Part shown: positions 1-64,000 of the stretch, piece by piece
How the letters are laid out: each line of letters opens with the position of its first letter
How positions within the stretch are numbered: position 1 is the first letter of the stretch
NCBI GenBank assembly: GCA_035448805.1
Contig: DAOTJR010000003.1
Coordinates: 66,062-130,061 of the forward strand
Source of the DNA: Syntrophales bacterium
GTDB taxonomy: Bacteria; Desulfobacterota; Syntrophia; Syntrophales; UBA8958
Direction: 5' to 3'
Length of the DNA: 64,000 bases
Notes under the pieces: model-generated
Told to the model about the DNA's origin: nothing
The model's database searches: none
Seen by the model: the letters and a program-made list of their open reading frames with translations, nothing else
Translations under genes and position numbers: made by a program

Positions 1-1
1 T

Positions 2-868
2 TTCCGGCGGGTCAAGGAAAAGGAACCCATCCCCTGGGATCTCAAGCTCAAGCACCGGATCGCCGAAAAACTGGTTTTGGAAAAGCTCCGCAACCTCGTG
101 GGCGGAAGGATCCGCTTCTTCCCCTGCGCCGGCGCCCCCCTTTCCAAACACATCGAGGAATTCTTCCACTCCGTGGGGATCCCCATCAAATACGGCTACG
201 GACTCACGGAAACCACGGCGACGGTCACCTGCCACGAGGAATATCACTACCGCCCGGGTACGGTCGGCAAGCCCATCTACGGCGTGGACGTAAAGATCGC
301 CCCCAACGGCGAGATCCTCGTCCGGGGAGAGACGGTCATGAAGGGTTACTACAAGAAGCCGGAGGATACGGCGGCGGTATTCGAGGGCAACTGGTTCAAG
401 ACGGGCGATGTTGGGGTCATCGAAGACGGCTACCTCACCATCACCGACCGGATCAAGGACCTGATGAAGACCTCCGGGGGCAAATATATCGCCCCCCAGC
501 TCATCGAGACCACGGTCGGGAAGGATCATTTCATTGAGCAGATCTCCATCATCGGGGACGAGCGCAAATATGTCTCCGCCCTCATCGTCCCCGCTTTCGA
601 GGCCCTGGAGGGCTACGCCCAGAGCCGCAAGATCTCCTACACCTCCCGGGAGGATCTCATCGGCCATCCCGAGATCGTCCAGTTCTACCAGGAACGGATC
701 GAAGAAAACCAAAAGGAGCTGGCCGGTTTCGAAAAAATCAAGAAATTCAAATTGCTGGCCAAGCCGTTTACCCAGGAGGACGGAGAGATGACCCCGACGA
801 TGAAACTCAAGCGCAAGGTCATCAACGAGAAATACCGGGATCTTATCGACAGTATGTACGGCGGGTAG
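2..868 (+). CDS. AMP-forming (long-chain) acyl-CoA synthetase, C-terminal part; the 5' end lies upstream of the window
   Basis: The frame is open from nt 2, so the tracked ORF start at 77 is an internal TTG. Motifs GYGLTETT, WFKTGDVG, SGGKYIAPQ and PTMKLKRK are core motifs of adenylate-forming ligases. Confidence 0.85.
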   Translation, partial: FRRVKEKEPIPWDLKLKHRIAEKLVLEKLRNLVGGRIRFFPCAGAPLSKHIEEFFHSVGIPIKYGYGLTETTATVTCHEEYHYRPGTVGKPIYGVDVKIAPNGEILVRGETVMKGYYKKPEDTAAVFEGNWFKTGDVGVIEDGYLTITDRIKDLMKTSGGKYIAPQLIETTVGKDHFIEQISIIGDERKYVSALIVPAFEALEGYAQSRKISYTSREDLIGHPEIVQFYQERIEENQKELAGFEKIKKFKLLAKPFTQEDGEMTPTMKLKRKVINEKYRDLIDSMYGG

Positions 869-874
869 GCGGCG

Positions 875-1321
875 ATGAAATATGAAAAGGCACAATTAGG
901 CCGGGTTTTTGTCCTGCGTCTGGAAGATGGCGAGATCGTTCATGAAACAATCGAGGCCTTCGCCCGGGAACAGGGCATCAGGGCGGCGGCCCTGTTGATC
1001 CTCGGCGGTGCCGACAACGGCAGCTCCGTCGTCGTCGGGCCCCGGGAGGATCGCCTGCTCCCCGTCATCCCCATGACCCATATCCTCACGCATGCCCATG
1101 AAACAGTGGGGACCGGCACCCTTTTCCCCGACGAGGACGGCAACCCGCTGCTCCACATGCACATGGCTTGCGGGCGCGGGGAGGAGACCGTTACCGGCTG
1201 CATCCGGAGCGGGGTCAAAGTCTGGCGGGTCATGGAGGTGATCGTTTTTGAATTGTCGGCAACCCGGGCCGTCCGGCGCCCGGAGCCGCCCATGGATTTC
1301 CGTCTGCTTCAGCCGGGCTGA
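875..1321 (+). CDS. PPC/DUF296-like domain protein
   Basis: 148-aa ORF starting 6 nt after the ligase stop. The N-terminal pattern (GRVFVLRLEDGEIVHETIEAFAREQGIRAA...LGG) resembles DUF296/PPC domain proteins. Recognised by eye only. Confidence 0.55.
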   Translation: MKYEKAQLGRVFVLRLEDGEIVHETIEAFAREQGIRAAALLILGGADNGSSVVVGPREDRLLPVIPMTHILTHAHETVGTGTLFPDEDGNPLLHMHMACGRGEETVTGCIRSGVKVWRVMEVIVFELSATRAVRRPEPPMDFRLLQPG

Positions 1322-1392
1322 ACGGTCGGTCGGCCCGCGCCGTTTCCCGGTTCCCGTGCGTTTCCGTCCCGGGGTCGGCGCCGGCCGAAAGA

Positions 1393-2133
1393 TCAGCGAT
1401 CGTTCCTCCCCGTGACGATCGCTTCCCTGCGGCTGACGTTTATGACCGGTGCGCACCGCGCCGGGTCGGTAACCGCCCCATCGACCGTAACATAACTCTT
1501 GACCGCCCGAACGTAGACGGCCTTCACCTTCTCTCCCAGAACCTCGAGGCTTTCGATCCGGAAGCCCGCTTTCTCGATCAGGGAGGCCATCTGCCGCGGG
1601 GTATAATTGTTCAGACCTCCCGGCGGCGGCAACCCGAACCTCTCGAAATACCTCTTCCCGATTTCGAGTTTATCCAGGGCATCCAGGTCGTAATCCGTAT
1701 AGGCGGCGGCGATGAGAACACCCCCGTATTTCAGGACGCGGTGTGTCTGGCGGAGGGCGGGACGGGATGGGGAGAGGGTATTGAGGATATTGACCATCAA
1801 AACCGTGTCGAAGCTCGTGGGGGTGAAGATGGGGCGACCGCAGTCGGCCTGGAGAAACGAGATGGTGGGCATGCCCTGGAGACGCGCCCTCGCCGCGGCG
1901 ATCATCTCTCCGGAAAGGTCCAGAGCCACAATGCGCACCGCCCGGCCGGCAACGGCCCGGGTGAAATATCCTGTCCCACAGCCGCATTCGAGCAGGACTC
2001 CCAGATCCCCCTCCCGGGATAAACGCCGGAACAGCGACCTCCGGAGCGACCTGCCGACTACATAATCCGTATCCCGGTCGTAAGTCGTGGCATAACGACC
2101 CCAGTAGTTATGGATCTGTCTAGATACCGGCAT
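1393..2133 (-). CDS. Class I SAM-dependent methyltransferase
   Basis: 246-aa ORF with SAM-binding motif I (VLLECGCGTGYFT) and post-I acidic residue (VALDLS). The overlapping opposite-strand ORFs have no motifs. Confidence 0.8.
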   Translation of the reverse strand: MPVSRQIHNYWGRYATTYDRDTDYVVGRSLRRSLFRRLSREGDLGVLLECGCGTGYFTRAVAGRAVRIVALDLSGEMIAAARARLQGMPTISFLQADCGRPIFTPTSFDTVLMVNILNTLSPSRPALRQTHRVLKYGGVLIAAAYTDYDLDALDKLEIGKRYFERFGLPPPGGLNNYTPRQMASLIEKAGFRIESLEVLGEKVKAVYVRAVKSYVTVDGAVTDPARCAPVINVSRREAIVTGRNDR

Positions 2134-2466
2134 CGTCTCTCCCGTAGCAGTTGCGGCGGTGCTTGGGTCGGGAACTATCCCGGCCCGGGTCGTTATATTT
2201 AATCTCAGATAACCGCCCTCCCCGTCAACCGGAAAAAGCGCTCGCCCTTTTCCATTCCCGATGGCGGGTGTGTCGCCGGCCGGGCGTTTCCCTGCCTCCG
2301 GCCGCCGCTCCCCTCCTCTTCAAGATGCCTCCCCTTCATGGAACAGAAAAAAGCGGTCCCTGCATGCTTTGCAAAACCGGACAATTCCCTTTGCCCCTGC
2401 CACGCGGCAAATAAAGTTTGCCAGATCGACGCAGCTGGAGTATAAAAGGCGGGAAAGGAGGGCATC

Positions 2467-3120
2467 ATGCAGAAGCTTTTCGTGAGCACCGTTGCCGTTT
2501 TGCTGATTCTTTTCTTCGCTCCCCCTCATGCCGTTACCCAGGAATTTCAGGAGATTCCCCTGGTCAAGCCCCAGATGGACAGCGGCCGGCTCCTCATGCA
2601 CGTCCTGAAGGACCGTCGCTCTTCCCGGGAATTCAGCAGCCGTAAGCTGCCCATCCGCGTAATCTCCAACCTGCTCTGGAGCGCCTGCGGGATCAACCGC
2701 CCCGATTCGGGAAAGCGAACCGCCCCCTCGGCCGCAAACTGGCAGGAAATCGATGTTTATGTGGCGACGGCCCGGGGTTTGTACGTCTATAACCCCCGCC
2801 GGCACAGCCTTCAACCCGTCCTGGCCCAAGACATCCGCGCCCTGACGGGTTCTCAGTCCTATTTCAAAGACGCCCCCATCGATCTGATCTATGTGGCCGA
2901 TTACACACGGATGGCAAACGCCGCCGCCGAGGCGAAAGACCTCTATGCGGCCGTCGATACGGGGTTCATAAGCCAGAATGTATATCTGTACTGCGCTTCC
3001 GAAGGGCTGGCGACGGTGGCGCGGGGCACCATGGACCGGGCGGCGCTCGGACAGGCCATGAAGCTGCGGGCGGAACAGCGTATCATCCTTGCCCAGACGG
3101 TAGGGTACCCAAAAAAATAA
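2467..3120 (+). CDS. Nitroreductase-family protein with an N-terminal signal-like segment
   Basis: GGAGG-type RBS upstream of the ATG. Hydrophobic N terminus, then RRSSREF...LLWSACGINR...SAANWQEIDVYV, typical of the nitroreductase fold. Confidence 0.75.
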   Translation: MQKLFVSTVAVLLILFFAPPHAVTQEFQEIPLVKPQMDSGRLLMHVLKDRRSSREFSSRKLPIRVISNLLWSACGINRPDSGKRTAPSAANWQEIDVYVATARGLYVYNPRRHSLQPVLAQDIRALTGSQSYFKDAPIDLIYVADYTRMANAAAEAKDLYAAVDTGFISQNVYLYCASEGLATVARGTMDRAALGQAMKLRAEQRIILAQTVGYPKK

Positions 3121-3207
3121 CCGGGAAAGAACCGACGCCGCCGGCATGCCTTTTCCAGGCAAAACAGGGGGGAGACGTCAAACCTTCCCGGCTTGGCGTT
3201 TAGAACT

Positions 3208-3624
3208 ATGCCCTTTTCACTCCTGGCCGACATCGTCTTCGTCATTCATCTCCTCTTTATCATGTTCGTCGTCGGCGGCGGTCTCCTGGTCCTGGCGGAC
3301 AGAAAGTGGGCCTGGCTGCACCTTCCCGCCGCCCTCTGGGGAGCCCTAGTCGAATTGACGGGCTGGGTCTGCCCCCTCACCCCCCTGGAAAACTGGTTGC
3401 GCCGGCAGGGCGGCGCGACGGCAGACACTTCCGATTTCGTCTCCAGGTACCTAGTCGCGCTTATCTACCCGGAAGGGATGACCCGGCAAGAACAGATCCT
3501 CCTCGGCATCGCCGTCCTCATAATCAACGCCGGGATTTACGGCCGGCTCGTGATCAGGTGCCGGAGACACCGCCGGAAGGATAACCCGGACGGCCCGACC
3601 ATCTCTTTACCGGACGAAAGATAA
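3208..3624 (+). CDS. DUF2784-like small membrane protein
   Basis: The tracked ORF starts at a TTG (3193); the first ATG is at 3208. Hydrophobic helices and the CPLTPLENWLR motif are characteristic of DUF2784. Confidence 0.65.
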   Translation: MPFSLLADIVFVIHLLFIMFVVGGGLLVLADRKWAWLHLPAALWGALVELTGWVCPLTPLENWLRRQGGATADTSDFVSRYLVALIYPEGMTRQEQILLGIAVLIINAGIYGRLVIRCRRHRRKDNPDGPTISLPDER

Positions 3625-3792
3625 CACCCGACTTGTGGAATCCAATTTTGCAATCATTTGTATTTGTCAGTGAGAAAACAAATCATGAAGCTAATAAATC
3701 CAAACACTTAAATGGTTTGACGGACGTAACATAGGTGGTTCGGTTGGAACCTTTTCGTCGTTCGCGGGTGCCGCCCCGATATGATAATTCAT

Positions 3793-3915
3793 ATGAAACC
3801 CGCATGACGGCTTGCCGTCACTAATCAGGATGAAAATTGCGGACGCGCTCCGCAGTGTCCGCAGCGGCCCCGTCAATGATAAACCCTTGTAGATCAATAA
3901 CATATGCACGCATTT
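3793..3915 (-). repeat. Intergenic repeat, copy A (conserved core), inverted relative to copy B at 15529..15652
   Basis: The reverse complement of 3793..3915 aligns base by base with 15529..15652: about 11 mismatches and one 1-nt indel over 124 nt. It contains the hairpin TGACGG-N4-CCGTCA and a GCGGAC...GTCCGC stem. Confidence 0.85.
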
Positions 3916-4043
3916 GCGAGTGAAAATGTCGACAAATGCCGGATTATTTTCATGCTTCGCTGTGCCAACGCCGGACATGGGGTTTTCACGGGCGCATCAA
4001 TTTTATGAGATCAGATTTGTCCTTTCGGAAGGCGGGGAAAAGA

Positions 4044-4088
4044 GAAAAGGGAAAAGGAGTCTGTTTTTAGTGCCCCTTTTCCCTTTTC
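4044..4088. terminator. Hairpin downstream of the c-subunit gene (14-bp perfect stem, 17-nt loop)
   Basis: GAAAAGGGAAAAGG (4044-4057) is the exact reverse complement of CCTTTTCCCTTTTC (4075-4088). On the minus strand it is followed by a U-rich stretch (TCTTTTCC). Confidence 0.5.
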
Positions 4089-4119
4089 GATAATTACGGA
4101 GATATGTAAATAGCGCTTT

Positions 4120-4494
4120 TTATCCGGCGATGCCCGCAAACTTGAGGAGCGGGTTGGCATACAGGATAACGAGCGAAACGACCAGCGCGTAGATCGCGAC
4201 TGATTCGGTCATGGCCATACCGACCATCATGGTAAGCATGATTTTGCCCTGAGCTTCGGGATTTCTACCGACGGCGTTGTTGGCGCCACTGGTCGCCTGA
4301 CCGAGACCGAGACCGGCTCCCACCGCCCCGATGCCCATGGCCAGACCGGCCGCCAGAACACTGCAACCGAGGATGATCGCCTTCGTATAGTCCACAGCCC
4401 CGCCCGGTGCCGCCGCTTCCGCAGCCATCGCCAAAGGAGCCACAAACAGTACCAACACCGCAGCCAGGATACCCCTTACCAAACCTTTTCTCAT
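4120..4494 (-). CDS. atpE: F0F1 ATP synthase subunit c paralog 1, with a signal-peptide-like N-terminal extension
   Basis: ATG at 4494 is preceded by AAAGGAGG; the tracked ORF extends further upstream without an RBS. GxGxGxGQ helix 1, RNP loop, carboxylate motif AMTESVAIY and C-terminal LYANP. The N terminus ends AMA/AE. Confidence 0.85.
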
Positions 4495-4725
4495 TTCTTT
4501 CCTCCTTTTAATAGATTGTTTTTCCCTAATCTTTGACCTGTTTCCCAAGCAATGACTTTCTCTTTCCCGGCACCGCACCTCCTTTCCTATCACCGGCGTA
4601 AGCGACATCCACCACCAGTGTAACATTACTGCGGTTCACATATAAAACCATGCTGGAGATGTCAAGAAATATTTGGCGTCCGGCGAGGGAAATATGCTAT
4701 AGAGCCCGCACAAAAACCGGGAAGG

Positions 4726-5211
4726 ATGAATTTGTCGATAAATATCGTTTTTTCGGATCATGAAAAGGCACTGGCCCGCCTCCTTCAAGGGGACATCCCC
4801 GCGGTCGGCCGCCCCTTTCAGGAAATCGCCGCCGCGACAGGCCAGACGGAAGCGGTGGTCCTGGACCTGATCGAAAGGCTCCGGAGCCAAGGGGTCATGC
4901 GCAAATTCGGCGCGGTGCTCCGTCATCACGAGCTGGGTTTTGTCAACAACGCCATGGTGGTCTGGGCGGTGCCGGCGAATCGTGTCGAGGCGGCGGGACG
5001 CCTGCTGGCGGCGCACCGGGAGATCACCCACTGTTATGAAAGGACCCCCCCCTTTCTCGGCAAATACAATCTGTTCTCCATGCTCCACGGCAAAGCGGAC
5101 GCTCCCGACACCCTCATCGGGGAGCTCGCCGGCGCGTTGGGGGGTGTCGATTACCTGATCCTGAGGAGTCGGGAAGAATTGAAAAAAATCTCGATGGAGT
5201 ACTTCATATAA
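4726..5211 (+). CDS. Siroheme decarboxylase subunit (AhbA/AhbB, NirD/L/G/H family)
   Basis: 161 aa. Lrp/AsnC-like N-terminal HTH region plus a C-terminal domain with HCYER and the NLFSMLH pattern typical of Ahb/Nir siroheme decarboxylases. Its stop overlaps the hemL start. Confidence 0.65.
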   Translation: MNLSINIVFSDHEKALARLLQGDIPAVGRPFQEIAAATGQTEAVVLDLIERLRSQGVMRKFGAVLRHHELGFVNNAMVVWAVPANRVEAAGRLLAAHREITHCYERTPPFLGKYNLFSMLHGKADAPDTLIGELAGALGGVDYLILRSREELKKISMEYFI

Positions 5212-6491
5212 TGGAAAAATCGGAAACTCTTTTTGCCCGGGCGGGAAAACTTATGCCCGGCGGTGTCAACAGCCCGGTACGGGCCTTCAAGGCCGTAGGG
5301 GGGGCGCCGCTTTTCATGAGCTCCGGACGGGGTTCACGGATCTGCGATGTGGACGGAAAGGAATACGTGGATTATCTCATGTCCTGGGGACCCCTGATCC
5401 TCGGTCATGCCCCCGCGGCGGTGGTGGAGGCGATCAAGTTGCAGGCGGAAAAAGGAACCAGCTTCGGCGCCCCCACGCCTCTGGAAGTGGAACTCGCCGG
5501 GACGATTATCGAGGCCTTTCCCGCCATGGAGATGATCCGGATGATGAGTTCGGGAACGGAAGCGGTAATGACGGCCCTGCGCCTGGCCCGGGCCTGTACG
5601 GGCCGGGAAAAGATCATCAAATTCGCGGGCTGCTATCACGGCCATAGTGACGCCATGCTGGTCAAAGCCGGTTCCGGGGTGGCCACTTTGGGCATCCCCG
5701 ACAGCCCTGGCGTCCCGGCAAAGCTCGCCGGCCTGACCATCACCCTGCCCTTCAACGATACCGGGGCGGTCACCGCTGCTTTCGCGGCCCATGGCCCCGA
5801 CATCGCCGCCGTCATCGTCGAGCCCGTCGCCGGCAACATGGGGGTGGTGCCGCCGCAACCCGGCTTTCTCCTGCGGCTCCGGGAACTGACCGCCGCCAAC
5901 GGCACGCTCCTCATCTACGACGAAGTCATCACCGGTTTCCGCCTGGCCTGGGGAGGATACCAGGGAAAAGACGTCATCGATCCCGACCTTACCTGTCTGG
6001 GCAAGATCATCGGCGGCGGCCTCCCCGTGGGAGCCGTCGGGGGGAAGCGGGTTGTCATGGAGCAGCTGGCCCCTCTGGGTCCCGTATATCAGGCCGGCAC
6101 CCTTTCCGGCAACCCCCTGGCCATGGCTGCCGGTCTGACGACCCTCACCCTTCTTAAAGAAAGCAGGGAGTGCTACGATGTCCTCAACAGATATGCCTTC
6201 AGCCTCTGCGAAGAGATGAGGGAAATGTTCAGCAACAAGGGAATCCCCGTGACGATCAACCGCGTCGGTTCCATGTTCACCGTCTTTTTTACCCCCGGAC
6301 CCGTCATTGACCTGGATACGGCCCGTCGTGCCGACACGGAAATTTTCGCCCGCTTCTTTTGGGGCATGTTGCGCAACGGCGTCAATCCCCCTCCCTCCCA
6401 GTTCGAGGCCTGGTTCGTCTCCCTGGCCCATAACCTCCTCGACGCGGAGCAGACCCTGGAAGCCTGCAAACGAACCCTGGAGACGCTATGA
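5211..6491 (+). CDS. hemL: Glutamate-1-semialdehyde 2,1-aminomutase
   Basis: 426 aa. GGVNSPVRAF, MSWGPLILGH, DEVITGFR and the PLP-lysine motif CLGKIIGGG are all present. Confidence 0.95.
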   Translation: MEKSETLFARAGKLMPGGVNSPVRAFKAVGGAPLFMSSGRGSRICDVDGKEYVDYLMSWGPLILGHAPAAVVEAIKLQAEKGTSFGAPTPLEVELAGTIIEAFPAMEMIRMMSSGTEAVMTALRLARACTGREKIIKFAGCYHGHSDAMLVKAGSGVATLGIPDSPGVPAKLAGLTITLPFNDTGAVTAAFAAHGPDIAAVIVEPVAGNMGVVPPQPGFLLRLRELTAANGTLLIYDEVITGFRLAWGGYQGKDVIDPDLTCLGKIIGGGLPVGAVGGKRVVMEQLAPLGPVYQAGTLSGNPLAMAAGLTTLTLLKESRECYDVLNRYAFSLCEEMREMFSNKGIPVTINRVGSMFTVFFTPGPVIDLDTARRADTEIFARFFWGMLRNGVNPPPSQFEAWFVSLAHNLLDAEQTLEACKRTLETL

Positions 6492-7807
6492 ACTTACTGC
6501 CCGCCTACGAAGATTTCGTCCAAAAGCGGGAGCGGATCGCCGTGGTAGGCCTGGGCTACGTCGGTCTGCCCCTGGCCGTCCATCTTTCCCGGCATTTCTC
6601 CGTCGTGGGATTCGATATCAAGGAGACCCGGATCCGACAGTTACAGTTGGGGATAGATCAAACCCTGGAGGTGACGCTGGAGCAGCTCAAGGCGGCGGCG
6701 GTGAACTTCACCACCGATCCCCGCCTCCTGAAGCAATGCCGGCTGATCATAATCGCCGTCCCCACCCCCATCGACGCCTCCCGCATCCCCGATCTCCGGG
6801 CCTTGAAACGGGCCTCGAAGCTGGTCGGCGGACAGCTATGCCGCGGCTCCTGCGTGGTCTATGAATCCACCGTCTATCCCGGAGTCACGGAGGAGATCTG
6901 CGCCCCCGTTCTCGAGGAGGAGTCCGGACTGGCCCTGGGAAAGGACTTTACCGTGGGCTATTCCCCGGAGAGGATCAACCCCGGCGACAAGGTCCACACC
7001 CTGGAAAACATCGTCAAGATCGTTTCCGGCTGGGACGGGGAAACGGTGGCCCTCCTCGGTGACATCTATGGGACGGTGGTCAAGGCGGGGATCTACACCG
7101 CCTCTTCCATCAAGGTGGCGGAGGCGGCCAAGGTTATCGAGAACACTCAGCGGGACATCAACATCGCCCTGATGAACGAGTTGTCCATCATCTTCCAGCG
7201 ACTGGGTATCGACACCCTCGAAGTATTGGCCGCGGCAGGAACGAAGTGGAATTTTCTGCCCTTTCGCCCCGGACTTGTGGGGGGGCATTGTATCGGTGTC
7301 GATCCCTATTACCTCACCTACAAGGCCGAAAGCCTGGGCTACCACCCCGAAATGATCCTGGCGGGGCGCCGGATCAACGACGGGATGGGTAAATACATCG
7401 CCGAACGGACGGTTAAGATGCTGATCGCGGCCGACAAACCGGTCCGGAAGGCCCGTGTTGCCGTCCTCGGCCTTACCTTCAAGGAAAACATCCCGGACAT
7501 TCGCAACACAAAGGTGGTCGATATCATAAATGAATTGAAAGGATACGGGATAGAGGTCTTCGTTCACGACCCCTTCGCCGATGTGTCCGAAGTGCGGTCG
7601 CATTACGATCTGACCCTGACGCCCCTCAAAGATATCACCGGGATGGATGCCCTCATCATCGCCGTCGCCCACGACGATTACCGGGATCTCGGTCTGTCCG
7701 GCATCGCCGCCCGGTGCCGGGACGGGAACCCCGTGGTGGCGGACATAAAGGGGATCTTCTCCGCCCGGGAGGCGACGGAGCTGGGCATCCACTACTGGAG
7801 CCTATAG
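6488..7807 (+). CDS. Nucleotide-sugar 6-dehydrogenase (UDP-GlcNAc/UDP-ManNAc dehydrogenase type, TviB/WbpO-like)
   Basis: ATGA overlap with the hemL stop. N-terminal Rossmann motif VVGLGYVGLP, catalytic GGHCIGVDP, and typical length of 439 aa. Confidence 0.85.
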   Translation: MNLLPAYEDFVQKRERIAVVGLGYVGLPLAVHLSRHFSVVGFDIKETRIRQLQLGIDQTLEVTLEQLKAAAVNFTTDPRLLKQCRLIIIAVPTPIDASRIPDLRALKRASKLVGGQLCRGSCVVYESTVYPGVTEEICAPVLEEESGLALGKDFTVGYSPERINPGDKVHTLENIVKIVSGWDGETVALLGDIYGTVVKAGIYTASSIKVAEAAKVIENTQRDINIALMNELSIIFQRLGIDTLEVLAAAGTKWNFLPFRPGLVGGHCIGVDPYYLTYKAESLGYHPEMILAGRRINDGMGKYIAERTVKMLIAADKPVRKARVAVLGLTFKENIPDIRNTKVVDIINELKGYGIEVFVHDPFADVSEVRSHYDLTLTPLKDITGMDALIIAVAHDDYRDLGLSGIAARCRDGNPVVADIKGIFSAREATELGIHYWSL

Positions 7808-7909
7808 GAGACAACATCGACGGGCATGAAAATGTCGGTACGCGGTTGATTGTTTTAATCTTTTGTACTGGTTACCTGCGGGCATGAGAAGGTAAGAGGA
7901 GCGTCGATC

Positions 7910-8926
7910 ATGGACAGGATACTCGTTACAGGAGCCGCCGGCTTCATCGGCTTCCATCTGGCGAAAAGGTTGCTGGCCGCCGGCAGGACCGTCGTCGGCG
8001 TGGACAATCTCAACCCCTATTACGATGTGCGCCTGAAGGAAGACCGACTGCGGATCCTGGCGGAAGACGGCGCCTTCCGGTTTTCTCGTCTCGATATCGC
8101 GGACCGGGACGCCCTGGCATCCCTCTTCGCCCGGGAACAACCCCGAATCGTGGTCCATCTGGCCGCCCAGGCCGGGGTCCGGTACTCCCTGATCAACCCC
8201 TATGCCTATCTCGACAGCAATCTCGCGGGCTTCCTGAACATCCTGGAAGGCTGCCGCCATCACGGGGTCTCTCACCTCGTTTACGCCTCTTCCAGTTCCG
8301 TTTACGGCGGCAACACCCGACTGCCGTTTTCGGTACATCACAATGTGGATCACCCCGTCAGCCTCTATGCGGCAACGAAGAAGGCCAACGAACTCATGGC
8401 CCACGCCTATGCCGCCCTTTACCGGCTCCCCTGCACGGGCCTGCGCTTTTTCACCGTTTACGGGCCCTGGGGTCGACCGGACATGGCCCTGTTCCTTTTC
8501 ACCCGGGCCATCCTCGCCGGCGAACCTATCGACGTCTATAACGAGGGACGGATGGAACGGGATTTCACCTACATCGACGATATCGTCGAGGGTGTCCTGC
8601 GGGTCATGGAGCAGCCGCCCGCCCCGGATCCGGCCTGGGACGGTGAACATCCGGACCCCGCGGCGAGTTTTGCCCCCTACCGCCTCTACAATATCGGCAA
8701 CCACCAACCGGTGCCGCTCCTCGATTTCATCGCCGCCCTGGAAAAGAGCCTCGGAAAGAAGGCCCGGATGCGCCTCCTCCCCCTCCAACCCGGCGATGTC
8801 CCGGCGACCTGCGCCGATGTGGAGGACCTGGCGGCGGCCGTAGGATTCAGCCCGGCCACCCCTGTGGCCACGGGTATCGAGCGCTTTGTGGACTGGTACA
8901 GAAAATACTATCTTGGCCGGGAATGA
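7910..8926 (+). CDS. NAD-dependent nucleotide-sugar 4-epimerase (UDP-glucuronate/GlcNAcA 4-epimerase type)
   Basis: VTGAAGFIGFHL Rossmann motif and SDR catalytic YAATKKANE. 338 aa. Confidence 0.85.
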   Translation: MDRILVTGAAGFIGFHLAKRLLAAGRTVVGVDNLNPYYDVRLKEDRLRILAEDGAFRFSRLDIADRDALASLFAREQPRIVVHLAAQAGVRYSLINPYAYLDSNLAGFLNILEGCRHHGVSHLVYASSSSVYGGNTRLPFSVHHNVDHPVSLYAATKKANELMAHAYAALYRLPCTGLRFFTVYGPWGRPDMALFLFTRAILAGEPIDVYNEGRMERDFTYIDDIVEGVLRVMEQPPAPDPAWDGEHPDPAASFAPYRLYNIGNHQPVPLLDFIAALEKSLGKKARMRLLPLQPGDVPATCADVEDLAAAVGFSPATPVATGIERFVDWYRKYYLGRE

Positions 8927-9085
8927 TATGATAAGCAGGCCCGGTCACCGGCGGACAAAGGTTTATGAAACTTCACCAAACCCCATCGCCGCCGGCGGAA
9001 ACGACAAAAGATCTAAACAACCGGGCGCTACCCGGCATTTTCATCTCAATGAAGCGGATCAAGAACAGGGAGGAGATTTAAAGAA

Positions 9086-10114
9086 ATGAAAAAGGCGTTC
9101 ATCACCGGGATAACAGGCCAGGACGGGTCATATCTGGCGGAATTACTCCTCGGCAAGGGCTACGAGGTCCACGGTTTGATCCGTCGGGCCAGCACCTTCA
9201 ATACGGACCGCATAGATCATCTCTACCGGGACTTCCATGATCCCCAGGCCCGGGTCTATCTCCACTACGGCGATCTCGCCGTTTCCGGACAACTGACGGA
9301 TCTTCTCCACGACATCCGGCCCGACGAGATCTATCATCTGGGCGCCCAGAGCCATGTGCGGGTCAGCTTCGACATGGCGGAATACACCGGCGACGTCACC
9401 GGACTGGGAACGCTCCGGCTCCTGGAAGCGATCCGCAGATCGGGGATCAAATCCCGGTTCTATCAGGCCTCTTCCAGCGAGATGTTCGGAGCCGCCCCGC
9501 CCCCCCAGAGCGAAACCACCCTCTTCCAGCCCCAGAGCCCCTACGCCGCCGCCAAGGTTTATGCCTACTACATCGTCAGGAACTATCGCGAGGCCTACCG
9601 GATCTTTGCCGCCAACGGCATCCTGTTCAATCATGAATCGCCGCGGCGCGGCGAGACCTTCGTCACCCGGAAGATCACCCGGGCGGCGACGCGGATCAAA
9701 CTCGGCCTCCAGGAAAAACTCTTTCTCGGCAATCTCGAGGCCAAGCGGGACTGGGGCTTCGCCGGGGACTACGTAGAGGCCATGTGGCTCATGCTCCAGC
9801 AGGAAGAACCGGACGATTTCGTCATCGCCACCGGCGAAACCCACTCCGTGCGGGAATTTGCCCGGCGCGTCTTCGAGAAGCTGGATCTGGACTATGAAAA
9901 ATACGTCGCCATCGACCGGCGGTATTTCCGGCCCACGGAGGTGGACGTCCTCCTCGGCGATGCCACCAAGGCCCGGACCAGGCTCGGCTGGCAGCCCCGG
10001 GTAAGCTTTGAAGGCCTGATCGACATGATGATCGCCGCCGACATGGAAAGTGCGGAAAAGGAAAAGACCCTGTGCAACGCCGGGTATGTTACGGGGAATC
10101 ACAATCAGCTTTGA
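9086..10114 (+). CDS. gmd: GDP-mannose 4,6-dehydratase
   Basis: [41 protein letters not shown] and [10 protein letters not shown] are hallmark Gmd motifs. Confidence 0.95.
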
Positions 10115-10264
10115 GCCGCCGTTCCGGACCGTTACGGGGCCGGCACGCGGACGGTCATTCGTGAGAGTTTTTTGAAAACAACAGCAACCGGATGGAAAGG
10201 CACATTTTTTTCCACCCCCAACCGGTTTGGAAAGTCATCGACTTTGGGGAGGCAGCGGCAGGGA

Positions 10265-11209
10265 ATGAAGAACAAGCGCATTACCGTCACCGGCGGCAAA
10301 GGCTTTTTGGGCACCCATCTCATCCGGGGATTCCGGGAGCGGGGTTACGAGAACATCATGATCGCCGATTTGCCGGAATACAACTTGATCCGTCTGGAAG
10401 ACGTCCGGCGGCTGTATTCGGAAACAAAACCGGATATCGTCATCCACCTGGCCGCCAAAGTGGGGGGGATCGGATTCAACCGGGAACATCCCGGCGCCCT
10501 CTTTTACGAAAACATCATGATGGGCACCCAGCTCATCCACGAGGGATATCTGCACGGGATCGAAAAGCTGGTGGCCTTAGGCACGATCTGCGCCTATCCC
10601 AAATTCACCCCCGTACCGTTCCGGGAAGAGGACCTCTGGAACGGTTATCCCGAAGAGACCAACGCCCCATACGGACTGGCCAAGAAGATGATGCTGGTTC
10701 AGGCCCAGGCCTACCGCCGGCAATACGGGTTCAATGCCATTTTTCTCCTCCCTGTCAATCTTTACGGACCGGGAGACAACTTCGACCCCCGTTCCTCCCA
10801 TGTCATCCCCGCCTTGATAAAAAAATGTGTGGATGCTAAAAGGATGGGAGAGGAAGCAATCACCGTCTGGGGCACAGGCCGGGCCACCAGGGAATTCTTC
10901 TATGTGGAAGATGCCGCCGAAGCCATCATCATGGCCACGGAAAGATACAATCGCCCTGAACCGGTCAACATCGGCGCGGGTTTCGAGATCTCCATCCGCG
11001 AACTGGCGGCGTTGATCGTCGAGCTGACCGGATTCAAAGGCCGAATAGACTGGGATACCAGTCAGCCCGACGGCCAGCCCCGGCGGATGCTCGATACGAA
11101 CCGGGCCTCGCGGGAAATAGGATTCCGGGCCCGAACCGATTTCCGGGAGGGACTGAAGCGAACCATCTCCTGGTATGAAACCGAAGGGATCAAGAGAAAA
11201 TATGACTAA
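10265..11209 (+). CDS. fcl: GDP-L-fucose synthase
   Basis: The tracked ORF starts at 10172; ATG at 10265 gives the usual N terminus [36 protein letters not shown] and the position directly after gmd support Fcl/WcaG. Confidence 0.9.
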
Positions 11210-11268
11210 AGATGCCCGTCATTTTTTGTTGACTTCCCCAACCTGTCGTGTTAAGAGGCGCTGCGCCG

Positions 11269-11553
11269 ATGGATAAAGAAGGCCGGAAAGCATACGTACA
11301 GATGGCCTATGCCAGCAGTATCGGCTTCGCCTTCGTCCTGCTGATCTTTGGCGGCCTCTTTCTAGGCAACTGGCTGGACAAGAAGATGGGCACCTCCTTC
11401 TTCTTCACCGTCTTGCTTTTTATTATGGGCGTCGTCGGCGGTTTTAGAAATATTTATGTCCTGATCAACAAATCTTTTCAGGACGATAAAATTATCATCA
11501 AGAGCATAAAAAGTGAACCTCACCGGAAAAGACCCGCTCCAGCAAAGGCTTGA
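11269..11553 (+). CDS. AtpZ/AtpR-like small membrane protein of the F0 operon
   Basis: First ATG within the tracked ORF. Two hydrophobic helices with the pattern GxxFLGNWLDKKMGT typical of AtpZ. It precedes atpI and atpB. Confidence 0.6.
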   Translation: MDKEGRKAYVQMAYASSIGFAFVLLIFGGLFLGNWLDKKMGTSFFFTVLLFIMGVVGGFRNIYVLINKSFQDDKIIIKSIKSEPHRKRPAPAKA

Positions 11554-11908
11554 AATCGCCAACTGGGTCGTCCTCGCCGTTTTAGTCCTCACCGGTGCCT
11601 TCCTGTTTTCCCTGAAATTCACCCTGGGCATCCTTCTGGGCGGTCTGATCAGCATCGTCAACTATCACTGGCTCTGCCGGGACGTAAAGAAGGTCTTTCA
11701 ACACCTTACCGACCGTGCCAAGTCCCGGATCATGTTCAAATACTACATCCGCTTCGGGGTGACTGCCGTCGTCCTCTATTTCATCGTTTCCAGCGGCATC
11801 GTGGACGTCATCGGCCTGCTGATCGGACTTTCCACGGTCATTGTCAATATCGTTTTAACTGCCGTCATGGCGCTATCAAAAAAAAATTGCGTTGAGGAGG
11901 TCAATTAG
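11513..11908 (+). CDS. atpI: ATP synthase protein I (AtpI-like)
   Basis: 131-aa four-helix membrane protein directly upstream of atpB. GTG start. The 41-nt overlap with the preceding gene makes the start uncertain. Confidence 0.55.
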   Translation: MNLTGKDPLQQRLEIANWVVLAVLVLTGAFLFSLKFTLGILLGGLISIVNYHWLCRDVKKVFQHLTDRAKSRIMFKYYIRFGVTAVVLYFIVSSGIVDVIGLLIGLSTVIVNIVLTAVMALSKKNCVEEVN

Positions 11909-11911
11909 AAG

Positions 11912-12571
11912 ATGCACAGTCTGTCTTTCCTGCAATTGATATTACCGGGGGTTCCCACATATATCACGTATACGTGGTTCGTGATGGTCCTGTTGGCCCT
12001 CTTTTCCTTCCTGGCCACCCGTCGTCTTTCTCTGACGCCGGGGGGGTTCCAGAACACTATGGAGGTCTTCGTCAGCGCCATCGACAAGTTGCTCATCGAC
12101 ACGATGGGCCCTCATGGGAAGAGATTTTTTCCCCTTATCGCCACCCTGGGTTTCTTCATCCTCACCTCGAACCTCATCGGTCTGATTCCCGGGCTGGAGT
12201 CCCCGACGGCCAACTTGAACACCACCGTGGCCATGGCCCTTGTGGTCTTCTTCCTGACCCACATCGTCGGCGTCCAAATCCAGGGCCTCAAATACTTCAA
12301 ACAGTTCCTTGGCCCGGTCTGGTGGCTGACCCCCCTGATGCTGCCTATCGAACTCGTCAGCCACATCTCCCGGCCCGTCTCCCTCTCCATGCGTCTTTTC
12401 GGGAACATCGAAGGCGGTCACATCGTCCTCTTCGTTCTGTTCATCCTCGTCCCGTTGCTGGTGCCCCTGCCCATTCTCGTCCTGAAACTCCTGATTTCCT
12501 TCATCCAGACCCTGGTCTTCATGCTCCTGTCCATGATGTACATCGCCGGGGCAATGGAAGAACATCATTAA
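11912..12571 (+). CDS. atpB: F0F1 ATP synthase subunit a
   Basis: 219 aa. Conserved SLSMRLFGN (essential Arg), NLIGLIPG and the C-terminal helices [15 protein letters not shown]. Confidence 0.9.
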
Positions 12572-12626
12572 GCGAAGAAGATTCACCGGTATCGAAACAA
12601 AAGTATCCGTAATCACTAAAAGACAG

Positions 12627-12661
12627 GCGGGGGACCCGTGGGGGTCCCCCGCTTTTTTTTT
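12627..12661 (+). terminator. Rho-independent terminator after atpB
   Basis: GCGGGGGACCC (12627-12637) pairs perfectly with GGGTCCCCCGC (12642-12652), with a 4-nt loop, followed by nine T. Confidence 0.85.
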
Positions 12662-12937
12662 ACTGCCGAACCAAGATTCCGTATTTCGTCTCGAACCGGG
12701 CCTTATGCCTGCAGGCGGGCAGAGCGAAAGGTGAGCATACCCGCCTGCTTGCGGATATCCTCAGATCAAAAGCCGTCTCCGGTTTCCCGGCGGCCGGCGG
12801 CAACACCGCTGAGGGGGAACCGTCCCGCATCGCCAGAACCGGGAAAACGGCAAAGCGCCGTTTTAGTCTGAAAATCGCCCCCGACGTTTCCCTGGCGATA
12901 TTTTCATCGTTCGTGGGTGCGTCCCCGGAACGAAAAC

Positions 12938-13189
12938 TTACTTCTTTATCTCTTCATCAAAGGTATCTCGAGAGATTTCTTTGATTTCCGAGCTCTGAAT
13001 GGTAACAACCGCCCCCGTCCTGGCATCTTTGAATTCTACCCCGCCGGTCTTGGTTTTCTCGTATTCCTTGGAAAAATATACATTCTTGGATACGGGATCG
13101 GTTATTTTGTAATAGTGGGAACCTCCACAACCAATTAGCACCGACAGGATAAAACAAAAAACAACCACTCGCCGAAGTCTTTTCTGCAT
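12938..13189 (-). CDS. Small lipoprotein (YgdI/YgdR, DUF903-like)
   Basis: 83 aa. Lipobox LIGC after a basic/hydrophobic leader. The mature part resembles DUF903 SH3-like lipoproteins (by eye). Confidence 0.6.
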   Translation of the reverse strand: MQKRLRRVVVFCFILSVLIGCGGSHYYKITDPVSKNVYFSKEYEKTKTGGVEFKDARTGAVVTIQSSEIKEISRDTFDEEIKK

Positions 13190-13384
13190 CGCAATTCTCC
13201 TTTTTTCTTTTTCAGTCCGGGGCGAAAATGCGCTTCCAATTTGCGCCCGCCGCCCGTCAAGGCTGTCCCGGTCTACATATGAATAGTGATCCCCATTTTT
13301 GTCAAGAAGAAAGCGGCTCTGGACAGTTTACGGCACTAACAAAAGGGCGCCGGCAAAGACGGGCGACGACTCACGAGGCCCCTC

Positions 13385-13412
13385 TTGACAACCTCCGTTT
13401 GGTGAATATATT
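13385..13412 (+). promoter_or_regulatory. Candidate sigma70-type promoter of the hsp20 cluster
   Basis: TTGACA (13385-13390), a 16-nt spacer, then TATATT (13407-13412), about 125 nt upstream of the first hsp20 ATG. Confidence 0.4.
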
Positions 13413-13536
13413 AGGGCCGCAAAGACAATAACCCTTATAAAACAGGATGTTGAACATTTCTACCGGGCCGGTGCGGCTTGGGGACGGCAAAGATGAATCA
13501 AATAATTATTTATAGATGAGGAAAGGAGGACAGACT

Positions 13537-13974
13537 ATGTTGGGAGCATGGAGATTTGGGAGGTTATTAGATCCATATGCAGAGCTGTCGCGTCTGCGCA
13601 ACGAGATGAACCGCTTGTTTACCGGGTCAACCCATCCCTTTGTACAGGTCTATCCGGCAGTGAATATATGGGTTGACGATCAGGAAGCCGTAATTACGGC
13701 GGAATTGCCCGGTGTGAACCCGGAGGAGATCGATATTTCGGTTCTGGGCGAAAGCATCACCCTTGCGGGAAGCCGAAAGCAGGATGTCTTGAAGGAGAAT
13801 GAGACCTACCATCGTAAAGAAAGAAACGGCAGTCGCTTTTCGAGAACCCTGCAGCTTCCCTTCCGTATCGACGCCGCCGGGATCGAGGCCCGTTACGAGA
13901 AGGGGATCCTGAAGGTCAAAGCGCCGCGAGCGGCGGAAGACAAGCCCAAAAAGATAGCGATCAAGGCGGCTTAG
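13537..13974 (+). CDS. Hsp20/alpha-crystallin small heat-shock protein 1
   Basis: ATG at 13537 is preceded by AGGAAAGGAGGA. Alpha-crystallin core (VITAELPGV...ISV...LTLAG...SRFSRTLQLP...GILKVKAP). Confidence 0.9.
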   Translation: MLGAWRFGRLLDPYAELSRLRNEMNRLFTGSTHPFVQVYPAVNIWVDDQEAVITAELPGVNPEEIDISVLGESITLAGSRKQDVLKENETYHRKERNGSRFSRTLQLPFRIDAAGIEARYEKGILKVKAPRAAEDKPKKIAIKAA

Positions 13975-13994
13975 GGAAAGGAGGTAGAGTGGAT

Positions 13995-14402
13995 ATGGAA
14001 AAAGAGGCATTGGATTTACAGAAACAGCAGGCGCAAAACCCTCTGGAAACGGAACGGACGAGAAACCGTAAGGTCTATGTGCCGAAGGTGGATATATATG
14101 AGACGAAGGATGCCATGGTCTTGATCGCCGACATGCCGGGAGTGGATGAACAATCGGTGGATGTGACCCTGGAAAAGAACATCCTCACGATAACCGGTAA
14201 TGTAGAAGCCGCTGTCTTTGAAGGCAAAACCTTGGCCTATGCCGAGTATGATATTGGCGATTACCAGCGGGCCTTCACCATTTCCGATGAAGTCGACCAG
14301 GACCGGATCGAGGCCGCCGTGGAAAACGGCGTGCTGCGGGTGACCCTTCCCAAGGTCGAAAAGGCAAAGATCAAGAAAATCGCCATCAAGGGAGAAAAAT
14401 AA
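13995..14402 (+). CDS. Hsp20/alpha-crystallin small heat-shock protein 2
   Basis: AAGGAGG RBS. Start is ATG 13995 (or GTG 13989). Motifs LIADMPGV, LTITG, AFTISDEV, GVLRVTLPK. Confidence 0.9.
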   Translation: MEKEALDLQKQQAQNPLETERTRNRKVYVPKVDIYETKDAMVLIADMPGVDEQSVDVTLEKNILTITGNVEAAVFEGKTLAYAEYDIGDYQRAFTISDEVDQDRIEAAVENGVLRVTLPKVEKAKIKKIAIKGEK

Positions 14403-14465
14403 CCGCTCCGGCTTCCGGGCCGGAGCGCAATTCCAATGTAATAAAAGAGAAAGGAGGAACAGTTT

Positions 14466-14963
14466 ATGATCGGAAGAGATTTTTTACCATCCCTCTGGAA
14501 TTCATCCGCTGCTCCTTCCCGGCCGGCGGACGATAATCCTTTCTTCAGTATTCAGAGGGAAATGAACCGCCTCTTTGACGACTTTTTCCGGGGCGCGGAC
14601 CTGATGCCCGCCCGGGAACGGTTGAACCGTTTTGTCCCCTCCCTGGACGTGCGGGAGAACGACAAGGAAGTAACCATTAAGGCCGAACTCCCGGGCATGG
14701 ACGAAAAGGATGTGGAGTTGCTCGTGACGGAAAACAGCCTGACACTCAAGGGCGAAAAGAAGGAAGAGAAGGAAGATAAGGGGAAGGATTACTACCACAT
14801 GGAAAGATCCTACGGTTCCTTCCAAAGGGTGATCCCCCTCCCCGAGGGTATTGATATCAACAAGGTCGAGGCCAAATTCAAGAAAGGCGTCCTCAGCATC
14901 AACCTGCCGAAACTGGAAAGCGCCCGGACCAAAGGGAAAAAGATCGAAATCAAGAGCGCATAG
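14466..14963 (+). CDS. Hsp20/alpha-crystallin small heat-shock protein 3
   Basis: AAAGGAGG RBS. Motifs IKAELPGM, LTLKGEKK, GSFQRVIPLP, GVLSINLPK. Confidence 0.9.
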   Translation: MIGRDFLPSLWNSSAAPSRPADDNPFFSIQREMNRLFDDFFRGADLMPARERLNRFVPSLDVRENDKEVTIKAELPGMDEKDVELLVTENSLTLKGEKKEEKEDKGKDYYHMERSYGSFQRVIPLPEGIDINKVEAKFKKGVLSINLPKLESARTKGKKIEIKSA

Positions 14964-14979
14964 CAACCATCTCCCCTGA

Positions 14980-15020
14980 CTTTCATCATCCCGGCCGCCG
15001 TGCCGGGATGATGAAAGTTT
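14980..15020 (+). terminator. Terminator-like hairpin after the third hsp20 gene
   Basis: CTTTCATCATCCCGGC (14980-14995) pairs with GCCGGGATGATGAAAG (15002-15017), followed by TTT. Confidence 0.6.
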
Positions 15021-15528
15021 CCCCCGGGAAACGCCGCACCGCCGGCAGACAATACCACCTCCCCGGCCCACTGTTGTCATAGCCCCACACCGGCAGGCTC
15101 TCAAAAAGACAAAACCTGGAAAGCCATGACGGCTGCTTTTCAGATTGTCAAAGATCGTACCGCCGTCAGCCGTTATCTCTGACCGACTGCCGCACCTTAA
15201 TCAATTTTGAAACAAATACCAAAATGGGTTCACCAGACGGTTACGGCTTGCCGTCAAAAAGGCGGATGAAAGCGCGGCTTCATGTTCATAAAGTGCATCC
15301 TGATGCCTTCATAAAAAACACTCATGCCCCGGGGGGCATCATGCAGCATGAAAATGACGTTCGCACAGCAAGTCATCATGGCAACGACGAAGAAAGAAGA
15401 TTCCGAGGCAAGGCTTGTAAATACCTTGGAATGACAATCAGTTATGAGTGTGTCGCCGTCCCGGGGGAGGAAGCGCGTGCGCTGTATACAAACCGCTAAC
15501 GATGTCATAAGGTTTCCTTTTCTCTCAA

Positions 15529-15652
15529 AAATGCGTGCATATGTTATTGATCTACAACGGTTTATCATTGACGGAACCGCCGCGGACACTGGGGAGCGCG
15601 TCCCGCCATTTTCATCCTGATTTGTGACGGCGTGCCGTCATGGGGGTTTCAT
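15529..15652 (+). repeat. Intergenic repeat, copy B (conserved core)
   Basis: About 90% identical to the reverse complement of 3793..3915. Same hairpin TGACGG-N4-CCGTCA (15625-15640), with differences confined to the loop. Confidence 0.85.
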
Positions 15653-15816
15653 GCAGGTCTTCTCATCCCCCGCATATGCTGCGGCCAGGTCACAATCCCA
15701 TTGACTGCTGTGAAGTCTTTTCCTATAGTTCGGGGGCCGGAGGCCGGATAGGGATGCCGAACCGGGGGCAACAAATAAAAGATCGCGGCAAGCCCGGAGA
15801 AAGGAGGTGGGTAAAG

Positions 15817-16734
15817 TTGCACAGGCCACCGAACAAGAGACCCGGCAGTGCCGACAGCTCTATCTTTCTCCTGACCATGGTGATCGTCCTGGTGGTTCTC
15901 TGCCTACCCGGAAACGTCCGAGGACAAAGAGGGGAAACGATCGCCGACAACCGCCGGCAACCTGTCATCGTGATGATCCACGGCATGTTCGTCGGGCCCT
16001 GGTGCTGGGATGAATACCGCGGTTATTTCGAAAAGCGGGGCTACCGGGTCCTCACCCCCACGCTCCGCCATCATGACCTTCCCTTGAGCGCCCCGCCGCC
16101 GGCGGAGCTGATGCAGACCGGCATCGGTGATTACGCCGCCGACGTGGAAAAAGAGATCCGCGCCTTGAGTGACAAGCCCGTCATCATCGGTCATTCCATG
16201 GGCGGGCTCATCGCCCAGCTCCTCGCCGCCAGGGGCCTGGCCCGGGCCGCCGTCCTCATCGCCCCGGCGGTTCCCCGGGGGATCAGCCCCGTCTCCTGGA
16301 CGGGGATCAAGAGCGCCTGGATGAACCGGCAGCGCCTGGGCCACTGGGGGGAGCCCCTGCGGCCCACCTTTGCCGGCGCCGTTTATTCCTCCCTCCACCT
16401 GCTGCCCCCGGAAGACCGGGAAAAGGTCTTTTCCCGCTTCACCTACGAATCCCCCCGGGCGGCCGGGCAGATAAGCTTCTGGTTCTTCGACCCGAAGAAA
16501 AGCACCGCCGTGGACGCCGAGCGGGTAACCTGCCCGGTCCTCACCATCGCCGGCGGCCAGGACCGCCTTGTCCCCCCGGGAATCGTCAGGAAGATCCACG
16601 ACAAATACCGGCACGTGTCCACCTACCGGGAATTCGCCAACCACTCCCATTTCCTCATCGCCGAGCCGGGGTGGGAGGAGGCGGCGCAGGAGATCGACGG
16701 GTGGCTTCGGGAAAAGACCGGCACCAGGCAATGA
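15817..16734 (+). CDS. Alpha/beta-fold hydrolase (lysophospholipase-like), probably exported
   Basis: The tracked ORF starts inside the repeat at 15640. TTG at 15817 follows GGAGG at a 9-nt spacing and gives a signal-like N terminus. Nucleophile elbow GHSMGG; HG motif MIHGMF. Confidence 0.7.
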   Translation: MHRPPNKRPGSADSSIFLLTMVIVLVVLCLPGNVRGQRGETIADNRRQPVIVMIHGMFVGPWCWDEYRGYFEKRGYRVLTPTLRHHDLPLSAPPPAELMQTGIGDYAADVEKEIRALSDKPVIIGHSMGGLIAQLLAARGLARAAVLIAPAVPRGISPVSWTGIKSAWMNRQRLGHWGEPLRPTFAGAVYSSLHLLPPEDREKVFSRFTYESPRAAGQISFWFFDPKKSTAVDAERVTCPVLTIAGGQDRLVPPGIVRKIHDKYRHVSTYREFANHSHFLIAEPGWEEAAQEIDGWLREKTGTRQ

Positions 16735-17048
16735 CCTTTCCCGCAGCCTCGGGAAGGGAAACAGCTGCGGAAGCTTTTGGGCACGCTTCCCGAAGCATCG
16801 GCGCGGCGTGAAAAGAGGGGCCGTCCCGCCGGCTCGGAAATCAATTTCGGCAACGACAGTATCCAGAGAAAGGAAAAGGTCATGAACAAAATCGCCGGCG
16901 GTACCCTGTCTTTTTGTCATTACTCGTGTCGATTTTTGCCGCCGGTGCCGGCGCCGGGGACGGCCCGGCCGTTAAGCATCGGGAAGCGGTCGGTACGGAT
17001 ACGGGTTTGCGGCGGTAAACTGTTTTTCCCGCCCGCCGGAAGCGTTTT

Positions 17049-17687
17049 TCACGTCAGAAAAAACAGGAATCCGAGGAAGTGGCAGGCGCTGCCGAGGAGG
17101 ACAAAGATGTGCCACAGCACGTGGTGATACCGCATCTGCTTGCGGACATAGAAAAAAACGCCGCCGGTGTAGAAAAGACCGCCTGCCAGCAGCCACCATA
17201 AGAGGCCCCGCGGCACCATCGTGATCATTGGTTTTGCTGCGATCACGGCCAACCATCCCATTCCCAGATAGATCGTCAATGATATCCATCGCCTACGGCC
17301 CAGGAAAAAAAATTCGTAGCTCATGCCGCCCAGGGCGACGGCCCAGATGAGGCCGAAAAGCGTCCAACCCCATACCCCGGGGAGGCTGATGAGGGCAACG
17401 GGGGTGTAAGTCCCGGCAATCAGGAGGAATATGGAAAGATGGTCGAAGTGGCGGAAGCAGAGCTTGCGCCGTTCGTCGCGGCAACCGTGATAGAGCGTCG
17501 AGGCCAGGTAGAGGATAATGAGCGAGCCGCCGTAGATGGAAAAACTGATGACCCGCCATGCGTCGCCCTGCCGCAGGGCGGGCAGCACGAGCACCGCCAG
17601 CCCCGCCACGGCCAGCGCCGCGCCGATGCCGTGGGTGATGCTGTGAAATAATTCCTCGGTCCGGGTGTATGGCATCGGCAGCCGCAT
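17049..17687 (-). CDS. Hemolysin III / PAQR family membrane protein
   Basis: 212 aa, seven hydrophobic segments. N-terminal EELFHSITHGIG and C-terminal HHVLWHIFVL motifs. Confidence 0.85.
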   Translation of the reverse strand: MRLPMPYTRTEELFHSITHGIGAALAVAGLAVLVLPALRQGDAWRVISFSIYGGSLIILYLASTLYHGCRDERRKLCFRHFDHLSIFLLIAGTYTPVALISLPGVWGWTLFGLIWAVALGGMSYEFFFLGRRRWISLTIYLGMGWLAVIAAKPMITMVPRGLLWWLLAGGLFYTGGVFFYVRKQMRYHHVLWHIFVLLGSACHFLGFLFFLT

Positions 17688-17803
17688 AAGCGGGTCACAT
17701 CACAAGATCAAGCCCCGGCGCAAAAGATACCGTCGGTAAGGTCGGGACAGCAATTTGGGTTTATGGGGCGATCATGCATCGCCGTATTCCGGTTAACCAG
17801 GGG

Positions 17804-19228
17804 TCAGGCTTCCGTATTTTCTCCCGCCAGGGCCCGGTGAATGGCCTGGGCGGCCTTGCGGCCCGCCCCCATGGCCAGGATGACGGTGGCGGACCCGGTG
17901 ACGATATCCCCCCCGGCATAGACGCCGGGACGGGTCGTCTCTCCCGATTCGCCCTTGACGACGATATAGCCCCGGCGGTTGGTCTCCAGGCCCGGCGTTG
18001 TCGCGGGGACGATGGGATTGGCCATGGTGCCCACGGCGACCACGACGGTATCCACCGCGATGACGAACTCCGAGCCGGGCACGGCGACGGGACTGCGGCG
18101 ACCCGAGGCGTCCGGTTCCCCCAGCTCCATGCGGAGGCACTTCACCCCCCGCACCCAGCCGCCCTCCCCCAGATACTCCACGGGGTTGGTCAGCAGATGG
18201 AACTGCACCCCCTCCTCTTTGGCGTGATGGACCTCCTCCTTCCGGGCGGGCATCTCCACCTCGCTGCGCCGATAGATGATAAAGGCGTTTTCCGCCCCGA
18301 GGCGCAGGGCCGTCCGCACCGAATCCATGGCCACGTTGCCGCCGCCGATGACGGCGACGTTCCTGCCCCGGACGATGGGGGTGTCGTATTCGGGGAAACG
18401 GTAGGCCTTCATGAGGTTCGAGCGGGTCAGGTATTCGTTGGCGGAATAGATGCCGCTGAGGTTTTCGCCGGGGATATTCATGAACACCGGTGCCCCGGCG
18501 CCGACCGCCACATAGACGGCGTCGAACCCCTCGGCAAACAGCTCGTCGATGGTCTTCAGGCGGCCGATCACGGCATTGACGACGATCTTGACGCCCAGGC
18601 GGCGGAGATAATCCACCTCGGCCTCGACGATGGCCTTGGGGAGACGGAACTCGGGGATCCCGTACACCAGGACGCCCCCGGCCTTGTGGAGGGCCTCGAA
18701 AACCGTGATGTCATAGCCGAGTTTCACGAGATCGCCGGCGATGGTCAGCCCGGACGGGCCGGCGCCGACGACCGCCACCTTCTTCCCGTTCGGGGGCGCG
18801 CATTCCGGAAGGGCGACCGCCCCGCTGCTCCGTTCGTAATCCGCAGCGAACCGCTCCAGACGCCCGATGGCCACCGGCTCCCCCTTCTTGCCCAAAATGC
18901 ACGTCTTCTCGCACTGGTCCTCCTGGGGGCAGACGCGGCCGCAGACCGCGGGGAGGCTGTTGGTTTCCTTCAGGGTCCGGGCGGCGCCCAGGAAATCGCC
19001 GGCGGCGATCTGCTTGATGAATTCGGGGATCTTTACATCCACCGGGCATCCCGCCACGCAACCCGGCTTCTTGCACTGGATACAGCGCGCCGCTTCCCGC
19101 ATGGCCGTTTCCGGGGGATAACCGAGGGGCACTTCATCGAAATTCCCGATCCGCTTCCCGGGGTCCTGCTCCGGCATGGCCTGGCGGGGGATCTTCTCTT
19201 TTTTGGGTTTCTCTGTATTTCCTTCCAT
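17804..19228 (-). CDS. nfnB: NfnB-type NADPH-binding FAD/Fe-S subunit (GltD family)
   Basis: 474 aa. N-terminal Cys clusters, KKVAVVGAGPSGLT, VAVIGGGNVAMD, GVYAGGDIVTG. Lies downstream of an NfnA-type gene. Confidence 0.85.
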   Translation of the reverse strand: MEGNTEKPKKEKIPRQAMPEQDPGKRIGNFDEVPLGYPPETAMREAARCIQCKKPGCVAGCPVDVKIPEFIKQIAAGDFLGAARTLKETNSLPAVCGRVCPQEDQCEKTCILGKKGEPVAIGRLERFAADYERSSGAVALPECAPPNGKKVAVVGAGPSGLTIAGDLVKLGYDITVFEALHKAGGVLVYGIPEFRLPKAIVEAEVDYLRRLGVKIVVNAVIGRLKTIDELFAEGFDAVYVAVGAGAPVFMNIPGENLSGIYSANEYLTRSNLMKAYRFPEYDTPIVRGRNVAVIGGGNVAMDSVRTALRLGAENAFIIYRRSEVEMPARKEEVHHAKEEGVQFHLLTNPVEYLGEGGWVRGVKCLRMELGEPDASGRRSPVAVPGSEFVIAVDTVVVAVGTMANPIVPATTPGLETNRRGYIVVKGESGETTRPGVYAGGDIVTGSATVILAMGAGRKAAQAIHRALAGENTEA

Positions 19229-19363
19229 CTCTTCCTCATCGAGCCGCTGCCGATTACCGGTCCTTAAGGCCGCGGCCTCCCCGGGTGCAAAAACGATACC
19301 GCCGGGCCCCGCAACGAGAAGCCCCGGACCCGGGATCCCCGGGGAAACCCGGCGCCGTGCTCC

Positions 19364-20200
19364 TCAATTTCCCTGCCAGCCGCACCGGTGCCGTTCGTAG
19401 GACTGCCCTTCCTGCTCACAGTACATGCGGAGCCGGCTCGTAAGCAGATCGAAATCCACCTCATGACCGTCGAACTCCGGTCCGTCCACGCAGGTGAATT
19501 TCGTCTTCCCTCCCACGGCGACCCGGCAGGCCCCGCACATCCCCGTGGCATCCACCATGATGGCGTTGAGGCTGACGATGGTCTTGATCCCGTAGGGCCG
19601 GGTGAGGTTGGCGATGACCTTCATCATCGGAACGGGACCGATGGCGAAGACGCGGTCGATCTTTTCCCCGCCGTCAATAATCCCCTGGAGGACATTGCTG
19701 ACAAAACCGTGGACGCCGTAACTGCCGTCGTCGGTGGCCACGACGAGTTTGTCGCTCGCCGCCCGCATCTCCTCCTCCAGGATGATCAGGGACCTGTTCC
19801 GGGCCCCGATGATGGAGGTGACCCGGTTGCCCGCATCCTTGAGGGCCCTGGTGATGGGATAGATGACCCCCACCCCCACACCGCCGCCGATACAGACCAC
19901 GTGGCCGTAGTTCTCGATCTCAGTGGGATTGCCCAGGGGGCCCTGGACATCCTGGATCTCGTCCCCTACGGCGAGTTCGGACATGAGGGCCGTGGTCTTG
20001 CCCACGATCTGGTAGATGATCGTCACGGTTCCCTTTTCCCCGTCGGAATCCACAATGGTCAGGGGTATCCGCTCTCCCCGCTCGTTCACCTTGAGAACGA
20101 GAAACTGACCCGGCCGGCGCTTCCGGGCGATCTCCGGCGCCTCCAGGTCCATCCGGACCACGCTGTCCGAAAGTTGTTCCTTGTAAACGATCCTGCTCAA
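19364..20200 (-). CDS. nfnA: NfnA-type subunit (PyrK-like FAD/[2Fe-2S] protein)
   Basis: 278 aa. Collinear by eye with Thermotoga NfnA (GERIPLTI, GGGVGVG, DDGSYG, GMCGACRV...CVDGPEF). Confidence 0.85.
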   Translation of the reverse strand: MSRIVYKEQLSDSVVRMDLEAPEIARKRRPGQFLVLKVNERGERIPLTIVDSDGEKGTVTIIYQIVGKTTALMSELAVGDEIQDVQGPLGNPTEIENYGHVVCIGGGVGVGVIYPITRALKDAGNRVTSIIGARNRSLIILEEEMRAASDKLVVATDDGSYGVHGFVSNVLQGIIDGGEKIDRVFAIGPVPMMKVIANLTRPYGIKTIVSLNAIMVDATGMCGACRVAVGGKTKFTCVDGPEFDGHEVDFDLLTSRLRMYCEQEGQSYERHRCGWQGN

Positions 20201-20297
20201 GAATTGACTCCTTTTTTGCTGTGCTCAGATGCGCAGAAGGAGCCGGCCGGGCTCCTTCTGATCAACCATGGAATATGGGAAACTGTTTGCGACGCGG

Positions 20298-21137
20298 TTA
20301 AAAATCCCTTGTCAGTTTATCCAGTTCGGCGAAGGTGAACACGGGCCCGTCCTTGCAGACATACTTGCTCCCCACGTTGCAGCGGCCGCATTTGCCGATG
20401 CCGCATTTCATCCGCATCTCCAGGGAGGTGATGATGTTCTCCTTGGAGAAACCGAGTTCGAAGAATACGGGGAGGGTGAAGCGGATCATGATGGGGGGGC
20501 CGCAGATGACCGTCACGGCGTTTTCCGGGCTGGGACCCACCTCCTTGCAGACCGTGGGCACAAAGCCTTCCCGGCCCTTCCAGTTGGCGTCACCCTTGTC
20601 CACCGTTACGTTCAGATCGATGTCGTCCCTTTTACTCCAGGCCTCCAACTCGTCTTTGTAAATGAGAAGTCCCGGATTACGGGCGCCGTAAACCACGGTG
20701 ATCTTTCCGAAACGCTTCCGGTTGTCGCCGAAGGTCATGTAATTGATCAGGGAGCGGAGGGTCGTAAAGGCAAAACCGCCGCCGACGATGACGACGTTCT
20801 TCCCCTCGAGATATTCTATGGGCCAGGAATTTCCCAGGGGCCCCCGGAGTCCCATTCGGGTTCCCACCTCCATCTCGTGGAGGGCCGAGGTGACGACGCC
20901 CGCCTTCTGGACCGTGAATTCCACATAGCCCGGCTGAGTCGGCGAAGAGGCGATGCCGATGGGTGACTCCCCCTTGCCGAAAAGGGACAACTCGGCGAAC
21001 TGGCCGGGGATATACTTGAATTTCTCCTCGTCTTCCTTGTTCACGAAGGCCAGACGGAAGGTCTTGATATCCTTCGTATCCACCTCGGTGACGATCTTTA
21101 TGACCTCGACAGGATAGGGTATGTAGGGGTTTTGCAT
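20298..21137 (-). CDS. FlxA-like FAD/NAD(P)-binding [2Fe-2S] oxidoreductase (sulfhydrogenase gamma / AsrB-like)
   Basis: 279 aa. FNR-like fold (GQFAEL, ESPIGIAS, VVIVGGGFA) and C-terminal CGIGKCGRCNVGSKYVCKDGPVF. Confidence 0.7.
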   Translation of the reverse strand: MQNPYIPYPVEVIKIVTEVDTKDIKTFRLAFVNKEDEEKFKYIPGQFAELSLFGKGESPIGIASSPTQPGYVEFTVQKAGVVTSALHEMEVGTRMGLRGPLGNSWPIEYLEGKNVVIVGGGFAFTTLRSLINYMTFGDNRKRFGKITVVYGARNPGLLIYKDELEAWSKRDDIDLNVTVDKGDANWKGREGFVPTVCKEVGPSPENAVTVICGPPIMIRFTLPVFFELGFSKENIITSLEMRMKCGIGKCGRCNVGSKYVCKDGPVFTFAELDKLTRDF

Positions 21138-21152
21138 GACTTTCTCCCAGCT

Positions 21153-22175
21153 CTATAGTTTCGATATATCGGTGACGATCTTCCGGATGTCGATATTGAC
21201 GGGACAGTACATGACGCAGCGGCCGCATCCCACACAGGCAATGGCGTTGAAATTCTCCGGGTAGTAACTGAATTTGTGCATCGCCCGCTGGCGCCACCGC
21301 TCCTTCTGAGTGGGGCGGGGATTGTGCCCCGACGTTTCCTTGGTGAACATGGGGAACATGCAGGAATCCCAGTTGCGCAGACGCCGGCCGTCGCTCCTTA
21401 TCATCTCGTCGGAGATGTCGAAGCAATGGCAGGTGGGACACAGGAAGGTGCAGGTTCCGCAGGCCAGACAGCGCTGATGGACGGTGTTCCAGAAGGGGCT
21501 GTTGAAGTTGGCGTCCATGATCGGTTTGACTTCCCGGCCGGGGATGTGGGATTTGATCTCCGCCGCCGCCTGAGCGGCGATGGCTTCCTTCTTCGCCTCG
21601 GCGGCGGCATCGGCCTTATCGCCGCCGAAATGACCCAGGAGTTTCTCCCCCTTGGGGGTGATGAATTCCGCCAGATAATTGTCTCCCAGATCGGTGAGCA
21701 GGACGTCCGCCCCGTCGGCGGCCACGGGATGACCGTCCACGGAGGTGCAAAAACAGGTCGCATAGGGGGGATGAACGCAGGCCAGGGCGACGATCGTGGT
21801 CTTTTCCCGCTTGTCGATGTAATAGGGATCCCGGTATTTCTCCTGATCGAAGAGCATATCCAGCAGGACATAGCTTCGGGCGTCACAGGGCCGGATGCCG
21901 AAGAGGACCGCTTGCTCCGCCTCTGTCTGACCGGCGGTGAATTCCACGCCTTTAGGCGTCCGGGTATAGCGCAGCATGACCTCGCTGCGGGGAAAGAAGA
22001 AATTCTTGGGGGCGTTTTTGCTGTTGGCATAACTCAGGAACGCCTCCTCCCCTTTCTCCAGCGCCTTGAAGAGGACATTGTCTTCCACCTTCACCGGGGC
22101 AAAAACTGTTGCCTCTTGAGCGATCTTCCCGATGATCCCTGTCAGAGCGTCTTTTTTGATCAACCGTTTTTCCAT
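21153..22175 (-). CDS. FlxB-like 4Fe-4S protein (sulfhydrogenase beta / AsrA-like)
   Basis: ATG at 22175 (MEKRLIKKD). Cluster motifs CLACGTCTFLCPTCHCFD and CVGCGRCVMYCPVNI. 15 nt upstream of the FlxA-like gene. Confidence 0.7.
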   Translation of the reverse strand: MEKRLIKKDALTGIIGKIAQEATVFAPVKVEDNVLFKALEKGEEAFLSYANSKNAPKNFFFPRSEVMLRYTRTPKGVEFTAGQTEAEQAVLFGIRPCDARSYVLLDMLFDQEKYRDPYYIDKREKTTIVALACVHPPYATCFCTSVDGHPVAADGADVLLTDLGDNYLAEFITPKGEKLLGHFGGDKADAAAEAKKEAIAAQAAAEIKSHIPGREVKPIMDANFNSPFWNTVHQRCLACGTCTFLCPTCHCFDISDEMIRSDGRRLRNWDSCMFPMFTKETSGHNPRPTQKERWRQRAMHKFSYYPENFNAIACVGCGRCVMYCPVNIDIRKIVTDISKL

Positions 22176-22213
22176 ATCGTCCTTCAGTATGAGAATTTTT
22201 GGATATATTATTC

Positions 22214-23065
22214 TTAAAGGAGCCCGAGGCTGCTCACCAGCGGTACGGGGTCCACATTGTGCAGTTTGAGCCACCCGGCGGTCCCCGGCAGACCCAGGGA
22301 CAGCGAGACGAGTTCCGTGAAGTAGAACACCGGCAGCCGCAGATTCTCACTGGCCCGGGCATCGAGATTGGCCATACAGACCGGACAGGCGGTGACGACG
22401 CAGTTGGCCCCGGCCTCCCGGGCCATGGTCATGAGCTTGTCCACCAGCTTTCCGACGATATCCGTCCGGCTGATGGTGAGACTGCCGCCACAGCAGTCCG
22501 TCTTGTAGGACCAGTTTTTCACGTCCGCCCCCAAGGTGGCGAGAATCTCGTCCAGCATATAGGGATTTTCGTAATTCTCGAAGTTGCAGACCTCGGGGGG
22601 ACGGACGAGGAGGCAACCGTAATAGGACACGGGCCGAAGCCCGGTGAGCTTCTTGACCACCTTGGCCTTCAGGACGTCCAGACCGATGTCGTTATAGAGG
22701 ATGTCGATGGGATTCTTGACGCTCAGTCCCGAAACGTATTTCTGTCCCACGACAGCTTCCACCTCCGTCTTGAGGCCCTGATCGTGTTCGAGATGGTGCT
22801 GGGCCGACTTGAAACGGTTGAAGCAGGCCGCGCAGGGCACCATGATCTCTTTGGGTTCCCCCTTCCCGGCGATCATGAGATTCCGGGCGGGGAGGGCCAC
22901 GGAGAGCTTGAAATTAGTCGCATGGCCGGAGGTGGCGCCGCAACAGGACCAATCGTCGAGTTCCTTCAGCTCGATCCCCAGGGCGCGACTCATGGCCTTG
23001 ACGGACTGATCGTATTCTTTCGCCGTCCCGTGTAGGGAACATCCCGGATAATATGAAACTTTCAA
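22214..23065 (-). CDS. hdrB: Heterodisulfide reductase subunit B
   Basis: TTG at 23065 is preceded by AAGGAGG; the longer tracked ORF would overlap hdrC. YYPGCSL start and two CCG-domain motifs (DWSCCGATS, TDCCGGS). Confidence 0.85.
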   Translation of the reverse strand: MKVSYYPGCSLHGTAKEYDQSVKAMSRALGIELKELDDWSCCGATSGHATNFKLSVALPARNLMIAGKGEPKEIMVPCAACFNRFKSAQHHLEHDQGLKTEVEAVVGQKYVSGLSVKNPIDILYNDIGLDVLKAKVVKKLTGLRPVSYYGCLLVRPPEVCNFENYENPYMLDEILATLGADVKNWSYKTDCCGGSLTISRTDIVGKLVDKLMTMAREAGANCVVTACPVCMANLDARASENLRLPVFYFTELVSLSLGLPGTAGWLKLHNVDPVPLVSSLGLL

Positions 23066-23093
23066 CACTTCCTCCTTGCTGTCGCTTGCCGCG

Positions 23094-23621
23094 TCACGCG
23101 TTTTTCGTTTTGTCGAATATCTTCCGGACCGCATCGAGATCCCGGGTCTTGGGCGAGAACAGAGACAATTTGCCCTTCATGAACATGGAAATGCCCATGC
23201 CCATATCGGAGAAGAGATCCCCGGATTTGAGCTTGTAGTCCACCATCATAAACGGTTCGTTGATCCGTCCCCGGGATTTGATGCTGGCCAGGAACGCCTC
23301 GTGGAAGGAGAGAACGTTCTTTTCCTTCGCCCCGATGCCGGCGGCGATGGCCATTTCCCGGAGGACGTCCATCATGCGGGCGATATCCACCTCGTTGGGG
23401 CAGCGGGTGATGCAGGTTTCACAGGATGCGCAGAGCCAGATGGTGGAACTTCCCAGGACTTCGTTTTTCATCCCCATCTGGATCATCCTGATGACCTTGT
23501 TGGGGTTGTGTTCCATGGCGAAGGCCAGGGGACACCCGGCGGTGCACTTCCGGCAGTGATAGCAGCGCTGCAGGGGCACGCCGTTGATCTTTTCGTTTAC
23601 TTCTTCCAGAAAGGTCTTCAT
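23094..23621 (-). CDS. hdrC: Heterodisulfide reductase subunit C
   Basis: 175 aa. CYHCRKCTAGCP and CASCETCITRCP ferredoxin motifs with the typical HdrC spacing. Confidence 0.85.
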   Translation of the reverse strand: MKTFLEEVNEKINGVPLQRCYHCRKCTAGCPLAFAMEHNPNKVIRMIQMGMKNEVLGSSTIWLCASCETCITRCPNEVDIARMMDVLREMAIAAGIGAKEKNVLSFHEAFLASIKSRGRINEPFMMVDYKLKSGDLFSDMGMGISMFMKGKLSLFSPKTRDLDAVRKIFDKTKNA

Positions 23622-23704
23622 GTTGACTCCATTCGCCGTTTGTTCATCCTCGGTCCAGGGCGGGCCGCCGCAGGCGCTGACCGGTACCCTGTTACCGTTG
23701 ATCT

Positions 23705-24715
23705 TTAGGGGTTATAGATAAATTCTTCCGGGTCGTGCTCCTTGAAGGTGGAAAGGGGCGGCGGATCGTCGAGGGAGGCGCCGGCCCGGTTGCCGAAGAA
23801 GTCGAAGGCGTCCTTGTCGAGCTTCTTGAGGAATTTTCTCAAATCCACCCCCATGGGACAGACGGAGATACAGGAACCGCAGTCCACGCAACGTCCCACC
23901 ATGTGGTACAGCCGCATGAACTGGAACACCTGGGTATCCGTGGCATCCTCACCGAGACCCACCCACTGGGGCTGGGTCTGCTCGACGAAACATATTTTGC
24001 AGTAACAGGAAGGACAGGCCTGGCGGCAGGCGTAACACCGGATGCACTTGGACATCTCCTTGGTGAAATATGCCCAGCGTTCCTCCGTGGGCAGGTTGGC
24101 GAAGGCCTCCACCTCGGCGTATTCCTCCGCCGCCCCCGCCATGGCCGGTGCCGGCTCGCCGATCATGACGTCGCTGATGACCGGGTTGTTGAACTTGCAG
24201 GTCCGGCAATTGTCCGCCAGGACGTCCGCCAGGGGAACCTCCTTCTGCCCCGCCGCCGTCTGGATGACCAGTTTGTCTCCCGACAGGGATCCCTCCCGGA
24301 TGTCCGCGCCGTCCAGAACCGCCGTCAGGGCCTTGCGATCCACATAACCGGTGCAGGGCACGCCGATGATCACCACCTCATCCCGCCCGTACTGCCGCTC
24401 CTGAAGATGGAGCACCAGGGAACGGGTGGTGCAGCCCCGGGCCACTACGCCCACCACCTTTTTCTTCCGGTCCTCCGGTTTGACCCGTTTCTGGGCCTCC
24501 CGGTGCTGGGAGATCAGGTCATGAACATACTTGGCCAGATTCTGGGTACAAAAGGCGTTCCAGACGAGTTTGTCCGCATCCTCCGGATTCGTGATGAAAC
24601 AGGGCGTCGCCGTCAGGGGCAGGGTGCCCGCCTCGTAACCCACCAAGGCATCCACCCTCTTTTCCTCCAGGAGCCGTTTTGCCTCTTCCCTTAGCTTTTT
24701 CTCGATGTTTTCCAC
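23705..24715 (-). CDS. FlxC-like iron-sulfur protein (FrhB/FdhB-like N-terminal part plus 2x[4Fe-4S])
   Basis: 336 aa. CIRCYACRQACPSCYC and CVDCGSCISVCPMG. Located between the MvhD-like gene and hdrC. Confidence 0.55.
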   Translation of the reverse strand: MENIEKKLREEAKRLLEEKRVDALVGYEAGTLPLTATPCFITNPEDADKLVWNAFCTQNLAKYVHDLISQHREAQKRVKPEDRKKKVVGVVARGCTTRSLVLHLQERQYGRDEVVIIGVPCTGYVDRKALTAVLDGADIREGSLSGDKLVIQTAAGQKEVPLADVLADNCRTCKFNNPVISDVMIGEPAPAMAGAAEEYAEVEAFANLPTEERWAYFTKEMSKCIRCYACRQACPSCYCKICFVEQTQPQWVGLGEDATDTQVFQFMRLYHMVGRCVDCGSCISVCPMGVDLRKFLKKLDKDAFDFFGNRAGASLDDPPPLSTFKEHDPEEFIYNP

Positions 24716-24801
24716 TTTATATGAATCCTCGAATTTGTATTTTCTTTATGGCACGGCCGACGCCGGTTCGGTCGCCGCGCCCGGCATCCTCAAAACGGTC
24801 T

Positions 24802-25239
24802 TTACAGGTTCTTCACCAGCTTCGTCGCCGGACCGAGGGCTTGGACCTTGGCGGTTACACCCTTGATGACATTGGCGAAACGTTCTCCCTCCGAGGCGGA
24901 AATCCAGGTAAAGATCGCCCGGTCACCTTCCACGCCGATGTAGTCCAGGAAACTTTTCAACGTCGCAAACTTGCGGCGCGCCACCATATTTCCTGAAATG
25001 TAGTGGCATTCACCGGGGTGTCAACCGGAAACCAGCACGCCGTCGGCCCCCGTCTGCAGGGCCTTCACGACGTAAAAGGGGTTGATCCTTCCCGTGCAGG
25101 GGACACGCACGATGCGCACGTTCGGCGGATACTGAATCCTGCTGATGCCGGCCAGATCGGCGCCCGCGTAAGTGCACCAGTTGCAGACGATGGCGACGAT
25201 CTTGGGCACCCACTCCTTGTTTGCTACACTTTCACCCAT
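24802..25239 (-). CDS. MvhD/FlxD-like [2Fe-2S] protein with an in-frame TGA read as selenocysteine (145 aa)
   Basis: Tracked ORFs 25021..25239 and 24802..24987 are in the same frame, separated only by TGA (25021-25023) plus 11 sense codons. The joined sequence reads [17 protein letters not shown], where MvhD proteins have GCHx[18 protein letters not shown] is at the N terminus. Confidence 0.8.
24980..25007 (-). promoter_or_regulatory. SECIS-like hairpin downstream of the in-frame UGA
   Basis: 13 nt after the UGA, GCCACUACAUUU-CAGG-AAAUAUGGUGGC folds into about 11 pairs (one mismatch, one G-U) with a 4-nt apical loop containing GG. Confidence 0.5.
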
Positions 25240-25345
25240 ATATTCTCCTTCCCGTGGCTAGGCGGCCTTGGCGGCCGTTGACCTTAGTTAGCAACCCACG
25301 CCACCAAGGCGGCGCTTTATCAAAGAGTAAATCCGGGGAACTTAC

Positions 25346-28300
25346 TCAGAAGATATTGTATATCTGCTCCAGCTCTTCTTCGTTGGTGAAACCGTTGAGA
25401 TCCACGGCGTTCATCCGGCACGAGGCCGTACACACCCCGCAGCCCTTGCACAGCACCGTGTTCACCTCCGCACAGGCCTCCACGACGTTCACGGAAATGG
25501 CGCCGAAGGGGCAGTTCTGTTCACAGAGACCGCAGGCGGCGCAACGCTCCTTGTTCACGTAGGCCGTCTTGCCCTCCGCCTCGATGAAATCCTTCGTGAG
25601 GATGGTGCTGGCCCGGGACACCGCGGCGTTGGCCTGGACAATGGCGTCCTCGCTGAGCTTCGGGGCATGGGCCATGCCGCACATGAAGACGCCGTCGGTG
25701 GCGAAATCCACGGGACGGAGCTTCACATGGGCCTCGAGGAAGAAGCCGTCCTGGTTCGTGGGCACCTTGAGCATCTTGCCGATTTCCTCGTTTTCCGGGT
25801 TGGGCACGGTACCGACGCTCAAGGCCAGGAGATCCGTCTTGAACTCCACCGGGGCGTTCATGACGGGATCGAAGACCCGGAGGGAGAGTTGGTCGCCCTG
25901 CTGGATCACCTCCGGCTTCCGGTCCTCGTCATAGCGGATGAACCGGACGTTCAGCTCCCGGGCCTTCTTGTAGTAGTCCTCTTTCAGGCCGAAGGTACGG
26001 ATGTCGCGGTAGACGATGGTGACCTCCCGGGTCGGATCCAGCTCCTTGAGCTTCAGGGCGTTCTTCATGGCCTCGGAACAGCAGTAACGGCTGCAGTAGG
26101 GCCGTTCGGGAATCCGGGAGCCCACGCACTGGATCATGGTCACGCTGCGGGCCTTGAGGGCCTTGTCTTCCTTTTCGGCAATGAGCTTTTCCAACTCCCG
26201 CTGGGTGACGACCTGGGAAGACTGACCGTAGAGATACTCCTTGGTTTCCAACTCATAACCGCCGGTGGCCACGATGACCACGCCGTGCTCGAACTGCTCT
26301 TCCCCGTCCCGGGTGGTGATGGTGGTCTTGTAGTTGCCGATGAAGCCTTCGATTTTCTTGATGGTCGCCCCGGTGTAGGCATGGATGAGCTTGCTGGCCT
26401 GAACCCTGTCCAAAAGGGACTTCAGATGCTTGCGGGTGTCCAGTCCTTCCAGGGTGTAATAGAGTTTCCGGTAATTGCCTCCCAGGACCGGCTCCTTCTC
26501 CACGATGTAGGACTCGTAGCCCTGATCGGCCAGGGAGAGGGCCGCCGTGATGCCGGCCAGGCCGCCGCCGATGATGAGGGTGGCGTGGTTGACAGTCAAC
26601 TGCCCCGGTTTCAGGGGCTTGAGGAACTGGGCCTTGGCGACGGCCATCCGCACGAGATCCTTGGCCTTTTCCGTGGCCTCCTCGGGTTCGTGCATGTGCA
26701 CCCAGGAGTTCTGATCGCGGATGTTGGCCATCTCGAAGAGGTAGCGGTTGAGCCCCGCCTTTTCACAGTTCTCCTGGAAGAGCCCTTCGTGGGTCCGGGG
26801 GGAGCAGGAGGCCACGACCACCCGGGTAAGGTTCTGTTCCTTGATCACCTCGCCCATCTTCACCGCCGTATCCTGGGAACAGGTGAAAAGGTTGTCCGTG
26901 GCGAAGACGACGTTGGGCAGGGTCTTGCAGTATTCCACCACCTCGGGGACATTGACAACGCCGCCGATGTTGATGCCGCAGTGACACACGAAGACGCCGG
27001 TCCGGGGGCCGAGGCCCCGGAGATCGGATTCCAGAGGCAGCTCTTCCTCCGTGATCATCGTCCCCCGCCGGGCGGCCAGGATCCCCGCCGCGCAGGCCGC
27101 GGCGCCGCTGGCTTCCATAACCGTCTCGGGGATGTCCTTGGGGCCGCCGAAAGCGCCGCACACAAAGACACCGTTCCGGGTGGTCTCCACCGGGTTCTCC
27201 AGGGCGGTCTTGCAGAAGCCGTGCTCCTCGAGTTCGATCCCCAGGGCCTGGGCCAGCGCCGCCGCCTCCGGGGGCGGGCAGAGGCCCACGGAGAGGACCA
27301 CCATGTCGAACTCCTCTTCGATAAGGCTGCCGTCCTCCTGGACGTATTTCAAAAGCAGGTTCTTGGACTGCTGCAGTTCTTTGATCGTCGAGGGCATGGA
27401 GCGGATGTAGCGGATCCCGTATTCGTCCTTCGCCCGGTTGACGAAGCGGTCGAAATCCTTGCCGTGGGCCCGGATATCCATGAAGAAGATCGTGGGTTCG
27501 AGTTCCTTGGCGTGTTCCTTGCCGATGATGGCCTCCTTGGTGGCATACATGCAGCAGACGGAGGAGCACCAACTGTTGCCGCAGGAGGTGTCCCGGGAAC
27601 CGACACACTGGATGAAGGCGATCTTCTTCGGCTCCCGACCGTCGGAGATGCGCTGGACATGGCCGAAATAGGGCCCCGAGGCGGAGAGGATCCGCTCGAA
27701 CTGGATGCTGGTGACCACGTTCTGGTAAATCCCGAAGCCGTATTCGCCCCGGAGCCGGGCGTCGAAAACCTCGAAACCCGGCGCGGCAATGACGGCGCCG
27801 ACTTCGATGGTCTCCTCCTCGAAGGTATCGTCATGATTGATCGCCCCGGCGATACAGGCCTCGACGCACTGATAGCATTCCGAGCAGATCCCGCAGGCAA
27901 GGCAGCGCTTGGCTTCCGCCACGGCCTCTTCCTCGGTGAAGCCGATACCCACCTCCTGGAAGTTCGTTCTCCGGTCTTCCGGTTTCATGTGGGGGTATTT
28001 CCTCCGCGGGACCTTCGCGACCTTGGAGACGTCGGCCTTGTCGGCCAGCCCCTTGGTCCAGTCCTTCGCCCGGCCCGCCGCCACGTCTTCGCCCCGGAGA
28101 TACCGGTCGATGGAAACCGCCGCCTCCTTGCCGGCATAGACGGCCTTCACCACCGTCGCGGGACCGGTAACCACGTCGCCGCCGGCAAAGACACCCGGGG
28201 TGGTCGTGGCGAACGTCACCGGATCGACTTCGAAATTTTTCCACTTGTTGATGGAAATGCCGCTCTCTTTGGGAACGAAATCGAGGTCCGCCTCCTGGCC

Positions 28301-29782
28301 GATGGCGGGGATCAGGGCGTCACAGGGGACGATGAATTCCGAACCCTTGATCTCCACAGGACGGCGGCGGCCGCTGGCGTCAGGCTCGCCCAGCTCCATG
28401 CGGGTGCATTCCACGCCCGTGACCTTGCCGTTCTCGCCCACGACTCGCTTGGGGGCCACGAGGAATTCCATCTTGATGCCCTCTTCCAGGGCCTCTTCGA
28501 TCTCTTCGGGGGAGGCGGGCATTTCGGCCCGGGAACGGCGGTAGAGGATGAAGACGTCTTTGGAACCGGTGCGGATGGCCGTCCGGACGGCGTCCATGGC
28601 GACGTTACCGCCGCCCACCACGGCGACCTTGTCACCCAGGAAGACCTTCTCCCCCAGGTTGACCCGCTTCAGATAATCGACACCGTGAATGACCCCCTGC
28701 AGATCCTCGCCGGGGATGTTGAGCTTGCTGCTGTTGACGGTGCCGCAGCCGATGAACACCGCATCGAAGTCGCTCTGGAGTTTCGCGAAGGGGATGTCCT
28801 TGCCGACGGCGGTGTTGAGATGGATCTTGACCCCCAGATCCTCGATGACCTTGATCTCCGCCCGGAGGACGTCCTTGGGGAGGCGGTATTCGGGGATGCC
28901 CACGGCCAGCCAGCCGCCCGCCACGGGAAGGGACTCGAAGACCTCCACGTCGTAACCCTCGGCGGCGAGATAGTAGGCGCAGGTGAGGCCCGCGGGACCG
29001 GCGCCCACCACGGCGATCTTCTTGCCCTTGCTCTCCTTCTTCTCCGGGATGAAACGTGTTTCGTCTTTCAGATCCAAATCGGCGACGAAACGCTTCAGAT
29101 GCATGATGTCGATGGGCTCTTCCACCTTGCCCCGCATACACGCCGTTTCACAGGGGTGGTTGCACACCCGGCCGCAGACGATGGGGAAGGGATTGTCCTT
29201 TTTGATGAGCTTCAGGGCCTCTTTGTATTTTCCCGCGGCGATCAGGGCCACATAGCCCTGAACGCTGATGTGGGTGGGACAGGCCGCCTTACAGGGAGAG
29301 GTGCCCAGCTTGTCGATGGCGTAACCGCTGGGAATCGCCTGGGGAAACTTACGATAAGTCGCCTGGCGCTCGGAGAGATTCTCGTTGAAATCGGAGGGGA
29401 CGTTGATGGGGCAGACCTTGGCGCAGTCGCCGCAGCCCGTGCACTTGTTCAGGTCGATGAACCGGGGGGCTTTTGTCATCCGGACCTTGAACTTCCCCGC
29501 CTCCCCCTCGACCGCGTTCACCGTGCGCCGGGTAAGGATCTCCACGTTGGGATGGCGGCCCACCTCCACCAGTTTCGGGGACAGGATGCAGGCGGAACAA
29601 TCGTTGGTGGGAAAGGTCTTGTCGAGCTGGGCCATGACGCCGCCGATACTGATGTCCTTTTCCACCAGATAGACCTTCAAGCCGGAGTTGGCCAGATCCA
29701 GGGAAGCCTGGATGCCGGCGATACCGGAACCGACCACCATAACTGCACCGATTTTTTCATTGTCATTGATCACGTGAGACAC
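25346..29782 (-). CDS. Giant HdrA-type flavoprotein (HdrL-like): two HdrA modules with an inserted GltD/NfnB-like NAD(P)H module, 1478 aa
   Basis: - N terminus VVGSGIAGIQASLDLA, TNDCSACILSPK, CTGCGDCAKVCP.
- aa ~160-565 (nt ~28088-29305): CGRVCNHPCETAC, KKIAVVGAGPAGLT, VAVVGGGNVAMD, GVFAGGDVVTG.
- Then CVGSRD...CSSVCC.
- A second FAD module TLIIGGGLAGITAAL, CVGSR...CSRYCC.
- C-terminal CAACGLCEQNCP / CKGCGVCTASC. Confidence 0.85.
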   Translation of the reverse strand: MSHVINDNEKIGAVMVVGSGIAGIQASLDLANSGLKVYLVEKDISIGGVMAQLDKTFPTNDCSACILSPKLVEVGRHPNVEILTRRTVNAVEGEAGKFKVRMTKAPRFIDLNKCTGCGDCAKVCPINVPSDFNENLSERQATYRKFPQAIPSGYAIDKLGTSPCKAACPTHISVQGYVALIAAGKYKEALKLIKKDNPFPIVCGRVCNHPCETACMRGKVEEPIDIMHLKRFVADLDLKDETRFIPEKKESKGKKIAVVGAGPAGLTCAYYLAAEGYDVEVFESLPVAGGWLAVGIPEYRLPKDVLRAEIKVIEDLGVKIHLNTAVGKDIPFAKLQSDFDAVFIGCGTVNSSKLNIPGEDLQGVIHGVDYLKRVNLGEKVFLGDKVAVVGGGNVAMDAVRTAIRTGSKDVFILYRRSRAEMPASPEEIEEALEEGIKMEFLVAPKRVVGENGKVTGVECTRMELGEPDASGRRRPVEIKGSEFIVPCDALIPAIGQEADLDFVPKESGISINKWKNFEVDPVTFATTTPGVFAGGDVVTGPATVVKAVYAGKEAAVSIDRYLRGEDVAAGRAKDWTKGLADKADVSKVAKVPRRKYPHMKPEDRRTNFQEVGIGFTEEEAVAEAKRCLACGICSECYQCVEACIAGAINHDDTFEEETIEVGAVIAAPGFEVFDARLRGEYGFGIYQNVVTSIQFERILSASGPYFGHVQRISDGREPKKIAFIQCVGSRDTSCGNSWCSSVCCMYATKEAIIGKEHAKELEPTIFFMDIRAHGKDFDRFVNRAKDEYGIRYIRSMPSTIKELQQSKNLLLKYVQEDGSLIEEEFDMVVLSVGLCPPPEAAALAQALGIELEEHGFCKTALENPVETTRNGVFVCGAFGGPKDIPETVMEASGAAACAAGILAARRGTMITEEELPLESDLRGLGPRTGVFVCHCGINIGGVVNVPEVVEYCKTLPNVVFATDNLFTCSQDTAVKMGEVIKEQNLTRVVVASCSPRTHEGLFQENCEKAGLNRYLFEMANIRDQNSWVHMHEPEEATEKAKDLVRMAVAKAQFLKPLKPGQLTVNHATLIIGGGLAGITAALSLADQGYESYIVEKEPVLGGNYRKLYYTLEGLDTRKHLKSLLDRVQASKLIHAYTGATIKKIEGFIGNYKTTITTRDGEEQFEHGVVIVATGGYELETKEYLYGQSSQVVTQRELEKLIAEKEDKALKARSVTMIQCVGSRIPERPYCSRYCCSEAMKNALKLKELDPTREVTIVYRDIRTFGLKEDYYKKARELNVRFIRYDEDRKPEVIQQGDQLSLRVFDPVMNAPVEFKTDLLALSVGTVPNPENEEIGKMLKVPTNQDGFFLEAHVKLRPVDFATDGVFMCGMAHAPKLSEDAIVQANAAVSRASTILTKDFIEAEGKTAYVNKERCAACGLCEQNCPFGAISVNVVEACAEVNTVLCKGCGVCTASCRMNAVDLNGFTNEEELEQIYNIF

Positions 29783-29970
29783 CTCAAAAGATGGGTATAT
29801 GCGGGTTTATATGCAAAATAAGTCTTCAACAACGACCTTTTTCCCTATACTGTTGACGGTTTATAACCGTCGGAGCCGCTATCACGATTTGCCGAACCTG
29901 TCAAGGGTAAAAGTTTCCCCCACCAAGAAGCATCCGGTGTCGGAACCGGGAGATAATCATGCATAACGGC

Positions 29971-30561
29971 TCAGGAAATCTTCGCCGCGCCGGCAATGAT
30001 CCGCCACAGGGTTTCTTTTCCCTGGCCGGTGCGGACGGAAAAGAGGATGGGATCGTGCAGGCCGGTGACACCGGCCTGCTTTTGGATGAGCTGAAGACGG
30101 TTCAGGGCCTGCTGCTTCGAGATCTTGTCCGCTTTCGTCAAAACCGGCTGCCAGGGGATACCCTTTTCCTCCATCCACAGCAGAAAATTGCGGTCGTCGT
30201 CCCTAAGGTCCCGGCGGACATCGAGTATGAGCACCACCATTACCAGGTTTTCTCTCCCGGCCAGATAGGTCTCCACCATGGGGCCCCAGCTTTGCCTGAC
30301 CTTATCCGGGACCCTGGCGAAGCCGTACCCGGGCAGATCGACAAAGGAAACCTTTTCGTTGACGACAAAGAAATTTATGGCCTGAGTCCTCCCCGGCGTC
30401 CGGCTCGCCTTGGCCAGATCACCATGATTCGTCATGGCGTTGATAAGGCTGGATTTGCCGACGTTGGAACGGCCGGCGAAGGCGATTTCCGGAAGCAGTG
30501 GGGGAGGATAGTGCGCAGGGAGAATCGCCGTCTTTACAAAAGCAGCGGAGGTGATCTTCAT
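29971..30561 (-). CDS. engB: Ribosome biogenesis GTPase YihA/YsxC
   Basis: 196 aa. G1 GRSNVGKSSLIN, G3 DLPGYG, G4 TKADK. Confidence 0.9.
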   Translation of the reverse strand: MKITSAAFVKTAILPAHYPPPLLPEIAFAGRSNVGKSSLINAMTNHGDLAKASRTPGRTQAINFFVVNEKVSFVDLPGYGFARVPDKVRQSWGPMVETYLAGRENLVMVVLILDVRRDLRDDDRNFLLWMEEKGIPWQPVLTKADKISKQQALNRLQLIQKQAGVTGLHDPILFSVRTGQGKETLWRIIAGAAKIS

Positions 30562-30570
30562 GGCCTCAAT

Positions 30571-31950
30571 TCAATCCCGTTCGATGGTAATGCCGAACTT
30601 TTCCAGTTTCCTCTCGAAAGTAGGCCGCGAGATACCGAGAATATCGCACAGTTCACCCTTGGTGCGGTGGTTGTTCTCCTTGATGACTTTCCTTATATAC
30701 TGTTCCTCCACCTCTTCCAGAGTCAGGGGCCGGCCGCTGCCTGTTTCCGTAAAATCCACCGGTTTGCTCTCCGCGGCGGCAAAGGCATCTTCGGAAAGAT
30801 CGGGGAAATCACCCCTGGTCAGCACCTGGCTTTTGGCGACCACCACCGCCCGGGTGAGAAGATTTTCCAGCTCCCGGACATTTCCCGGCCAGCGGTATTT
30901 CATGAAGATATCCATCATCTCGTCGGAAACGCCGATTACCTTCTTGTGCAACTCCCGGTTGATCTTGGTCAGGAGATAATCCACGAGGACGGGAATGTCC
31001 TCACGCCGTTCCCGCAGGGGGGGGATGCGGATGGAAACGATATTCAGTCGGTAGTAAAGATCGTCACGGAACTTGCCCTCCTTGACCATTTGTTTGAGAT
31101 CCTTGTTGGTCGCGGTGATGATCCGGGCGTTGACCTTGATGGAATCCTTGCCGCCCACCCGCTCGAAGTCCATCTCCTGGAGGACGCGCAAGAGTTTCGC
31201 CTGTAAATTCAATGACATTTCACTGATCTCGTCGAGAAACACCGTGCCGTAACGGGCCAGTTCGAACTTGCCCAGTTTGCGGGTGATCGCCCCGGTGAAC
31301 GATCCCTTTTCGTGGCCGAAGAGCTCCGACTCCAGAAGTGTTTCCACGATCGCCGAGCAGTTGACGGCAATGTATGGTTCCTCCGGGGAGGTGTTGTTGT
31401 GGATGACCTTGGCGATGAGTTCTTTTCCCGTACCGCTCTCCCCTTGAATGAGGACGGTGGTCCGGCTCTGGGAGACGACGCCGATGGTCTTGAAGATCTC
31501 CTTCATCTCCTTGGTTTTGCCGATGATGTCGCCGACCTTGAAACTCCGGGACGGCTCGTTGAGAAGGCCGCTGATCTTCTTTTCCATCTCCAGGGTTTTC
31601 AGGGCCTTCTTGATGGCCATATCCAGTTCTTCCACATTGATGGGCTTATGGATATAATCGAAGGCCCCCCCCTTCATGGCTTTTATCGTCGAGTCCATAT
31701 CGTGATAGGCAGTGATCATCACCACCTTCACGTTTTCATCCTCATCCCGCAGATCCTCCAGAACCGTGAAACCGTCGATGTCGGGGAGACGGATATCGAG
31801 GATGACGAGGTCGGGGTTGTGTTTCACGTAGGCATTGAGACCCTCGGTTCCCGTGGCGGCGGTATAGACCGTGTATCCCTCCTCTGTTAGATAGAGTTCG
31901 AGACTCTCCGCAATGGAACTGTCGTCGTCGATAACGAGAATCTTTGCCAT
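30571..31950 (-). CDS. Sigma54-dependent response regulator (NtrC/AtoC family)
   Basis: Receiver domain (DLVILDIRLPDIDG, K at HKP), AAA+ core (GESGTGKE, GSFTGA, FLDEI, RFIAT-like ARIITATN) and a C-terminal Fis-type HTH. Confidence 0.9.
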   Translation of the reverse strand: MAKILVIDDDSSIAESLELYLTEEGYTVYTAATGTEGLNAYVKHNPDLVILDIRLPDIDGFTVLEDLRDEDENVKVVMITAYHDMDSTIKAMKGGAFDYIHKPINVEELDMAIKKALKTLEMEKKISGLLNEPSRSFKVGDIIGKTKEMKEIFKTIGVVSQSRTTVLIQGESGTGKELIAKVIHNNTSPEEPYIAVNCSAIVETLLESELFGHEKGSFTGAITRKLGKFELARYGTVFLDEISEMSLNLQAKLLRVLQEMDFERVGGKDSIKVNARIITATNKDLKQMVKEGKFRDDLYYRLNIVSIRIPPLRERREDIPVLVDYLLTKINRELHKKVIGVSDEMMDIFMKYRWPGNVRELENLLTRAVVVAKSQVLTRGDFPDLSEDAFAAAESKPVDFTETGSGRPLTLEEVEEQYIRKVIKENNHRTKGELCDILGISRPTFERKLEKFGITIERD

Positions 31951-31973
31951 GAGGGGCTCCTGAAAAATTTTGC

Positions 31974-34016
31974 CTACATGTCCAGAGGCAGGGTGATGAG
32001 TACCTTCGTTCCCATCCCTTTCGCGCTTTCAATGTCGATGTTGCCCTTGTGAAGGTCGATGATCTTTTTTACCTGGGTCAGGCCCAGGCCCGTCCCATAT
32101 CGCTTCTGAGTAAAAAAGGGGTTGAAGAGATGGGCCAGGGTCTCCTCGTCCATCCCGCAACCGTTGTCGGTTATCTCGATGGTAACGGCGTGGGGCTGGC
32201 TGCCGGATTCCCGGGCGGAAACATGGAGTTTCCCGTCCGCCTCCATGGCTTCGATGGCGTTACGGAAGATGTTCTGTAAGGCCTGCTCCAGCATGGCGCC
32301 ATCGATGATCGGATGGGGGAGCTCTTCCTCCACTGCCAACGTGACCGCGACATGCTTGTCGCTAAGGGATTTCTGCACCATCTCCAGGGCATTCTCGATC
32401 GTGCGGCGCAGATCCGTGGGCATCCGTTTCGGTTCTCCCGGTCTGGCGTAGATCAGGACATCGTTCACCAGCTCCTCCAGGTGTTCCACTTCCCGCTGGG
32501 CGATCCGGAAACGCTTCAGATCGTTGCCCGACGGCTGCAGCCGCTTTTCGAGAATCTGCAGACTCATTTTGATCGAGGAAAGGGGGTTGCGGACCTCATG
32601 GGCGATTCCCGCCGAAAGCTGACCGATGGCCGCCAGTTTCTGGCTTTCGTAGTATTTCTTTTCCAATTCCTTGAACTCGGTAATCTCCCGGCGTACCAAC
32701 ACGTACCGGTCCGTCGCGCCCTTGAGGGGACAGGGGGTGATCAGCAGAAACTGCTTTTTACCATCACTGCCGTTCACCTCCATTTCAAAAGGTTTGAAAT
32801 TGCCCTTTTTTATCTCTTCCCACCTTTCCAGCAAAAAATCTTTATGTGCCGGTGCGTATTCCGTGAAATGCCGCCCCTTGATTTGCGAAGCCAGCAGCCC
32901 GTCGCTCCTCCGGTCCCGGCTTACGAAGGTGATGATCCCTTCGCTGTCAAGCTCGAAGAGGGTGTCCGGCGAGCTTTCCAAAACCGTCTGCATGTAATTG
33001 TACAGCCCCTCGATCTCCTTACGGAGCCGGATGTTTTCCTTCAGTTCATTTTCCAGAGTTTCGGCGTATTCCTTCAAATGCCGGGACATCTCCTCTTCCC
33101 GGGTGATGTCCTGCAGGGTTTCCACGGCGGCGATGACCTGCCCCTTGTCATCACGAATCGGGGCCGCCAGGAAATAAAGGTGACGGCTTCGTCCGCCGAT
33201 ATTGGGATAGAAGTCCCAGGCCTCGTAGGCCCCTTCGATTATCGGTGATTTCTGGACATTCTTTTTACCGTAGAATTTTTCCAGCTTCTCGATGTCGTCG
33301 TCCACGATGAGATCGGCAATCACCGGACGCTTTTCCGGGTAAAAGGGCACGTACTGGCGATCCGTCCCGATGAAATGCTTCCCATCATAGCCGCTCAATT
33401 CCGTAAAGGCCCGATTCCAGAACATAATCCGGTGATCCTTACCGATGACGAACATCGGGATGGGCGAGCCTTCGATGATGCCTTCGATCGTCTTTCGCAG
33501 GGTAATGTTCTTCTCCAGCTCGTCGCGGAGATTATCGGCATACTCCTTCAGGCTCAGTTCCATGAGCCTTTCCCGGGTGACGTCCTGCAGAGTTTCGACG
33601 GCGGCGATGATCTCCCCCCGCTCGTCATAGATAGGGGCGGCCAGGAAATAGAGGTGACGGCTCTGCCCTCCCAGATCGACATAGAAATCCCGGGCCTCGT
33701 AAGCCCCGTGGACCTTGAGGGATTTTTTCACCCGTTTGCCGCCGTAGTATTTTTCCAGGCCGACAATGTCCTGATCCACGATGAGATCGGCGATCAACGG
33801 CCTTTTCGTCCCGTAAAAGGGCATGTAGTGTTTGTCGGTGCCGATCATGTCCGCCGCGGCAAAACCGGTGAGTTCTTCACAGGCCTTGTTCCAGAAGATC
33901 ACCTCATGTTTGCGGTCGATGACAAAGGTAGGAATAGGCGAACCCTCGATGATGCCGACGATCACCTTCCGTTCCTGAACGAGTTTTTCTTCGGCGGCCC
34001 GCGTCATGTTTCTCAT
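31974..34016 (-). CDS. Cytoplasmic multi-PAS sensor histidine kinase
   Basis: 680 aa with no TM segment. Two nearly identical about 160-aa PAS-like modules (IIEGSPIP.FVI...RHLYFLAAPI...AAVETLQD.TRE), a third PAS, the H-box IAHEVRNPL and the ATPase G-box GTGLGL. Confidence 0.9.
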   Translation of the reverse strand: MRNMTRAAEEKLVQERKVIVGIIEGSPIPTFVIDRKHEVIFWNKACEELTGFAAADMIGTDKHYMPFYGTKRPLIADLIVDQDIVGLEKYYGGKRVKKSLKVHGAYEARDFYVDLGGQSRHLYFLAAPIYDERGEIIAAVETLQDVTRERLMELSLKEYADNLRDELEKNITLRKTIEGIIEGSPIPMFVIGKDHRIMFWNRAFTELSGYDGKHFIGTDRQYVPFYPEKRPVIADLIVDDDIEKLEKFYGKKNVQKSPIIEGAYEAWDFYPNIGGRSRHLYFLAAPIRDDKGQVIAAVETLQDITREEEMSRHLKEYAETLENELKENIRLRKEIEGLYNYMQTVLESSPDTLFELDSEGIITFVSRDRRSDGLLASQIKGRHFTEYAPAHKDFLLERWEEIKKGNFKPFEMEVNGSDGKKQFLLITPCPLKGATDRYVLVRREITEFKELEKKYYESQKLAAIGQLSAGIAHEVRNPLSSIKMSLQILEKRLQPSGNDLKRFRIAQREVEHLEELVNDVLIYARPGEPKRMPTDLRRTIENALEMVQKSLSDKHVAVTLAVEEELPHPIIDGAMLEQALQNIFRNAIEAMEADGKLHVSARESGSQPHAVTIEITDNGCGMDEETLAHLFNPFFTQKRYGTGLGLTQVKKIIDLHKGNIDIESAKGMGTKVLITLPLDM

Positions 34017-34189
34017 CCCTTTTCTTTCTTTTTATCCCTATGCTCCTTTATCGCCATAAGGATGTAAACGCCCACGGCGGCGCCGAGGGAGATGATAAGG
34101 TTGACCAGGCCGCTTTCAATGCCTATCACCCGCTGGCAAATCAGCCACACCACCAGATAAGTGACGGCCGTCAATATTTCTTGCATCAT
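34013..34189 (-). CDS. Small two-helix membrane protein, translationally coupled to the kinase gene
   Basis: ATG ATG at 34189/34186 is preceded by AAGAGG. 58 aa, two hydrophobic helices and a Lys-rich tail. Its stop overlaps the kinase ATG (ATGA). No recognisable family. Confidence 0.45.
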   Translation of the reverse strand: MMQEILTAVTYLVVWLICQRVIGIESGLVNLIISLGAAVGVYILMAIKEHRDKKKEKG

Positions 34190-34529
34190 CAAACCTCTTG
34201 AAGGATATTTATGATCCCGTCGGATCATTTGACAGCTCATTGATAATACTTGCCTATTCCTGAAATTTCAATCAAAATATACTTTTATGTGAAACCAATC
34301 CTATGTTGTTGAATATATTGAACTATATGCTATATGGATCCCGGGGGCCAAAGTTTTCTTCCCGCGAATCGGGACGTGGGGATTGGACGTTTCATTCAAC
34401 GCCGGCCCGCAATTTAATGAAATGTTCAACGTTCCTGTTGCCCCACCGGGGGGCGGCAAGGTCGAATTTAAAAAAATTGTCGTGTGTTTGTAGTTTCTTA
34501 AGGACCATCGGTTCCGATGCCGTCGGTAA

Positions 34530-34545
34530 TGGCATGTCTGTTGCA
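34530..34545 (+). promoter_or_regulatory. Sigma54 (-24/-12) promoter
   Basis: TGGCATGTCTGTTGCA matches TGGCAC-N5-TTGCW at 15 of 16 positions, with correct GG-N10-GC spacing. It lies 105 nt upstream of the ATG at 34650, next to a divergent sigma54 activator gene. Confidence 0.7.
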
Positions 34546-34649
34546 GATCCCGGCGCAGTTTAAAAAAATATTTCCCTTCCCCGGACACCGGAAGTGTGTT
34601 AAGGAGGGGGAAAAGATCTTAAGTTCAAGATACGAAAGGAGAAGAAAAG

Positions 34650-35027
34650 ATGTTAGGGAAATTTGGAAAGAAGTTGTTAACACTCATGACGACGATGGCA
34701 GCGGTACTTTTATCATCACCGGTCGTATTTGCAGCGGAAGCTCTGCCTGCCGCCGGCGATTCTTACGTTAAGGTGATCTACGCGGTGGGGGCCATGGTTG
34801 CCGCCGGTTTTGCCATCGGTCTGGGCGCCATCGGCGCCGGCGCCGGTATCGGTAACGCCGCCAACGGGGCCTGCCAGGCCGTCGGAAGAAACCCGGGGGT
34901 TCAGGGTAAGATCATGACCGTGATGCTGGTCGGTATGGCCATGGCGGAATCCGTTTGTATTTATGCCCTGGTTGTGGCGCTGGTTCTTCTCTATGCCAAC
35001 CCCTACGTAAAGTACTTTTTGGGTTAA
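34650..35027 (+). CDS. F0 c-subunit-like proteolipid, paralog 2, with a signal-peptide-like N terminus
   Basis: AAGGAG RBS. 125 aa. N terminus ends VFA/AE. GAGAGIGN helix 1, RNP loop, AMAESVCIY carboxylate motif and LYANP. No other ATP synthase gene is adjacent. Confidence 0.8.
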   Translation: MLGKFGKKLLTLMTTMAAVLLSSPVVFAAEALPAAGDSYVKVIYAVGAMVAAGFAIGLGAIGAGAGIGNAANGACQAVGRNPGVQGKIMTVMLVGMAMAESVCIYALVVALVLLYANPYVKYFLG

Positions 35028-35078
35028 TCCGACCAATGAAATTAACTTCAAAATGAACTACAGTTAGGGGGAAAAAGA

Positions 35079-36392
35079 ATGTCAGAGAAGAAACAAGATA
35101 AGCAGTTTTTCACTGTCGCGAGGGTATTCTTCCTGCTTATCGTAATCCCCTTATCACTGATGGCGATCCTCATCGCCAATGGGATTTTCAAATTAGGGGT
35201 TACAGTAAAAGAGCGGGCTGTGACCGTTCTGGACCAGAAATCTCAGGAAGAAATCAAGATACGTGCCATGAACATCGCCGATGAAGTGTCGAACTTCCTT
35301 ACGGAACGAAAGAAGGACGCCCTCATCGCCACGATCATCCCGGCCACGGAATCGGCATACAAACAGTTTGTCAACGAGAACCGCCGCAATATCTGGATCA
35401 AGGAAGGCGACAAGTTAAAACAGATATCCGTCCCCGTGTACACGGAAATGACTCTCATCGACAAAAGCGGCAACGAGGTCATCAAGATCACCAACGGCGA
35501 AATCGCACCCAAATCCCGGCTCACCAACGTGAGCATCCCGGCGAACACCACCTACAAATCGGAAACATACTTCGCCTCGGCCAAGTCCATAAACAAGGGC
35601 GACGTCCATGTTTCCCCGGTGACGGGATGGTATGTGAACCGTGCCGATTTCGAAAAGGGTAAGCGCTTCTCCGGGGTCATCCGTTTTGCCACGCCGCTGT
35701 ACGGCCGGGAAGGTCTGCAGGGGGTAGTGCAACTGGCCCTTGATTACCGACATCTCGCCGCTTATACCGACCACGTAATTCCCACTCAGGCGACGCCGGT
35801 CTTCGAAGCGGACGCCTCAACCGGTAATTACGCCTATATGGTCGATAATCGGGGACTGATGATTTCCCACCCCAACGATTATCACATCGAAGGGCTCTAT
35901 CCCGACGGCAGGCCGGTACCGGCGCTGACGGAGCAGACCTCGGCGGAAATGACGAAAAAGGGTGAAGAGGTACTCAACCTCAACCTCATGGGTTTTATCG
36001 ATCCCAATCTGCCTTTGATCGCCAAGGATGCCGCGGCGGGGAAAGCCGGCATCAAGACCTATAAGTTTGCCGGACACACCAAGTTCGTGGCGTACGCACC
36101 CATAAAATTCTTTACCCAGGAATATCCCGCTCCGGGAGGTTTCGGATGGGTAGGCATGGGTGTGGATGTCGAGAAATTCAACGAGGCCGCCGCCAAGGCA
36201 ACCCAGAACATCCAGAAGGAGGCGAAAGCCTGGTCCACGACGATCATCCTGATCCTGGTGATATCCATTATCCTCCTGTTCGCCATTGCCGGGCTGTTGT
36301 CCAGAGGTATCTCCCGCTCCATCGCGGCCGAAGTGCCGGCCGACGCCCAGGGGGAGGGACCTTTCTACGATGACGAGGAAGAAGATAAATAA
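35079..36392 (+). CDS. Membrane protein with a periplasmic double-Cache-like sensor domain and no output domain
   Basis: 437 aa. TM1 (aa ~15-37), a roughly 330-aa extracytoplasmic region with Cache-type patterns (YAYMVDNRGLMISHPN, KFVAYAPI), TM2 (aa ~385-407), then only about 30 residues ending in an acidic tail. Confidence 0.75.
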   Translation: MSEKKQDKQFFTVARVFFLLIVIPLSLMAILIANGIFKLGVTVKERAVTVLDQKSQEEIKIRAMNIADEVSNFLTERKKDALIATIIPATESAYKQFVNENRRNIWIKEGDKLKQISVPVYTEMTLIDKSGNEVIKITNGEIAPKSRLTNVSIPANTTYKSETYFASAKSINKGDVHVSPVTGWYVNRADFEKGKRFSGVIRFATPLYGREGLQGVVQLALDYRHLAAYTDHVIPTQATPVFEADASTGNYAYMVDNRGLMISHPNDYHIEGLYPDGRPVPALTEQTSAEMTKKGEEVLNLNLMGFIDPNLPLIAKDAAAGKAGIKTYKFAGHTKFVAYAPIKFFTQEYPAPGGFGWVGMGVDVEKFNEAAAKATQNIQKEAKAWSTTIILILVISIILLFAIAGLLSRGISRSIAAEVPADAQGEGPFYDDEEEDK

Positions 36393-36410
36393 AGCCCCAT
36401 ACCGATGAAA

Positions 36411-36441
36411 AAAGGCCGGATTTGATCCGGCCTTTTTTTTT
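36411..36441 (+). terminator. Rho-independent terminator after the Cache gene
   Basis: AGGCCGGA-TTTGA-TCCGGCCT followed by nine T. Confidence 0.8.
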
Positions 36442-36557
36442 CCCCCCACCCCGGGGGGGTGTAATATCTTTCCGTTTGACTTCACAATTGATTATTGATA
36501 AATGCAGCCGTGTCTTTCTTAATACCTCGGTAAACATCTACAGACAGGAGGAATCCC

Positions 36558-38966
36558 ATGAATGATAACAGACTGGTCATCTGGTTCGACGAACTGCAAC
36601 TTGGCGACATCCCTCAGGTGGGTGGGAAAAACGCCTCCCTGGGCGAAATGCGCCGGGAGCTGATTCCCAAGGGAGTGAACATCCCCGACGGATATGCGGT
36701 CACCGCCCATGCCTATCGCTACCTGCTGCAATCGGCGGGCATTTTCAACGAAATAAAGGCGGTTTTATCCGACCTGGATACCCATAACATCGAAAATCTC
36801 AAGGCCCGAGGCCACAAGGTCCGGGAACTCATCTACAACGCGCCCTTCCCCGCAGATCTGACCGCCGCGATCATCGAGGCCTACCGGAAGCTCTGTGAAG
36901 AATACGGAGAAAACACCGATGTAGCGGTAAGAAGTTCCGCCACGGCGGAGGACCTCCCCGACGCCAGCTTTGCCGGTCAGCAGGAGACATACCTCAACAT
37001 CACCGGGGAAGCGGCGCTGATCGAGGCCTGCAAGCGCTGTTTCGCCTCCCTCTTCACCGACCGGGCGATTTCCTATCGCGTGGACAAGGGATTCGACCAT
37101 ATGTCCATCGCCCTGTCCATCGGCGTGCAGAAGATGGTCCGTTCCGATCTTGCGGCCTCGGGAGTCATTTTCTCCATCGACACGGAATCGGGCTTCAAGG
37201 AAGCCGTACTGATCACCGGTGCCTACGGACTGGGGGAGACGGTGGTGCAGGGAACGGTCAATCCCGATGAGTTCTACGTCTTCAAGCCGACCCTCAAACA
37301 GGGATACCGCCCCATCGTCCAGAAAAAGCTCGGCACCAAGGAAATCAAGATGGTCTACGCCGCGCATCAGGGGGGGGAGGCCACCGAAACGGTTTCGGTT
37401 CCCGTGGAACAGCGGCGCAAGTTCTGTCTCAACGATGACGAGATCCTGAAGTTGGCCCGCTGGACCACCATCATCGAAGATCACTACTCCCAGCAGGCCG
37501 GGTATTTCAAGCCCATGGACATCGAATGGGGCAAGGATGGACGCACGGGTGAACTGTTCATCCTCCAGGCCCGTCCGGAAACGGTTCAGTCCCAGAAGGA
37601 CGCCAGCGTCCTGGAAAGCTACGTCCTCCAGGAACAGAAAATACCCCTGGTCACCGGTACGGCGGTGGGTTCCAAAATCGGCGCCGGTCCGGCCAATATC
37701 ATCGAGTCCGTGGATCAGATCATGAACTTCAAGAAAGGAGAGGTCCTGGTCACCGACATGACGGACCCGGACTGGGAACCGGTGATGAAAATCGCCGCCG
37801 CCATCGTCACCAACAAAGGGGGCCGGACCTGCCATGCCGCCATCGTGAGCCGTGAACTCGGCGTCCCCTGCATTGTGGGCACGGAAAACGGCACCACCGC
37901 CCTCAAGGGTGTGAAGGAAGCGACGGTCTCATGCGCGGAAGGCGAGATCGGCAATGTCTATGAGGGCATTCTGAAATTCGATGTCCAGCGGGTGGACGCC
38001 AAAAACCTGGAACGTCCGAAGACACAGATCATGATGAACGTAGGCAACCCGGAAAACGCCTTCAACCTCGCCGCCATTCCCAACGACGGCGTCGGTCTGG
38101 CCCGGCTGGAGTTCATTATCAACCAGTTCATCAGCATCCACCCCATGGCCCTGATCCAGTTCGAGAAGGTGACGGATCCCGCCATCCGGGAAAAGATCGC
38201 CGCCCTTACCCACGGCTACGACAACCGGGCCGACTTCTTCGTGGATAAGCTGGCCCAGGGGGTGGCCAAGATCGCCGCCGCCTTCTACCCCCACGACGTC
38301 ATCGTCCGGATGAGCGACTTCAAGAGCAACGAATACAAGAACCTCATCGGCGGCCAGTATTTCGAAATGGACGAAGAGAACCCCATGATCGGCTTTCGGG
38401 GGGCCTCCCGCTATTACGATGAGCGCTACCGCGACGCCTTCGCCCTGGAATGCGAGGCCATGAAGAAGGTCCGCAACGAAATGGGGCTCGTCAACGCCAA
38501 ACTGATGATCCCCTTCTGCCGCACCGTGGAGGAGGGGAAGAAGGTCGTCGATTTGATGGCGGAAAAGGGCCTCGTGCGCGGGGAAAACAATCTGGAGATC
38601 TACATGATGGTGGAGATTCCCAGCAATGTCATCCTCATCGAGGAATTCGGCAAGATCTTCGACGGCTTCTCCATCGGTTCCAATGACCTGACCCAGCTCA
38701 CCCTGGGTCTGGACCGCGACTCCTTCCTCATCTCCCACATCTTTGACGAGCGCAATCAGGCCGTCATGGATCTTATCCGGATCGCCATCACCAAGGCCAA
38801 CAAGATGGGGAAAAAGATCGGAATCTGCGGCCAGGCCCCCAGCGATTATCCGGAATTTGCCCGCTTCCTGGTGGAATGCGGGATCAGCAGCATCTCCCTG
38901 AACTCCGACACGGTGATCAAGACCACCATCGACATCAAAGAAACGGAGAAGGCCCTGGGAAAATAG
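36558..38966 (+). CDS. ppsA: Phosphoenolpyruvate synthase
   Basis: 802 aa. ATP-grasp N terminus, phosphohistidine motif GGRTCHAAIVSRELGVPCIVG and C-terminal PEP-utilising motif GICGQAPSD. Confidence 0.95.
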   Translation: MNDNRLVIWFDELQLGDIPQVGGKNASLGEMRRELIPKGVNIPDGYAVTAHAYRYLLQSAGIFNEIKAVLSDLDTHNIENLKARGHKVRELIYNAPFPADLTAAIIEAYRKLCEEYGENTDVAVRSSATAEDLPDASFAGQQETYLNITGEAALIEACKRCFASLFTDRAISYRVDKGFDHMSIALSIGVQKMVRSDLAASGVIFSIDTESGFKEAVLITGAYGLGETVVQGTVNPDEFYVFKPTLKQGYRPIVQKKLGTKEIKMVYAAHQGGEATETVSVPVEQRRKFCLNDDEILKLARWTTIIEDHYSQQAGYFKPMDIEWGKDGRTGELFILQARPETVQSQKDASVLESYVLQEQKIPLVTGTAVGSKIGAGPANIIESVDQIMNFKKGEVLVTDMTDPDWEPVMKIAAAIVTNKGGRTCHAAIVSRELGVPCIVGTENGTTALKGVKEATVSCAEGEIGNVYEGILKFDVQRVDAKNLERPKTQIMMNVGNPENAFNLAAIPNDGVGLARLEFIINQFISIHPMALIQFEKVTDPAIREKIAALTHGYDNRADFFVDKLAQGVAKIAAAFYPHDVIVRMSDFKSNEYKNLIGGQYFEMDEENPMIGFRGASRYYDERYRDAFALECEAMKKVRNEMGLVNAKLMIPFCRTVEEGKKVVDLMAEKGLVRGENNLEIYMMVEIPSNVILIEEFGKIFDGFSIGSNDLTQLTLGLDRDSFLISHIFDERNQAVMDLIRIAITKANKMGKKIGICGQAPSDYPEFARFLVECGISSISLNSDTVIKTTIDIKETEKALGK

Positions 38967-39102
38967 AGGTTTTCCCCCGACCGGCGGAAGAAATGCCGGC
39001 CGGCGGCGGACATGGGTCATGCCCCGGGGCGTGACCCGAGGAAGGACCGATAACGGCAATGTTTCGGATTTGATTTGCAAGCGGCGATGAGAACATGAAG
39101 AA

Positions 39103-39134
39103 GGGGGGTGCGGTTCCCGGGAACCGCACCCCCC
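39103..39134. terminator. Bidirectional terminator hairpin between ppsA and rnpB
   Basis: GGGGGGTGCGGTTC (39103-39116) and GAACCGCACCCCCC (39121-39134) form a 14-bp perfect stem. T-rich flanks occur on both strands. Confidence 0.7.
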
Positions 39135-39151
39135 TTGCTTTGATGAGATGT

Positions 39152-39535
39152 CTGAGGAGGCCGTAAGCCGAGTTCTGTTCCGACCGCGGGTCACCCCGAC
39201 AGCCGGCGATGATCATTCCTCTGGGACGGCGGTTACCCGCCGCCTCAAGCAACCTACCCGAGAACATCGGACGGGCCGTCCTCGATCGTCCTCCTATTCG
39301 GTCTTGCTCCGGATGGGGTTTACCGTGCCTCCTCTGTCACCAGAGAAGCGGTGAGCTCTTACCTCGCCTTTTCACCCTTACCCGCCCGGAGCGAAGCCCC
39401 GAAGCGGGCGGTATATTTTCTGTGGCACTTTCCTTAGGGTCGCCCCCAGTCGCCGTTAGCGACCATCCTGCCCTGCGGAGCTCGGACTTTCCTCCCGTCC
39501 GGCAATGCCGGACCAGCGATCATCTGTCCTCCTCA
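39152..39535 (-). ncRNA. rnpB: RNase P RNA, bacterial type A
   Basis: The minus strand reads GGGAGGAAAGTCCGAGCTCC (P4), ACAGAAAATATACCGCC, GGGTAAGGGTGAAAAGGCGAGGTAAGAGCTCACC, GGCACGGTAAACCCCATCCGGAGCAAGACCGAATAGG and ACAGAACTCGGCTTACGG. It is collinear with E. coli M1 RNA. P1 is formed by GAGGAGG (5') and CCTCCTC (3'). Confidence 0.9.
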
Positions 39536-40258
39536 GACATTTTCCTTACTCTGGTCGTACCAATAAATGATCCGGCGGCAGTTCGGACAAACGATCAGCT
39601 CCTCCGTCTCTTCCCGCAACTCATTGTACAACTGGGGAGGGATGTTCATATGACACCCTTCGCAGGTTTCCTTCCAGGCGGAAACCACCGCCAGGCCGTT
39701 ATTGACGTTTTTTGTCATATCATATTTCTTCAAAAGCTGCTTCGGAATCTTGCCCCGCAGCGCCTCGCCCTGAAGATTAACCTCCCGGAGTCGCGATTCG
39801 ACGGACCCGAGATGACCGGCAATCTTTTCCCTTTCCTCATCGTACTTCCTCCGGGCGGCGTCGAATTCACCTTCCCGGGCCGTCAAGGAGGTCTTCATGG
39901 CGTCGATCTCTTCGAGGACGGTAATGATCCTGTCTTCCACAGCACCGTGTTTTTGTTCCAGGGTTTCTATTTCCTTCAACACCGCCTGATATTCCTTGTT
40001 GGACTTTACGTCATGAATCCGGTCCCGGGTTTTCCGGAGCTGCTCCATGCCCTTCTTCAGGGCATCTTCCAGCTCCCGGTGAGTCCTGTTTTTTTCCTCA
40101 AGACGCTTTTTTTCCTCTTCCAGACCCGCCTGGACGGCGGCAAAATCGGCATCGAGCTTTGCCAGCCGCAACGGGAGTTCCTTCCTGCTCAGGAGAATTC
40201 TTTGCATCTCCGTATCGACCTTCTGCAAGGCGATGAGATGCACCAGATTTTCATTCAA
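39533..40258 (-). CDS. COG1579-type coiled-coil protein with a C-terminal C4 zinc ribbon
   Basis: 241 aa. Long heptad-rich region, then CEGCHMNIPPQ...CPNCRRI. Its stop codon abuts the rnpB 5' end. Confidence 0.8.
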   Translation of the reverse strand: MNENLVHLIALQKVDTEMQRILLSRKELPLRLAKLDADFAAVQAGLEEEKKRLEEKNRTHRELEDALKKGMEQLRKTRDRIHDVKSNKEYQAVLKEIETLEQKHGAVEDRIITVLEEIDAMKTSLTAREGEFDAARRKYDEEREKIAGHLGSVESRLREVNLQGEALRGKIPKQLLKKYDMTKNVNNGLAVVSAWKETCEGCHMNIPPQLYNELREETEELIVCPNCRRIIYWYDQSKENV

Positions 40259-40290
40259 GATGATTTACCCCTTTCTCGAGCCGCCCAAAA

Positions 40291-40323
40291 CAAAAAAAGT
40301 GCACCTTAGACAAGGTGCACTTT
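40291..40323 (-). terminator. Terminator-like hairpin downstream of tRNA(CAT)
   Basis: The minus strand reads AAGTGCACC-TTGTCTA-AGGTGCACTT followed by TTTTTTTG. Confidence 0.6.
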
Positions 40324-40406
40324 GATTCCCGGGGTGACGGTACTTCCTGTCATCCCTCTCTGCGCCGGCTTCTTCTTTTGTTTACAACCGCTGTACATAT
40401 ATATCT

Positions 40407-40482
40407 TGGTGGGCCCACCTGGGATCGAACCAGGGACCTACCGGTTATGAGCCGGTGGCTCTACCAATTGAGCTATGGGCCC
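40407..40482 (-). tRNA. tRNA with anticodon CAT (elongator Met, or Ile2 if lysidinylated), CCA encoded
   Basis: 76 nt: GGGCCCA TA GCTC AATTGGTA GAGC C ACCGG CTCATAA CCGGT AGGTC CCTGG TTCGATC CCAGG TGGGCCC A CCA. Perfect cloverleaf. It lacks initiator features (no 1:72 mismatch, no 3 G-C pairs in the anticodon stem). Confidence 0.9.
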
Positions 40483-40625
40483 CAACACCCTCCTTTACAA
40501 GCTGATCCGTCTAAATATACTCAAGCCGCCTTGATGTCAATAGCCTATTTGCCCGATGACCCGTTGCGCAGCCATGGGAAACCGGATGGCTGCCGCAGCC
40601 CTGTCCGGCATTCCCGTCGCCGTGG

Positions 40626-42377
<1,752 letters not shown>

Positions 42378-42391
42378 AAAAAGCCTCCAGC

Positions 42392-44182
42392 TTATCCCTG
42401 CAACAGCATGGATTGTTCGTATTTGACAAGTTCCGCCTTTTCGGCAAGCAGTCGCTGGCACGACTCCGTATCCATCGCCTGTTGGGCCCGGACCAGCAAC
42501 ATATTCAAAGACCGGCGTTTTTCCTTGAACCACTTGCGTTTTATCTGCCGGACGGTATCACGGCATACCCTGTCCAAAGTCTCTCCGTCCCAGGATACGG
42601 AATCGACAACCCTCCCCAGGATCTCTTCCCGCAACGACCTCTGGGCAAGACGATCAACGAATTTCCCCAGATCAATCCGCCCCTGCCGCTCATAGCTTGC
42701 CGCCGCCTCCTCTCCCAGTTTTCGCAATTCGTCGTTCTGAAAATACCTCAGGGCATCCAGGCTCATCATCGCCGGTATCTTCTCGGGATGATCGAGGATC
42801 AGGGCGATAAAAGTGACCTCCAGGGCGTCCGGCACGGGGACGGCGGTGGTCTTACCCCCGGATTCCTTTCCCGTCGTCGTGGTCCTTTTCGACCGTCCCC
42901 GGTTCAGTTCCGCCTTGAGCACATCCTCATCCAGACCGATGCGCTGGGCAACGCGTTTGATGAAGAGATTCCTCTCCGCCTCGTTTTCCATCTTCGCGAT
43001 GAAAGCCATCGCCTCCCGGAGGGCGTCCCGGCCGCTCTCCAGGGACTTGACGTCGCCGATGAAGTTATCCAGATAATACTCCACCGCCGGCGGCGCTCCT
43101 TCAACCAGGGCCAGAAATTTTTCCCGGCCTGACTTACCGACAAAGTCGTCGGGATCGGCACCGTCCGGGAGCATTACCGCCCGCATATGGAGACCGCCCT
43201 CGACAAACAGCGACAGACTCCGTGCCAGCGCCTTATTCCCGGCTTCATCGGCATCGAAGACGATCGCGGCCTGCCGGGTATACCTGCGGAGCAGCTCCAC
43301 ATGTTCTCTGGTAAGCGCCGTTCCCAGGGTGGCCACGACATTGCCGATGCCGGCGTTCCAAAGGGCGAGGAGATCGAAATAACCCTCGACCAGGATCACA
43401 TGACCGCTTTTGCGTATCTCATCCCTCGCTCTGCTGAGCCCGTAGAGGTTCTTCCCCTTGCTGAAGAGCACCGATTCCGGCGAGTTCAGATATTTGGGCG
43501 TCCCCTCCCCGATGATACGGCCGCCGAAGGCAATGATCTGGCCGGATTGATCTTCGATAGGAAAGATAAGACGGCCCCGGAAACGGTCGTAATAATCCCC
43601 CCGCTCATTCCTGGCCAGGAGCCCTGCCTGTTCGGCCAGGGGCAGAGGGATCTTTTTCCGCACCAGATAATCCCGGAGATGATTCCAACCCGGCAGGGCA
43701 TAACCCAGTCGGAACTCCCGGACAATCCCGTTGCCGATCCCCCGCTGCTCCAGGTAACGCCTAGCCGTCAGGCCTTCCCCTCCCTCCAGGCGATCGGTGA
43801 AATAGGCCGCCGCCAGGCCGTGGAGACGGAGCATCTGTTCCCGGAGAGTAAGCCGCCCCTTTTCCCGATCGCTCAGGGTACGGCTGGGAAGAACCACTCC
43901 CGTTTTCCCCGCCAGGTATCTGACGGCCTCGGGAAAGGAAAGGTTGTTTTGTTTCATCACGAAGGTGATGGCGTTGCCCCCCTCCCCGCACCCGAAACAG
44001 TAAAAGATCTGCTTCTCCGGGTTCACCGTAAAAGAGGGGGTCTTTTCCTGATGAAAGGGGCAAAGACCGATGAAATTACGACCCGCCTGTTTAAGGTTCA
44101 CATAACCTGCCACCAGATCCACGATGTTGATCCTGCTTTTGACTTCGTCGATCTTGTCTTCAGGAATCGAGCCTTTCATCAT
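42392..44182 (-). CDS. dnaG: DNA primase
   Basis: 596 aa. Zinc finger [29 protein letters not shown] and a TOPRIM region ([16 protein letters not shown]). Confidence 0.9.
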
Positions 44183-44191
44183 ATAATGGCA

Positions 44192-44638
44192 TCAACCTGC
44201 CAGGCGTCCCTTGACCTTTTCGCTGACCACCTTGCCGTCGGCCCGGCCGCTGATAACGGGCATCAGGGCCTTCATCACCTTCCCCATATCTTTCGGTCCC
44301 GCCGCGCCGGTTTCCTTGATGGCTTTAGCTATGGCCGCATCGAGGTCTTCTTCGGTAAATGGCCGGGGCATGAACTCCTGGACGACCTTGAGCTCGGCGG
44401 TCTCCTTTTCCACCAGGTCCATCCGTCCGCCCTTTTCAAACTGTTCAATGGAATCCTTACGCTGTTTGACCATGGCGGCGAGGGTCTGAAGAAATTCGGC
44501 CTCGGTCAATTCCCGTTTCAGATCTATTTCCTTATTGTGAACAGCGTTCTTTATCATTCTCAGGGCCGACAGGCGAATCTTGTCCTGGGCCTTCGCCGCC
44601 TTTATCAACTCCTGTTCCATTCTGGTTTTCAGTTCCAT
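44192..44638 (-). CDS. yqeY: GatB/YqeY domain protein
   Basis: 148 aa. LSALRMIKNA..., QRKDSIEQFEKGGR and GKVMKALMP are typical YqeY patterns. 9 nt upstream of dnaG. Confidence 0.85.
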   Translation of the reverse strand: MELKTRMEQELIKAAKAQDKIRLSALRMIKNAVHNKEIDLKRELTEAEFLQTLAAMVKQRKDSIEQFEKGGRMDLVEKETAELKVVQEFMPRPFTEEDLDAAIAKAIKETGAAGPKDMGKVMKALMPVISGRADGKVVSEKVKGRLAG

Positions 44639-44690
44639 ATCCTTCCATCCTCAAGTATCTATTGTGCGATCCACCTCACGCAATGTAACT

Positions 44691-44718
44691 AAATTATCCA
44701 CCCTTGGTCCTTTGTCAA
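44691..44718 (-). promoter_or_regulatory. Candidate sigma70-type promoter of yqeY-dnaG-rpoD
   Basis: The minus strand has TTGACA (44718-44713), a 16-nt spacer, then TAATTT (44696-44691), about 50 nt upstream of the yqeY ATG. Confidence 0.35.
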
Positions 44719-44730
44719 TGCCGGAAGTCG

Positions 44731-45078
44731 TTATCCCAGCCCGTCCGCCAGTTTCCTCCCCCCCAGCAGATGCATGTGGAGATGAAAGACAACCTGCCCC
44801 CCCTCTTCGTTACAGTTGATCACCGTCCGGAAGCCGCGCCGGTCTATGCCCTTCGTCTCGGCCACTTTCCGGGCCGCCCTGATCATAGCCCCCGCCAAAA
44901 CCGCATCGTCATCGGCGACGTCCAGAAGGGTGGCGATGTGTCGCTTGGGAATGATCACCACATGTACGGGCGCCATGGGATGGATGTCATCGAAGGCAAG
45001 CACCGTCTCATCTTCATAGACCTTTCGGCAGGGTATCGCACCTTGGACAAGCTTACAAAAGATACAATCGTCCATCAT
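44731..45078 (-). CDS. HIT-family (HinT-like) nucleotide hydrolase
   Basis: 115 aa. CIFCKL N terminus and histidine triad HLHMHLLGG. Confidence 0.85.
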   Translation of the reverse strand: MMDDCIFCKLVQGAIPCRKVYEDETVLAFDDIHPMAPVHVVIIPKRHIATLLDVADDDAVLAGAMIRAARKVAETKGIDRRGFRTVINCNEEGGQVVFHLHMHLLGGRKLADGLG

Positions 45079-45206
45079 TCATCCCTCCTGTCTTAAACCG
45101 TTTGTCTCAAGACATCATGCCGGCAATGTAAAAAACGTCATTGTCGTGCTTCGTAATTTTCCCCGGGGCATGAGTATTCTTTGCGAGGGCATCATTTTTG
45201 TCGGCG

Positions 45207-45938
45207 CTACTGTTTCGCTTTTGTCCGGAGGACCGCCGCCGCCAGGGAAAGGGCGCCGGTATACAGGGCCCGGCCGGCGATCACACCGATAATCCCGGCG
45301 GCCTCGACCGCCATGATCTTTTCGATGTCGGCCATACCGCTCACCCCCCCCGAGGCAATGACAGGAACTCCGGCCGCCTCGGCAAAGTCTCTGGTCGCCT
45401 CCACATTCACCCCCGTTTCCATACCGTCACGCCTGATATCCGTATAGACCACGGCCGAAAGGGGGCAATCATCGTAGGAACGGATCAATTCCAACGCCGT
45501 TTGCGAAGAAGTCTCCGTCCAGCCCTGTACCGAGACCTTTCCCTCCCGGGCGTCGATGCCAAGGATGATCTGATCGGCAAAAACCCGGCTTGCCTCCCGG
45601 ACCAGGCCCGGATTCCTGAGGGCCGCCGTTCCCAGGATCACCCACCGGACACCGAGGCCCAAATAATCGGCAATCGTCTCCAGATCCCGTATCCCCCCAC
45701 CCAATTCTACGGGAATATCTACCTCACGGATAATCTCACGGATGGCCTCCCGATTCCGCGGTGATCCGGCAAGGGAACCGTCCAGATCCACGACGTGAAT
45801 CCGTTCGGCGCCCTGTGCCTGCCACTGGCGGGCGATAGCGGCCGGATGGTCGCCATAAACGGTTACACGCCGGAAATCACCCTGGGCCAAGCGTACACAC
45901 CGTCCCTCTTTGATGTCAATGGCGGGAATTACTATCAT
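45207..45938 (-). CDS. hisA: ProFAR isomerase
   Basis: ATG at 45938 gives MIVIPAIDIKEGRCVRL. HVVDLDG, GGGIR and VIASGGV motifs are present. Confidence 0.9.
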   Translation of the reverse strand: MIVIPAIDIKEGRCVRLAQGDFRRVTVYGDHPAAIARQWQAQGAERIHVVDLDGSLAGSPRNREAIREIIREVDIPVELGGGIRDLETIADYLGLGVRWVILGTAALRNPGLVREASRVFADQIILGIDAREGKVSVQGWTETSSQTALELIRSYDDCPLSAVVYTDIRRDGMETGVNVEATRDFAEAAGVPVIASGGVSGMADIEKIMAVEAAGIIGVIAGRALYTGALSLAAAVLRTKAKQ

Positions 45939-46095
45939 CGCTTCCCCGGAAAAAAATTTCGGAATCCCCTTGGGAATTCCGATCCTTATCGACACCGCCC
46001 GGCAAAACAACCATCCTTATGTCTTTACCTTCCCGGCATCACCGCCGGCCGCAAGCAGGAAGATCCGGCGGTGACGGATCCGAACCGGACGCGGT

Positions 46096-46923
46096 TCATT
46101 CAGATCGCGAAACCGCCTTTCCCGTTTCCTTGCCCACCCCGGGCCAACTGCCGACGATTTCGGCCATCCCCTCCGCCGCCAGTTCCTTCGCGGTCAGCCA
46201 GCGTCCCCGATCCTTGACAAAGTACCCGGCTCCCATGACATTTTCCATAAGGGACTTCTGGGTTTTGTCGAAGACACCTTTCCAGGCCAGCGCGCCATCC
46301 AGAACCCGGTACAAATGGATTTCAAAAAATACCGATGCCGGTTTCTCCACCGAATAGTCATAACCACGCCTTTCCCGCCAGCGATAGAGGTAACCGACGA
46401 CGATACCGTCCGCACCGAGTTCCTTCCCCGCCTCCCTGAGGGCCTGGGGCAGGGTGGCTCTCAAAGAGCCGGTGCCGATCCCTTCATAGGTGCCGCCTAC
46501 CCGGTCGGGGGAAACGAGGTCGAACTGCCGGTGCCGGGACATCATTTCCAGGAAGAGGTCCTGCAGATACCTCTCGTGACTCCCGGCGGCGTTATCCGTT
46601 TTCAGGACCGACGCCGGCAGGGAGCTGCGGGCGGAGTATGTCGCCACAACTTCCGGAGCAACATACTGAAAAGGCATGACGGCCAGACGTCGAAAGGTGA
46701 TATCCTTGTCTTTCAGCAGCGATGTCGATACCCCGCTGGCACCCTGGCAACCCATGAACATGAGTATCAGCGCCCACAGCAACAAGAAACGGGCCGTTTT
46801 CGTCCCCAGGCCGAGGCAATCCCTCCCGTCCGACGATAAACTCCTTACCGGGACGGATGCCGATCCCCTTTTTCCTGCTGAAGTCAAATTTAAAACCCTG
46901 TAATCAATCATGAGTAGCTGCAA
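46096..46923 (-). CDS. Putative lipoprotein (LpoB/CsgG/DUF799-like pattern); start uncertain
   Basis: Lipobox-like LILMFMGC. Mature part shows LAVMPF...., FDLVSPDRV and GADGIVVGYLYRW patterns seen in small periplasmic lipoproteins. There is no convincing start codon near the signal peptide. Confidence 0.5.
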   Translation of the reverse strand: MQLLMIDYRVLNLTSAGKRGSASVPVRSLSSDGRDCLGLGTKTARFLLLWALILMFMGCQGASGVSTSLLKDKDITFRRLAVMPFQYVAPEVVATYSARSSLPASVLKTDNAAGSHERYLQDLFLEMMSRHRQFDLVSPDRVGGTYEGIGTGSLRATLPQALREAGKELGADGIVVGYLYRWRERRGYDYSVEKPASVFFEIHLYRVLDGALAWKGVFDKTQKSLMENVMGAGYFVKDRGRWLTAKELAAEGMAEIVGSWPGVGKETGKAVSRSE

Positions 46924-46956
46924 GCTTACGAAGAGGGGGTGTTTTATCGGTTCGAT

Positions 46957-47541
46957 TCAGAGTGTCCCCTTGGTGGTCATGACCCCCTGAATCCGCGCCT
47001 CGAACTGCACCGCCCGGCGCAGGGCCAAGGCAACGGCCTTGAAGACGGCCTCGGCAATGTGATGGTTGTTCTTACCATACAGGACATTGATGTGCAAGGT
47101 TATTCCACTGTGATCAGAAAAGGCCTTGAAAAACTCCCGGAGCAGCGCCGGGTCGAAAGCACCGATACGAGCCTCTCCCAGCTCCGCATTGTAGACTAGA
47201 TAAGGCCGGCCCGAAAGATCCAAGGCAACGCTGCACAGGGTTTCATCCATCGGGACCAGAGCCGCTCCATAACGGCTGATCCCCTCTTTGGAACCGAGGG
47301 CCTGTTTGAGGGTCTCCCCGAGGCAGATCCCCAGATCTTCCACCAGATGATGGTCGTCGACTTCCCGGTCTCCCTCACCGGTGATCTCGAGGTCGAAAAG
47401 ACCATGCCGGGCCAGCAGGTTCAACATGTGGTCCAGGAAAGGAATCGTCGTCTCGATCTCGCCCCGGCCGGAACCGTCGAGATCCATGACTACAGAGATG
47501 TTCGTCTCCCTGGTCTTTCTTTTTATCTCTCCTCTCCGCAT
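46957..47541 (-). CDS. hisB: Imidazoleglycerol-phosphate dehydratase
   Basis: 194 aa. [23 protein letters not shown] and [12 protein letters not shown] motifs. Confidence 0.9.
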
Positions 47542-47568
47542 CGTTTCCCTCCCCGGTATCGATATGGC

Positions 47569-48441
47569 TCAGATAACCTTGTTCAGGGCATACTCGATGA
47601 TTCCTTCCGCCCCCGCTTCCTGAAGGATGGGGATCAGATCCCGGACAATGGCGCTGTCCACGATGGTCTCCACGGCAAACCACTCTTCCGAGTACAGTCC
47701 GGAGATTGTCGGCGCCTTCAGTGAGGGAAGCAAAAGGATGACCCTGCCCAGGTTCTCCTTGGCGACGTTGAGTTTAAGTCCCACCTTCCCCATCGCCAGA
47801 AGAGAACCCGTGAGGAGGGTGTTGATTTGATTGATCTTCTGCCTTTTCCACGGATCTTCCCAAGCGCTGCGATTGGCGATCAGCTGGGTGTTCGTTTTCA
47901 TCAACTCATGGATGATTTTCAGCTTGTTGGCCCTGATGGTCGAACCCGTCTCGGTAACCTCCACGATGGCGTCCACGAGCCCTTCCACCACCTTGGCTTC
48001 CGTAGCCCCCCAGGAAAACTCCACATGGACGCCTATTCCCCGTTCCTTGAAATAATTCCTTGTAAAATTGACCAGTTCGGTAGAGATACGTTTCCCCTCC
48101 ATATCCTCTATCGTTTTTATTTCCGAATCTTCCCGGACAACCAAAACCCAGCGCGCCTGCCGCGCCGAGGCTTTGGAATAGATAAGGTCCGAAACCGTCA
48201 CCACCTCGGAGCCGTTCTCGATGATCCAATCCCTGCCGGTCAGCCCCAGATCGAGGATGCCTTCCTCGACATACCGCGACATCTCCTGGGCCCGCACCAG
48301 GATGCAGGTCAACTCCTCATCGTCGATATCGGGGAAATAGTTCCTGCTGTCATAGGTTATACGCCAGCCGGCCCGCTTGAACAGATCGACGGTGCCGGCC
48401 TCCAGACTGCCCTTCGGTATTCCCAAACGCAGCGTTTTCAT
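47569..48441 (-). CDS. hisG: ATP phosphoribosyltransferase, long form
   Basis: 290 aa. [27 protein letters not shown] and a C-terminal regulatory domain. Confidence 0.9.
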
Positions 48442-48812
48442 TTATATACTTCCTCCGGGTTGAATATCCTCTCGCCGTCCGCCTCAAAGTCGCCGTCGAT
48501 GAGCCGGCGGTAGAAACACGATCGGTAACCGGTGTGGCAAGCCGCCCCACCCCGCTGATGGACCTTGAGAAGAACGGCATCCAGATCGCAATCGATACGG
48601 ATTTCCCTGATCTCCTGAATATGCCCCGAAGTTTCCCCTTTCACCCACAGGGATTGCCGCGACCGGCTCCAGAACGTCGCCCGTCCGGTTGCCAGCGTCT
48701 TTTCCCACGCTTGCCTGTTCATATAGGCCAGCATGAGTACGTCTCCTGTTTCATAATCTTGAACAATTGCCGGCACCAAGCCGCCGGCGCGGTCAAAATC
48801 CGGTGTTATCAT
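48438..48812 (-). CDS. hisI: Phosphoribosyl-AMP cyclohydrolase
   Basis: ATG at 48812 is preceded by [31 protein letters not shown] and CDLDAVL motifs. Its stop overlaps the hisG start. Confidence 0.9.
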
Positions 48813-49001
48813 TAAGTTTCTCTCCTGACGGCCCAATATCCGTTCCCTGGGACCCATCCGTGAATCGGGCGGGGATGGTAATAGAACATCTTTATTTTAT
48901 CAAGCTTTTTTTTCGACGCCCGCAACTTTCACCTTGCCAGGCGGTTTTTTTTTTGATAGTGCTCACCCATCGGGAACCTGATTATTAAGGAGGCGATAAA
49001 T

Positions 49002-49313
49002 ATGCCCCTGCTGGTGGGCGGCGCCGTCGCTGCCATTTTAGGTCTGATCGGCTTGATCGTCTGGTGGTCCGCCTTCGCCCAGGTCATCAAGGGGGCGTTG
49101 CCCATCCTGATGATCCTCGGCGGCGGCCTGGCCGTCTATGTGGGCTATGACGACATCCAGGAGAAAATCAGGGAGGAAAGAAAGCGGCAGGACGACAAAT
49201 TGGAAAAGGCCCAGGAAGAAATCGAACAGATTCGGGCCAAAGCGGAGCTGTACCGGGAGGAGCTCGAACGCCTCCGCATCGAGGCTCTGAAATCAAAGGA
49301 AAATAATCCTTGA
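49002..49313 (+). CDS. Small membrane protein with a charged coiled-coil tail (hypothetical)
   Basis: AAGGAGG RBS. 103 aa: two hydrophobic helices, then an EKIREERKRQDDKLEKAQEEIEQIR-type tail. No family recognised. Confidence 0.5.
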   Translation: MPLLVGGAVAAILGLIGLIVWWSAFAQVIKGALPILMILGGGLAVYVGYDDIQEKIREERKRQDDKLEKAQEEIEQIRAKAELYREELERLRIEALKSKENNP

Positions 49314-49664
49314 CAGCAGCGGGGAAATCTCTTATTTTCCCGCTGTCTTACCTGAGGGAAGAAACGTATATGCAGCTCATGTCCGGAAAAATGTCAGCCG
49401 ATCCTGCCCCCGCATACATCTATATGTATTGATGCCTGCTTACCGCCGTAAGGCGGGAAAGCAGGCCGCTTCCAGAAAAATCCCCAACCTGTCTCCATAA
49501 TAACGAAAAAGGATCAATAAACGAGGTGTCTTTATACGTATATGCCCGGTATAAGTCTTTCCACCGCCAACCTGACCGCCGCACGGCGGGGGCATCCGAC
49601 CCGGCGGGAAGGCAGCAATAACTACGGGGCACTTAACATCCCGTAAATAAACGAAGAAAGGAAA

Positions 49665-50690
49665 ATGCTAATGAAAAAACATTTGTTCACTGTACTGACG
49701 ATCGTTTCCATGATCTTGACATTCAGTGCCGGCGCCGCCCGCGCCGCCACCACGCTGACTTACAGCATCTTTTTCCCGGCGAGCCACGGGCAGGCCAAAA
49801 CCGGAGAAGCCTGGGCCAAGGAGATCGAGAAGCGGACCAACGGGCAGGTGAAGATCACGATCCTGGCCGGGGGATCCCTGACCCCGGCCGACCAGGTCTA
49901 TGACGGGGTCCTTAAGGGGATCTCCGATTTGGGCATGTCCTGTTTCGCCTATACCCGCGGGCGTTTTCCCGTTATGGAAGTCCTCGATCTTCCCATCGGC
50001 TATCCCAACGGTCGCGTCGCCACCGCTGTGGCCAACGATTACTTCCGAAAATTCAACCCCCAGGAACTCAGCGGCGTCAAGGTCCTCTATCTCCACGCCC
50101 ACGGACCGGGCCTGCTCCACACGACCCGCCCCGTTTCCACTCTCGAGCAGCTCAAGGGCATGAAGATCCGTTCCACCGGACTCAGTGCCAAAGTGGTGTC
50201 CGCGCTGGGGGCCGTTCCCGTAGCCATGCCCCAGGGTTCCACTTATGAATCCCTGCAGAAGGGTGTAGTCGAGGGGACCTTCGGACCCATCGAGGTCCTC
50301 AAGGGCTGGAAACAGGCGGAGGTCGTCAAGTCCACCACCGACTGCCCCGAGATCGGCTACACCACCGTCATGTTCGTCGTCATGAACCTCAAGAAGTGGA
50401 ACTCCCTGCCCAAGAATATCCAGAAGGTCTTCGAAGAGGTGAGCAGCCGGTGGATCGATATTCACGGCAAGGTCTGGGACGATCTCGATCAGGAAGGCCG
50501 CCGCTACACCCTCAGTCTCGGCAACAAGATCATCCCCCTGAGCAAACAGGAAGCGCTCAAGTGGAAAAACGCCGTCCGCCCCATCCTCAACGAATATATT
50601 AAAACCACCACGGCCAAGGGTCTCCCCGGCCGGACGGCGGTCACCGAGACGGAAAAAATGATAAAGAAATACTCGAAGATATACAAATAA
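49665..50690 (+). CDS. TRAP transporter substrate-binding protein (DctP family)
   Basis: 341 aa. Signal peptide ending AARA/AT and the DctP-family pattern (GQVKITI..GGSL, KGMKIRS). Followed by Q and M subunit genes. Confidence 0.85.
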   Translation: MLMKKHLFTVLTIVSMILTFSAGAARAATTLTYSIFFPASHGQAKTGEAWAKEIEKRTNGQVKITILAGGSLTPADQVYDGVLKGISDLGMSCFAYTRGRFPVMEVLDLPIGYPNGRVATAVANDYFRKFNPQELSGVKVLYLHAHGPGLLHTTRPVSTLEQLKGMKIRSTGLSAKVVSALGAVPVAMPQGSTYESLQKGVVEGTFGPIEVLKGWKQAEVVKSTTDCPEIGYTTVMFVVMNLKKWNSLPKNIQKVFEEVSSRWIDIHGKVWDDLDQEGRRYTLSLGNKIIPLSKQEALKWKNAVRPILNEYIKTTTAKGLPGRTAVTETEKMIKKYSKIYK

Positions 50691-50693
50691 GGG

Positions 50694-51179
50694 ATGATGC
50701 AAAGAATCGAAAGCATCCTCTACAATCTGAGCAGAAAGGCCGGTCTCACCGCCGGGGCAGCCGTGATCCTCATGATGCTCCTTACCTGCACCGACGTGGT
50801 GATGCGGTTTTTTAACCGGCCCCTGCCGGGAACTTATGAGATCGTCGGGTTTCTCGGCACCTTCGCCGTTGCCCTCGCCCTGGCTGCCACCTCCGTGGAA
50901 AAGGGTCATATCGCCGTCGATCTGTTGGTCAACCGCTTTCCCCAGCGGCTGCAAATCCTTATCGACGCGGGCGGCTCCCTGTTCGGATTCGTCCTCTTCG
51001 CCGCCCTGACCTGGCAGAGTTCCCTTTACGCCCTGGATCTCCGCCAAAGCGGCGAAGTCTCCGCCACCCTCGGTATGCCCGTTTATCCCTTCGCCGCCGG
51101 AATCGCCTTCGGTTGCGCCCTCCTCTGCCTGATTCTCATCACCGATTTCAGCCGCTCTATCCGGAGGATGCTTTCATGA
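50694..51179 (+). CDS. TRAP transporter small permease (DctQ family)
   Basis: 161 aa, four hydrophobic helices. Sits between the P and M genes; its stop overlaps the M start (ATGA). Confidence 0.8.
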   Translation: MMQRIESILYNLSRKAGLTAGAAVILMMLLTCTDVVMRFFNRPLPGTYEIVGFLGTFAVALALAATSVEKGHIAVDLLVNRFPQRLQILIDAGGSLFGFVLFAALTWQSSLYALDLRQSGEVSATLGMPVYPFAAGIAFGCALLCLILITDFSRSIRRMLS

Positions 51180-52477
51180 CGCCCGTCACCACCGGCATTG
51201 TCGGGTTTCTGGTTCTCATCACCCTCATGTTCCTGCGCATCCCCGTCGCCTTCGTCATGGCCATGGTGGGTTTTGTCGGCTTCGGCGTCCTTGTGTCCTG
51301 GCCGGCGTCGCTGAGTCTGCTGGCCAGGGATTTCTTTTCCATATTCAGCTCCTACAATCTCACCGTCATTCCCCTCTTCATCCTCATGGGACAGGTAGCA
51401 CACTACTCGGGGATCAGCGCCCGCCTTTTCAACGCCGCCCATAAATTCATCGGCCATCTGCCCGGCGGCCTGGCCATAGCCACCATCGGCGCCTGTTCCT
51501 TCTTTGCCGCCATCTGCGGCTCTACCACCGCCACCTCCGCAACCATGGCCACCGTCGCCCTGCCCCAGATGAAAAAATACAACTACGACCCGGCCCTGGC
51601 CACCGGCGTGGTGGCGGCGGGGGGAACGCTGGGGATCCTCATCCCTCCCAGCACCATTTTCATCATTTACGGGATCATGACGGAGCAGTCCGTCGGCAGG
51701 CTCTTCGTGGCCGGCGTCCTGCCCGGAATCCTGCTGGCCGTCCTTTTTTCTCTCGTCATTCTAATCTGGAGCCGCCTGCAGCCCGACTTGTGCGACCAGG
51801 CGCCAAAAACCACCTGGAAGGAGAAATTTGCCTCCCTGACCGGAGTGATCGAAACCATCATCCTGTTCGTAATCGTCATGGGCGGTCTATTCATCGGCCT
51901 CTTCACCCCCACGGAGGCGGCAGGCATCGGTGCCCTGGGAACCTACCTCATCGCCCTCATCGGCCGCAACCTGACCTGGCGTTCCTTTCTCCGCTCTCTC
52001 ATCGAGACCGTGCGCATCTCCTGCATGATCATGGTCATTGTGGCCGGAGCCACCGTCTTCGGTCACTTTCTGGCCGTGACGACCATCCCCACGGAAATCG
52101 GCGCCTGGGTGGCCGGCCTTTCCGTTCCCCCGGCGGCCGTCATGGCTTTGATCATTCTCACGTATCTGTTTCTCGGCTGTCTGATGGACTCCCTGGCCAT
52201 GATCATGCTGACGATCCCGGTTTTCTATCCTGTGGTCAACACCCTGGGCTACGACCCCATCTGGTTCGGGGTGATTATCGTCCTGGTGGGCGGGATGGGC
52301 GTCATAACCCCGCCGGTGGGGATCAACGCTTACGTGGTGGCGGGGATCGCCAGAGACGTCCCCCTGCAGGTCATCTTCAAAGGTTCGTTATACCTGATGA
52401 GCGCCATGATCATCCTCACGATTCTGCTCCTCTTTTTTCCGGAAATCGCCCTTTACCTGCCCTCATTGATGAGATGA
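51176..52477 (+). CDS. TRAP transporter large permease (DctM family)
   Basis: ATG at 51176 (MTPVTTGIVGF). About 433 aa, polytopic. GGTLGILIPPS and GVITPPVGIN motifs. Confidence 0.9.
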   Translation: MTPVTTGIVGFLVLITLMFLRIPVAFVMAMVGFVGFGVLVSWPASLSLLARDFFSIFSSYNLTVIPLFILMGQVAHYSGISARLFNAAHKFIGHLPGGLAIATIGACSFFAAICGSTTATSATMATVALPQMKKYNYDPALATGVVAAGGTLGILIPPSTIFIIYGIMTEQSVGRLFVAGVLPGILLAVLFSLVILIWSRLQPDLCDQAPKTTWKEKFASLTGVIETIILFVIVMGGLFIGLFTPTEAAGIGALGTYLIALIGRNLTWRSFLRSLIETVRISCMIMVIVAGATVFGHFLAVTTIPTEIGAWVAGLSVPPAAVMALIILTYLFLGCLMDSLAMIMLTIPVFYPVVNTLGYDPIWFGVIIVLVGGMGVITPPVGINAYVVAGIARDVPLQVIFKGSLYLMSAMIILTILLLFFPEIALYLPSLMR

Positions 52478-52573
52478 GCAATTTCTTCATCTCATCGTTT
52501 TTCTATTGACTTTTGCCGGCATGACCGACATAAGAGACACTCGCCTAAAAAAATTGCCGGAATCCTTGTCCTT

Positions 52574-54178
52574 ATGGCTATTCGCACCAAACTCATTCTT
52601 GTTTACGGAGCCCTGGCCATCCTTTTCTCTACCCTTTTCTCGGTAATCGGCGTCGTGCGCATCACCGAGAATGCCAGAGACAACGCCGCAAGGATGGAAA
52701 CCGTCATCAGGGACGGGCTGGAAAAATTTCTCGGCGAAAAGGCACAGGCCCTGGCCGGGCAAATAGAGATATATCTTCGTTCCCATCCTCTCGATCCCCG
52801 GGACCCGGAGTTGAGAAGGATCGCGGTACAAAAGATCCAGAAGACAGGCTATAGCGGCCTCCACGACGGGGTGGGGAAAAAGGACGGGAAATATCTGTTG
52901 CACCCCAATCCCGATATCGAAGGAAAATCGTTGTCGTCTTTTCGCTATCAGCTCCCGGCGCTCTGGGAGGCGATCCAGGTGAATCTCAAGGGGCGGCCCG
53001 TAAGCCGTTATTACCTCTGGCAGGAAAAGGATGGAAGCTTAAGGGAAAAATTCTTCGTGGGCATCCCGGTAAAGGGGACCGGCTGCATCCTTTTTGCTAC
53101 AGTTTATGTGGACGAATTTTATCAACCTCTCCGGCAAGCCCAGGAAATCATCATCAGGGAAAAGGAAACCTCCATCAGAATCTTTCTTTTTTCATCCTTC
53201 CTTGCCACCGTCGTCCTCATCCTCGTCTCGGTGCTCATCGCCCGGAGCTTTTCCAATCCCATCCACCAGGTCGCCGTCCATGCCCGCCGGATCGGTGCCG
53301 GGGATCTGACAGCGAGGCTCCATATCCCCTCCGGGGATGAACTGGAGGAACTGGCGGAAGTCCTCAACAAGATGTCTGCGGACCTCAAGGCGTACATTAC
53401 CGACCTTACGGAGACAACAGCCGCCAAGGAACGGCTGGAACGGGAGTTGCAACTCGCGCGGGAGATCCAGCAGTCAATAATCCCCCACACCTATCCACCC
53501 TTCCCGGGCATCAGGGAGTTCGATATCTACGGGAAGATGCTCCCCGCCAAAGAGGTGGCCGGGGATTTTTTCGATTTTTTCTTCATCGGTCCGGATAAGC
53601 TCGGAATCGTCATCGGCGATGTTTCCGGAAAAGGAGTTCCCGCCGCTCTGTTCATGTTCATGACCCGGGCACTGATCAGGGTTTACGGTCTGGAAGAGGA
53701 AGGCCCGGCCCGAACCCTCTTGAAGACCAACCGGATGCTTGCCGCCGACAACGAAACGACGATGTTCGTCTCCGTCATCTATGCGGAATACGATCTCAGG
53801 AGCGGCAAAATGGTCGTCGCCAATGGCGGACATTCCCCGCCGCTGCTCTGCACTGCCACGGGATCCCGCCTGGTCGAAAGCGAACCGGATCCACTCTTGG
53901 GGCCTTTCCCGGACAGCTTCTTCACCGAGGGGAGCTTCACCATGGCACCGGGTGAGGCCCTCGTCTTTTACACCGACGGGATCACGGAGGCCCAGACCAC
54001 GGATGGAAGCTTCTATGGGGAAAAAAGGCTTGTGGATTGGTTTGACGGGCAAAGGGAGAGACACCCGGACAGGTTGTGCCTGGAACTCATTAAAGATGTG
54101 CAGGAATTCTGCCGGGACGCCCCTCAATACGACGATATCACCATCCTCGCCTTCCGGGTAAATGAGCTCCGTGCTTGA
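52574..54178 (+). CDS. Membrane sensor PP2C-type (SpoIIE/RsbU-like) phosphatase with a HAMP domain
   Basis: 534 aa. TM1, an extracytoplasmic region, TM2, HAMP (RSFSNPIHQVA...GDLTARL), then PPM motifs (GDFFDF, GDVSGKGVPAAL, NGGHSPP, TDGITEA). Confidence 0.8.
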   Translation: MAIRTKLILVYGALAILFSTLFSVIGVVRITENARDNAARMETVIRDGLEKFLGEKAQALAGQIEIYLRSHPLDPRDPELRRIAVQKIQKTGYSGLHDGVGKKDGKYLLHPNPDIEGKSLSSFRYQLPALWEAIQVNLKGRPVSRYYLWQEKDGSLREKFFVGIPVKGTGCILFATVYVDEFYQPLRQAQEIIIREKETSIRIFLFSSFLATVVLILVSVLIARSFSNPIHQVAVHARRIGAGDLTARLHIPSGDELEELAEVLNKMSADLKAYITDLTETTAAKERLERELQLAREIQQSIIPHTYPPFPGIREFDIYGKMLPAKEVAGDFFDFFFIGPDKLGIVIGDVSGKGVPAALFMFMTRALIRVYGLEEEGPARTLLKTNRMLAADNETTMFVSVIYAEYDLRSGKMVVANGGHSPPLLCTATGSRLVESEPDPLLGPFPDSFFTEGSFTMAPGEALVFYTDGITEAQTTDGSFYGEKRLVDWFDGQRERHPDRLCLELIKDVQEFCRDAPQYDDITILAFRVNELRA

Positions 54179-54214
54179 CAGAAACGTCTTTACCTCTATA
54201 ATGATCCCCGAGTC

Positions 54215-55213
54215 ATGAAAGGGGGGAGGGGAAAAGTCATGACCAATCTGCCCGACATGAAACTGCCGGACATCCTGGCGCAATATCTGCGGAAAGACCG
54301 GACCGGGACCCAGGGGAGCGGAAAAGCCTATGATCCGGTTCAACCCGGCCAGGTGGGAAGGGATCGTCAACCGATAAGGCCGAAAGGAGGGGCCTCCCGG
54401 ACCTGGCCGTTCCTGTTGGGCCTCGCCTTGATTGCCGTTGTTTTTGCCGTAAGTGAGTTTATCAGGGATTCCGAACCGTTCAAGATTGCCTCATCCTTCG
54501 TGAGGGAAAGCCCGGCGATCCGGGACGATCTCGGTGAAATCAAGGAAATCTCCCCCTGGCTGCCGGTTTCCCTACAGCCCGCGGACAACTCCGTGCGGCT
54601 CAGGTTGACCTTGCGGATCAAAGGAAGCAAAGGCACCGGAAAGGCCTTTATCTCCCTCGTCCATCTCAATAACTGGCAGATCACCGCCGTCGTTTACGAA
54701 AACCGTCAGGGACGATGGAACAACCTGATGCCGGGAAAAATCAGGGGTGAGGCGCCGCTGCCCGCCCCGGCCGCCGGTGGAGACGACATGGCCGCCGGAC
54801 ACCGCCTCTTCCGGCAAAACGATTTCTCCCAGGCCGTCGCCGCCTACGATCGGGCCCTCGTCGCCGACCCGAACAACAGTGCCGCTCTTTACTGGCGGGG
54901 TCGGGCATATTACAAGATGAACCGTCCGGACAAGGCGGCCGCGGACTTTTCCAAAACCGTGGCGTTGAACCCTAAACACGCCGAGGCATACAACTGGCTG
55001 GGCTGGCTGGCGGAACAGGAAAAACGCTACGACGATTGCATCGGCCATCTCACCAGAGCCGTCACCCTGAAGACCGACAACAGTTGGGGTTACTATCACC
55101 GGGGACGATGCTATTATCAGCAGGGCAAAAGAAAAGAAGCCCGACAGGATGCCGAACAATCCTGCCGGCTCGGCTATGAACAGGCCTGCAAGACCTTGAA
55201 ACAACTTCCGTGA
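54215..55213 (+). CDS. Membrane-anchored protein with a Coa1-like ectodomain and C-terminal TPR repeats; start uncertain
   Basis: One TM helix (WPFLLGLALIAVVFAV), a domain resembling cytochrome oxidase assembly protein 1 (by eye), then about 4 TPR units (AVAAYDRALVADPNNSAALYWRGRAYY...). Confidence 0.6.
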   Translation: MKGGRGKVMTNLPDMKLPDILAQYLRKDRTGTQGSGKAYDPVQPGQVGRDRQPIRPKGGASRTWPFLLGLALIAVVFAVSEFIRDSEPFKIASSFVRESPAIRDDLGEIKEISPWLPVSLQPADNSVRLRLTLRIKGSKGTGKAFISLVHLNNWQITAVVYENRQGRWNNLMPGKIRGEAPLPAPAAGGDDMAAGHRLFRQNDFSQAVAAYDRALVADPNNSAALYWRGRAYYKMNRPDKAAADFSKTVALNPKHAEAYNWLGWLAEQEKRYDDCIGHLTRAVTLKTDNSWGYYHRGRCYYQQGKRKEARQDAEQSCRLGYEQACKTLKQLP

Positions 55214-55222
55214 AGGAGAAAC

Positions 55223-55591
55223 ATGAACGTGACCATCGCCAGGATCGTCGTCCTGCTGACCTCCACCATCGCAATGCTGTTCGTGGGTTTCAATCCCCCC
55301 TGGAAATGCTCTTTTCATATCGGCACGACCGTCATCAGTAAATACTGGGGCTTTCACACTATCCTGCAGCCTCCCAATGTCTTCGATTATTTTTATAATC
55401 TTGGAGACAAGTTCCACCTCCCCCTGGTAGACGCCGGGCGTTATGATCCCCGAATCCTCAACGCCTTCGAATTCCAGATCGATTATCCCCTGGCGGCGAT
55501 ATTCCTGTTCTTGATCGCCGTCGTCACCCTGTGGATGCTTTGGATTCTGAAGTTTATCCAGGAATCGGCCGGCGATAAGAAGCTCACGTAA
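55223..55591 (+). CDS. Hypothetical membrane protein
   Basis: 122-aa ORF 9 nt after the TPR gene. Hydrophobic helices at both ends. No motif recognised. Confidence 0.4.
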   Translation: MNVTIARIVVLLTSTIAMLFVGFNPPWKCSFHIGTTVISKYWGFHTILQPPNVFDYFYNLGDKFHLPLVDAGRYDPRILNAFEFQIDYPLAAIFLFLIAVVTLWMLWILKFIQESAGDKKLT

Positions 55592-55639
55592 TCATGATTA
55601 CCTGATCCATCATCTCTAGCAAAGAAAGGGGCTGGTCAG

Positions 55640-55828
55640 TTGAAAAAAACGATTTCCTGGGTGCTCGTCATCCTTCTTGGCGCCATTTTTCTATCCTTTG
55701 CCGGGTGTGCGGGGGGACGCGAAGCCGCCCGTGAGAAGGCAACCAGCGATGAAACCTACCGCAACGAGGCGAATTTCGAAAAGGCACAGGACCGGCAAAG
55801 GCTGGATAAGGGCGGCAGCGGCTATTGA
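55640..55828 (+). CDS. Small putative lipoprotein
   Basis: 62 aa, TTG start, lipobox SFAGC. The mature part is highly charged. Confidence 0.4.
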   Translation: MKKTISWVLVILLGAIFLSFAGCAGGREAAREKATSDETYRNEANFEKAQDRQRLDKGGSGY

Positions 55829-56568
55829 GGTTCGACAAGGTCAGGATCGAACACGCCGTAAATGGTTTGTCTAAATCGCTCGGTCCGGGGCTGGCCGCCG
55901 TCTGGCCGATCTGCCTGGGTTACATCCCCATCGGCATGGCCCTGGGGGTCTTGGCCCAGAAAGCAGGTTTGCACCCCGGGGACGTGGGGATAATGTCCCT
56001 CCTCGTCTTTGCCGGCAGCGCCCAGTTTATAGGCGTTTCCATGCTTTCCACAGGGGCCGGGGCCCTGGCCGTCATTTTGACGACCTTTATCGTCAACCTC
56101 CGCCATCTCCTCATGAGCGCCTCCCTCGCCGTGCACCTGCAAGATCTCCCGAAGCGGTTACTGCCCCTTTATGCATACGGGGTGACGGACGAAAGCTTCG
56201 CCGTAAACATGACCCGCTTCCGCGCCGGGGACTGGGACTGGCGTCGGGCCCTTGTCGTCAATATCTTTTCCAACCTTACCTGGATCGCCGGCACCGTCGT
56301 CGGCTGCTATGCCGGAGAACTCATCCCCGCCGGGGCTTACGGCATCGATTACGCCCTGACGGCCATGTTCATCTGCCTCCTCATCCTGCAGATGCAAAGC
56401 CGCCTGCATATCCTGGCGGCGGCGGTATCCGGCCTCCTGGCCGTCGGTATTTCCCTGGTGACGGAGGGCAATATGTACATTGTCATCGCCGCCATGATCA
56501 GCGCGACCATATGTCTTTTTGCGGCGGGGGGAAAAAGAGGTGTGACGGAAAGCAGAGGTGCATCATGA
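55825..56568 (+). CDS. azlC: AzlC-family branched-chain amino acid exporter subunit
   Basis: 247 aa. Pattern GYIPIGMALGVLA...FAGSAQF...NLRH typical of AzlC. TTG start, uncertain. Confidence 0.8.
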   Translation: MRFDKVRIEHAVNGLSKSLGPGLAAVWPICLGYIPIGMALGVLAQKAGLHPGDVGIMSLLVFAGSAQFIGVSMLSTGAGALAVILTTFIVNLRHLLMSASLAVHLQDLPKRLLPLYAYGVTDESFAVNMTRFRAGDWDWRRALVVNIFSNLTWIAGTVVGCYAGELIPAGAYGIDYALTAMFICLLILQMQSRLHILAAAVSGLLAVGISLVTEGNMYIVIAAMISATICLFAAGGKRGVTESRGAS

Positions 56569-56894
56569 CGAGCGACGCCTTGCTGCTGCTTACCTTCGCC
56601 GGGATGGGGGTCGTGACTTATCTCCCCCGATGGCTGCCCCTCCGTTACCTGTCGGAAAAGAAGCTGCCCCCGTGGTTGGCGACCTGGCTCGATTTCATTC
56701 CCGCTGCGATCCTGAGCGCCCTGCTGATGCCGTCCCTGGTGACGGGCGGTCATCCCCGGACGCTGGATCTTACCCGGCCGGAATTGATCGTCGCCCTCCC
56801 TACCTTTCTGTTTGCCTGGAAAACAAAATCTCTGGGCGGCACCGTCCTGATCGGGATGGGGCTCTTCTGGCTGGCCGGCCGCCTTGCCGTTTGA
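56565..56894 (+). CDS. azlD: AzlD-family small membrane subunit
   Basis: ATG at 56565 overlaps the azlC stop (ATGA). 109 aa. The YLPRWLPL motif is typical of AzlD. Confidence 0.75.
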   Translation: MTSDALLLLTFAGMGVVTYLPRWLPLRYLSEKKLPPWLATWLDFIPAAILSALLMPSLVTGGHPRTLDLTRPELIVALPTFLFAWKTKSLGGTVLIGMGLFWLAGRLAV

Positions 56895-56970
56895 GGCCGC
56901 CGCAAGAAGCTTTCAAGTATCGGAAGATATTTTCGCGCGGCAGGACTCCCGAGTTACGGGGCAGATGATA

Positions 56971-57687
56971 CTACATTCCCAGGTAGGCCTTGCGCACCTC
57001 TTCCGAATCCAGCAGCTCCCGGGCGGATCCCGACTGGACGATCCTGCCGTTCTGGATCACATAGCCCCGGTGGGCGATCTCCAGGGTCTCCTGGACCATC
57101 TGCTCCACCAGCAGCACGGTCGTTCCGGCGCGATTGACGGCGACGACGGTCTCCATCATCTTCTCCGCCATGCTCGGCATGAGCCCCAGAGACATTTCGT
57201 CCAGCATGAGCAGTTGGGGCCGGGACATGAGCCCCCGGGCGATGGCCAGCATCTGCTGCTCACCGCCGCTCAGGGTTTCGGCGGTCTGCCGGGAACGTTC
57301 CCGGAGGATCGGAAAGATTTCCATTATTTCCTCCTGGCGGCGGCGGATCTCCGCCGGTGATACCTCGGCATAGGCCCCCAGGGCGAGATTCTTCTCCACC
57401 GACAGTTTCGCGAAAAGCCGGCGCCCTTCGGGTACGTAACTGATCCCGAGTTTCAAAATCCGATGGGCCGGCAACAGGGAGATGTCTTGTCCGGCAAAGA
57501 CAATCCGGCCCTGGAGAGGATGGGCGAGACCGCAAATGGTGCGCATGGTGGTGGTCTTTCCCGCGCCGTTGGCACCGACGATAGCCACCAGTTCCCCGGG
57601 CATGACCTCCAGGGAGATGCCGAAGAGTACCGGTATTCCGTCGTAACCGGCATGGAGCTCCTCGACCTTCAGGATCGGTTCAGCCAA
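56971..57687 (-). CDS. livF: Branched-chain amino acid ABC transporter ATP-binding protein (LivF type)
   Basis: 238 aa. Walker A GANGAGKTT, signature LSGGEQQML and Walker B LLMLDE. Confidence 0.9.
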   Translation of the reverse strand: MAEPILKVEELHAGYDGIPVLFGISLEVMPGELVAIVGANGAGKTTTMRTICGLAHPLQGRIVFAGQDISLLPAHRILKLGISYVPEGRRLFAKLSVEKNLALGAYAEVSPAEIRRRQEEIMEIFPILRERSRQTAETLSGGEQQMLAIARGLMSRPQLLMLDEMSLGLMPSMAEKMMETVVAVNRAGTTVLLVEQMVQETLEIAHRGYVIQNGRIVQSGSARELLDSEEVRKAYLGM

Positions 57688-58438
57688 GGTTGCCGCCCTC
57701 CTTCCGTGCCTTGAAGCGCTGGCTGTATTTAGCGCCCAGGTAGGCCTCGATCACCCGCTCGTCGTTGACGATATTGCCCGGTACGTCTTCGGCGATCTTC
57801 ACACCGCCGTCGAGAACCACCACCTTGTCGGCGATAGGCATAATCCCCTCCATGACATGTTCCACGATCATCATGGTGAGGCCGGTTTCCCGGAGGCGCA
57901 GGATCACATCCAGAGAGGCCTTGATCTCCGTGGAGGTCATGCCGGCCATGACCTCGTCCAGCATGAGCAGCTTGGGACGGGTAGCCAGGGCCCGTGCCAT
58001 CTCGAGCCGCTTCTTGCCGCCGATGGAAAGCTCGCCCGCCGGACGGTCCTGAAGGGAATCCAGGTTGCAGAGCCGGACACACTCCGCCGCCCGCGCGGCG
58101 GCTTCTCTTTTGTCTCCGGTCTTGAGAAAGGCGCCGACGAGGACATTGTCGAAGACGGTCATGTCTTTGAGGGGACGTACCACCTGGAAGGTCCGTACCG
58201 CCCCCCGGCGGGCGATCTCATAGGGCTTCAGAGCGGTGATCTCCCGGCCGTCTAAAAAGACAGCGCCGCCGTCCGCCGGAAATAGTCCGGTGATACAGTT
58301 GAAGAGGGTGGTCTTTCCAGCGCCGTTGGGACCGATCAGACCCACGATGGTCCCGGCCTCCACAGTGAAGCTCACCCGGTCGTTGGCTACCAGTTCGCCG
58401 AATTTTTTGGTCACCTCCCGAACCTCAAGAAGAGCCAT
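57680..58438 (-). CDS. livG: Branched-chain amino acid ABC transporter ATP-binding protein (LivG type)
   Basis: ATG at 58438 is preceded by GAGGAGG. Walker A GPNGAGKTT, signature-like LSIGGKKRLE and Walker B LLMLDE. Confidence 0.9.
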   Translation of the reverse strand: MALLEVREVTKKFGELVANDRVSFTVEAGTIVGLIGPNGAGKTTLFNCITGLFPADGGAVFLDGREITALKPYEIARRGAVRTFQVVRPLKDMTVFDNVLVGAFLKTGDKREAAARAAECVRLCNLDSLQDRPAGELSIGGKKRLEMARALATRPKLLMLDEVMAGMTSTEIKASLDVILRLRETGLTMMIVEHVMEGIMPIADKVVVLDGGVKIAEDVPGNIVNDERVIEAYLGAKYSQRFKARKEGGNLG

Positions 58439-59456
58439 GGGGAGCCTCCTCTTTTCCGGGACTCCGGCGCCGCGCGTACCGCCTCCGGAGGTCATGGATG
58501 ATGCCGATTATCCCGGCGGGCTGTTTGACGACGATAATAATGATCAAAAGCCCGAAGACGATGAGATCGACACCGCCGCCGAGACCGCCCCAAAGGGCGC
58601 GGGAATACTCCTGCAGGGGGATCAGTACCGCCGCCCCGAGAAGGGGACCGACGAGGGTGCCGGTACCGCCCAGGACGGTGATCAGCACGAACTTCATGGA
58701 CATGTCGAGGGACATGACCATGGGCGGATCGACACGGAGATTGTACTGGACAAAAAAGGACCCGCAGAGAGCGGCCAAGGCCGCCGAAAGAGCCATGCCG
58801 GACAATTTCACGGCGGTGCTGTTCACCCCCAGGGATTCGGCGGTCTCCTGCCCCTCCCTGACCGCCCGCATATAGTACCCGAAGCGATGACTTTCCAGCC
58901 AGCGGACCAGACCGAAGGTCAGCAGGAAAAGGACCAGGACGCAATAGTAGTAACCGGTCTTCGAGTCGTGCCACATGAGATTCCCCAGGCCTTGTTCCAC
59001 CAGGGGGTAATCCAGGCCCAGGGCGCCGCCGACCCAGTCCCAGACGAGAAAGCCGCGGTTGAAGATCTCGACGATGGCAAAGGTGGCGATAGCGAAATAG
59101 TGACCGGTGAGCTTGAAGCAGGGGTAGCTGATGACCACGGCGACGACGGCCGCCAGGACCATGCCGATCAGGATCCCCAGCCACGGGGTGCCGCCGTAGG
59201 CAACCACGGCCATGCCGGCGCCGTAGGCCCCGATGCCGAAGAACACCGAATGGCCGAAGGACACCTGGCCGCAGTACCCGCCGATGATGTTCCAGGCCTG
59301 GGACATGCTGGCGAACAGCATAATGAGGATCAGGATGTGCATGCGGAAGGAATTCTCGCCCAATGCCGGCATGAAGGGCAGGACGGCCAGGAGGGCGATT
59401 AAAACGAGCCAGGCCCCGTCTTTTCTCTGTACAGGTATTCCTTGTCCGTAGCTCAC
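58425..59456 (-). CDS. livM: Branched-chain amino acid ABC transporter permease (LivM type)
   Basis: 343-aa polytopic protein. GQVSFGH motif. Located between the livH-like and livG-like genes. Confidence 0.85.
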   Translation of the reverse strand: MSYGQGIPVQRKDGAWLVLIALLAVLPFMPALGENSFRMHILILIMLFASMSQAWNIIGGYCGQVSFGHSVFFGIGAYGAGMAVVAYGGTPWLGILIGMVLAAVVAVVISYPCFKLTGHYFAIATFAIVEIFNRGFLVWDWVGGALGLDYPLVEQGLGNLMWHDSKTGYYYCVLVLFLLTFGLVRWLESHRFGYYMRAVREGQETAESLGVNSTAVKLSGMALSAALAALCGSFFVQYNLRVDPPMVMSLDMSMKFVLITVLGGTGTLVGPLLGAAVLIPLQEYSRALWGGLGGGVDLIVFGLLIIIIVVKQPAGIIGIIHDLRRRYARRRSPGKEEAPHGSS

Positions 59457-60313
59457 CAGCCGAAGATTCCTTTCGGCCGCAGGAAAACCACGGCGAGATA
59501 GAGGCCGAACACGGCGATGTATTTGAAAACAGGGGCGATATAAAAACCTGCCAGGGCCTCCACGACTCCTACCAGGAGTCCGGCGAGAAAGGCCCCCGGA
59601 ATGCTCCCGAAACCGCCCATGGCCACACAGACAAAGGCGATAAGCCCGAACATGGAGCCCACCTCGGGATGCACCGCCAGATAGGAGGGCATGATACCGC
59701 CGGCAATGCCCACGCAGGCCCCGCCGATGCCGAAGATCAGGACATAGATCCGTTCCGTATTGATGCCCATCAGTTCCGCAGCCTCACGGTCCATGGCGGT
59801 GGCCTGAACGGCCCAGCCGAACCGGGTGGTATTGATGAGGGCATAGATCAGTCCGACAACGACCAGGGAGAGAACCCCTGCCGCCAGCTGCGGAACGGGG
59901 ACGATGAGGCTGCCCAAGAGAAAGGTCTTACCCCCCAGCCAGGTATCGGAAAGGATGAGAAAATTGGGAGAAAACCGGTTCATGCAGAGGTTCTTGAGGA
60001 ACATGGCGAGACCGAAGGTGGCCAACAGGGCCACCAGCCCCGGCCGGCCGATGGTGTAGCGGATGATCAGCTTGTAGGTCAGGGCGCCCAGCAGAAAAAC
60101 GAAAATCCCGGCGGCGAATACCGAAACAACGGGATCGACGCGCGCGAGAAACCCCAACCAATAGCTTACATACATCCCCACCATCAGGTACTCGCCATGG
60201 GCGAAATTGATTACATCCATGACGCCCCAGATAAGGCAGAGCCCGGCGGCCACCAGCGCATAAACCATGCCGCTCAACATGCCGTCGATCAGAACCTGAA
60301 CAAGTGTCTCCAT
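59453..60313 (-). CDS. livH: Branched-chain amino acid ABC transporter permease (LivH type)
   Basis: 286-aa polytopic protein. INFAHGE motif. Its stop overlaps the livM start. Confidence 0.85.
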   Translation of the reverse strand: METLVQVLIDGMLSGMVYALVAAGLCLIWGVMDVINFAHGEYLMVGMYVSYWLGFLARVDPVVSVFAAGIFVFLLGALTYKLIIRYTIGRPGLVALLATFGLAMFLKNLCMNRFSPNFLILSDTWLGGKTFLLGSLIVPVPQLAAGVLSLVVVGLIYALINTTRFGWAVQATAMDREAAELMGINTERIYVLIFGIGGACVGIAGGIMPSYLAVHPEVGSMFGLIAFVCVAMGGFGSIPGAFLAGLLVGVVEALAGFYIAPVFKYIAVFGLYLAVVFLRPKGIFGW

Positions 60314-60559
60314 AACCTACCGCTTTCCTGCCGCAAACCCAATCCTATGAGGGAACCGCACAGGCACCCGTTTCCATTCCCTGACCCCCTCTCCGGAAGC
60401 GGAGCGGGAGGCGGCACACCTCAAACCTCTCTCCGTGCCGTCCCCAACAGGGTCAAGATTTTGCGATTACAAGGACAAAAACCGGGGCTGGCGTCCACAA
60501 ACGGCAATCCCTCCCCGGTCATCGTCCTGGTCAAACTGTCTTTTGATGTTAACGGTCCC

Positions 60560-61840
60560 TTACCTCTTGTCCCAGGGCTTCATGGGGAAGACGATCTTGC
60601 CGTCCGCCATCTTTTCCGGATAAATCCGTTTGTACTCCCCGCCCTGGAGCTGGGTGACGATGCTTTTCGCCATGACGTTCTGGCCGCCCTTGACGAACTT
60701 CACCTTCCCGCCCAGGGAGAGGGGCGAATCCCAGGTATTGGCATAAAGGGTGCTCACCACCTTTTCCGTATCCAGGCTCCCGGCCTTCTCGATAGCCTGG
60801 GCCAGGACCAGCATGGCCACCGCCTCCTGAATACTGTTGCCGTCGAAAGGTACGCCGCCCGTCTTGGTCTTGAATATCTTCTCGACAGCGGCCACCGCCG
60901 GCATCAAACCGGCGAATTGGGGCGAATAACCGGAGGAACCCATGAAATAGTTCGCGTCGTCACCCAGCTGTTTGGTGATGACGGGGTCCTGGTAGCCCGA
61001 GCAGTAGTTGATGATGATCTTGGGCAGAAAGTTCGCCTGCTTCATCGTCCGGACCCACAGGGAGTAGTCGGCGCCGAGAACGGCTCCGAACACCGCGTCG
61101 GGATTGGCCTTCTTCAGGGTCTGAACCTCGCTGTTGAGATTGGTGGCCCCGGGCGTGAAGGGGACATCGGTAACGACCTTGAAACCGCCGGCGGCCGCCG
61201 CCTTTTTTGCCTCCTCGGCGGCGTGTTTGCCGAATTCGCTGTTTTCGTAAATGACACCCAGGGTCTTGATGTTGGCTTTGTTCTTCTTGTTGACCCACTT
61301 CAGAACCTCGACGAAGTCCACCGATTCGGTGGCATCAGTGGGGGCCAGGCGGAAGAAATACTTCATGTCCCGCTGGGTGAGAGCCGCCGAGCTGGAGGAA
61401 CCGCACATGAAGATCTTTTTCATCCGCTCCGCGACGAAGCTGGCAGGTTTGCTCACCGAAGAGTTGTAAGAACCGATGAGCGCCCAGACACCCTCCTGAT
61501 TGAGGAGCCGTTCGGCCTCCGCCTTACCTACATCCGGCTTGCCCTGACTGTCGGCATGTACCAGGACGATCTTGTATCCTTTCAGGAGACCCTCCTGTTT
61601 GGCGAGGGGGACCTTTATCTCCGGATGTTTGTTGTTGATGATTTCCACGGCCGTCTGGACGGCCGCCTGACAGCGTTGTCCGGCGGTGGCTACAGGGCCG
61701 GTGAGGGGAAAGATCGTGCCGATCTTGATGACCTTTTCGGCGGCCAGGACCGATCCTGTACCCGGACCGAAACCGAGAAGCAGCGCCATAACGGCCAGGC
61801 ATACGATCCAACGGTTCAAGCGGGACACTCGATACGACAT
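60560..61840 (-). CDS. Leu/Ile/Val-type ABC transporter substrate-binding protein
   Basis: 426 aa. Signal peptide ending VLA/AE and the IKIGTIFPLTGPVA pattern typical of type I periplasmic binding proteins. Confidence 0.85.
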   Translation of the reverse strand: MSYRVSRLNRWIVCLAVMALLLGFGPGTGSVLAAEKVIKIGTIFPLTGPVATAGQRCQAAVQTAVEIINNKHPEIKVPLAKQEGLLKGYKIVLVHADSQGKPDVGKAEAERLLNQEGVWALIGSYNSSVSKPASFVAERMKKIFMCGSSSSAALTQRDMKYFFRLAPTDATESVDFVEVLKWVNKKNKANIKTLGVIYENSEFGKHAAEEAKKAAAAGGFKVVTDVPFTPGATNLNSEVQTLKKANPDAVFGAVLGADYSLWVRTMKQANFLPKIIINYCSGYQDPVITKQLGDDANYFMGSSGYSPQFAGLMPAVAAVEKIFKTKTGGVPFDGNSIQEAVAMLVLAQAIEKAGSLDTEKVVSTLYANTWDSPLSLGGKVKFVKGGQNVMAKSIVTQLQGGEYKRIYPEKMADGKIVFPMKPWDKR

Positions 61841-61971
61841 AGAATTACCTCCTTTTCTTTTCTGTAGTGGTTGTTGCGGACTACTGCTGAAACAGGTCTT
61901 GCTTTTCCGGGAAGGGACTATATGAAATTCACCCGTATGTCAATGGAAAACAGGCAAAATCAATCCGTCCT

Positions 61972-62871
61972 TCAGTCCGGTGTCGGCTCCTGTTTCGTTA
62001 CGATCACGGCGTCGAACCACTTGCGGGAGATAGCGTCGGCGCTGCCGTCCGCCTTCATTTCCGTCAGGACCCGGTCGACGGCGTCGCGCAGGGCCCGGTC
62101 CTTTTTGCGGAAGCCCACGGCGTACTGTTCCCGCCCGAAATCCTCGGCCAGGACGGTGAAGACCCCCGGCTGCCGGGCGGCCAGGTAACGCCCCATCACC
62201 TCGTCGATGATCACGGCGTCGATACGTCCCGCCGCCAGCTCGCCTATGGCGGCCATATCGTCGGGGTAGCGTTTGCATGCCGCGATCTGCATGGCAAGCC
62301 GCCGATCGGCCTGCAGGGCCTTTTCGCTGGAGGAGCCGAGCTGGACGCCGACCCTTTTCCCCCGGAGATCCGCCCGGCGCGAAATCGCCGCCCCGCTGCG
62401 GACCATGACGGTCTGGCGGTTGTCGAGGTAGGGCCGGGAGAAGATGATCCGCTCCCGACGTTCCGGGGTTATGGAAAGACCGTTCCAGATCATGTCGATT
62501 TCCCCCGCCGCGAGGCGGTCGATAACCCCGTCCCAGGCCACGGGACGGAAAACGACCTTCACCCCCAGTCGCGCCGCGGCATTTTTTGCCAGGTCGATAT
62601 CGAAGCCCGCCAGTTCGTCGCCGGCGGTGAACCGTTCCACCTTTTTCGTCGCCGGATTCAGCTCATAGCGTACGGTCCGGTCGGGAAGGGGCCGGCGAAA
62701 GCCCAGGGGGGGAAACTTGTCGTCCAGACCGACGACAAAGTAGCCCTTCAATTTCACCATCTCCAGCGAGCGATCGCCACCGTCCGGACCGGGGCAACCG
62801 GCGGTAAAAAGCAGCGCCAGCAGCAGCGCCGCGGCCGCCGGCAGGAAGAGCCTTCTCTTCCGGCCGGACAT
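61972..62871 (-). CDS. Family 3 (polar amino acid type) substrate-binding lipoprotein
   Basis: ATG at 62871 gives MSGRKRRLFLP...LLFTAGC (lipobox). GFDIDLAK, WDGVI, DMIWNGLSITPER motifs. Confidence 0.75.
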   Translation of the reverse strand: MSGRKRRLFLPAAAALLLALLFTAGCPGPDGGDRSLEMVKLKGYFVVGLDDKFPPLGFRRPLPDRTVRYELNPATKKVERFTAGDELAGFDIDLAKNAAARLGVKVVFRPVAWDGVIDRLAAGEIDMIWNGLSITPERRERIIFSRPYLDNRQTVMVRSGAAISRRADLRGKRVGVQLGSSSEKALQADRRLAMQIAACKRYPDDMAAIGELAAGRIDAVIIDEVMGRYLAARQPGVFTVLAEDFGREQYAVGFRKKDRALRDAVDRVLTEMKADGSADAISRKWFDAVIVTKQEPTPD

Positions 62872-63143
62872 CGGCGGGCGCGAAAAACTTTTGGTCCGGG
62901 GAGCGACCCGCAGCATGGAAGCCCTCTTTTCACGACAATTCATCACGGCAACGGCCGGGTTAAGAAAAACCGGGGGATCATCACAAAAATCATGAACGTC
63001 GGGCATCGGTCACTTTTCTATGATCATGCCGTTTTCCCGCTTCGTGGCGCCCCACGGAGCAGGGCGGTTTTTCTACCGCGGCGACGGAGATTGCGGCGCC
63101 CCGCCGTCCGGAAACCTTTTACCCCGTCCGTAGCGCCGCCCCT

Positions 63144-64000
63144 TCAGTTCCCGGGAACATACCGGGGTTGGAGCATGTTTGCCGGCGACAGGATGTCCGC
63201 CAGCTCCTCTTTCGTCAGGTACCCCTTTTCCAGGACGACTTCCGCCACCGACCGTCCCGTCTCCAGGGCGGCACGGGCCACCTCCGACGCCTTCTCGTAG
63301 CCGATATGGGGATTGAGGGCGGTCACCAGCCCGATGCTTCTTTCGACGTTGAGGCGGCACTGCTCCCGGTTGGCCGTGATCCCCCTGATGCAGCGGTCCG
63401 TCAGGGTAAGACAGGCATTTTTCAGGAAGGTTATGGAGTTGAAGAGGCTGAAGGCGATGATGGGCTCCATGGCGTTCAACTGGAGCTGCCCCGCCTCGGC
63501 GGCGAAGGTGACGGTCGTGTCGCTGCCGACGACATAGAAGGCCACCTGATTCACCACCTCGGGGATGACGGGGTTCACCTTGCCGGGCATGATCGTGGAA
63601 CCGGGGGCCATGGCGGGCAGGTGTATCTCGTTGAGGCCGCACCGCGGACCCGAGGACAGGAGGCGCAGGTCGTTGCATATTTTCGACAGCTTTACCGCCA
63701 CGCGCTTCAGTACCCCGGAGAGCTGGACATAGACCCCCGAATCCTGGGTGGCCTCCACGAGATTGACCGCCGCTTCCAATTCGATGCCGGTGAATTGGCG
63801 CAGATAGAGCACCGCCAGGGGCGAGTATTCCGGGTGGGCGTTCAGTCCCGTGCCGACGGCCGTGCCCCCCAGGTTGATCTCCCGGAGCAGTTGCTCCGTT
63901 TCCTTTACCCGGGCGATGTCTTCGCCCACCATGACGGCGAAGGCGGAAAATTCCTGTCGCAGGCTCATGGGAACGGCGTCCTGCAACTGGGTCCGGCCCA
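63144..64000 (-). CDS. aspA: Aspartate ammonia-lyase, C-terminal about 285 codons; the 5' end is beyond the window
   Basis: The frame is open to nt 64000. TQLQDAVPMSLRQEF, NLGGTAVGTGLN and signature GSTIMPGKVNPVIPE. DAVPM favours aspartase over class II fumarase. Confidence 0.8.
   Translation of the reverse strand, partial: GRTQLQDAVPMSLRQEFSAFAVMVGEDIARVKETEQLLREINLGGTAVGTGLNAHPEYSPLAVLYLRQFTGIELEAAVNLVEATQDSGVYVQLSGVLKRVAVKLSKICNDLRLLSSGPRCGLNEIHLPAMAPGSTIMPGKVNPVIPEVVNQVAFYVVGSDTTVTFAAEAGQLQLNAMEPIIAFSLFNSITFLKNACLTLTDRCIRGITANREQCRLNVERSIGLVTALNPHIGYEKASEVARAALETGRSVAEVVLEKGYLTKEELADILSPANMLQPRYVPGN

Follow-up and report, generated by a model that had tools for sequence, protein, structure and literature searches.

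The gene for an F-type ATP synthase c-subunit (c2) and the gene for a sensor-only double-Cache (dCache) membrane protein form, as predicted from sequence, a sigma-54-dependent two-gene operon in the Syntrophales window (the whole 64-kb stretch of DNA analysed here), and the c-then-Cache order was kept in every informative related locus. The literature searched contained no description of this pairing, in agreement with the preliminary description of this DNA, whose author knew of no system of such composition, and the pairing appears to be undescribed. Our best explanation, which we hold tentatively, is an inducible c-subunit isoform with a dedicated, sensor-derived membrane partner acting on the c-ring.

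Promoter, regulators and conservation of the pair

The pair, its control elements and the divergently transcribed genes beside it are listed in order of position.

30571 to 31950, minus strand: NtrC/AtoC-type response regulator and sigma-54 activator, 459 aa (Pfam)
31974 to 34016, minus strand: soluble PAS-PAS-PAS histidine kinase, 680 aa (Pfam PAS, HisKA, HATPase_c)
34013 to 34186, minus strand: small conserved membrane protein, ~57 aa from an internal Met (longest ORF to 34240)
34390 to 34422, plus strand: candidate enhancer (UAS) for an NtrC-type activator, palindrome TTTCATTCAA-N13-TTTAATGAAA
34530 to 34545, plus strand: sigma-54 -24/-12 element TGGCATGTCTGTTGCA, a conserved consensus match
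34635 to 34641, plus strand: c2 ribosome-binding site AAAGGAG, 8 nt before the start codon, read from the sequence
34650 to 35027, plus strand: c2, leader-bearing F-type ATP synthase c-subunit paralog, 125-aa precursor (profile matches)
35028 to 35078, plus strand: c2-Cache spacer, 51 nt, in which no terminator-like site was found
35079 to 36392, plus strand: sensor-only dCache membrane protein, 437 aa (fold search)
36414 to 36441, plus strand: intrinsic terminator GGCCGGA-TTTGA-TCCGGCC followed by T9, ending the pair

Each feature listed in the preliminary description was found where it had been placed, the sigma-54 promoter upstream of c2 included. TGGCATGTCTGTTGCA is the sole exact match to TGGCAY-N5-TTGCW on either strand of the window, where 0.05 matches are expected by chance. 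It has the GG-N10-GC core with TGGCAC-N5-TTGCW flanks, is intergenic and correctly oriented, and leaves 105 nt between its end and the c2 ATG at 34650. A relaxed form of the element was present in 73 of 75 Syntrophales loci (0.0025 expected per locus), at -514 to -585 from the Cache ATG, and its GG and GC were invariant among the loci that carry it. In the alignment of related loci the element appeared as an island of identity, with the surrounding intergenic DNA diverged. The putative UAS block was first noticed in this alignment as another conserved stretch. The pattern TT[CA]AA-N11-15-TT[GT]AA occurred in 56/75 related loci, its median position being -134 nt relative to the -24 element, against a background expectation of 0.0125 per 300 nt; it was revealed only by a spaced-palindrome search, and ungapped anchoring of the upstream regions showed the -24/-12 element alone. 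The cognate activator and upstream site that go with a sigma-54 promoter are represented here by the adjoining NtrC-type gene and this predicted palindrome, and the operon is probably activated by the adjacent regulator through this putative site at -134. The Pfam domains of the activator (Response_reg, Sigma54_activat with E 1.2e-67, AAA_lid_14 and HTH_8) and of the PAS kinase bear out their earlier identification. Comparison of neighbourhoods for NtrC-type regulators, also proposed earlier, found a divergent kinase or activator gene at 59 of the 65 loci with at least 4.5 kb of upstream DNA.

The strong terminator described after the pair was missed by our consensus scan and confirmed by folding: the hairpin within 36396-36445 had a free energy of -23.1 kcal/mol (z = -7.0), and none of 200 shuffled sequences was as stable. 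Rfam was scanned with the 5' leader, the spacers, and the long spacer between c and Cache in locus L086, and no family came close to its gathering score; what weak matches there were overlapped the terminator hairpin and nothing else.

In 76/76 Syntrophales loci the gene immediately before Cache, in the same orientation, was a c gene, and the same order was found in 47/47 loci of a second set, mostly of a Desulfomonilia-type clade that is only ~40% identical. These counts took in only loci with enough upstream DNA (123 informative), so adjacency, order and strand were invariant in 123/123 loci across two clades. Conservation in relatives had been set beforehand as one of the points on which the preliminary description could be refuted, and on this point it was not refuted; the invariance itself had been overlooked in it. 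Across the Syntrophales loci the c-Cache spacer had a median of 51 nt (range 36-64). Loci of the second set carry the pair ahead of rnf/nfn genes, under a sigma-70-like promoter, and their flanks (PHO4, rnf, nfn-like) differ from those in Syntrophales. Neither a sigma-54 motif nor an adjacent two-component system was found in the Desulfomonilia-type loci, and the c gene paired with Cache there is of the generic, c1-like type. This indicates that the Cache-like partner is not specific to the specialised isoform. Taken together, the conserved promoter, the palindrome and the invariant pairing support the regulated two-gene membrane module that had been proposed.

The c-subunit genes and the Cache-like protein

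c2 passed the cut-offs of both F-type c-subunit profiles, PF00137 ATP-synt_C (E 4.4e-17, 62.5 bits, cut-off 24) and TIGR01260 (46.5 bits, cut-off 43.95), in keeping with its earlier description as a 125-aa F0 c-like proteolipid. Its sequence directly shows a leader ending in VVFAAE, the helix motif GAIGAGAGIG, the loop GRNPG and the carboxylate in AMAES, and the AxA-site leader, GxGxGxG helix, RNP loop, carboxylate and LYANP were kept across 78 orthologs. The helical hairpin of a c-subunit is present, with GxGxGxG in helix 1, a polar R(N/Q)P loop and the carboxylate in helix 2. The c2 clade, whose signature is GAC(Q/S)AVGRNPGVQGKIM...MAMAES, supplies the c gene that precedes Cache in every Syntrophales locus, and its derived positions include a conserved Cys and the loop RNP-GV-QG, as against RNP-EA-QG. 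In canonical enzymes this loop is cytoplasmic and faces F1.

Two more specialised assignments were rejected. c2 is not an N-ATPase c-subunit, scoring 61.4 bits against the TIGR03322 cut-off of 130.85, with no second Glu and no atpDCQRBEFAG operon around the gene. Nor does it appear Na+-specific, for it lacks the complete set of Na+ ligands, Gln or Glu in helix 1 together with ES(T)xxY in helix 2: aligned to I. tartaricus c, it has Ile at the helix-1 Gln position, with ESVxxY in helix 2. Dibrova et al. (PMC2881411) call the F-type enzyme of S. aciditrophicus H+-specific. By its sequence features, c2 is a genuine H+-type F-type c-subunit with a cleavable-looking leader. It is also a conserved paralog of c1, a further c gene that stands alone. 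This gene and the ATP synthase genes of the window are as follows.

4120 to 4493, minus strand: c1, the other stand-alone c-subunit paralog, 124 aa (tblastn and ORF listing)
11248 to 11553, plus strand: atpZ (PF09527)
11513 to 11908, plus strand: atpI (PF03899)
11912 to 12571, plus strand: atpB (PF00119)

c1 and c2 share 61% identity over the mature part, and c1 likewise has a leader. By eye, the c1 promoter is sigma-70-like, with TTGACA ~150 nt upstream and an AT-rich -10 region, and a ribosome-binding site was read from the sequence; a consensus scan upstream of c1 found no sigma-70 promoter. On this basis c1 appears to be driven by a sigma-70-type promoter. Its syntenic slot is conserved in Smithella. 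Both c1 and its promoter had been overlooked in the preliminary description, as had the missing atpE: no atpE or other c-subunit ORF follows atpB in the atpZ-atpI-atpB cluster (11248-12571).

As stated earlier, c2 lies 22 kb from this cluster and has no adjoining ATP synthase gene. That orphan location had been taken to distinguish c2, which it does not. c1 is as solitary as c2, and a stand-alone c gene is the norm in this lineage; since atpZ-atpI-atpB comes without atpE, both c1 and c2 are "orphans" here, and the enzyme must take its c-subunits from stand-alone genes. To set the module apart from housekeeping ATP synthase, as had also been suggested, went too far, as c2 keeps every F-type hallmark. 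Because these hallmarks are kept, because orphan c genes are normal here, and because the paired c of the sister clade is generic, the c2-Cache module is more likely to act together with the F1Fo rotor than separately.

The ORF 51 nt downstream of c2 has the layout previously described, a TM1-Cache-like-TM2-acidic tail protein of 437 aa. Its N-terminus is inside, followed by TM1 (~14-37), the ectodomain (~38-384), TM2 (~385-408) and a 29-residue acidic tail ending in DDEEEDK. Pfam searches had been suggested for both proteins of the pair; the expected c-subunit match was obtained, and the expected dCache_1 match (PF02743) fell short, at 30.6 bits against a cut-off of 45. Other family members exceed the dCache_1 gathering score, namely P0121 (55.0), P0122 (47.2) and P0124 (57.7). 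A sequence search of solved structures gave nothing meaningful (best E 0.098, Surface protein G), so a fold search was needed. The AlphaFold model (pLDDT 76, pTM 0.70) had dCache ectodomains of kinases and chemoreceptors as its top Foldseek matches, with probability 1.0, and more than 50 matches to dCache ligand-binding domains were obtained at this probability with target-normalised TM-scores of 0.5-0.7. In the model, a predicted double PAS-like (PDC) fold with a long stalk helix lies between the two TM helices, which supports the dCache assignment.

Profile search after TM2 found no HAMP, PAS, HisKA/HATPase or MCP domain. Relatives at 33-55% identity carry HAMP, PAS or GAF together with kinase or MCP outputs, and those further removed are ordinary sensors whose genes have no c gene close by. 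The Cache-like protein therefore has the architecture of a histidine-kinase or chemoreceptor sensor half that stops 29 residues after TM2. Between it and the N-terminal periplasmic parts of the kinases at these loci tblastn gave no matches at 1e-4, indicating that it was not copied recently from the sensor of the kinase next to it. TM1 is its most conserved segment (0.93, compared to 0.75 for the ectodomain, within each clade); one TM1 motif is common to both clades, and the acidic tail is also kept in both.

We propose that c2 would enter the F1Fo rotor as a conditionally expressed isoform, with the Cache-like protein as its dedicated membrane partner. As it has no output domain, this partner can act only via its two TM helices and short acidic tail. 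These parts may contact c-subunits or the assembled c-ring, so that occupancy of the periplasmic pocket would control ring assembly or rotation, as a gate or a brake. To our knowledge, a protein stably bound to a rotating ring is without precedent in bacterial F-type enzymes, and we count this against the proposal. The generic type of the c gene paired with Cache in Desulfomonilia, and the kinase relationships considered below, also speak against it.

A further-reaching form of the proposal, which we consider unlikely, is that the Cache-like protein is a new ligand-sensing, periplasm-facing accessory of ATP synthase, bound to the c-ring by its conserved TM1 and acidic tail and gating the assembly or rotation of the ring. 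A signal from outside the cytoplasm would in this way bear directly on the rotor. Moreover, switching from c1 to c2 under sigma-54 control in Syntrophales would alter ring properties, such as the H+/ATP ratio or F1 coupling, and would let cells at the thermodynamic limit re-gear their ATP synthase.

Alternative readings of the pair

The Cache-like protein could instead be the detached sensor of the adjacent two-component system, in effect the periplasmic sensing half of a split histidine kinase, a reading that we find possible but rather doubtful. The signal would travel within the membrane, perhaps via the small membrane protein, to the PAS kinase, which would phosphorylate the NtrC-type activator and turn on the sigma-54 promoter. 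c2 would be the only real output, and the place of the Cache gene in the operon would provide positive feedback. The closest fused relative of the Cache-like protein, the histidine kinase P0122, joins a sensor and TM module 54% identical to it to a first cytoplasmic PAS that is 46-48% identical to PAS1 and PAS2 of the adjacent kinase. A PAS of this type occupied that position in only 1 of 98 long relatives, and its fusion in P0122 favours a signalling role towards the kinase. The kinase of the window's own clade has no TM segment, while most of its orthologs have an N-terminal TM or periplasmic part; having lost this part, it may need an external sensor. The small membrane protein, conserved in most loci at 55-93% identity and predicted as a gene of 59 aa in L002, L003 and L091, is translationally coupled to the kinase. 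Its stop overlaps the kinase start, and the two are in frame in L034 and L041. The two-component system also adjoins the pair at most loci, as noted above.

Several observations argue against a detached sensor. Six Syntrophales loci keep the c-Cache pair with no two-component system adjoining, and the Desulfomonilia-type clade keeps c and Cache with neither that system nor the sigma-54 motif. Most Syntrophales kinases have a periplasmic domain of their own. The Cache-like protein also has no HAMP, PAS or other relay to pass a signal on, only the 29 cytoplasmic residues. Lastly, a detached sensor leaves the c gene as an invariant neighbour unexplained.

We consider it improbable that c2, as a ring or oligomer, forms with the Cache-like protein alone a device separate from ATP synthase, such as a ligand-gated ion path. 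The distance of c2 from all other atp genes, its derived positions (the RNP-GV-QG loop and the conserved Cys among them) and the conservation of the pair as a unit are consistent with such a device. However, location says little when c1 is just as solitary and atpB comes without atpE; c2 retains the F-type hallmarks in full; and the sister clade pairs a generic c with Cache. Nor do we know of c-rings that conduct ions without an a-subunit.

The preliminary description had offered an alternative c isoform beside an unrelated sensor-like neighbour as the mundane alternative; it has prior expectation in its favour, neither protein having been linked experimentally to the other, but such a coincidence is effectively refuted by synteny that is invariant across two ~40%-identical clades with differing flanks and promoters, and by the short spacer without a terminator, and we regard it as very improbable.

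Relation to known systems and to life at low energy yields

Acetobacterium woodii has three c-subunit genes, c1, c2 and c3. The Atp9-5 and Atp9-7 genes of Podospora anserina encode differentially regulated c-subunit paralogs (PMC4956034). The likeness to both lies in two structurally different c-subunit genes that serve one F-type enzyme under different control. Unlike in those organisms, the regulated paralog here is a stand-alone bacterial gene with a sigma-54 promoter, and we found no counterpart there of the co-encoded sensor-like membrane protein.

Helpers of c-ring assembly include bacterial AtpI/UncI (as cited in PMC2881411) and mitochondrial TMEM70 (bioRxiv 10.1101/2020.04.03.023861). 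These are small two-TM or multi-TM membrane proteins that touch c-subunits and promote ring formation, and the AtpI gene accompanies ATP synthase genes. The Cache-like partner differs from them in its ~350-residue periplasmic double-Cache domain and has no sequence relation to them. A separate atpI is also present in the window (11513-11908). AtpQ and AtpR are accessory membrane proteins of N-ATPases (Dibrova et al. 2010, PMC2881411); in contrast, the partner here is a Cache protein, and c2 is not an N-ATPase c-subunit.

In fold and in TM1-dCache-TM2 topology the Cache-like protein resembles the double-Cache sensors vpHK1S-Z8 (3lid), Mlp24 (6iop) and PctA (5ltx). DctB-type sigma-54 systems have comparable double-Cache sensors, and some of the 33-55%-identical sensor homologs adjoin sigma-54 activators. 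Unlike double-Cache sensors, the protein described here carries no HAMP, PAS, kinase or MCP module and ends 29 residues beyond TM2 in an acidic tail, and the gene that invariably accompanies its own encodes a c-subunit, not a response regulator. Epsilon, zeta, IF1 and AtpTheta are protein inhibitors of F-type ATPases, and all inhibitors of this kind known to us act from the cytoplasm or the matrix, on F1. If the Cache-like partner were a brake, it would share with them the function of a conditional enzyme block; unlike them, it would act on Fo and answer a periplasmic signal.

Syntrophus and Smithella subsist on very little free energy. For S. aciditrophicus, ATP synthase is proposed to contribute to building up the proton motive force, with membrane-bound pyrophosphatases as one example of its use (PMC4992975). 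The locus is a concrete handle on how such low-energy cells tune the gearing and direction of ATP synthase: two c genes stand under different sigma factors, one of them always accompanied by a sensor-derived membrane protein, and in the sister class the same c-Cache pairing heads rnf/nfn clusters. If the Cache protein feeds the kinase, the locus would be a clear natural split sensor kinase controlling rotor composition. If it touches the c-ring instead, it would read a periplasmic signal, as the first accessory of a bacterial ATP synthase to do so. The c-Cache pairing may indicate a new way to tune or control the cell's ATP motor.

Two stand-alone c-subunit genes

All features listed in the preliminary description were recovered, among them the ORF at 34650-35027, which it had read as a 125-aa F0 c-like proteolipid. 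This c-subunit paralog (c2) matched PF00137 (ATP-synt_C; E 4.4e-17, 62.5 bits against a cut-off of 24) and scored above the cut-off of TIGR01260. The leader with its AxA site, the GxGxGxG helix, the RNP loop, the helix-2 carboxylate and LYANP were all kept in 78 orthologs. Judged from its sequence, c2 is a genuine c-subunit isoform, F-type and H+-type. Leader-bearing c-subunits are known in bacteria, for example in Aquifex aeolicus. A Na+-type c2 was rejected, as the ligand set was absent on comparison with the I. tartaricus sequence; this agrees with the H+ specificity of the S. aciditrophicus F-type enzyme reported by Dibrova et al. (PMC2881411). Identity with the N-ATPase c-subunit was also rejected (TIGR03322 score 61, cut-off 131).

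A tblastn search with the c2 protein recovered a second paralog, c1, overlooked in the preliminary description.

Features of the window
4120-4493, minus strand: c1, second stand-alone c paralog
11248-12571: atpZ, atpI and atpB
31974-34016, minus strand: PAS histidine kinase with two tandem copies of one unusual PAS type
34013-34240, minus strand: small conserved membrane protein (~57 aa), its stop overlapping the kinase start (ATGA)
34390-34422: spaced palindrome, enhancer candidate

In their mature parts c1 and c2 share 61% identity, and the c1 leader is likewise signal-peptide-like. Positions derived in c2 include the F1-facing loop, RNP-GV-QG rather than the c1-type RNP-EA-QG, and a conserved Cys. 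By eye, a perfect -35 TTGACA at ~150 nt and a strong RBS could be read upstream of c1, where a consensus promoter scan gave no promoter. Orthologs of c1 are monocistronic too, in Smithella in a syntenic slot beside NirDL-like, HemL and Ugd genes, and are also solitary on a 4.57-Mb contig. Both paralogs occur within one genome in the window, in Smithella sp. PtaU1.Bin162 and in six loci where c1 lies convergent, ~1.6 kb downstream of the Cache gene. Neither tblastn with the c-like protein nor inspection of ORFs after atpB in the window found an atpE there, so both c genes stand alone in this lineage. The atp cluster is located apart from c2, as first described, but the orphan status is shared with c1 and not peculiar to c2.

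Invariant pairing with a Cache gene

A spacer of 51 nt, in which no terminator was found, separates c2 from the Cache ORF (35079-36392, 437 aa), and the strong terminator described as closing the pair was borne out by folding (-23.1 kcal/mol, z = -7.0). Just past it lies a GC-rich palindrome, CACCCCGGGGGGGTG (36447-36461), and directly after the terminator a PEP synthase/pyruvate,water dikinase gene (36558-38966, plus strand); the order c2, Cache, ppsA is retained in many Syntrophales loci.

The Cache family is strongly conserved: the best 120 matches were all at least 69% identical, the named ones being Syntrophales. Among species-representative genomes, 184 stretches contained relatives; nearly all of the best 80 carried the label Syntrophus, Smithella, Syntrophaceae, Smithellaceae or a higher rank. 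When neighbourhoods were compared, as the preliminary description had proposed, all 76 loci whose upstream DNA exceeded 450 nt had a c2-type gene immediately before the Cache gene, in the same orientation (spacer median 51 nt, range 36-64 nt). A second sensor-only clade, ~40% identical and with its named members assigned to Desulfomonilia and Thermodesulfobacteriota, had the c-then-Cache order in all contexts examined; in its metagenome scan a c gene was upstream in 47/47 loci having upstream DNA, a count that takes in two c2-type loci (L091 and L092). The pairing is invariant.

In the Desulfomonilia-type clade the paired c is of the generic c1-like type and the spacer has a median of 186 nt, much longer than the 51 nt in Syntrophales. 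This spacer could hold an attenuator or internal promoter setting the c:Cache ratio; the one at L086 (1598-1819) matched no Rfam family. The one promoter inspected was sigma-70-like, without a -24/-12 element. rnfABCD... and/or nfnAB-like genes follow the pair on the same strand, either as a complete rnf cluster with nfnAB-like genes or as the latter alone (L086, 3231-9124; L096, L105, L108 and others), and the upstream neighbor is often a divergently oriented PHO4 phosphate transporter. The window itself carries a 1478-aa flavin and iron-sulfur oxidoreductase (25346-29782, minus strand) with repeated Pyr_redox_2, Fer4_20 and Fer4 modules, which looks like an HdrA-like and NfnB-like fusion.

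More distant relatives are ordinary sensors without a c gene close by. P0152 is accompanied by a HAMP kinase, a sigma-54 regulator and a carboxylate transporter; P0122 belongs to an Mrp/Mbh-type antiporter cluster. With pairing in both clades and none in these relatives, the c association is confined to the two sensor-only clades and predates the sigma-54 wiring. In the P0122 context (L084, L085), the fused dCache-PAS-GAF-kinase sits amid the cluster, which also includes NfeD/Band_7, a pair of Usp genes and additional response regulators. Members of this dCache subfamily are therefore found repeatedly beside ion-motive machinery (c-ring, Rnf, Mrp).

Promoter and divergent regulators

The proposed sigma-54 -24/-12 motif, TGGCATGTCTGTTGCA (34530-34545), was the sole exact match to TGGCAY-N5-TTGCW when either strand of the 64-kb window was considered (0.05 expected by chance). 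It sits between the divergent genes, 105 nt ahead of the c2 start codon (ATG at 34650), and a 17-nt block, ATGGCATG(T/C)CTGTTGCA, formed an identity island amid otherwise diverged spacers in four loci. With one position relaxed, the element recurred in 73 of the 75 Syntrophales loci (0.0025 matches expected per locus), 514 to 585 nt ahead of the Cache ATG and with GG and GC invariant. On this comparative evidence the predicted promoter upstream of c2 is real. A palindrome, TTTC(G/A)TTCAA-N13-TTGAA(C/T)(A/G)AAA, was kept in 56/75 loci, its median position being 134 nt upstream of the -24 element (background 0.0125), the layout expected for an NtrC-family enhancer-binding protein. No known RNA element was found in the leader RNA. 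The pair forms a predicted sigma-54 operon with a candidate enhancer.

The divergent regulators also stood: an NtrC/AtoC-type activator and the PAS histidine kinase occupy the other strand, along with the small membrane-protein ORF, and a divergent kinase/activator gene adjoins the pair in 59 of the 65 loci whose upstream DNA reaches 4.5 kb or more. The kinase ORF of L034 and L041 is continuous in frame from the small membrane protein, which suggests that the latter is the kinase's membrane anchor.

A sensor module without output

The Cache protein scored 30.6 against dCache_1, below the threshold of 45, and searching solved structures by sequence gave no meaningful match. Its AlphaFold model (pLDDT 76, pTM 0.70) places a long stalk helix and two PAS-like modules between TM1 and TM2, and the model's best PDB matches were all double-Cache ectodomains of kinases or chemoreceptors (probability 1.0). 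The Cache-like ectodomain described between TM1 and TM2 is supported by the model fold, not by the profile score. An exhaustive profile search gave 450 cluster representatives; relatives at 33-55% identity are long, with HAMP, PAS or GAF and kinase or MCP modules. The family itself ends 29 residues past TM2 (...FYDDEEEDK). TM1 is the most conserved region (majority frequency 0.93 within each clade versus 0.75 for the ectodomain); its motif FF.LIV.PL...I..G..K.G is common to both clades, which also retain the acidic tail. The Cache protein is a sensor-derived two-TM protein without a transmitter. A further Cache-type membrane sensor in the window (52574-54178, plus strand; Cache_3-Cache_2/HAMP/SpoIIE, PP2C phosphatase) adjoins a TRAP transporter (DctP 49665-50690, DctM 51113-52477).

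Since the Cache protein has no output domain and its sole constant companion is a membrane c-subunit, we tentatively favor direct action on c-subunits or the c-ring. The protein would act only through its TM helices and tail, in assembly or as a ligand-dependent brake, and c2 would serve as an inducible rotor isoform. In the main alternative, held somewhat less likely, the Cache protein would be a detached sensor of the neighboring kinase. In favor of it, this kinase is soluble in the window's clade, whereas most others are anchored in the membrane and have a periplasmic part of their own. In P0122, the closest fused relative, a 54%-identical sensor and TM module is joined directly after TM2 to a PAS of the kinase's unusual type (GS.IP.FVI...WN.A..ELTG...GAYEA.DF...GG.SRHLYFLAAPI), 46-48% identical to the kinase's PAS1 and PAS2; only 1 of 98 long relatives has such a PAS in that position, which also favors this alternative. 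Against it, six Syntrophales loci without an adjacent two-component system, and the Desulfomonilia-type clade, where none is adjacent, would be left unexplained. A device independent of ATP synthase is improbable, and pure coincidence of c2 and the Cache gene scarcely credible.

Direct action on the c-ring and sensing for the kinase are not exclusive. A full-text literature search found no description in which a Cache domain and a c-subunit come together with Syntrophus, Smithella or sigma-54. Of the nearest precedents, the c paralogs of Podospora, which are differentially regulated (PMC4956034), come without a sensor-type partner; the c-ring assembly helpers TMEM70 (bioRxiv 10.1101/2020.04.03.023861) and AtpI (as cited in PMC2881411) are not such partners, nor are the N-ATPase AtpQ/AtpR proteins (PMC2881411). 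The components are familiar; the conserved c-Cache combination is not.
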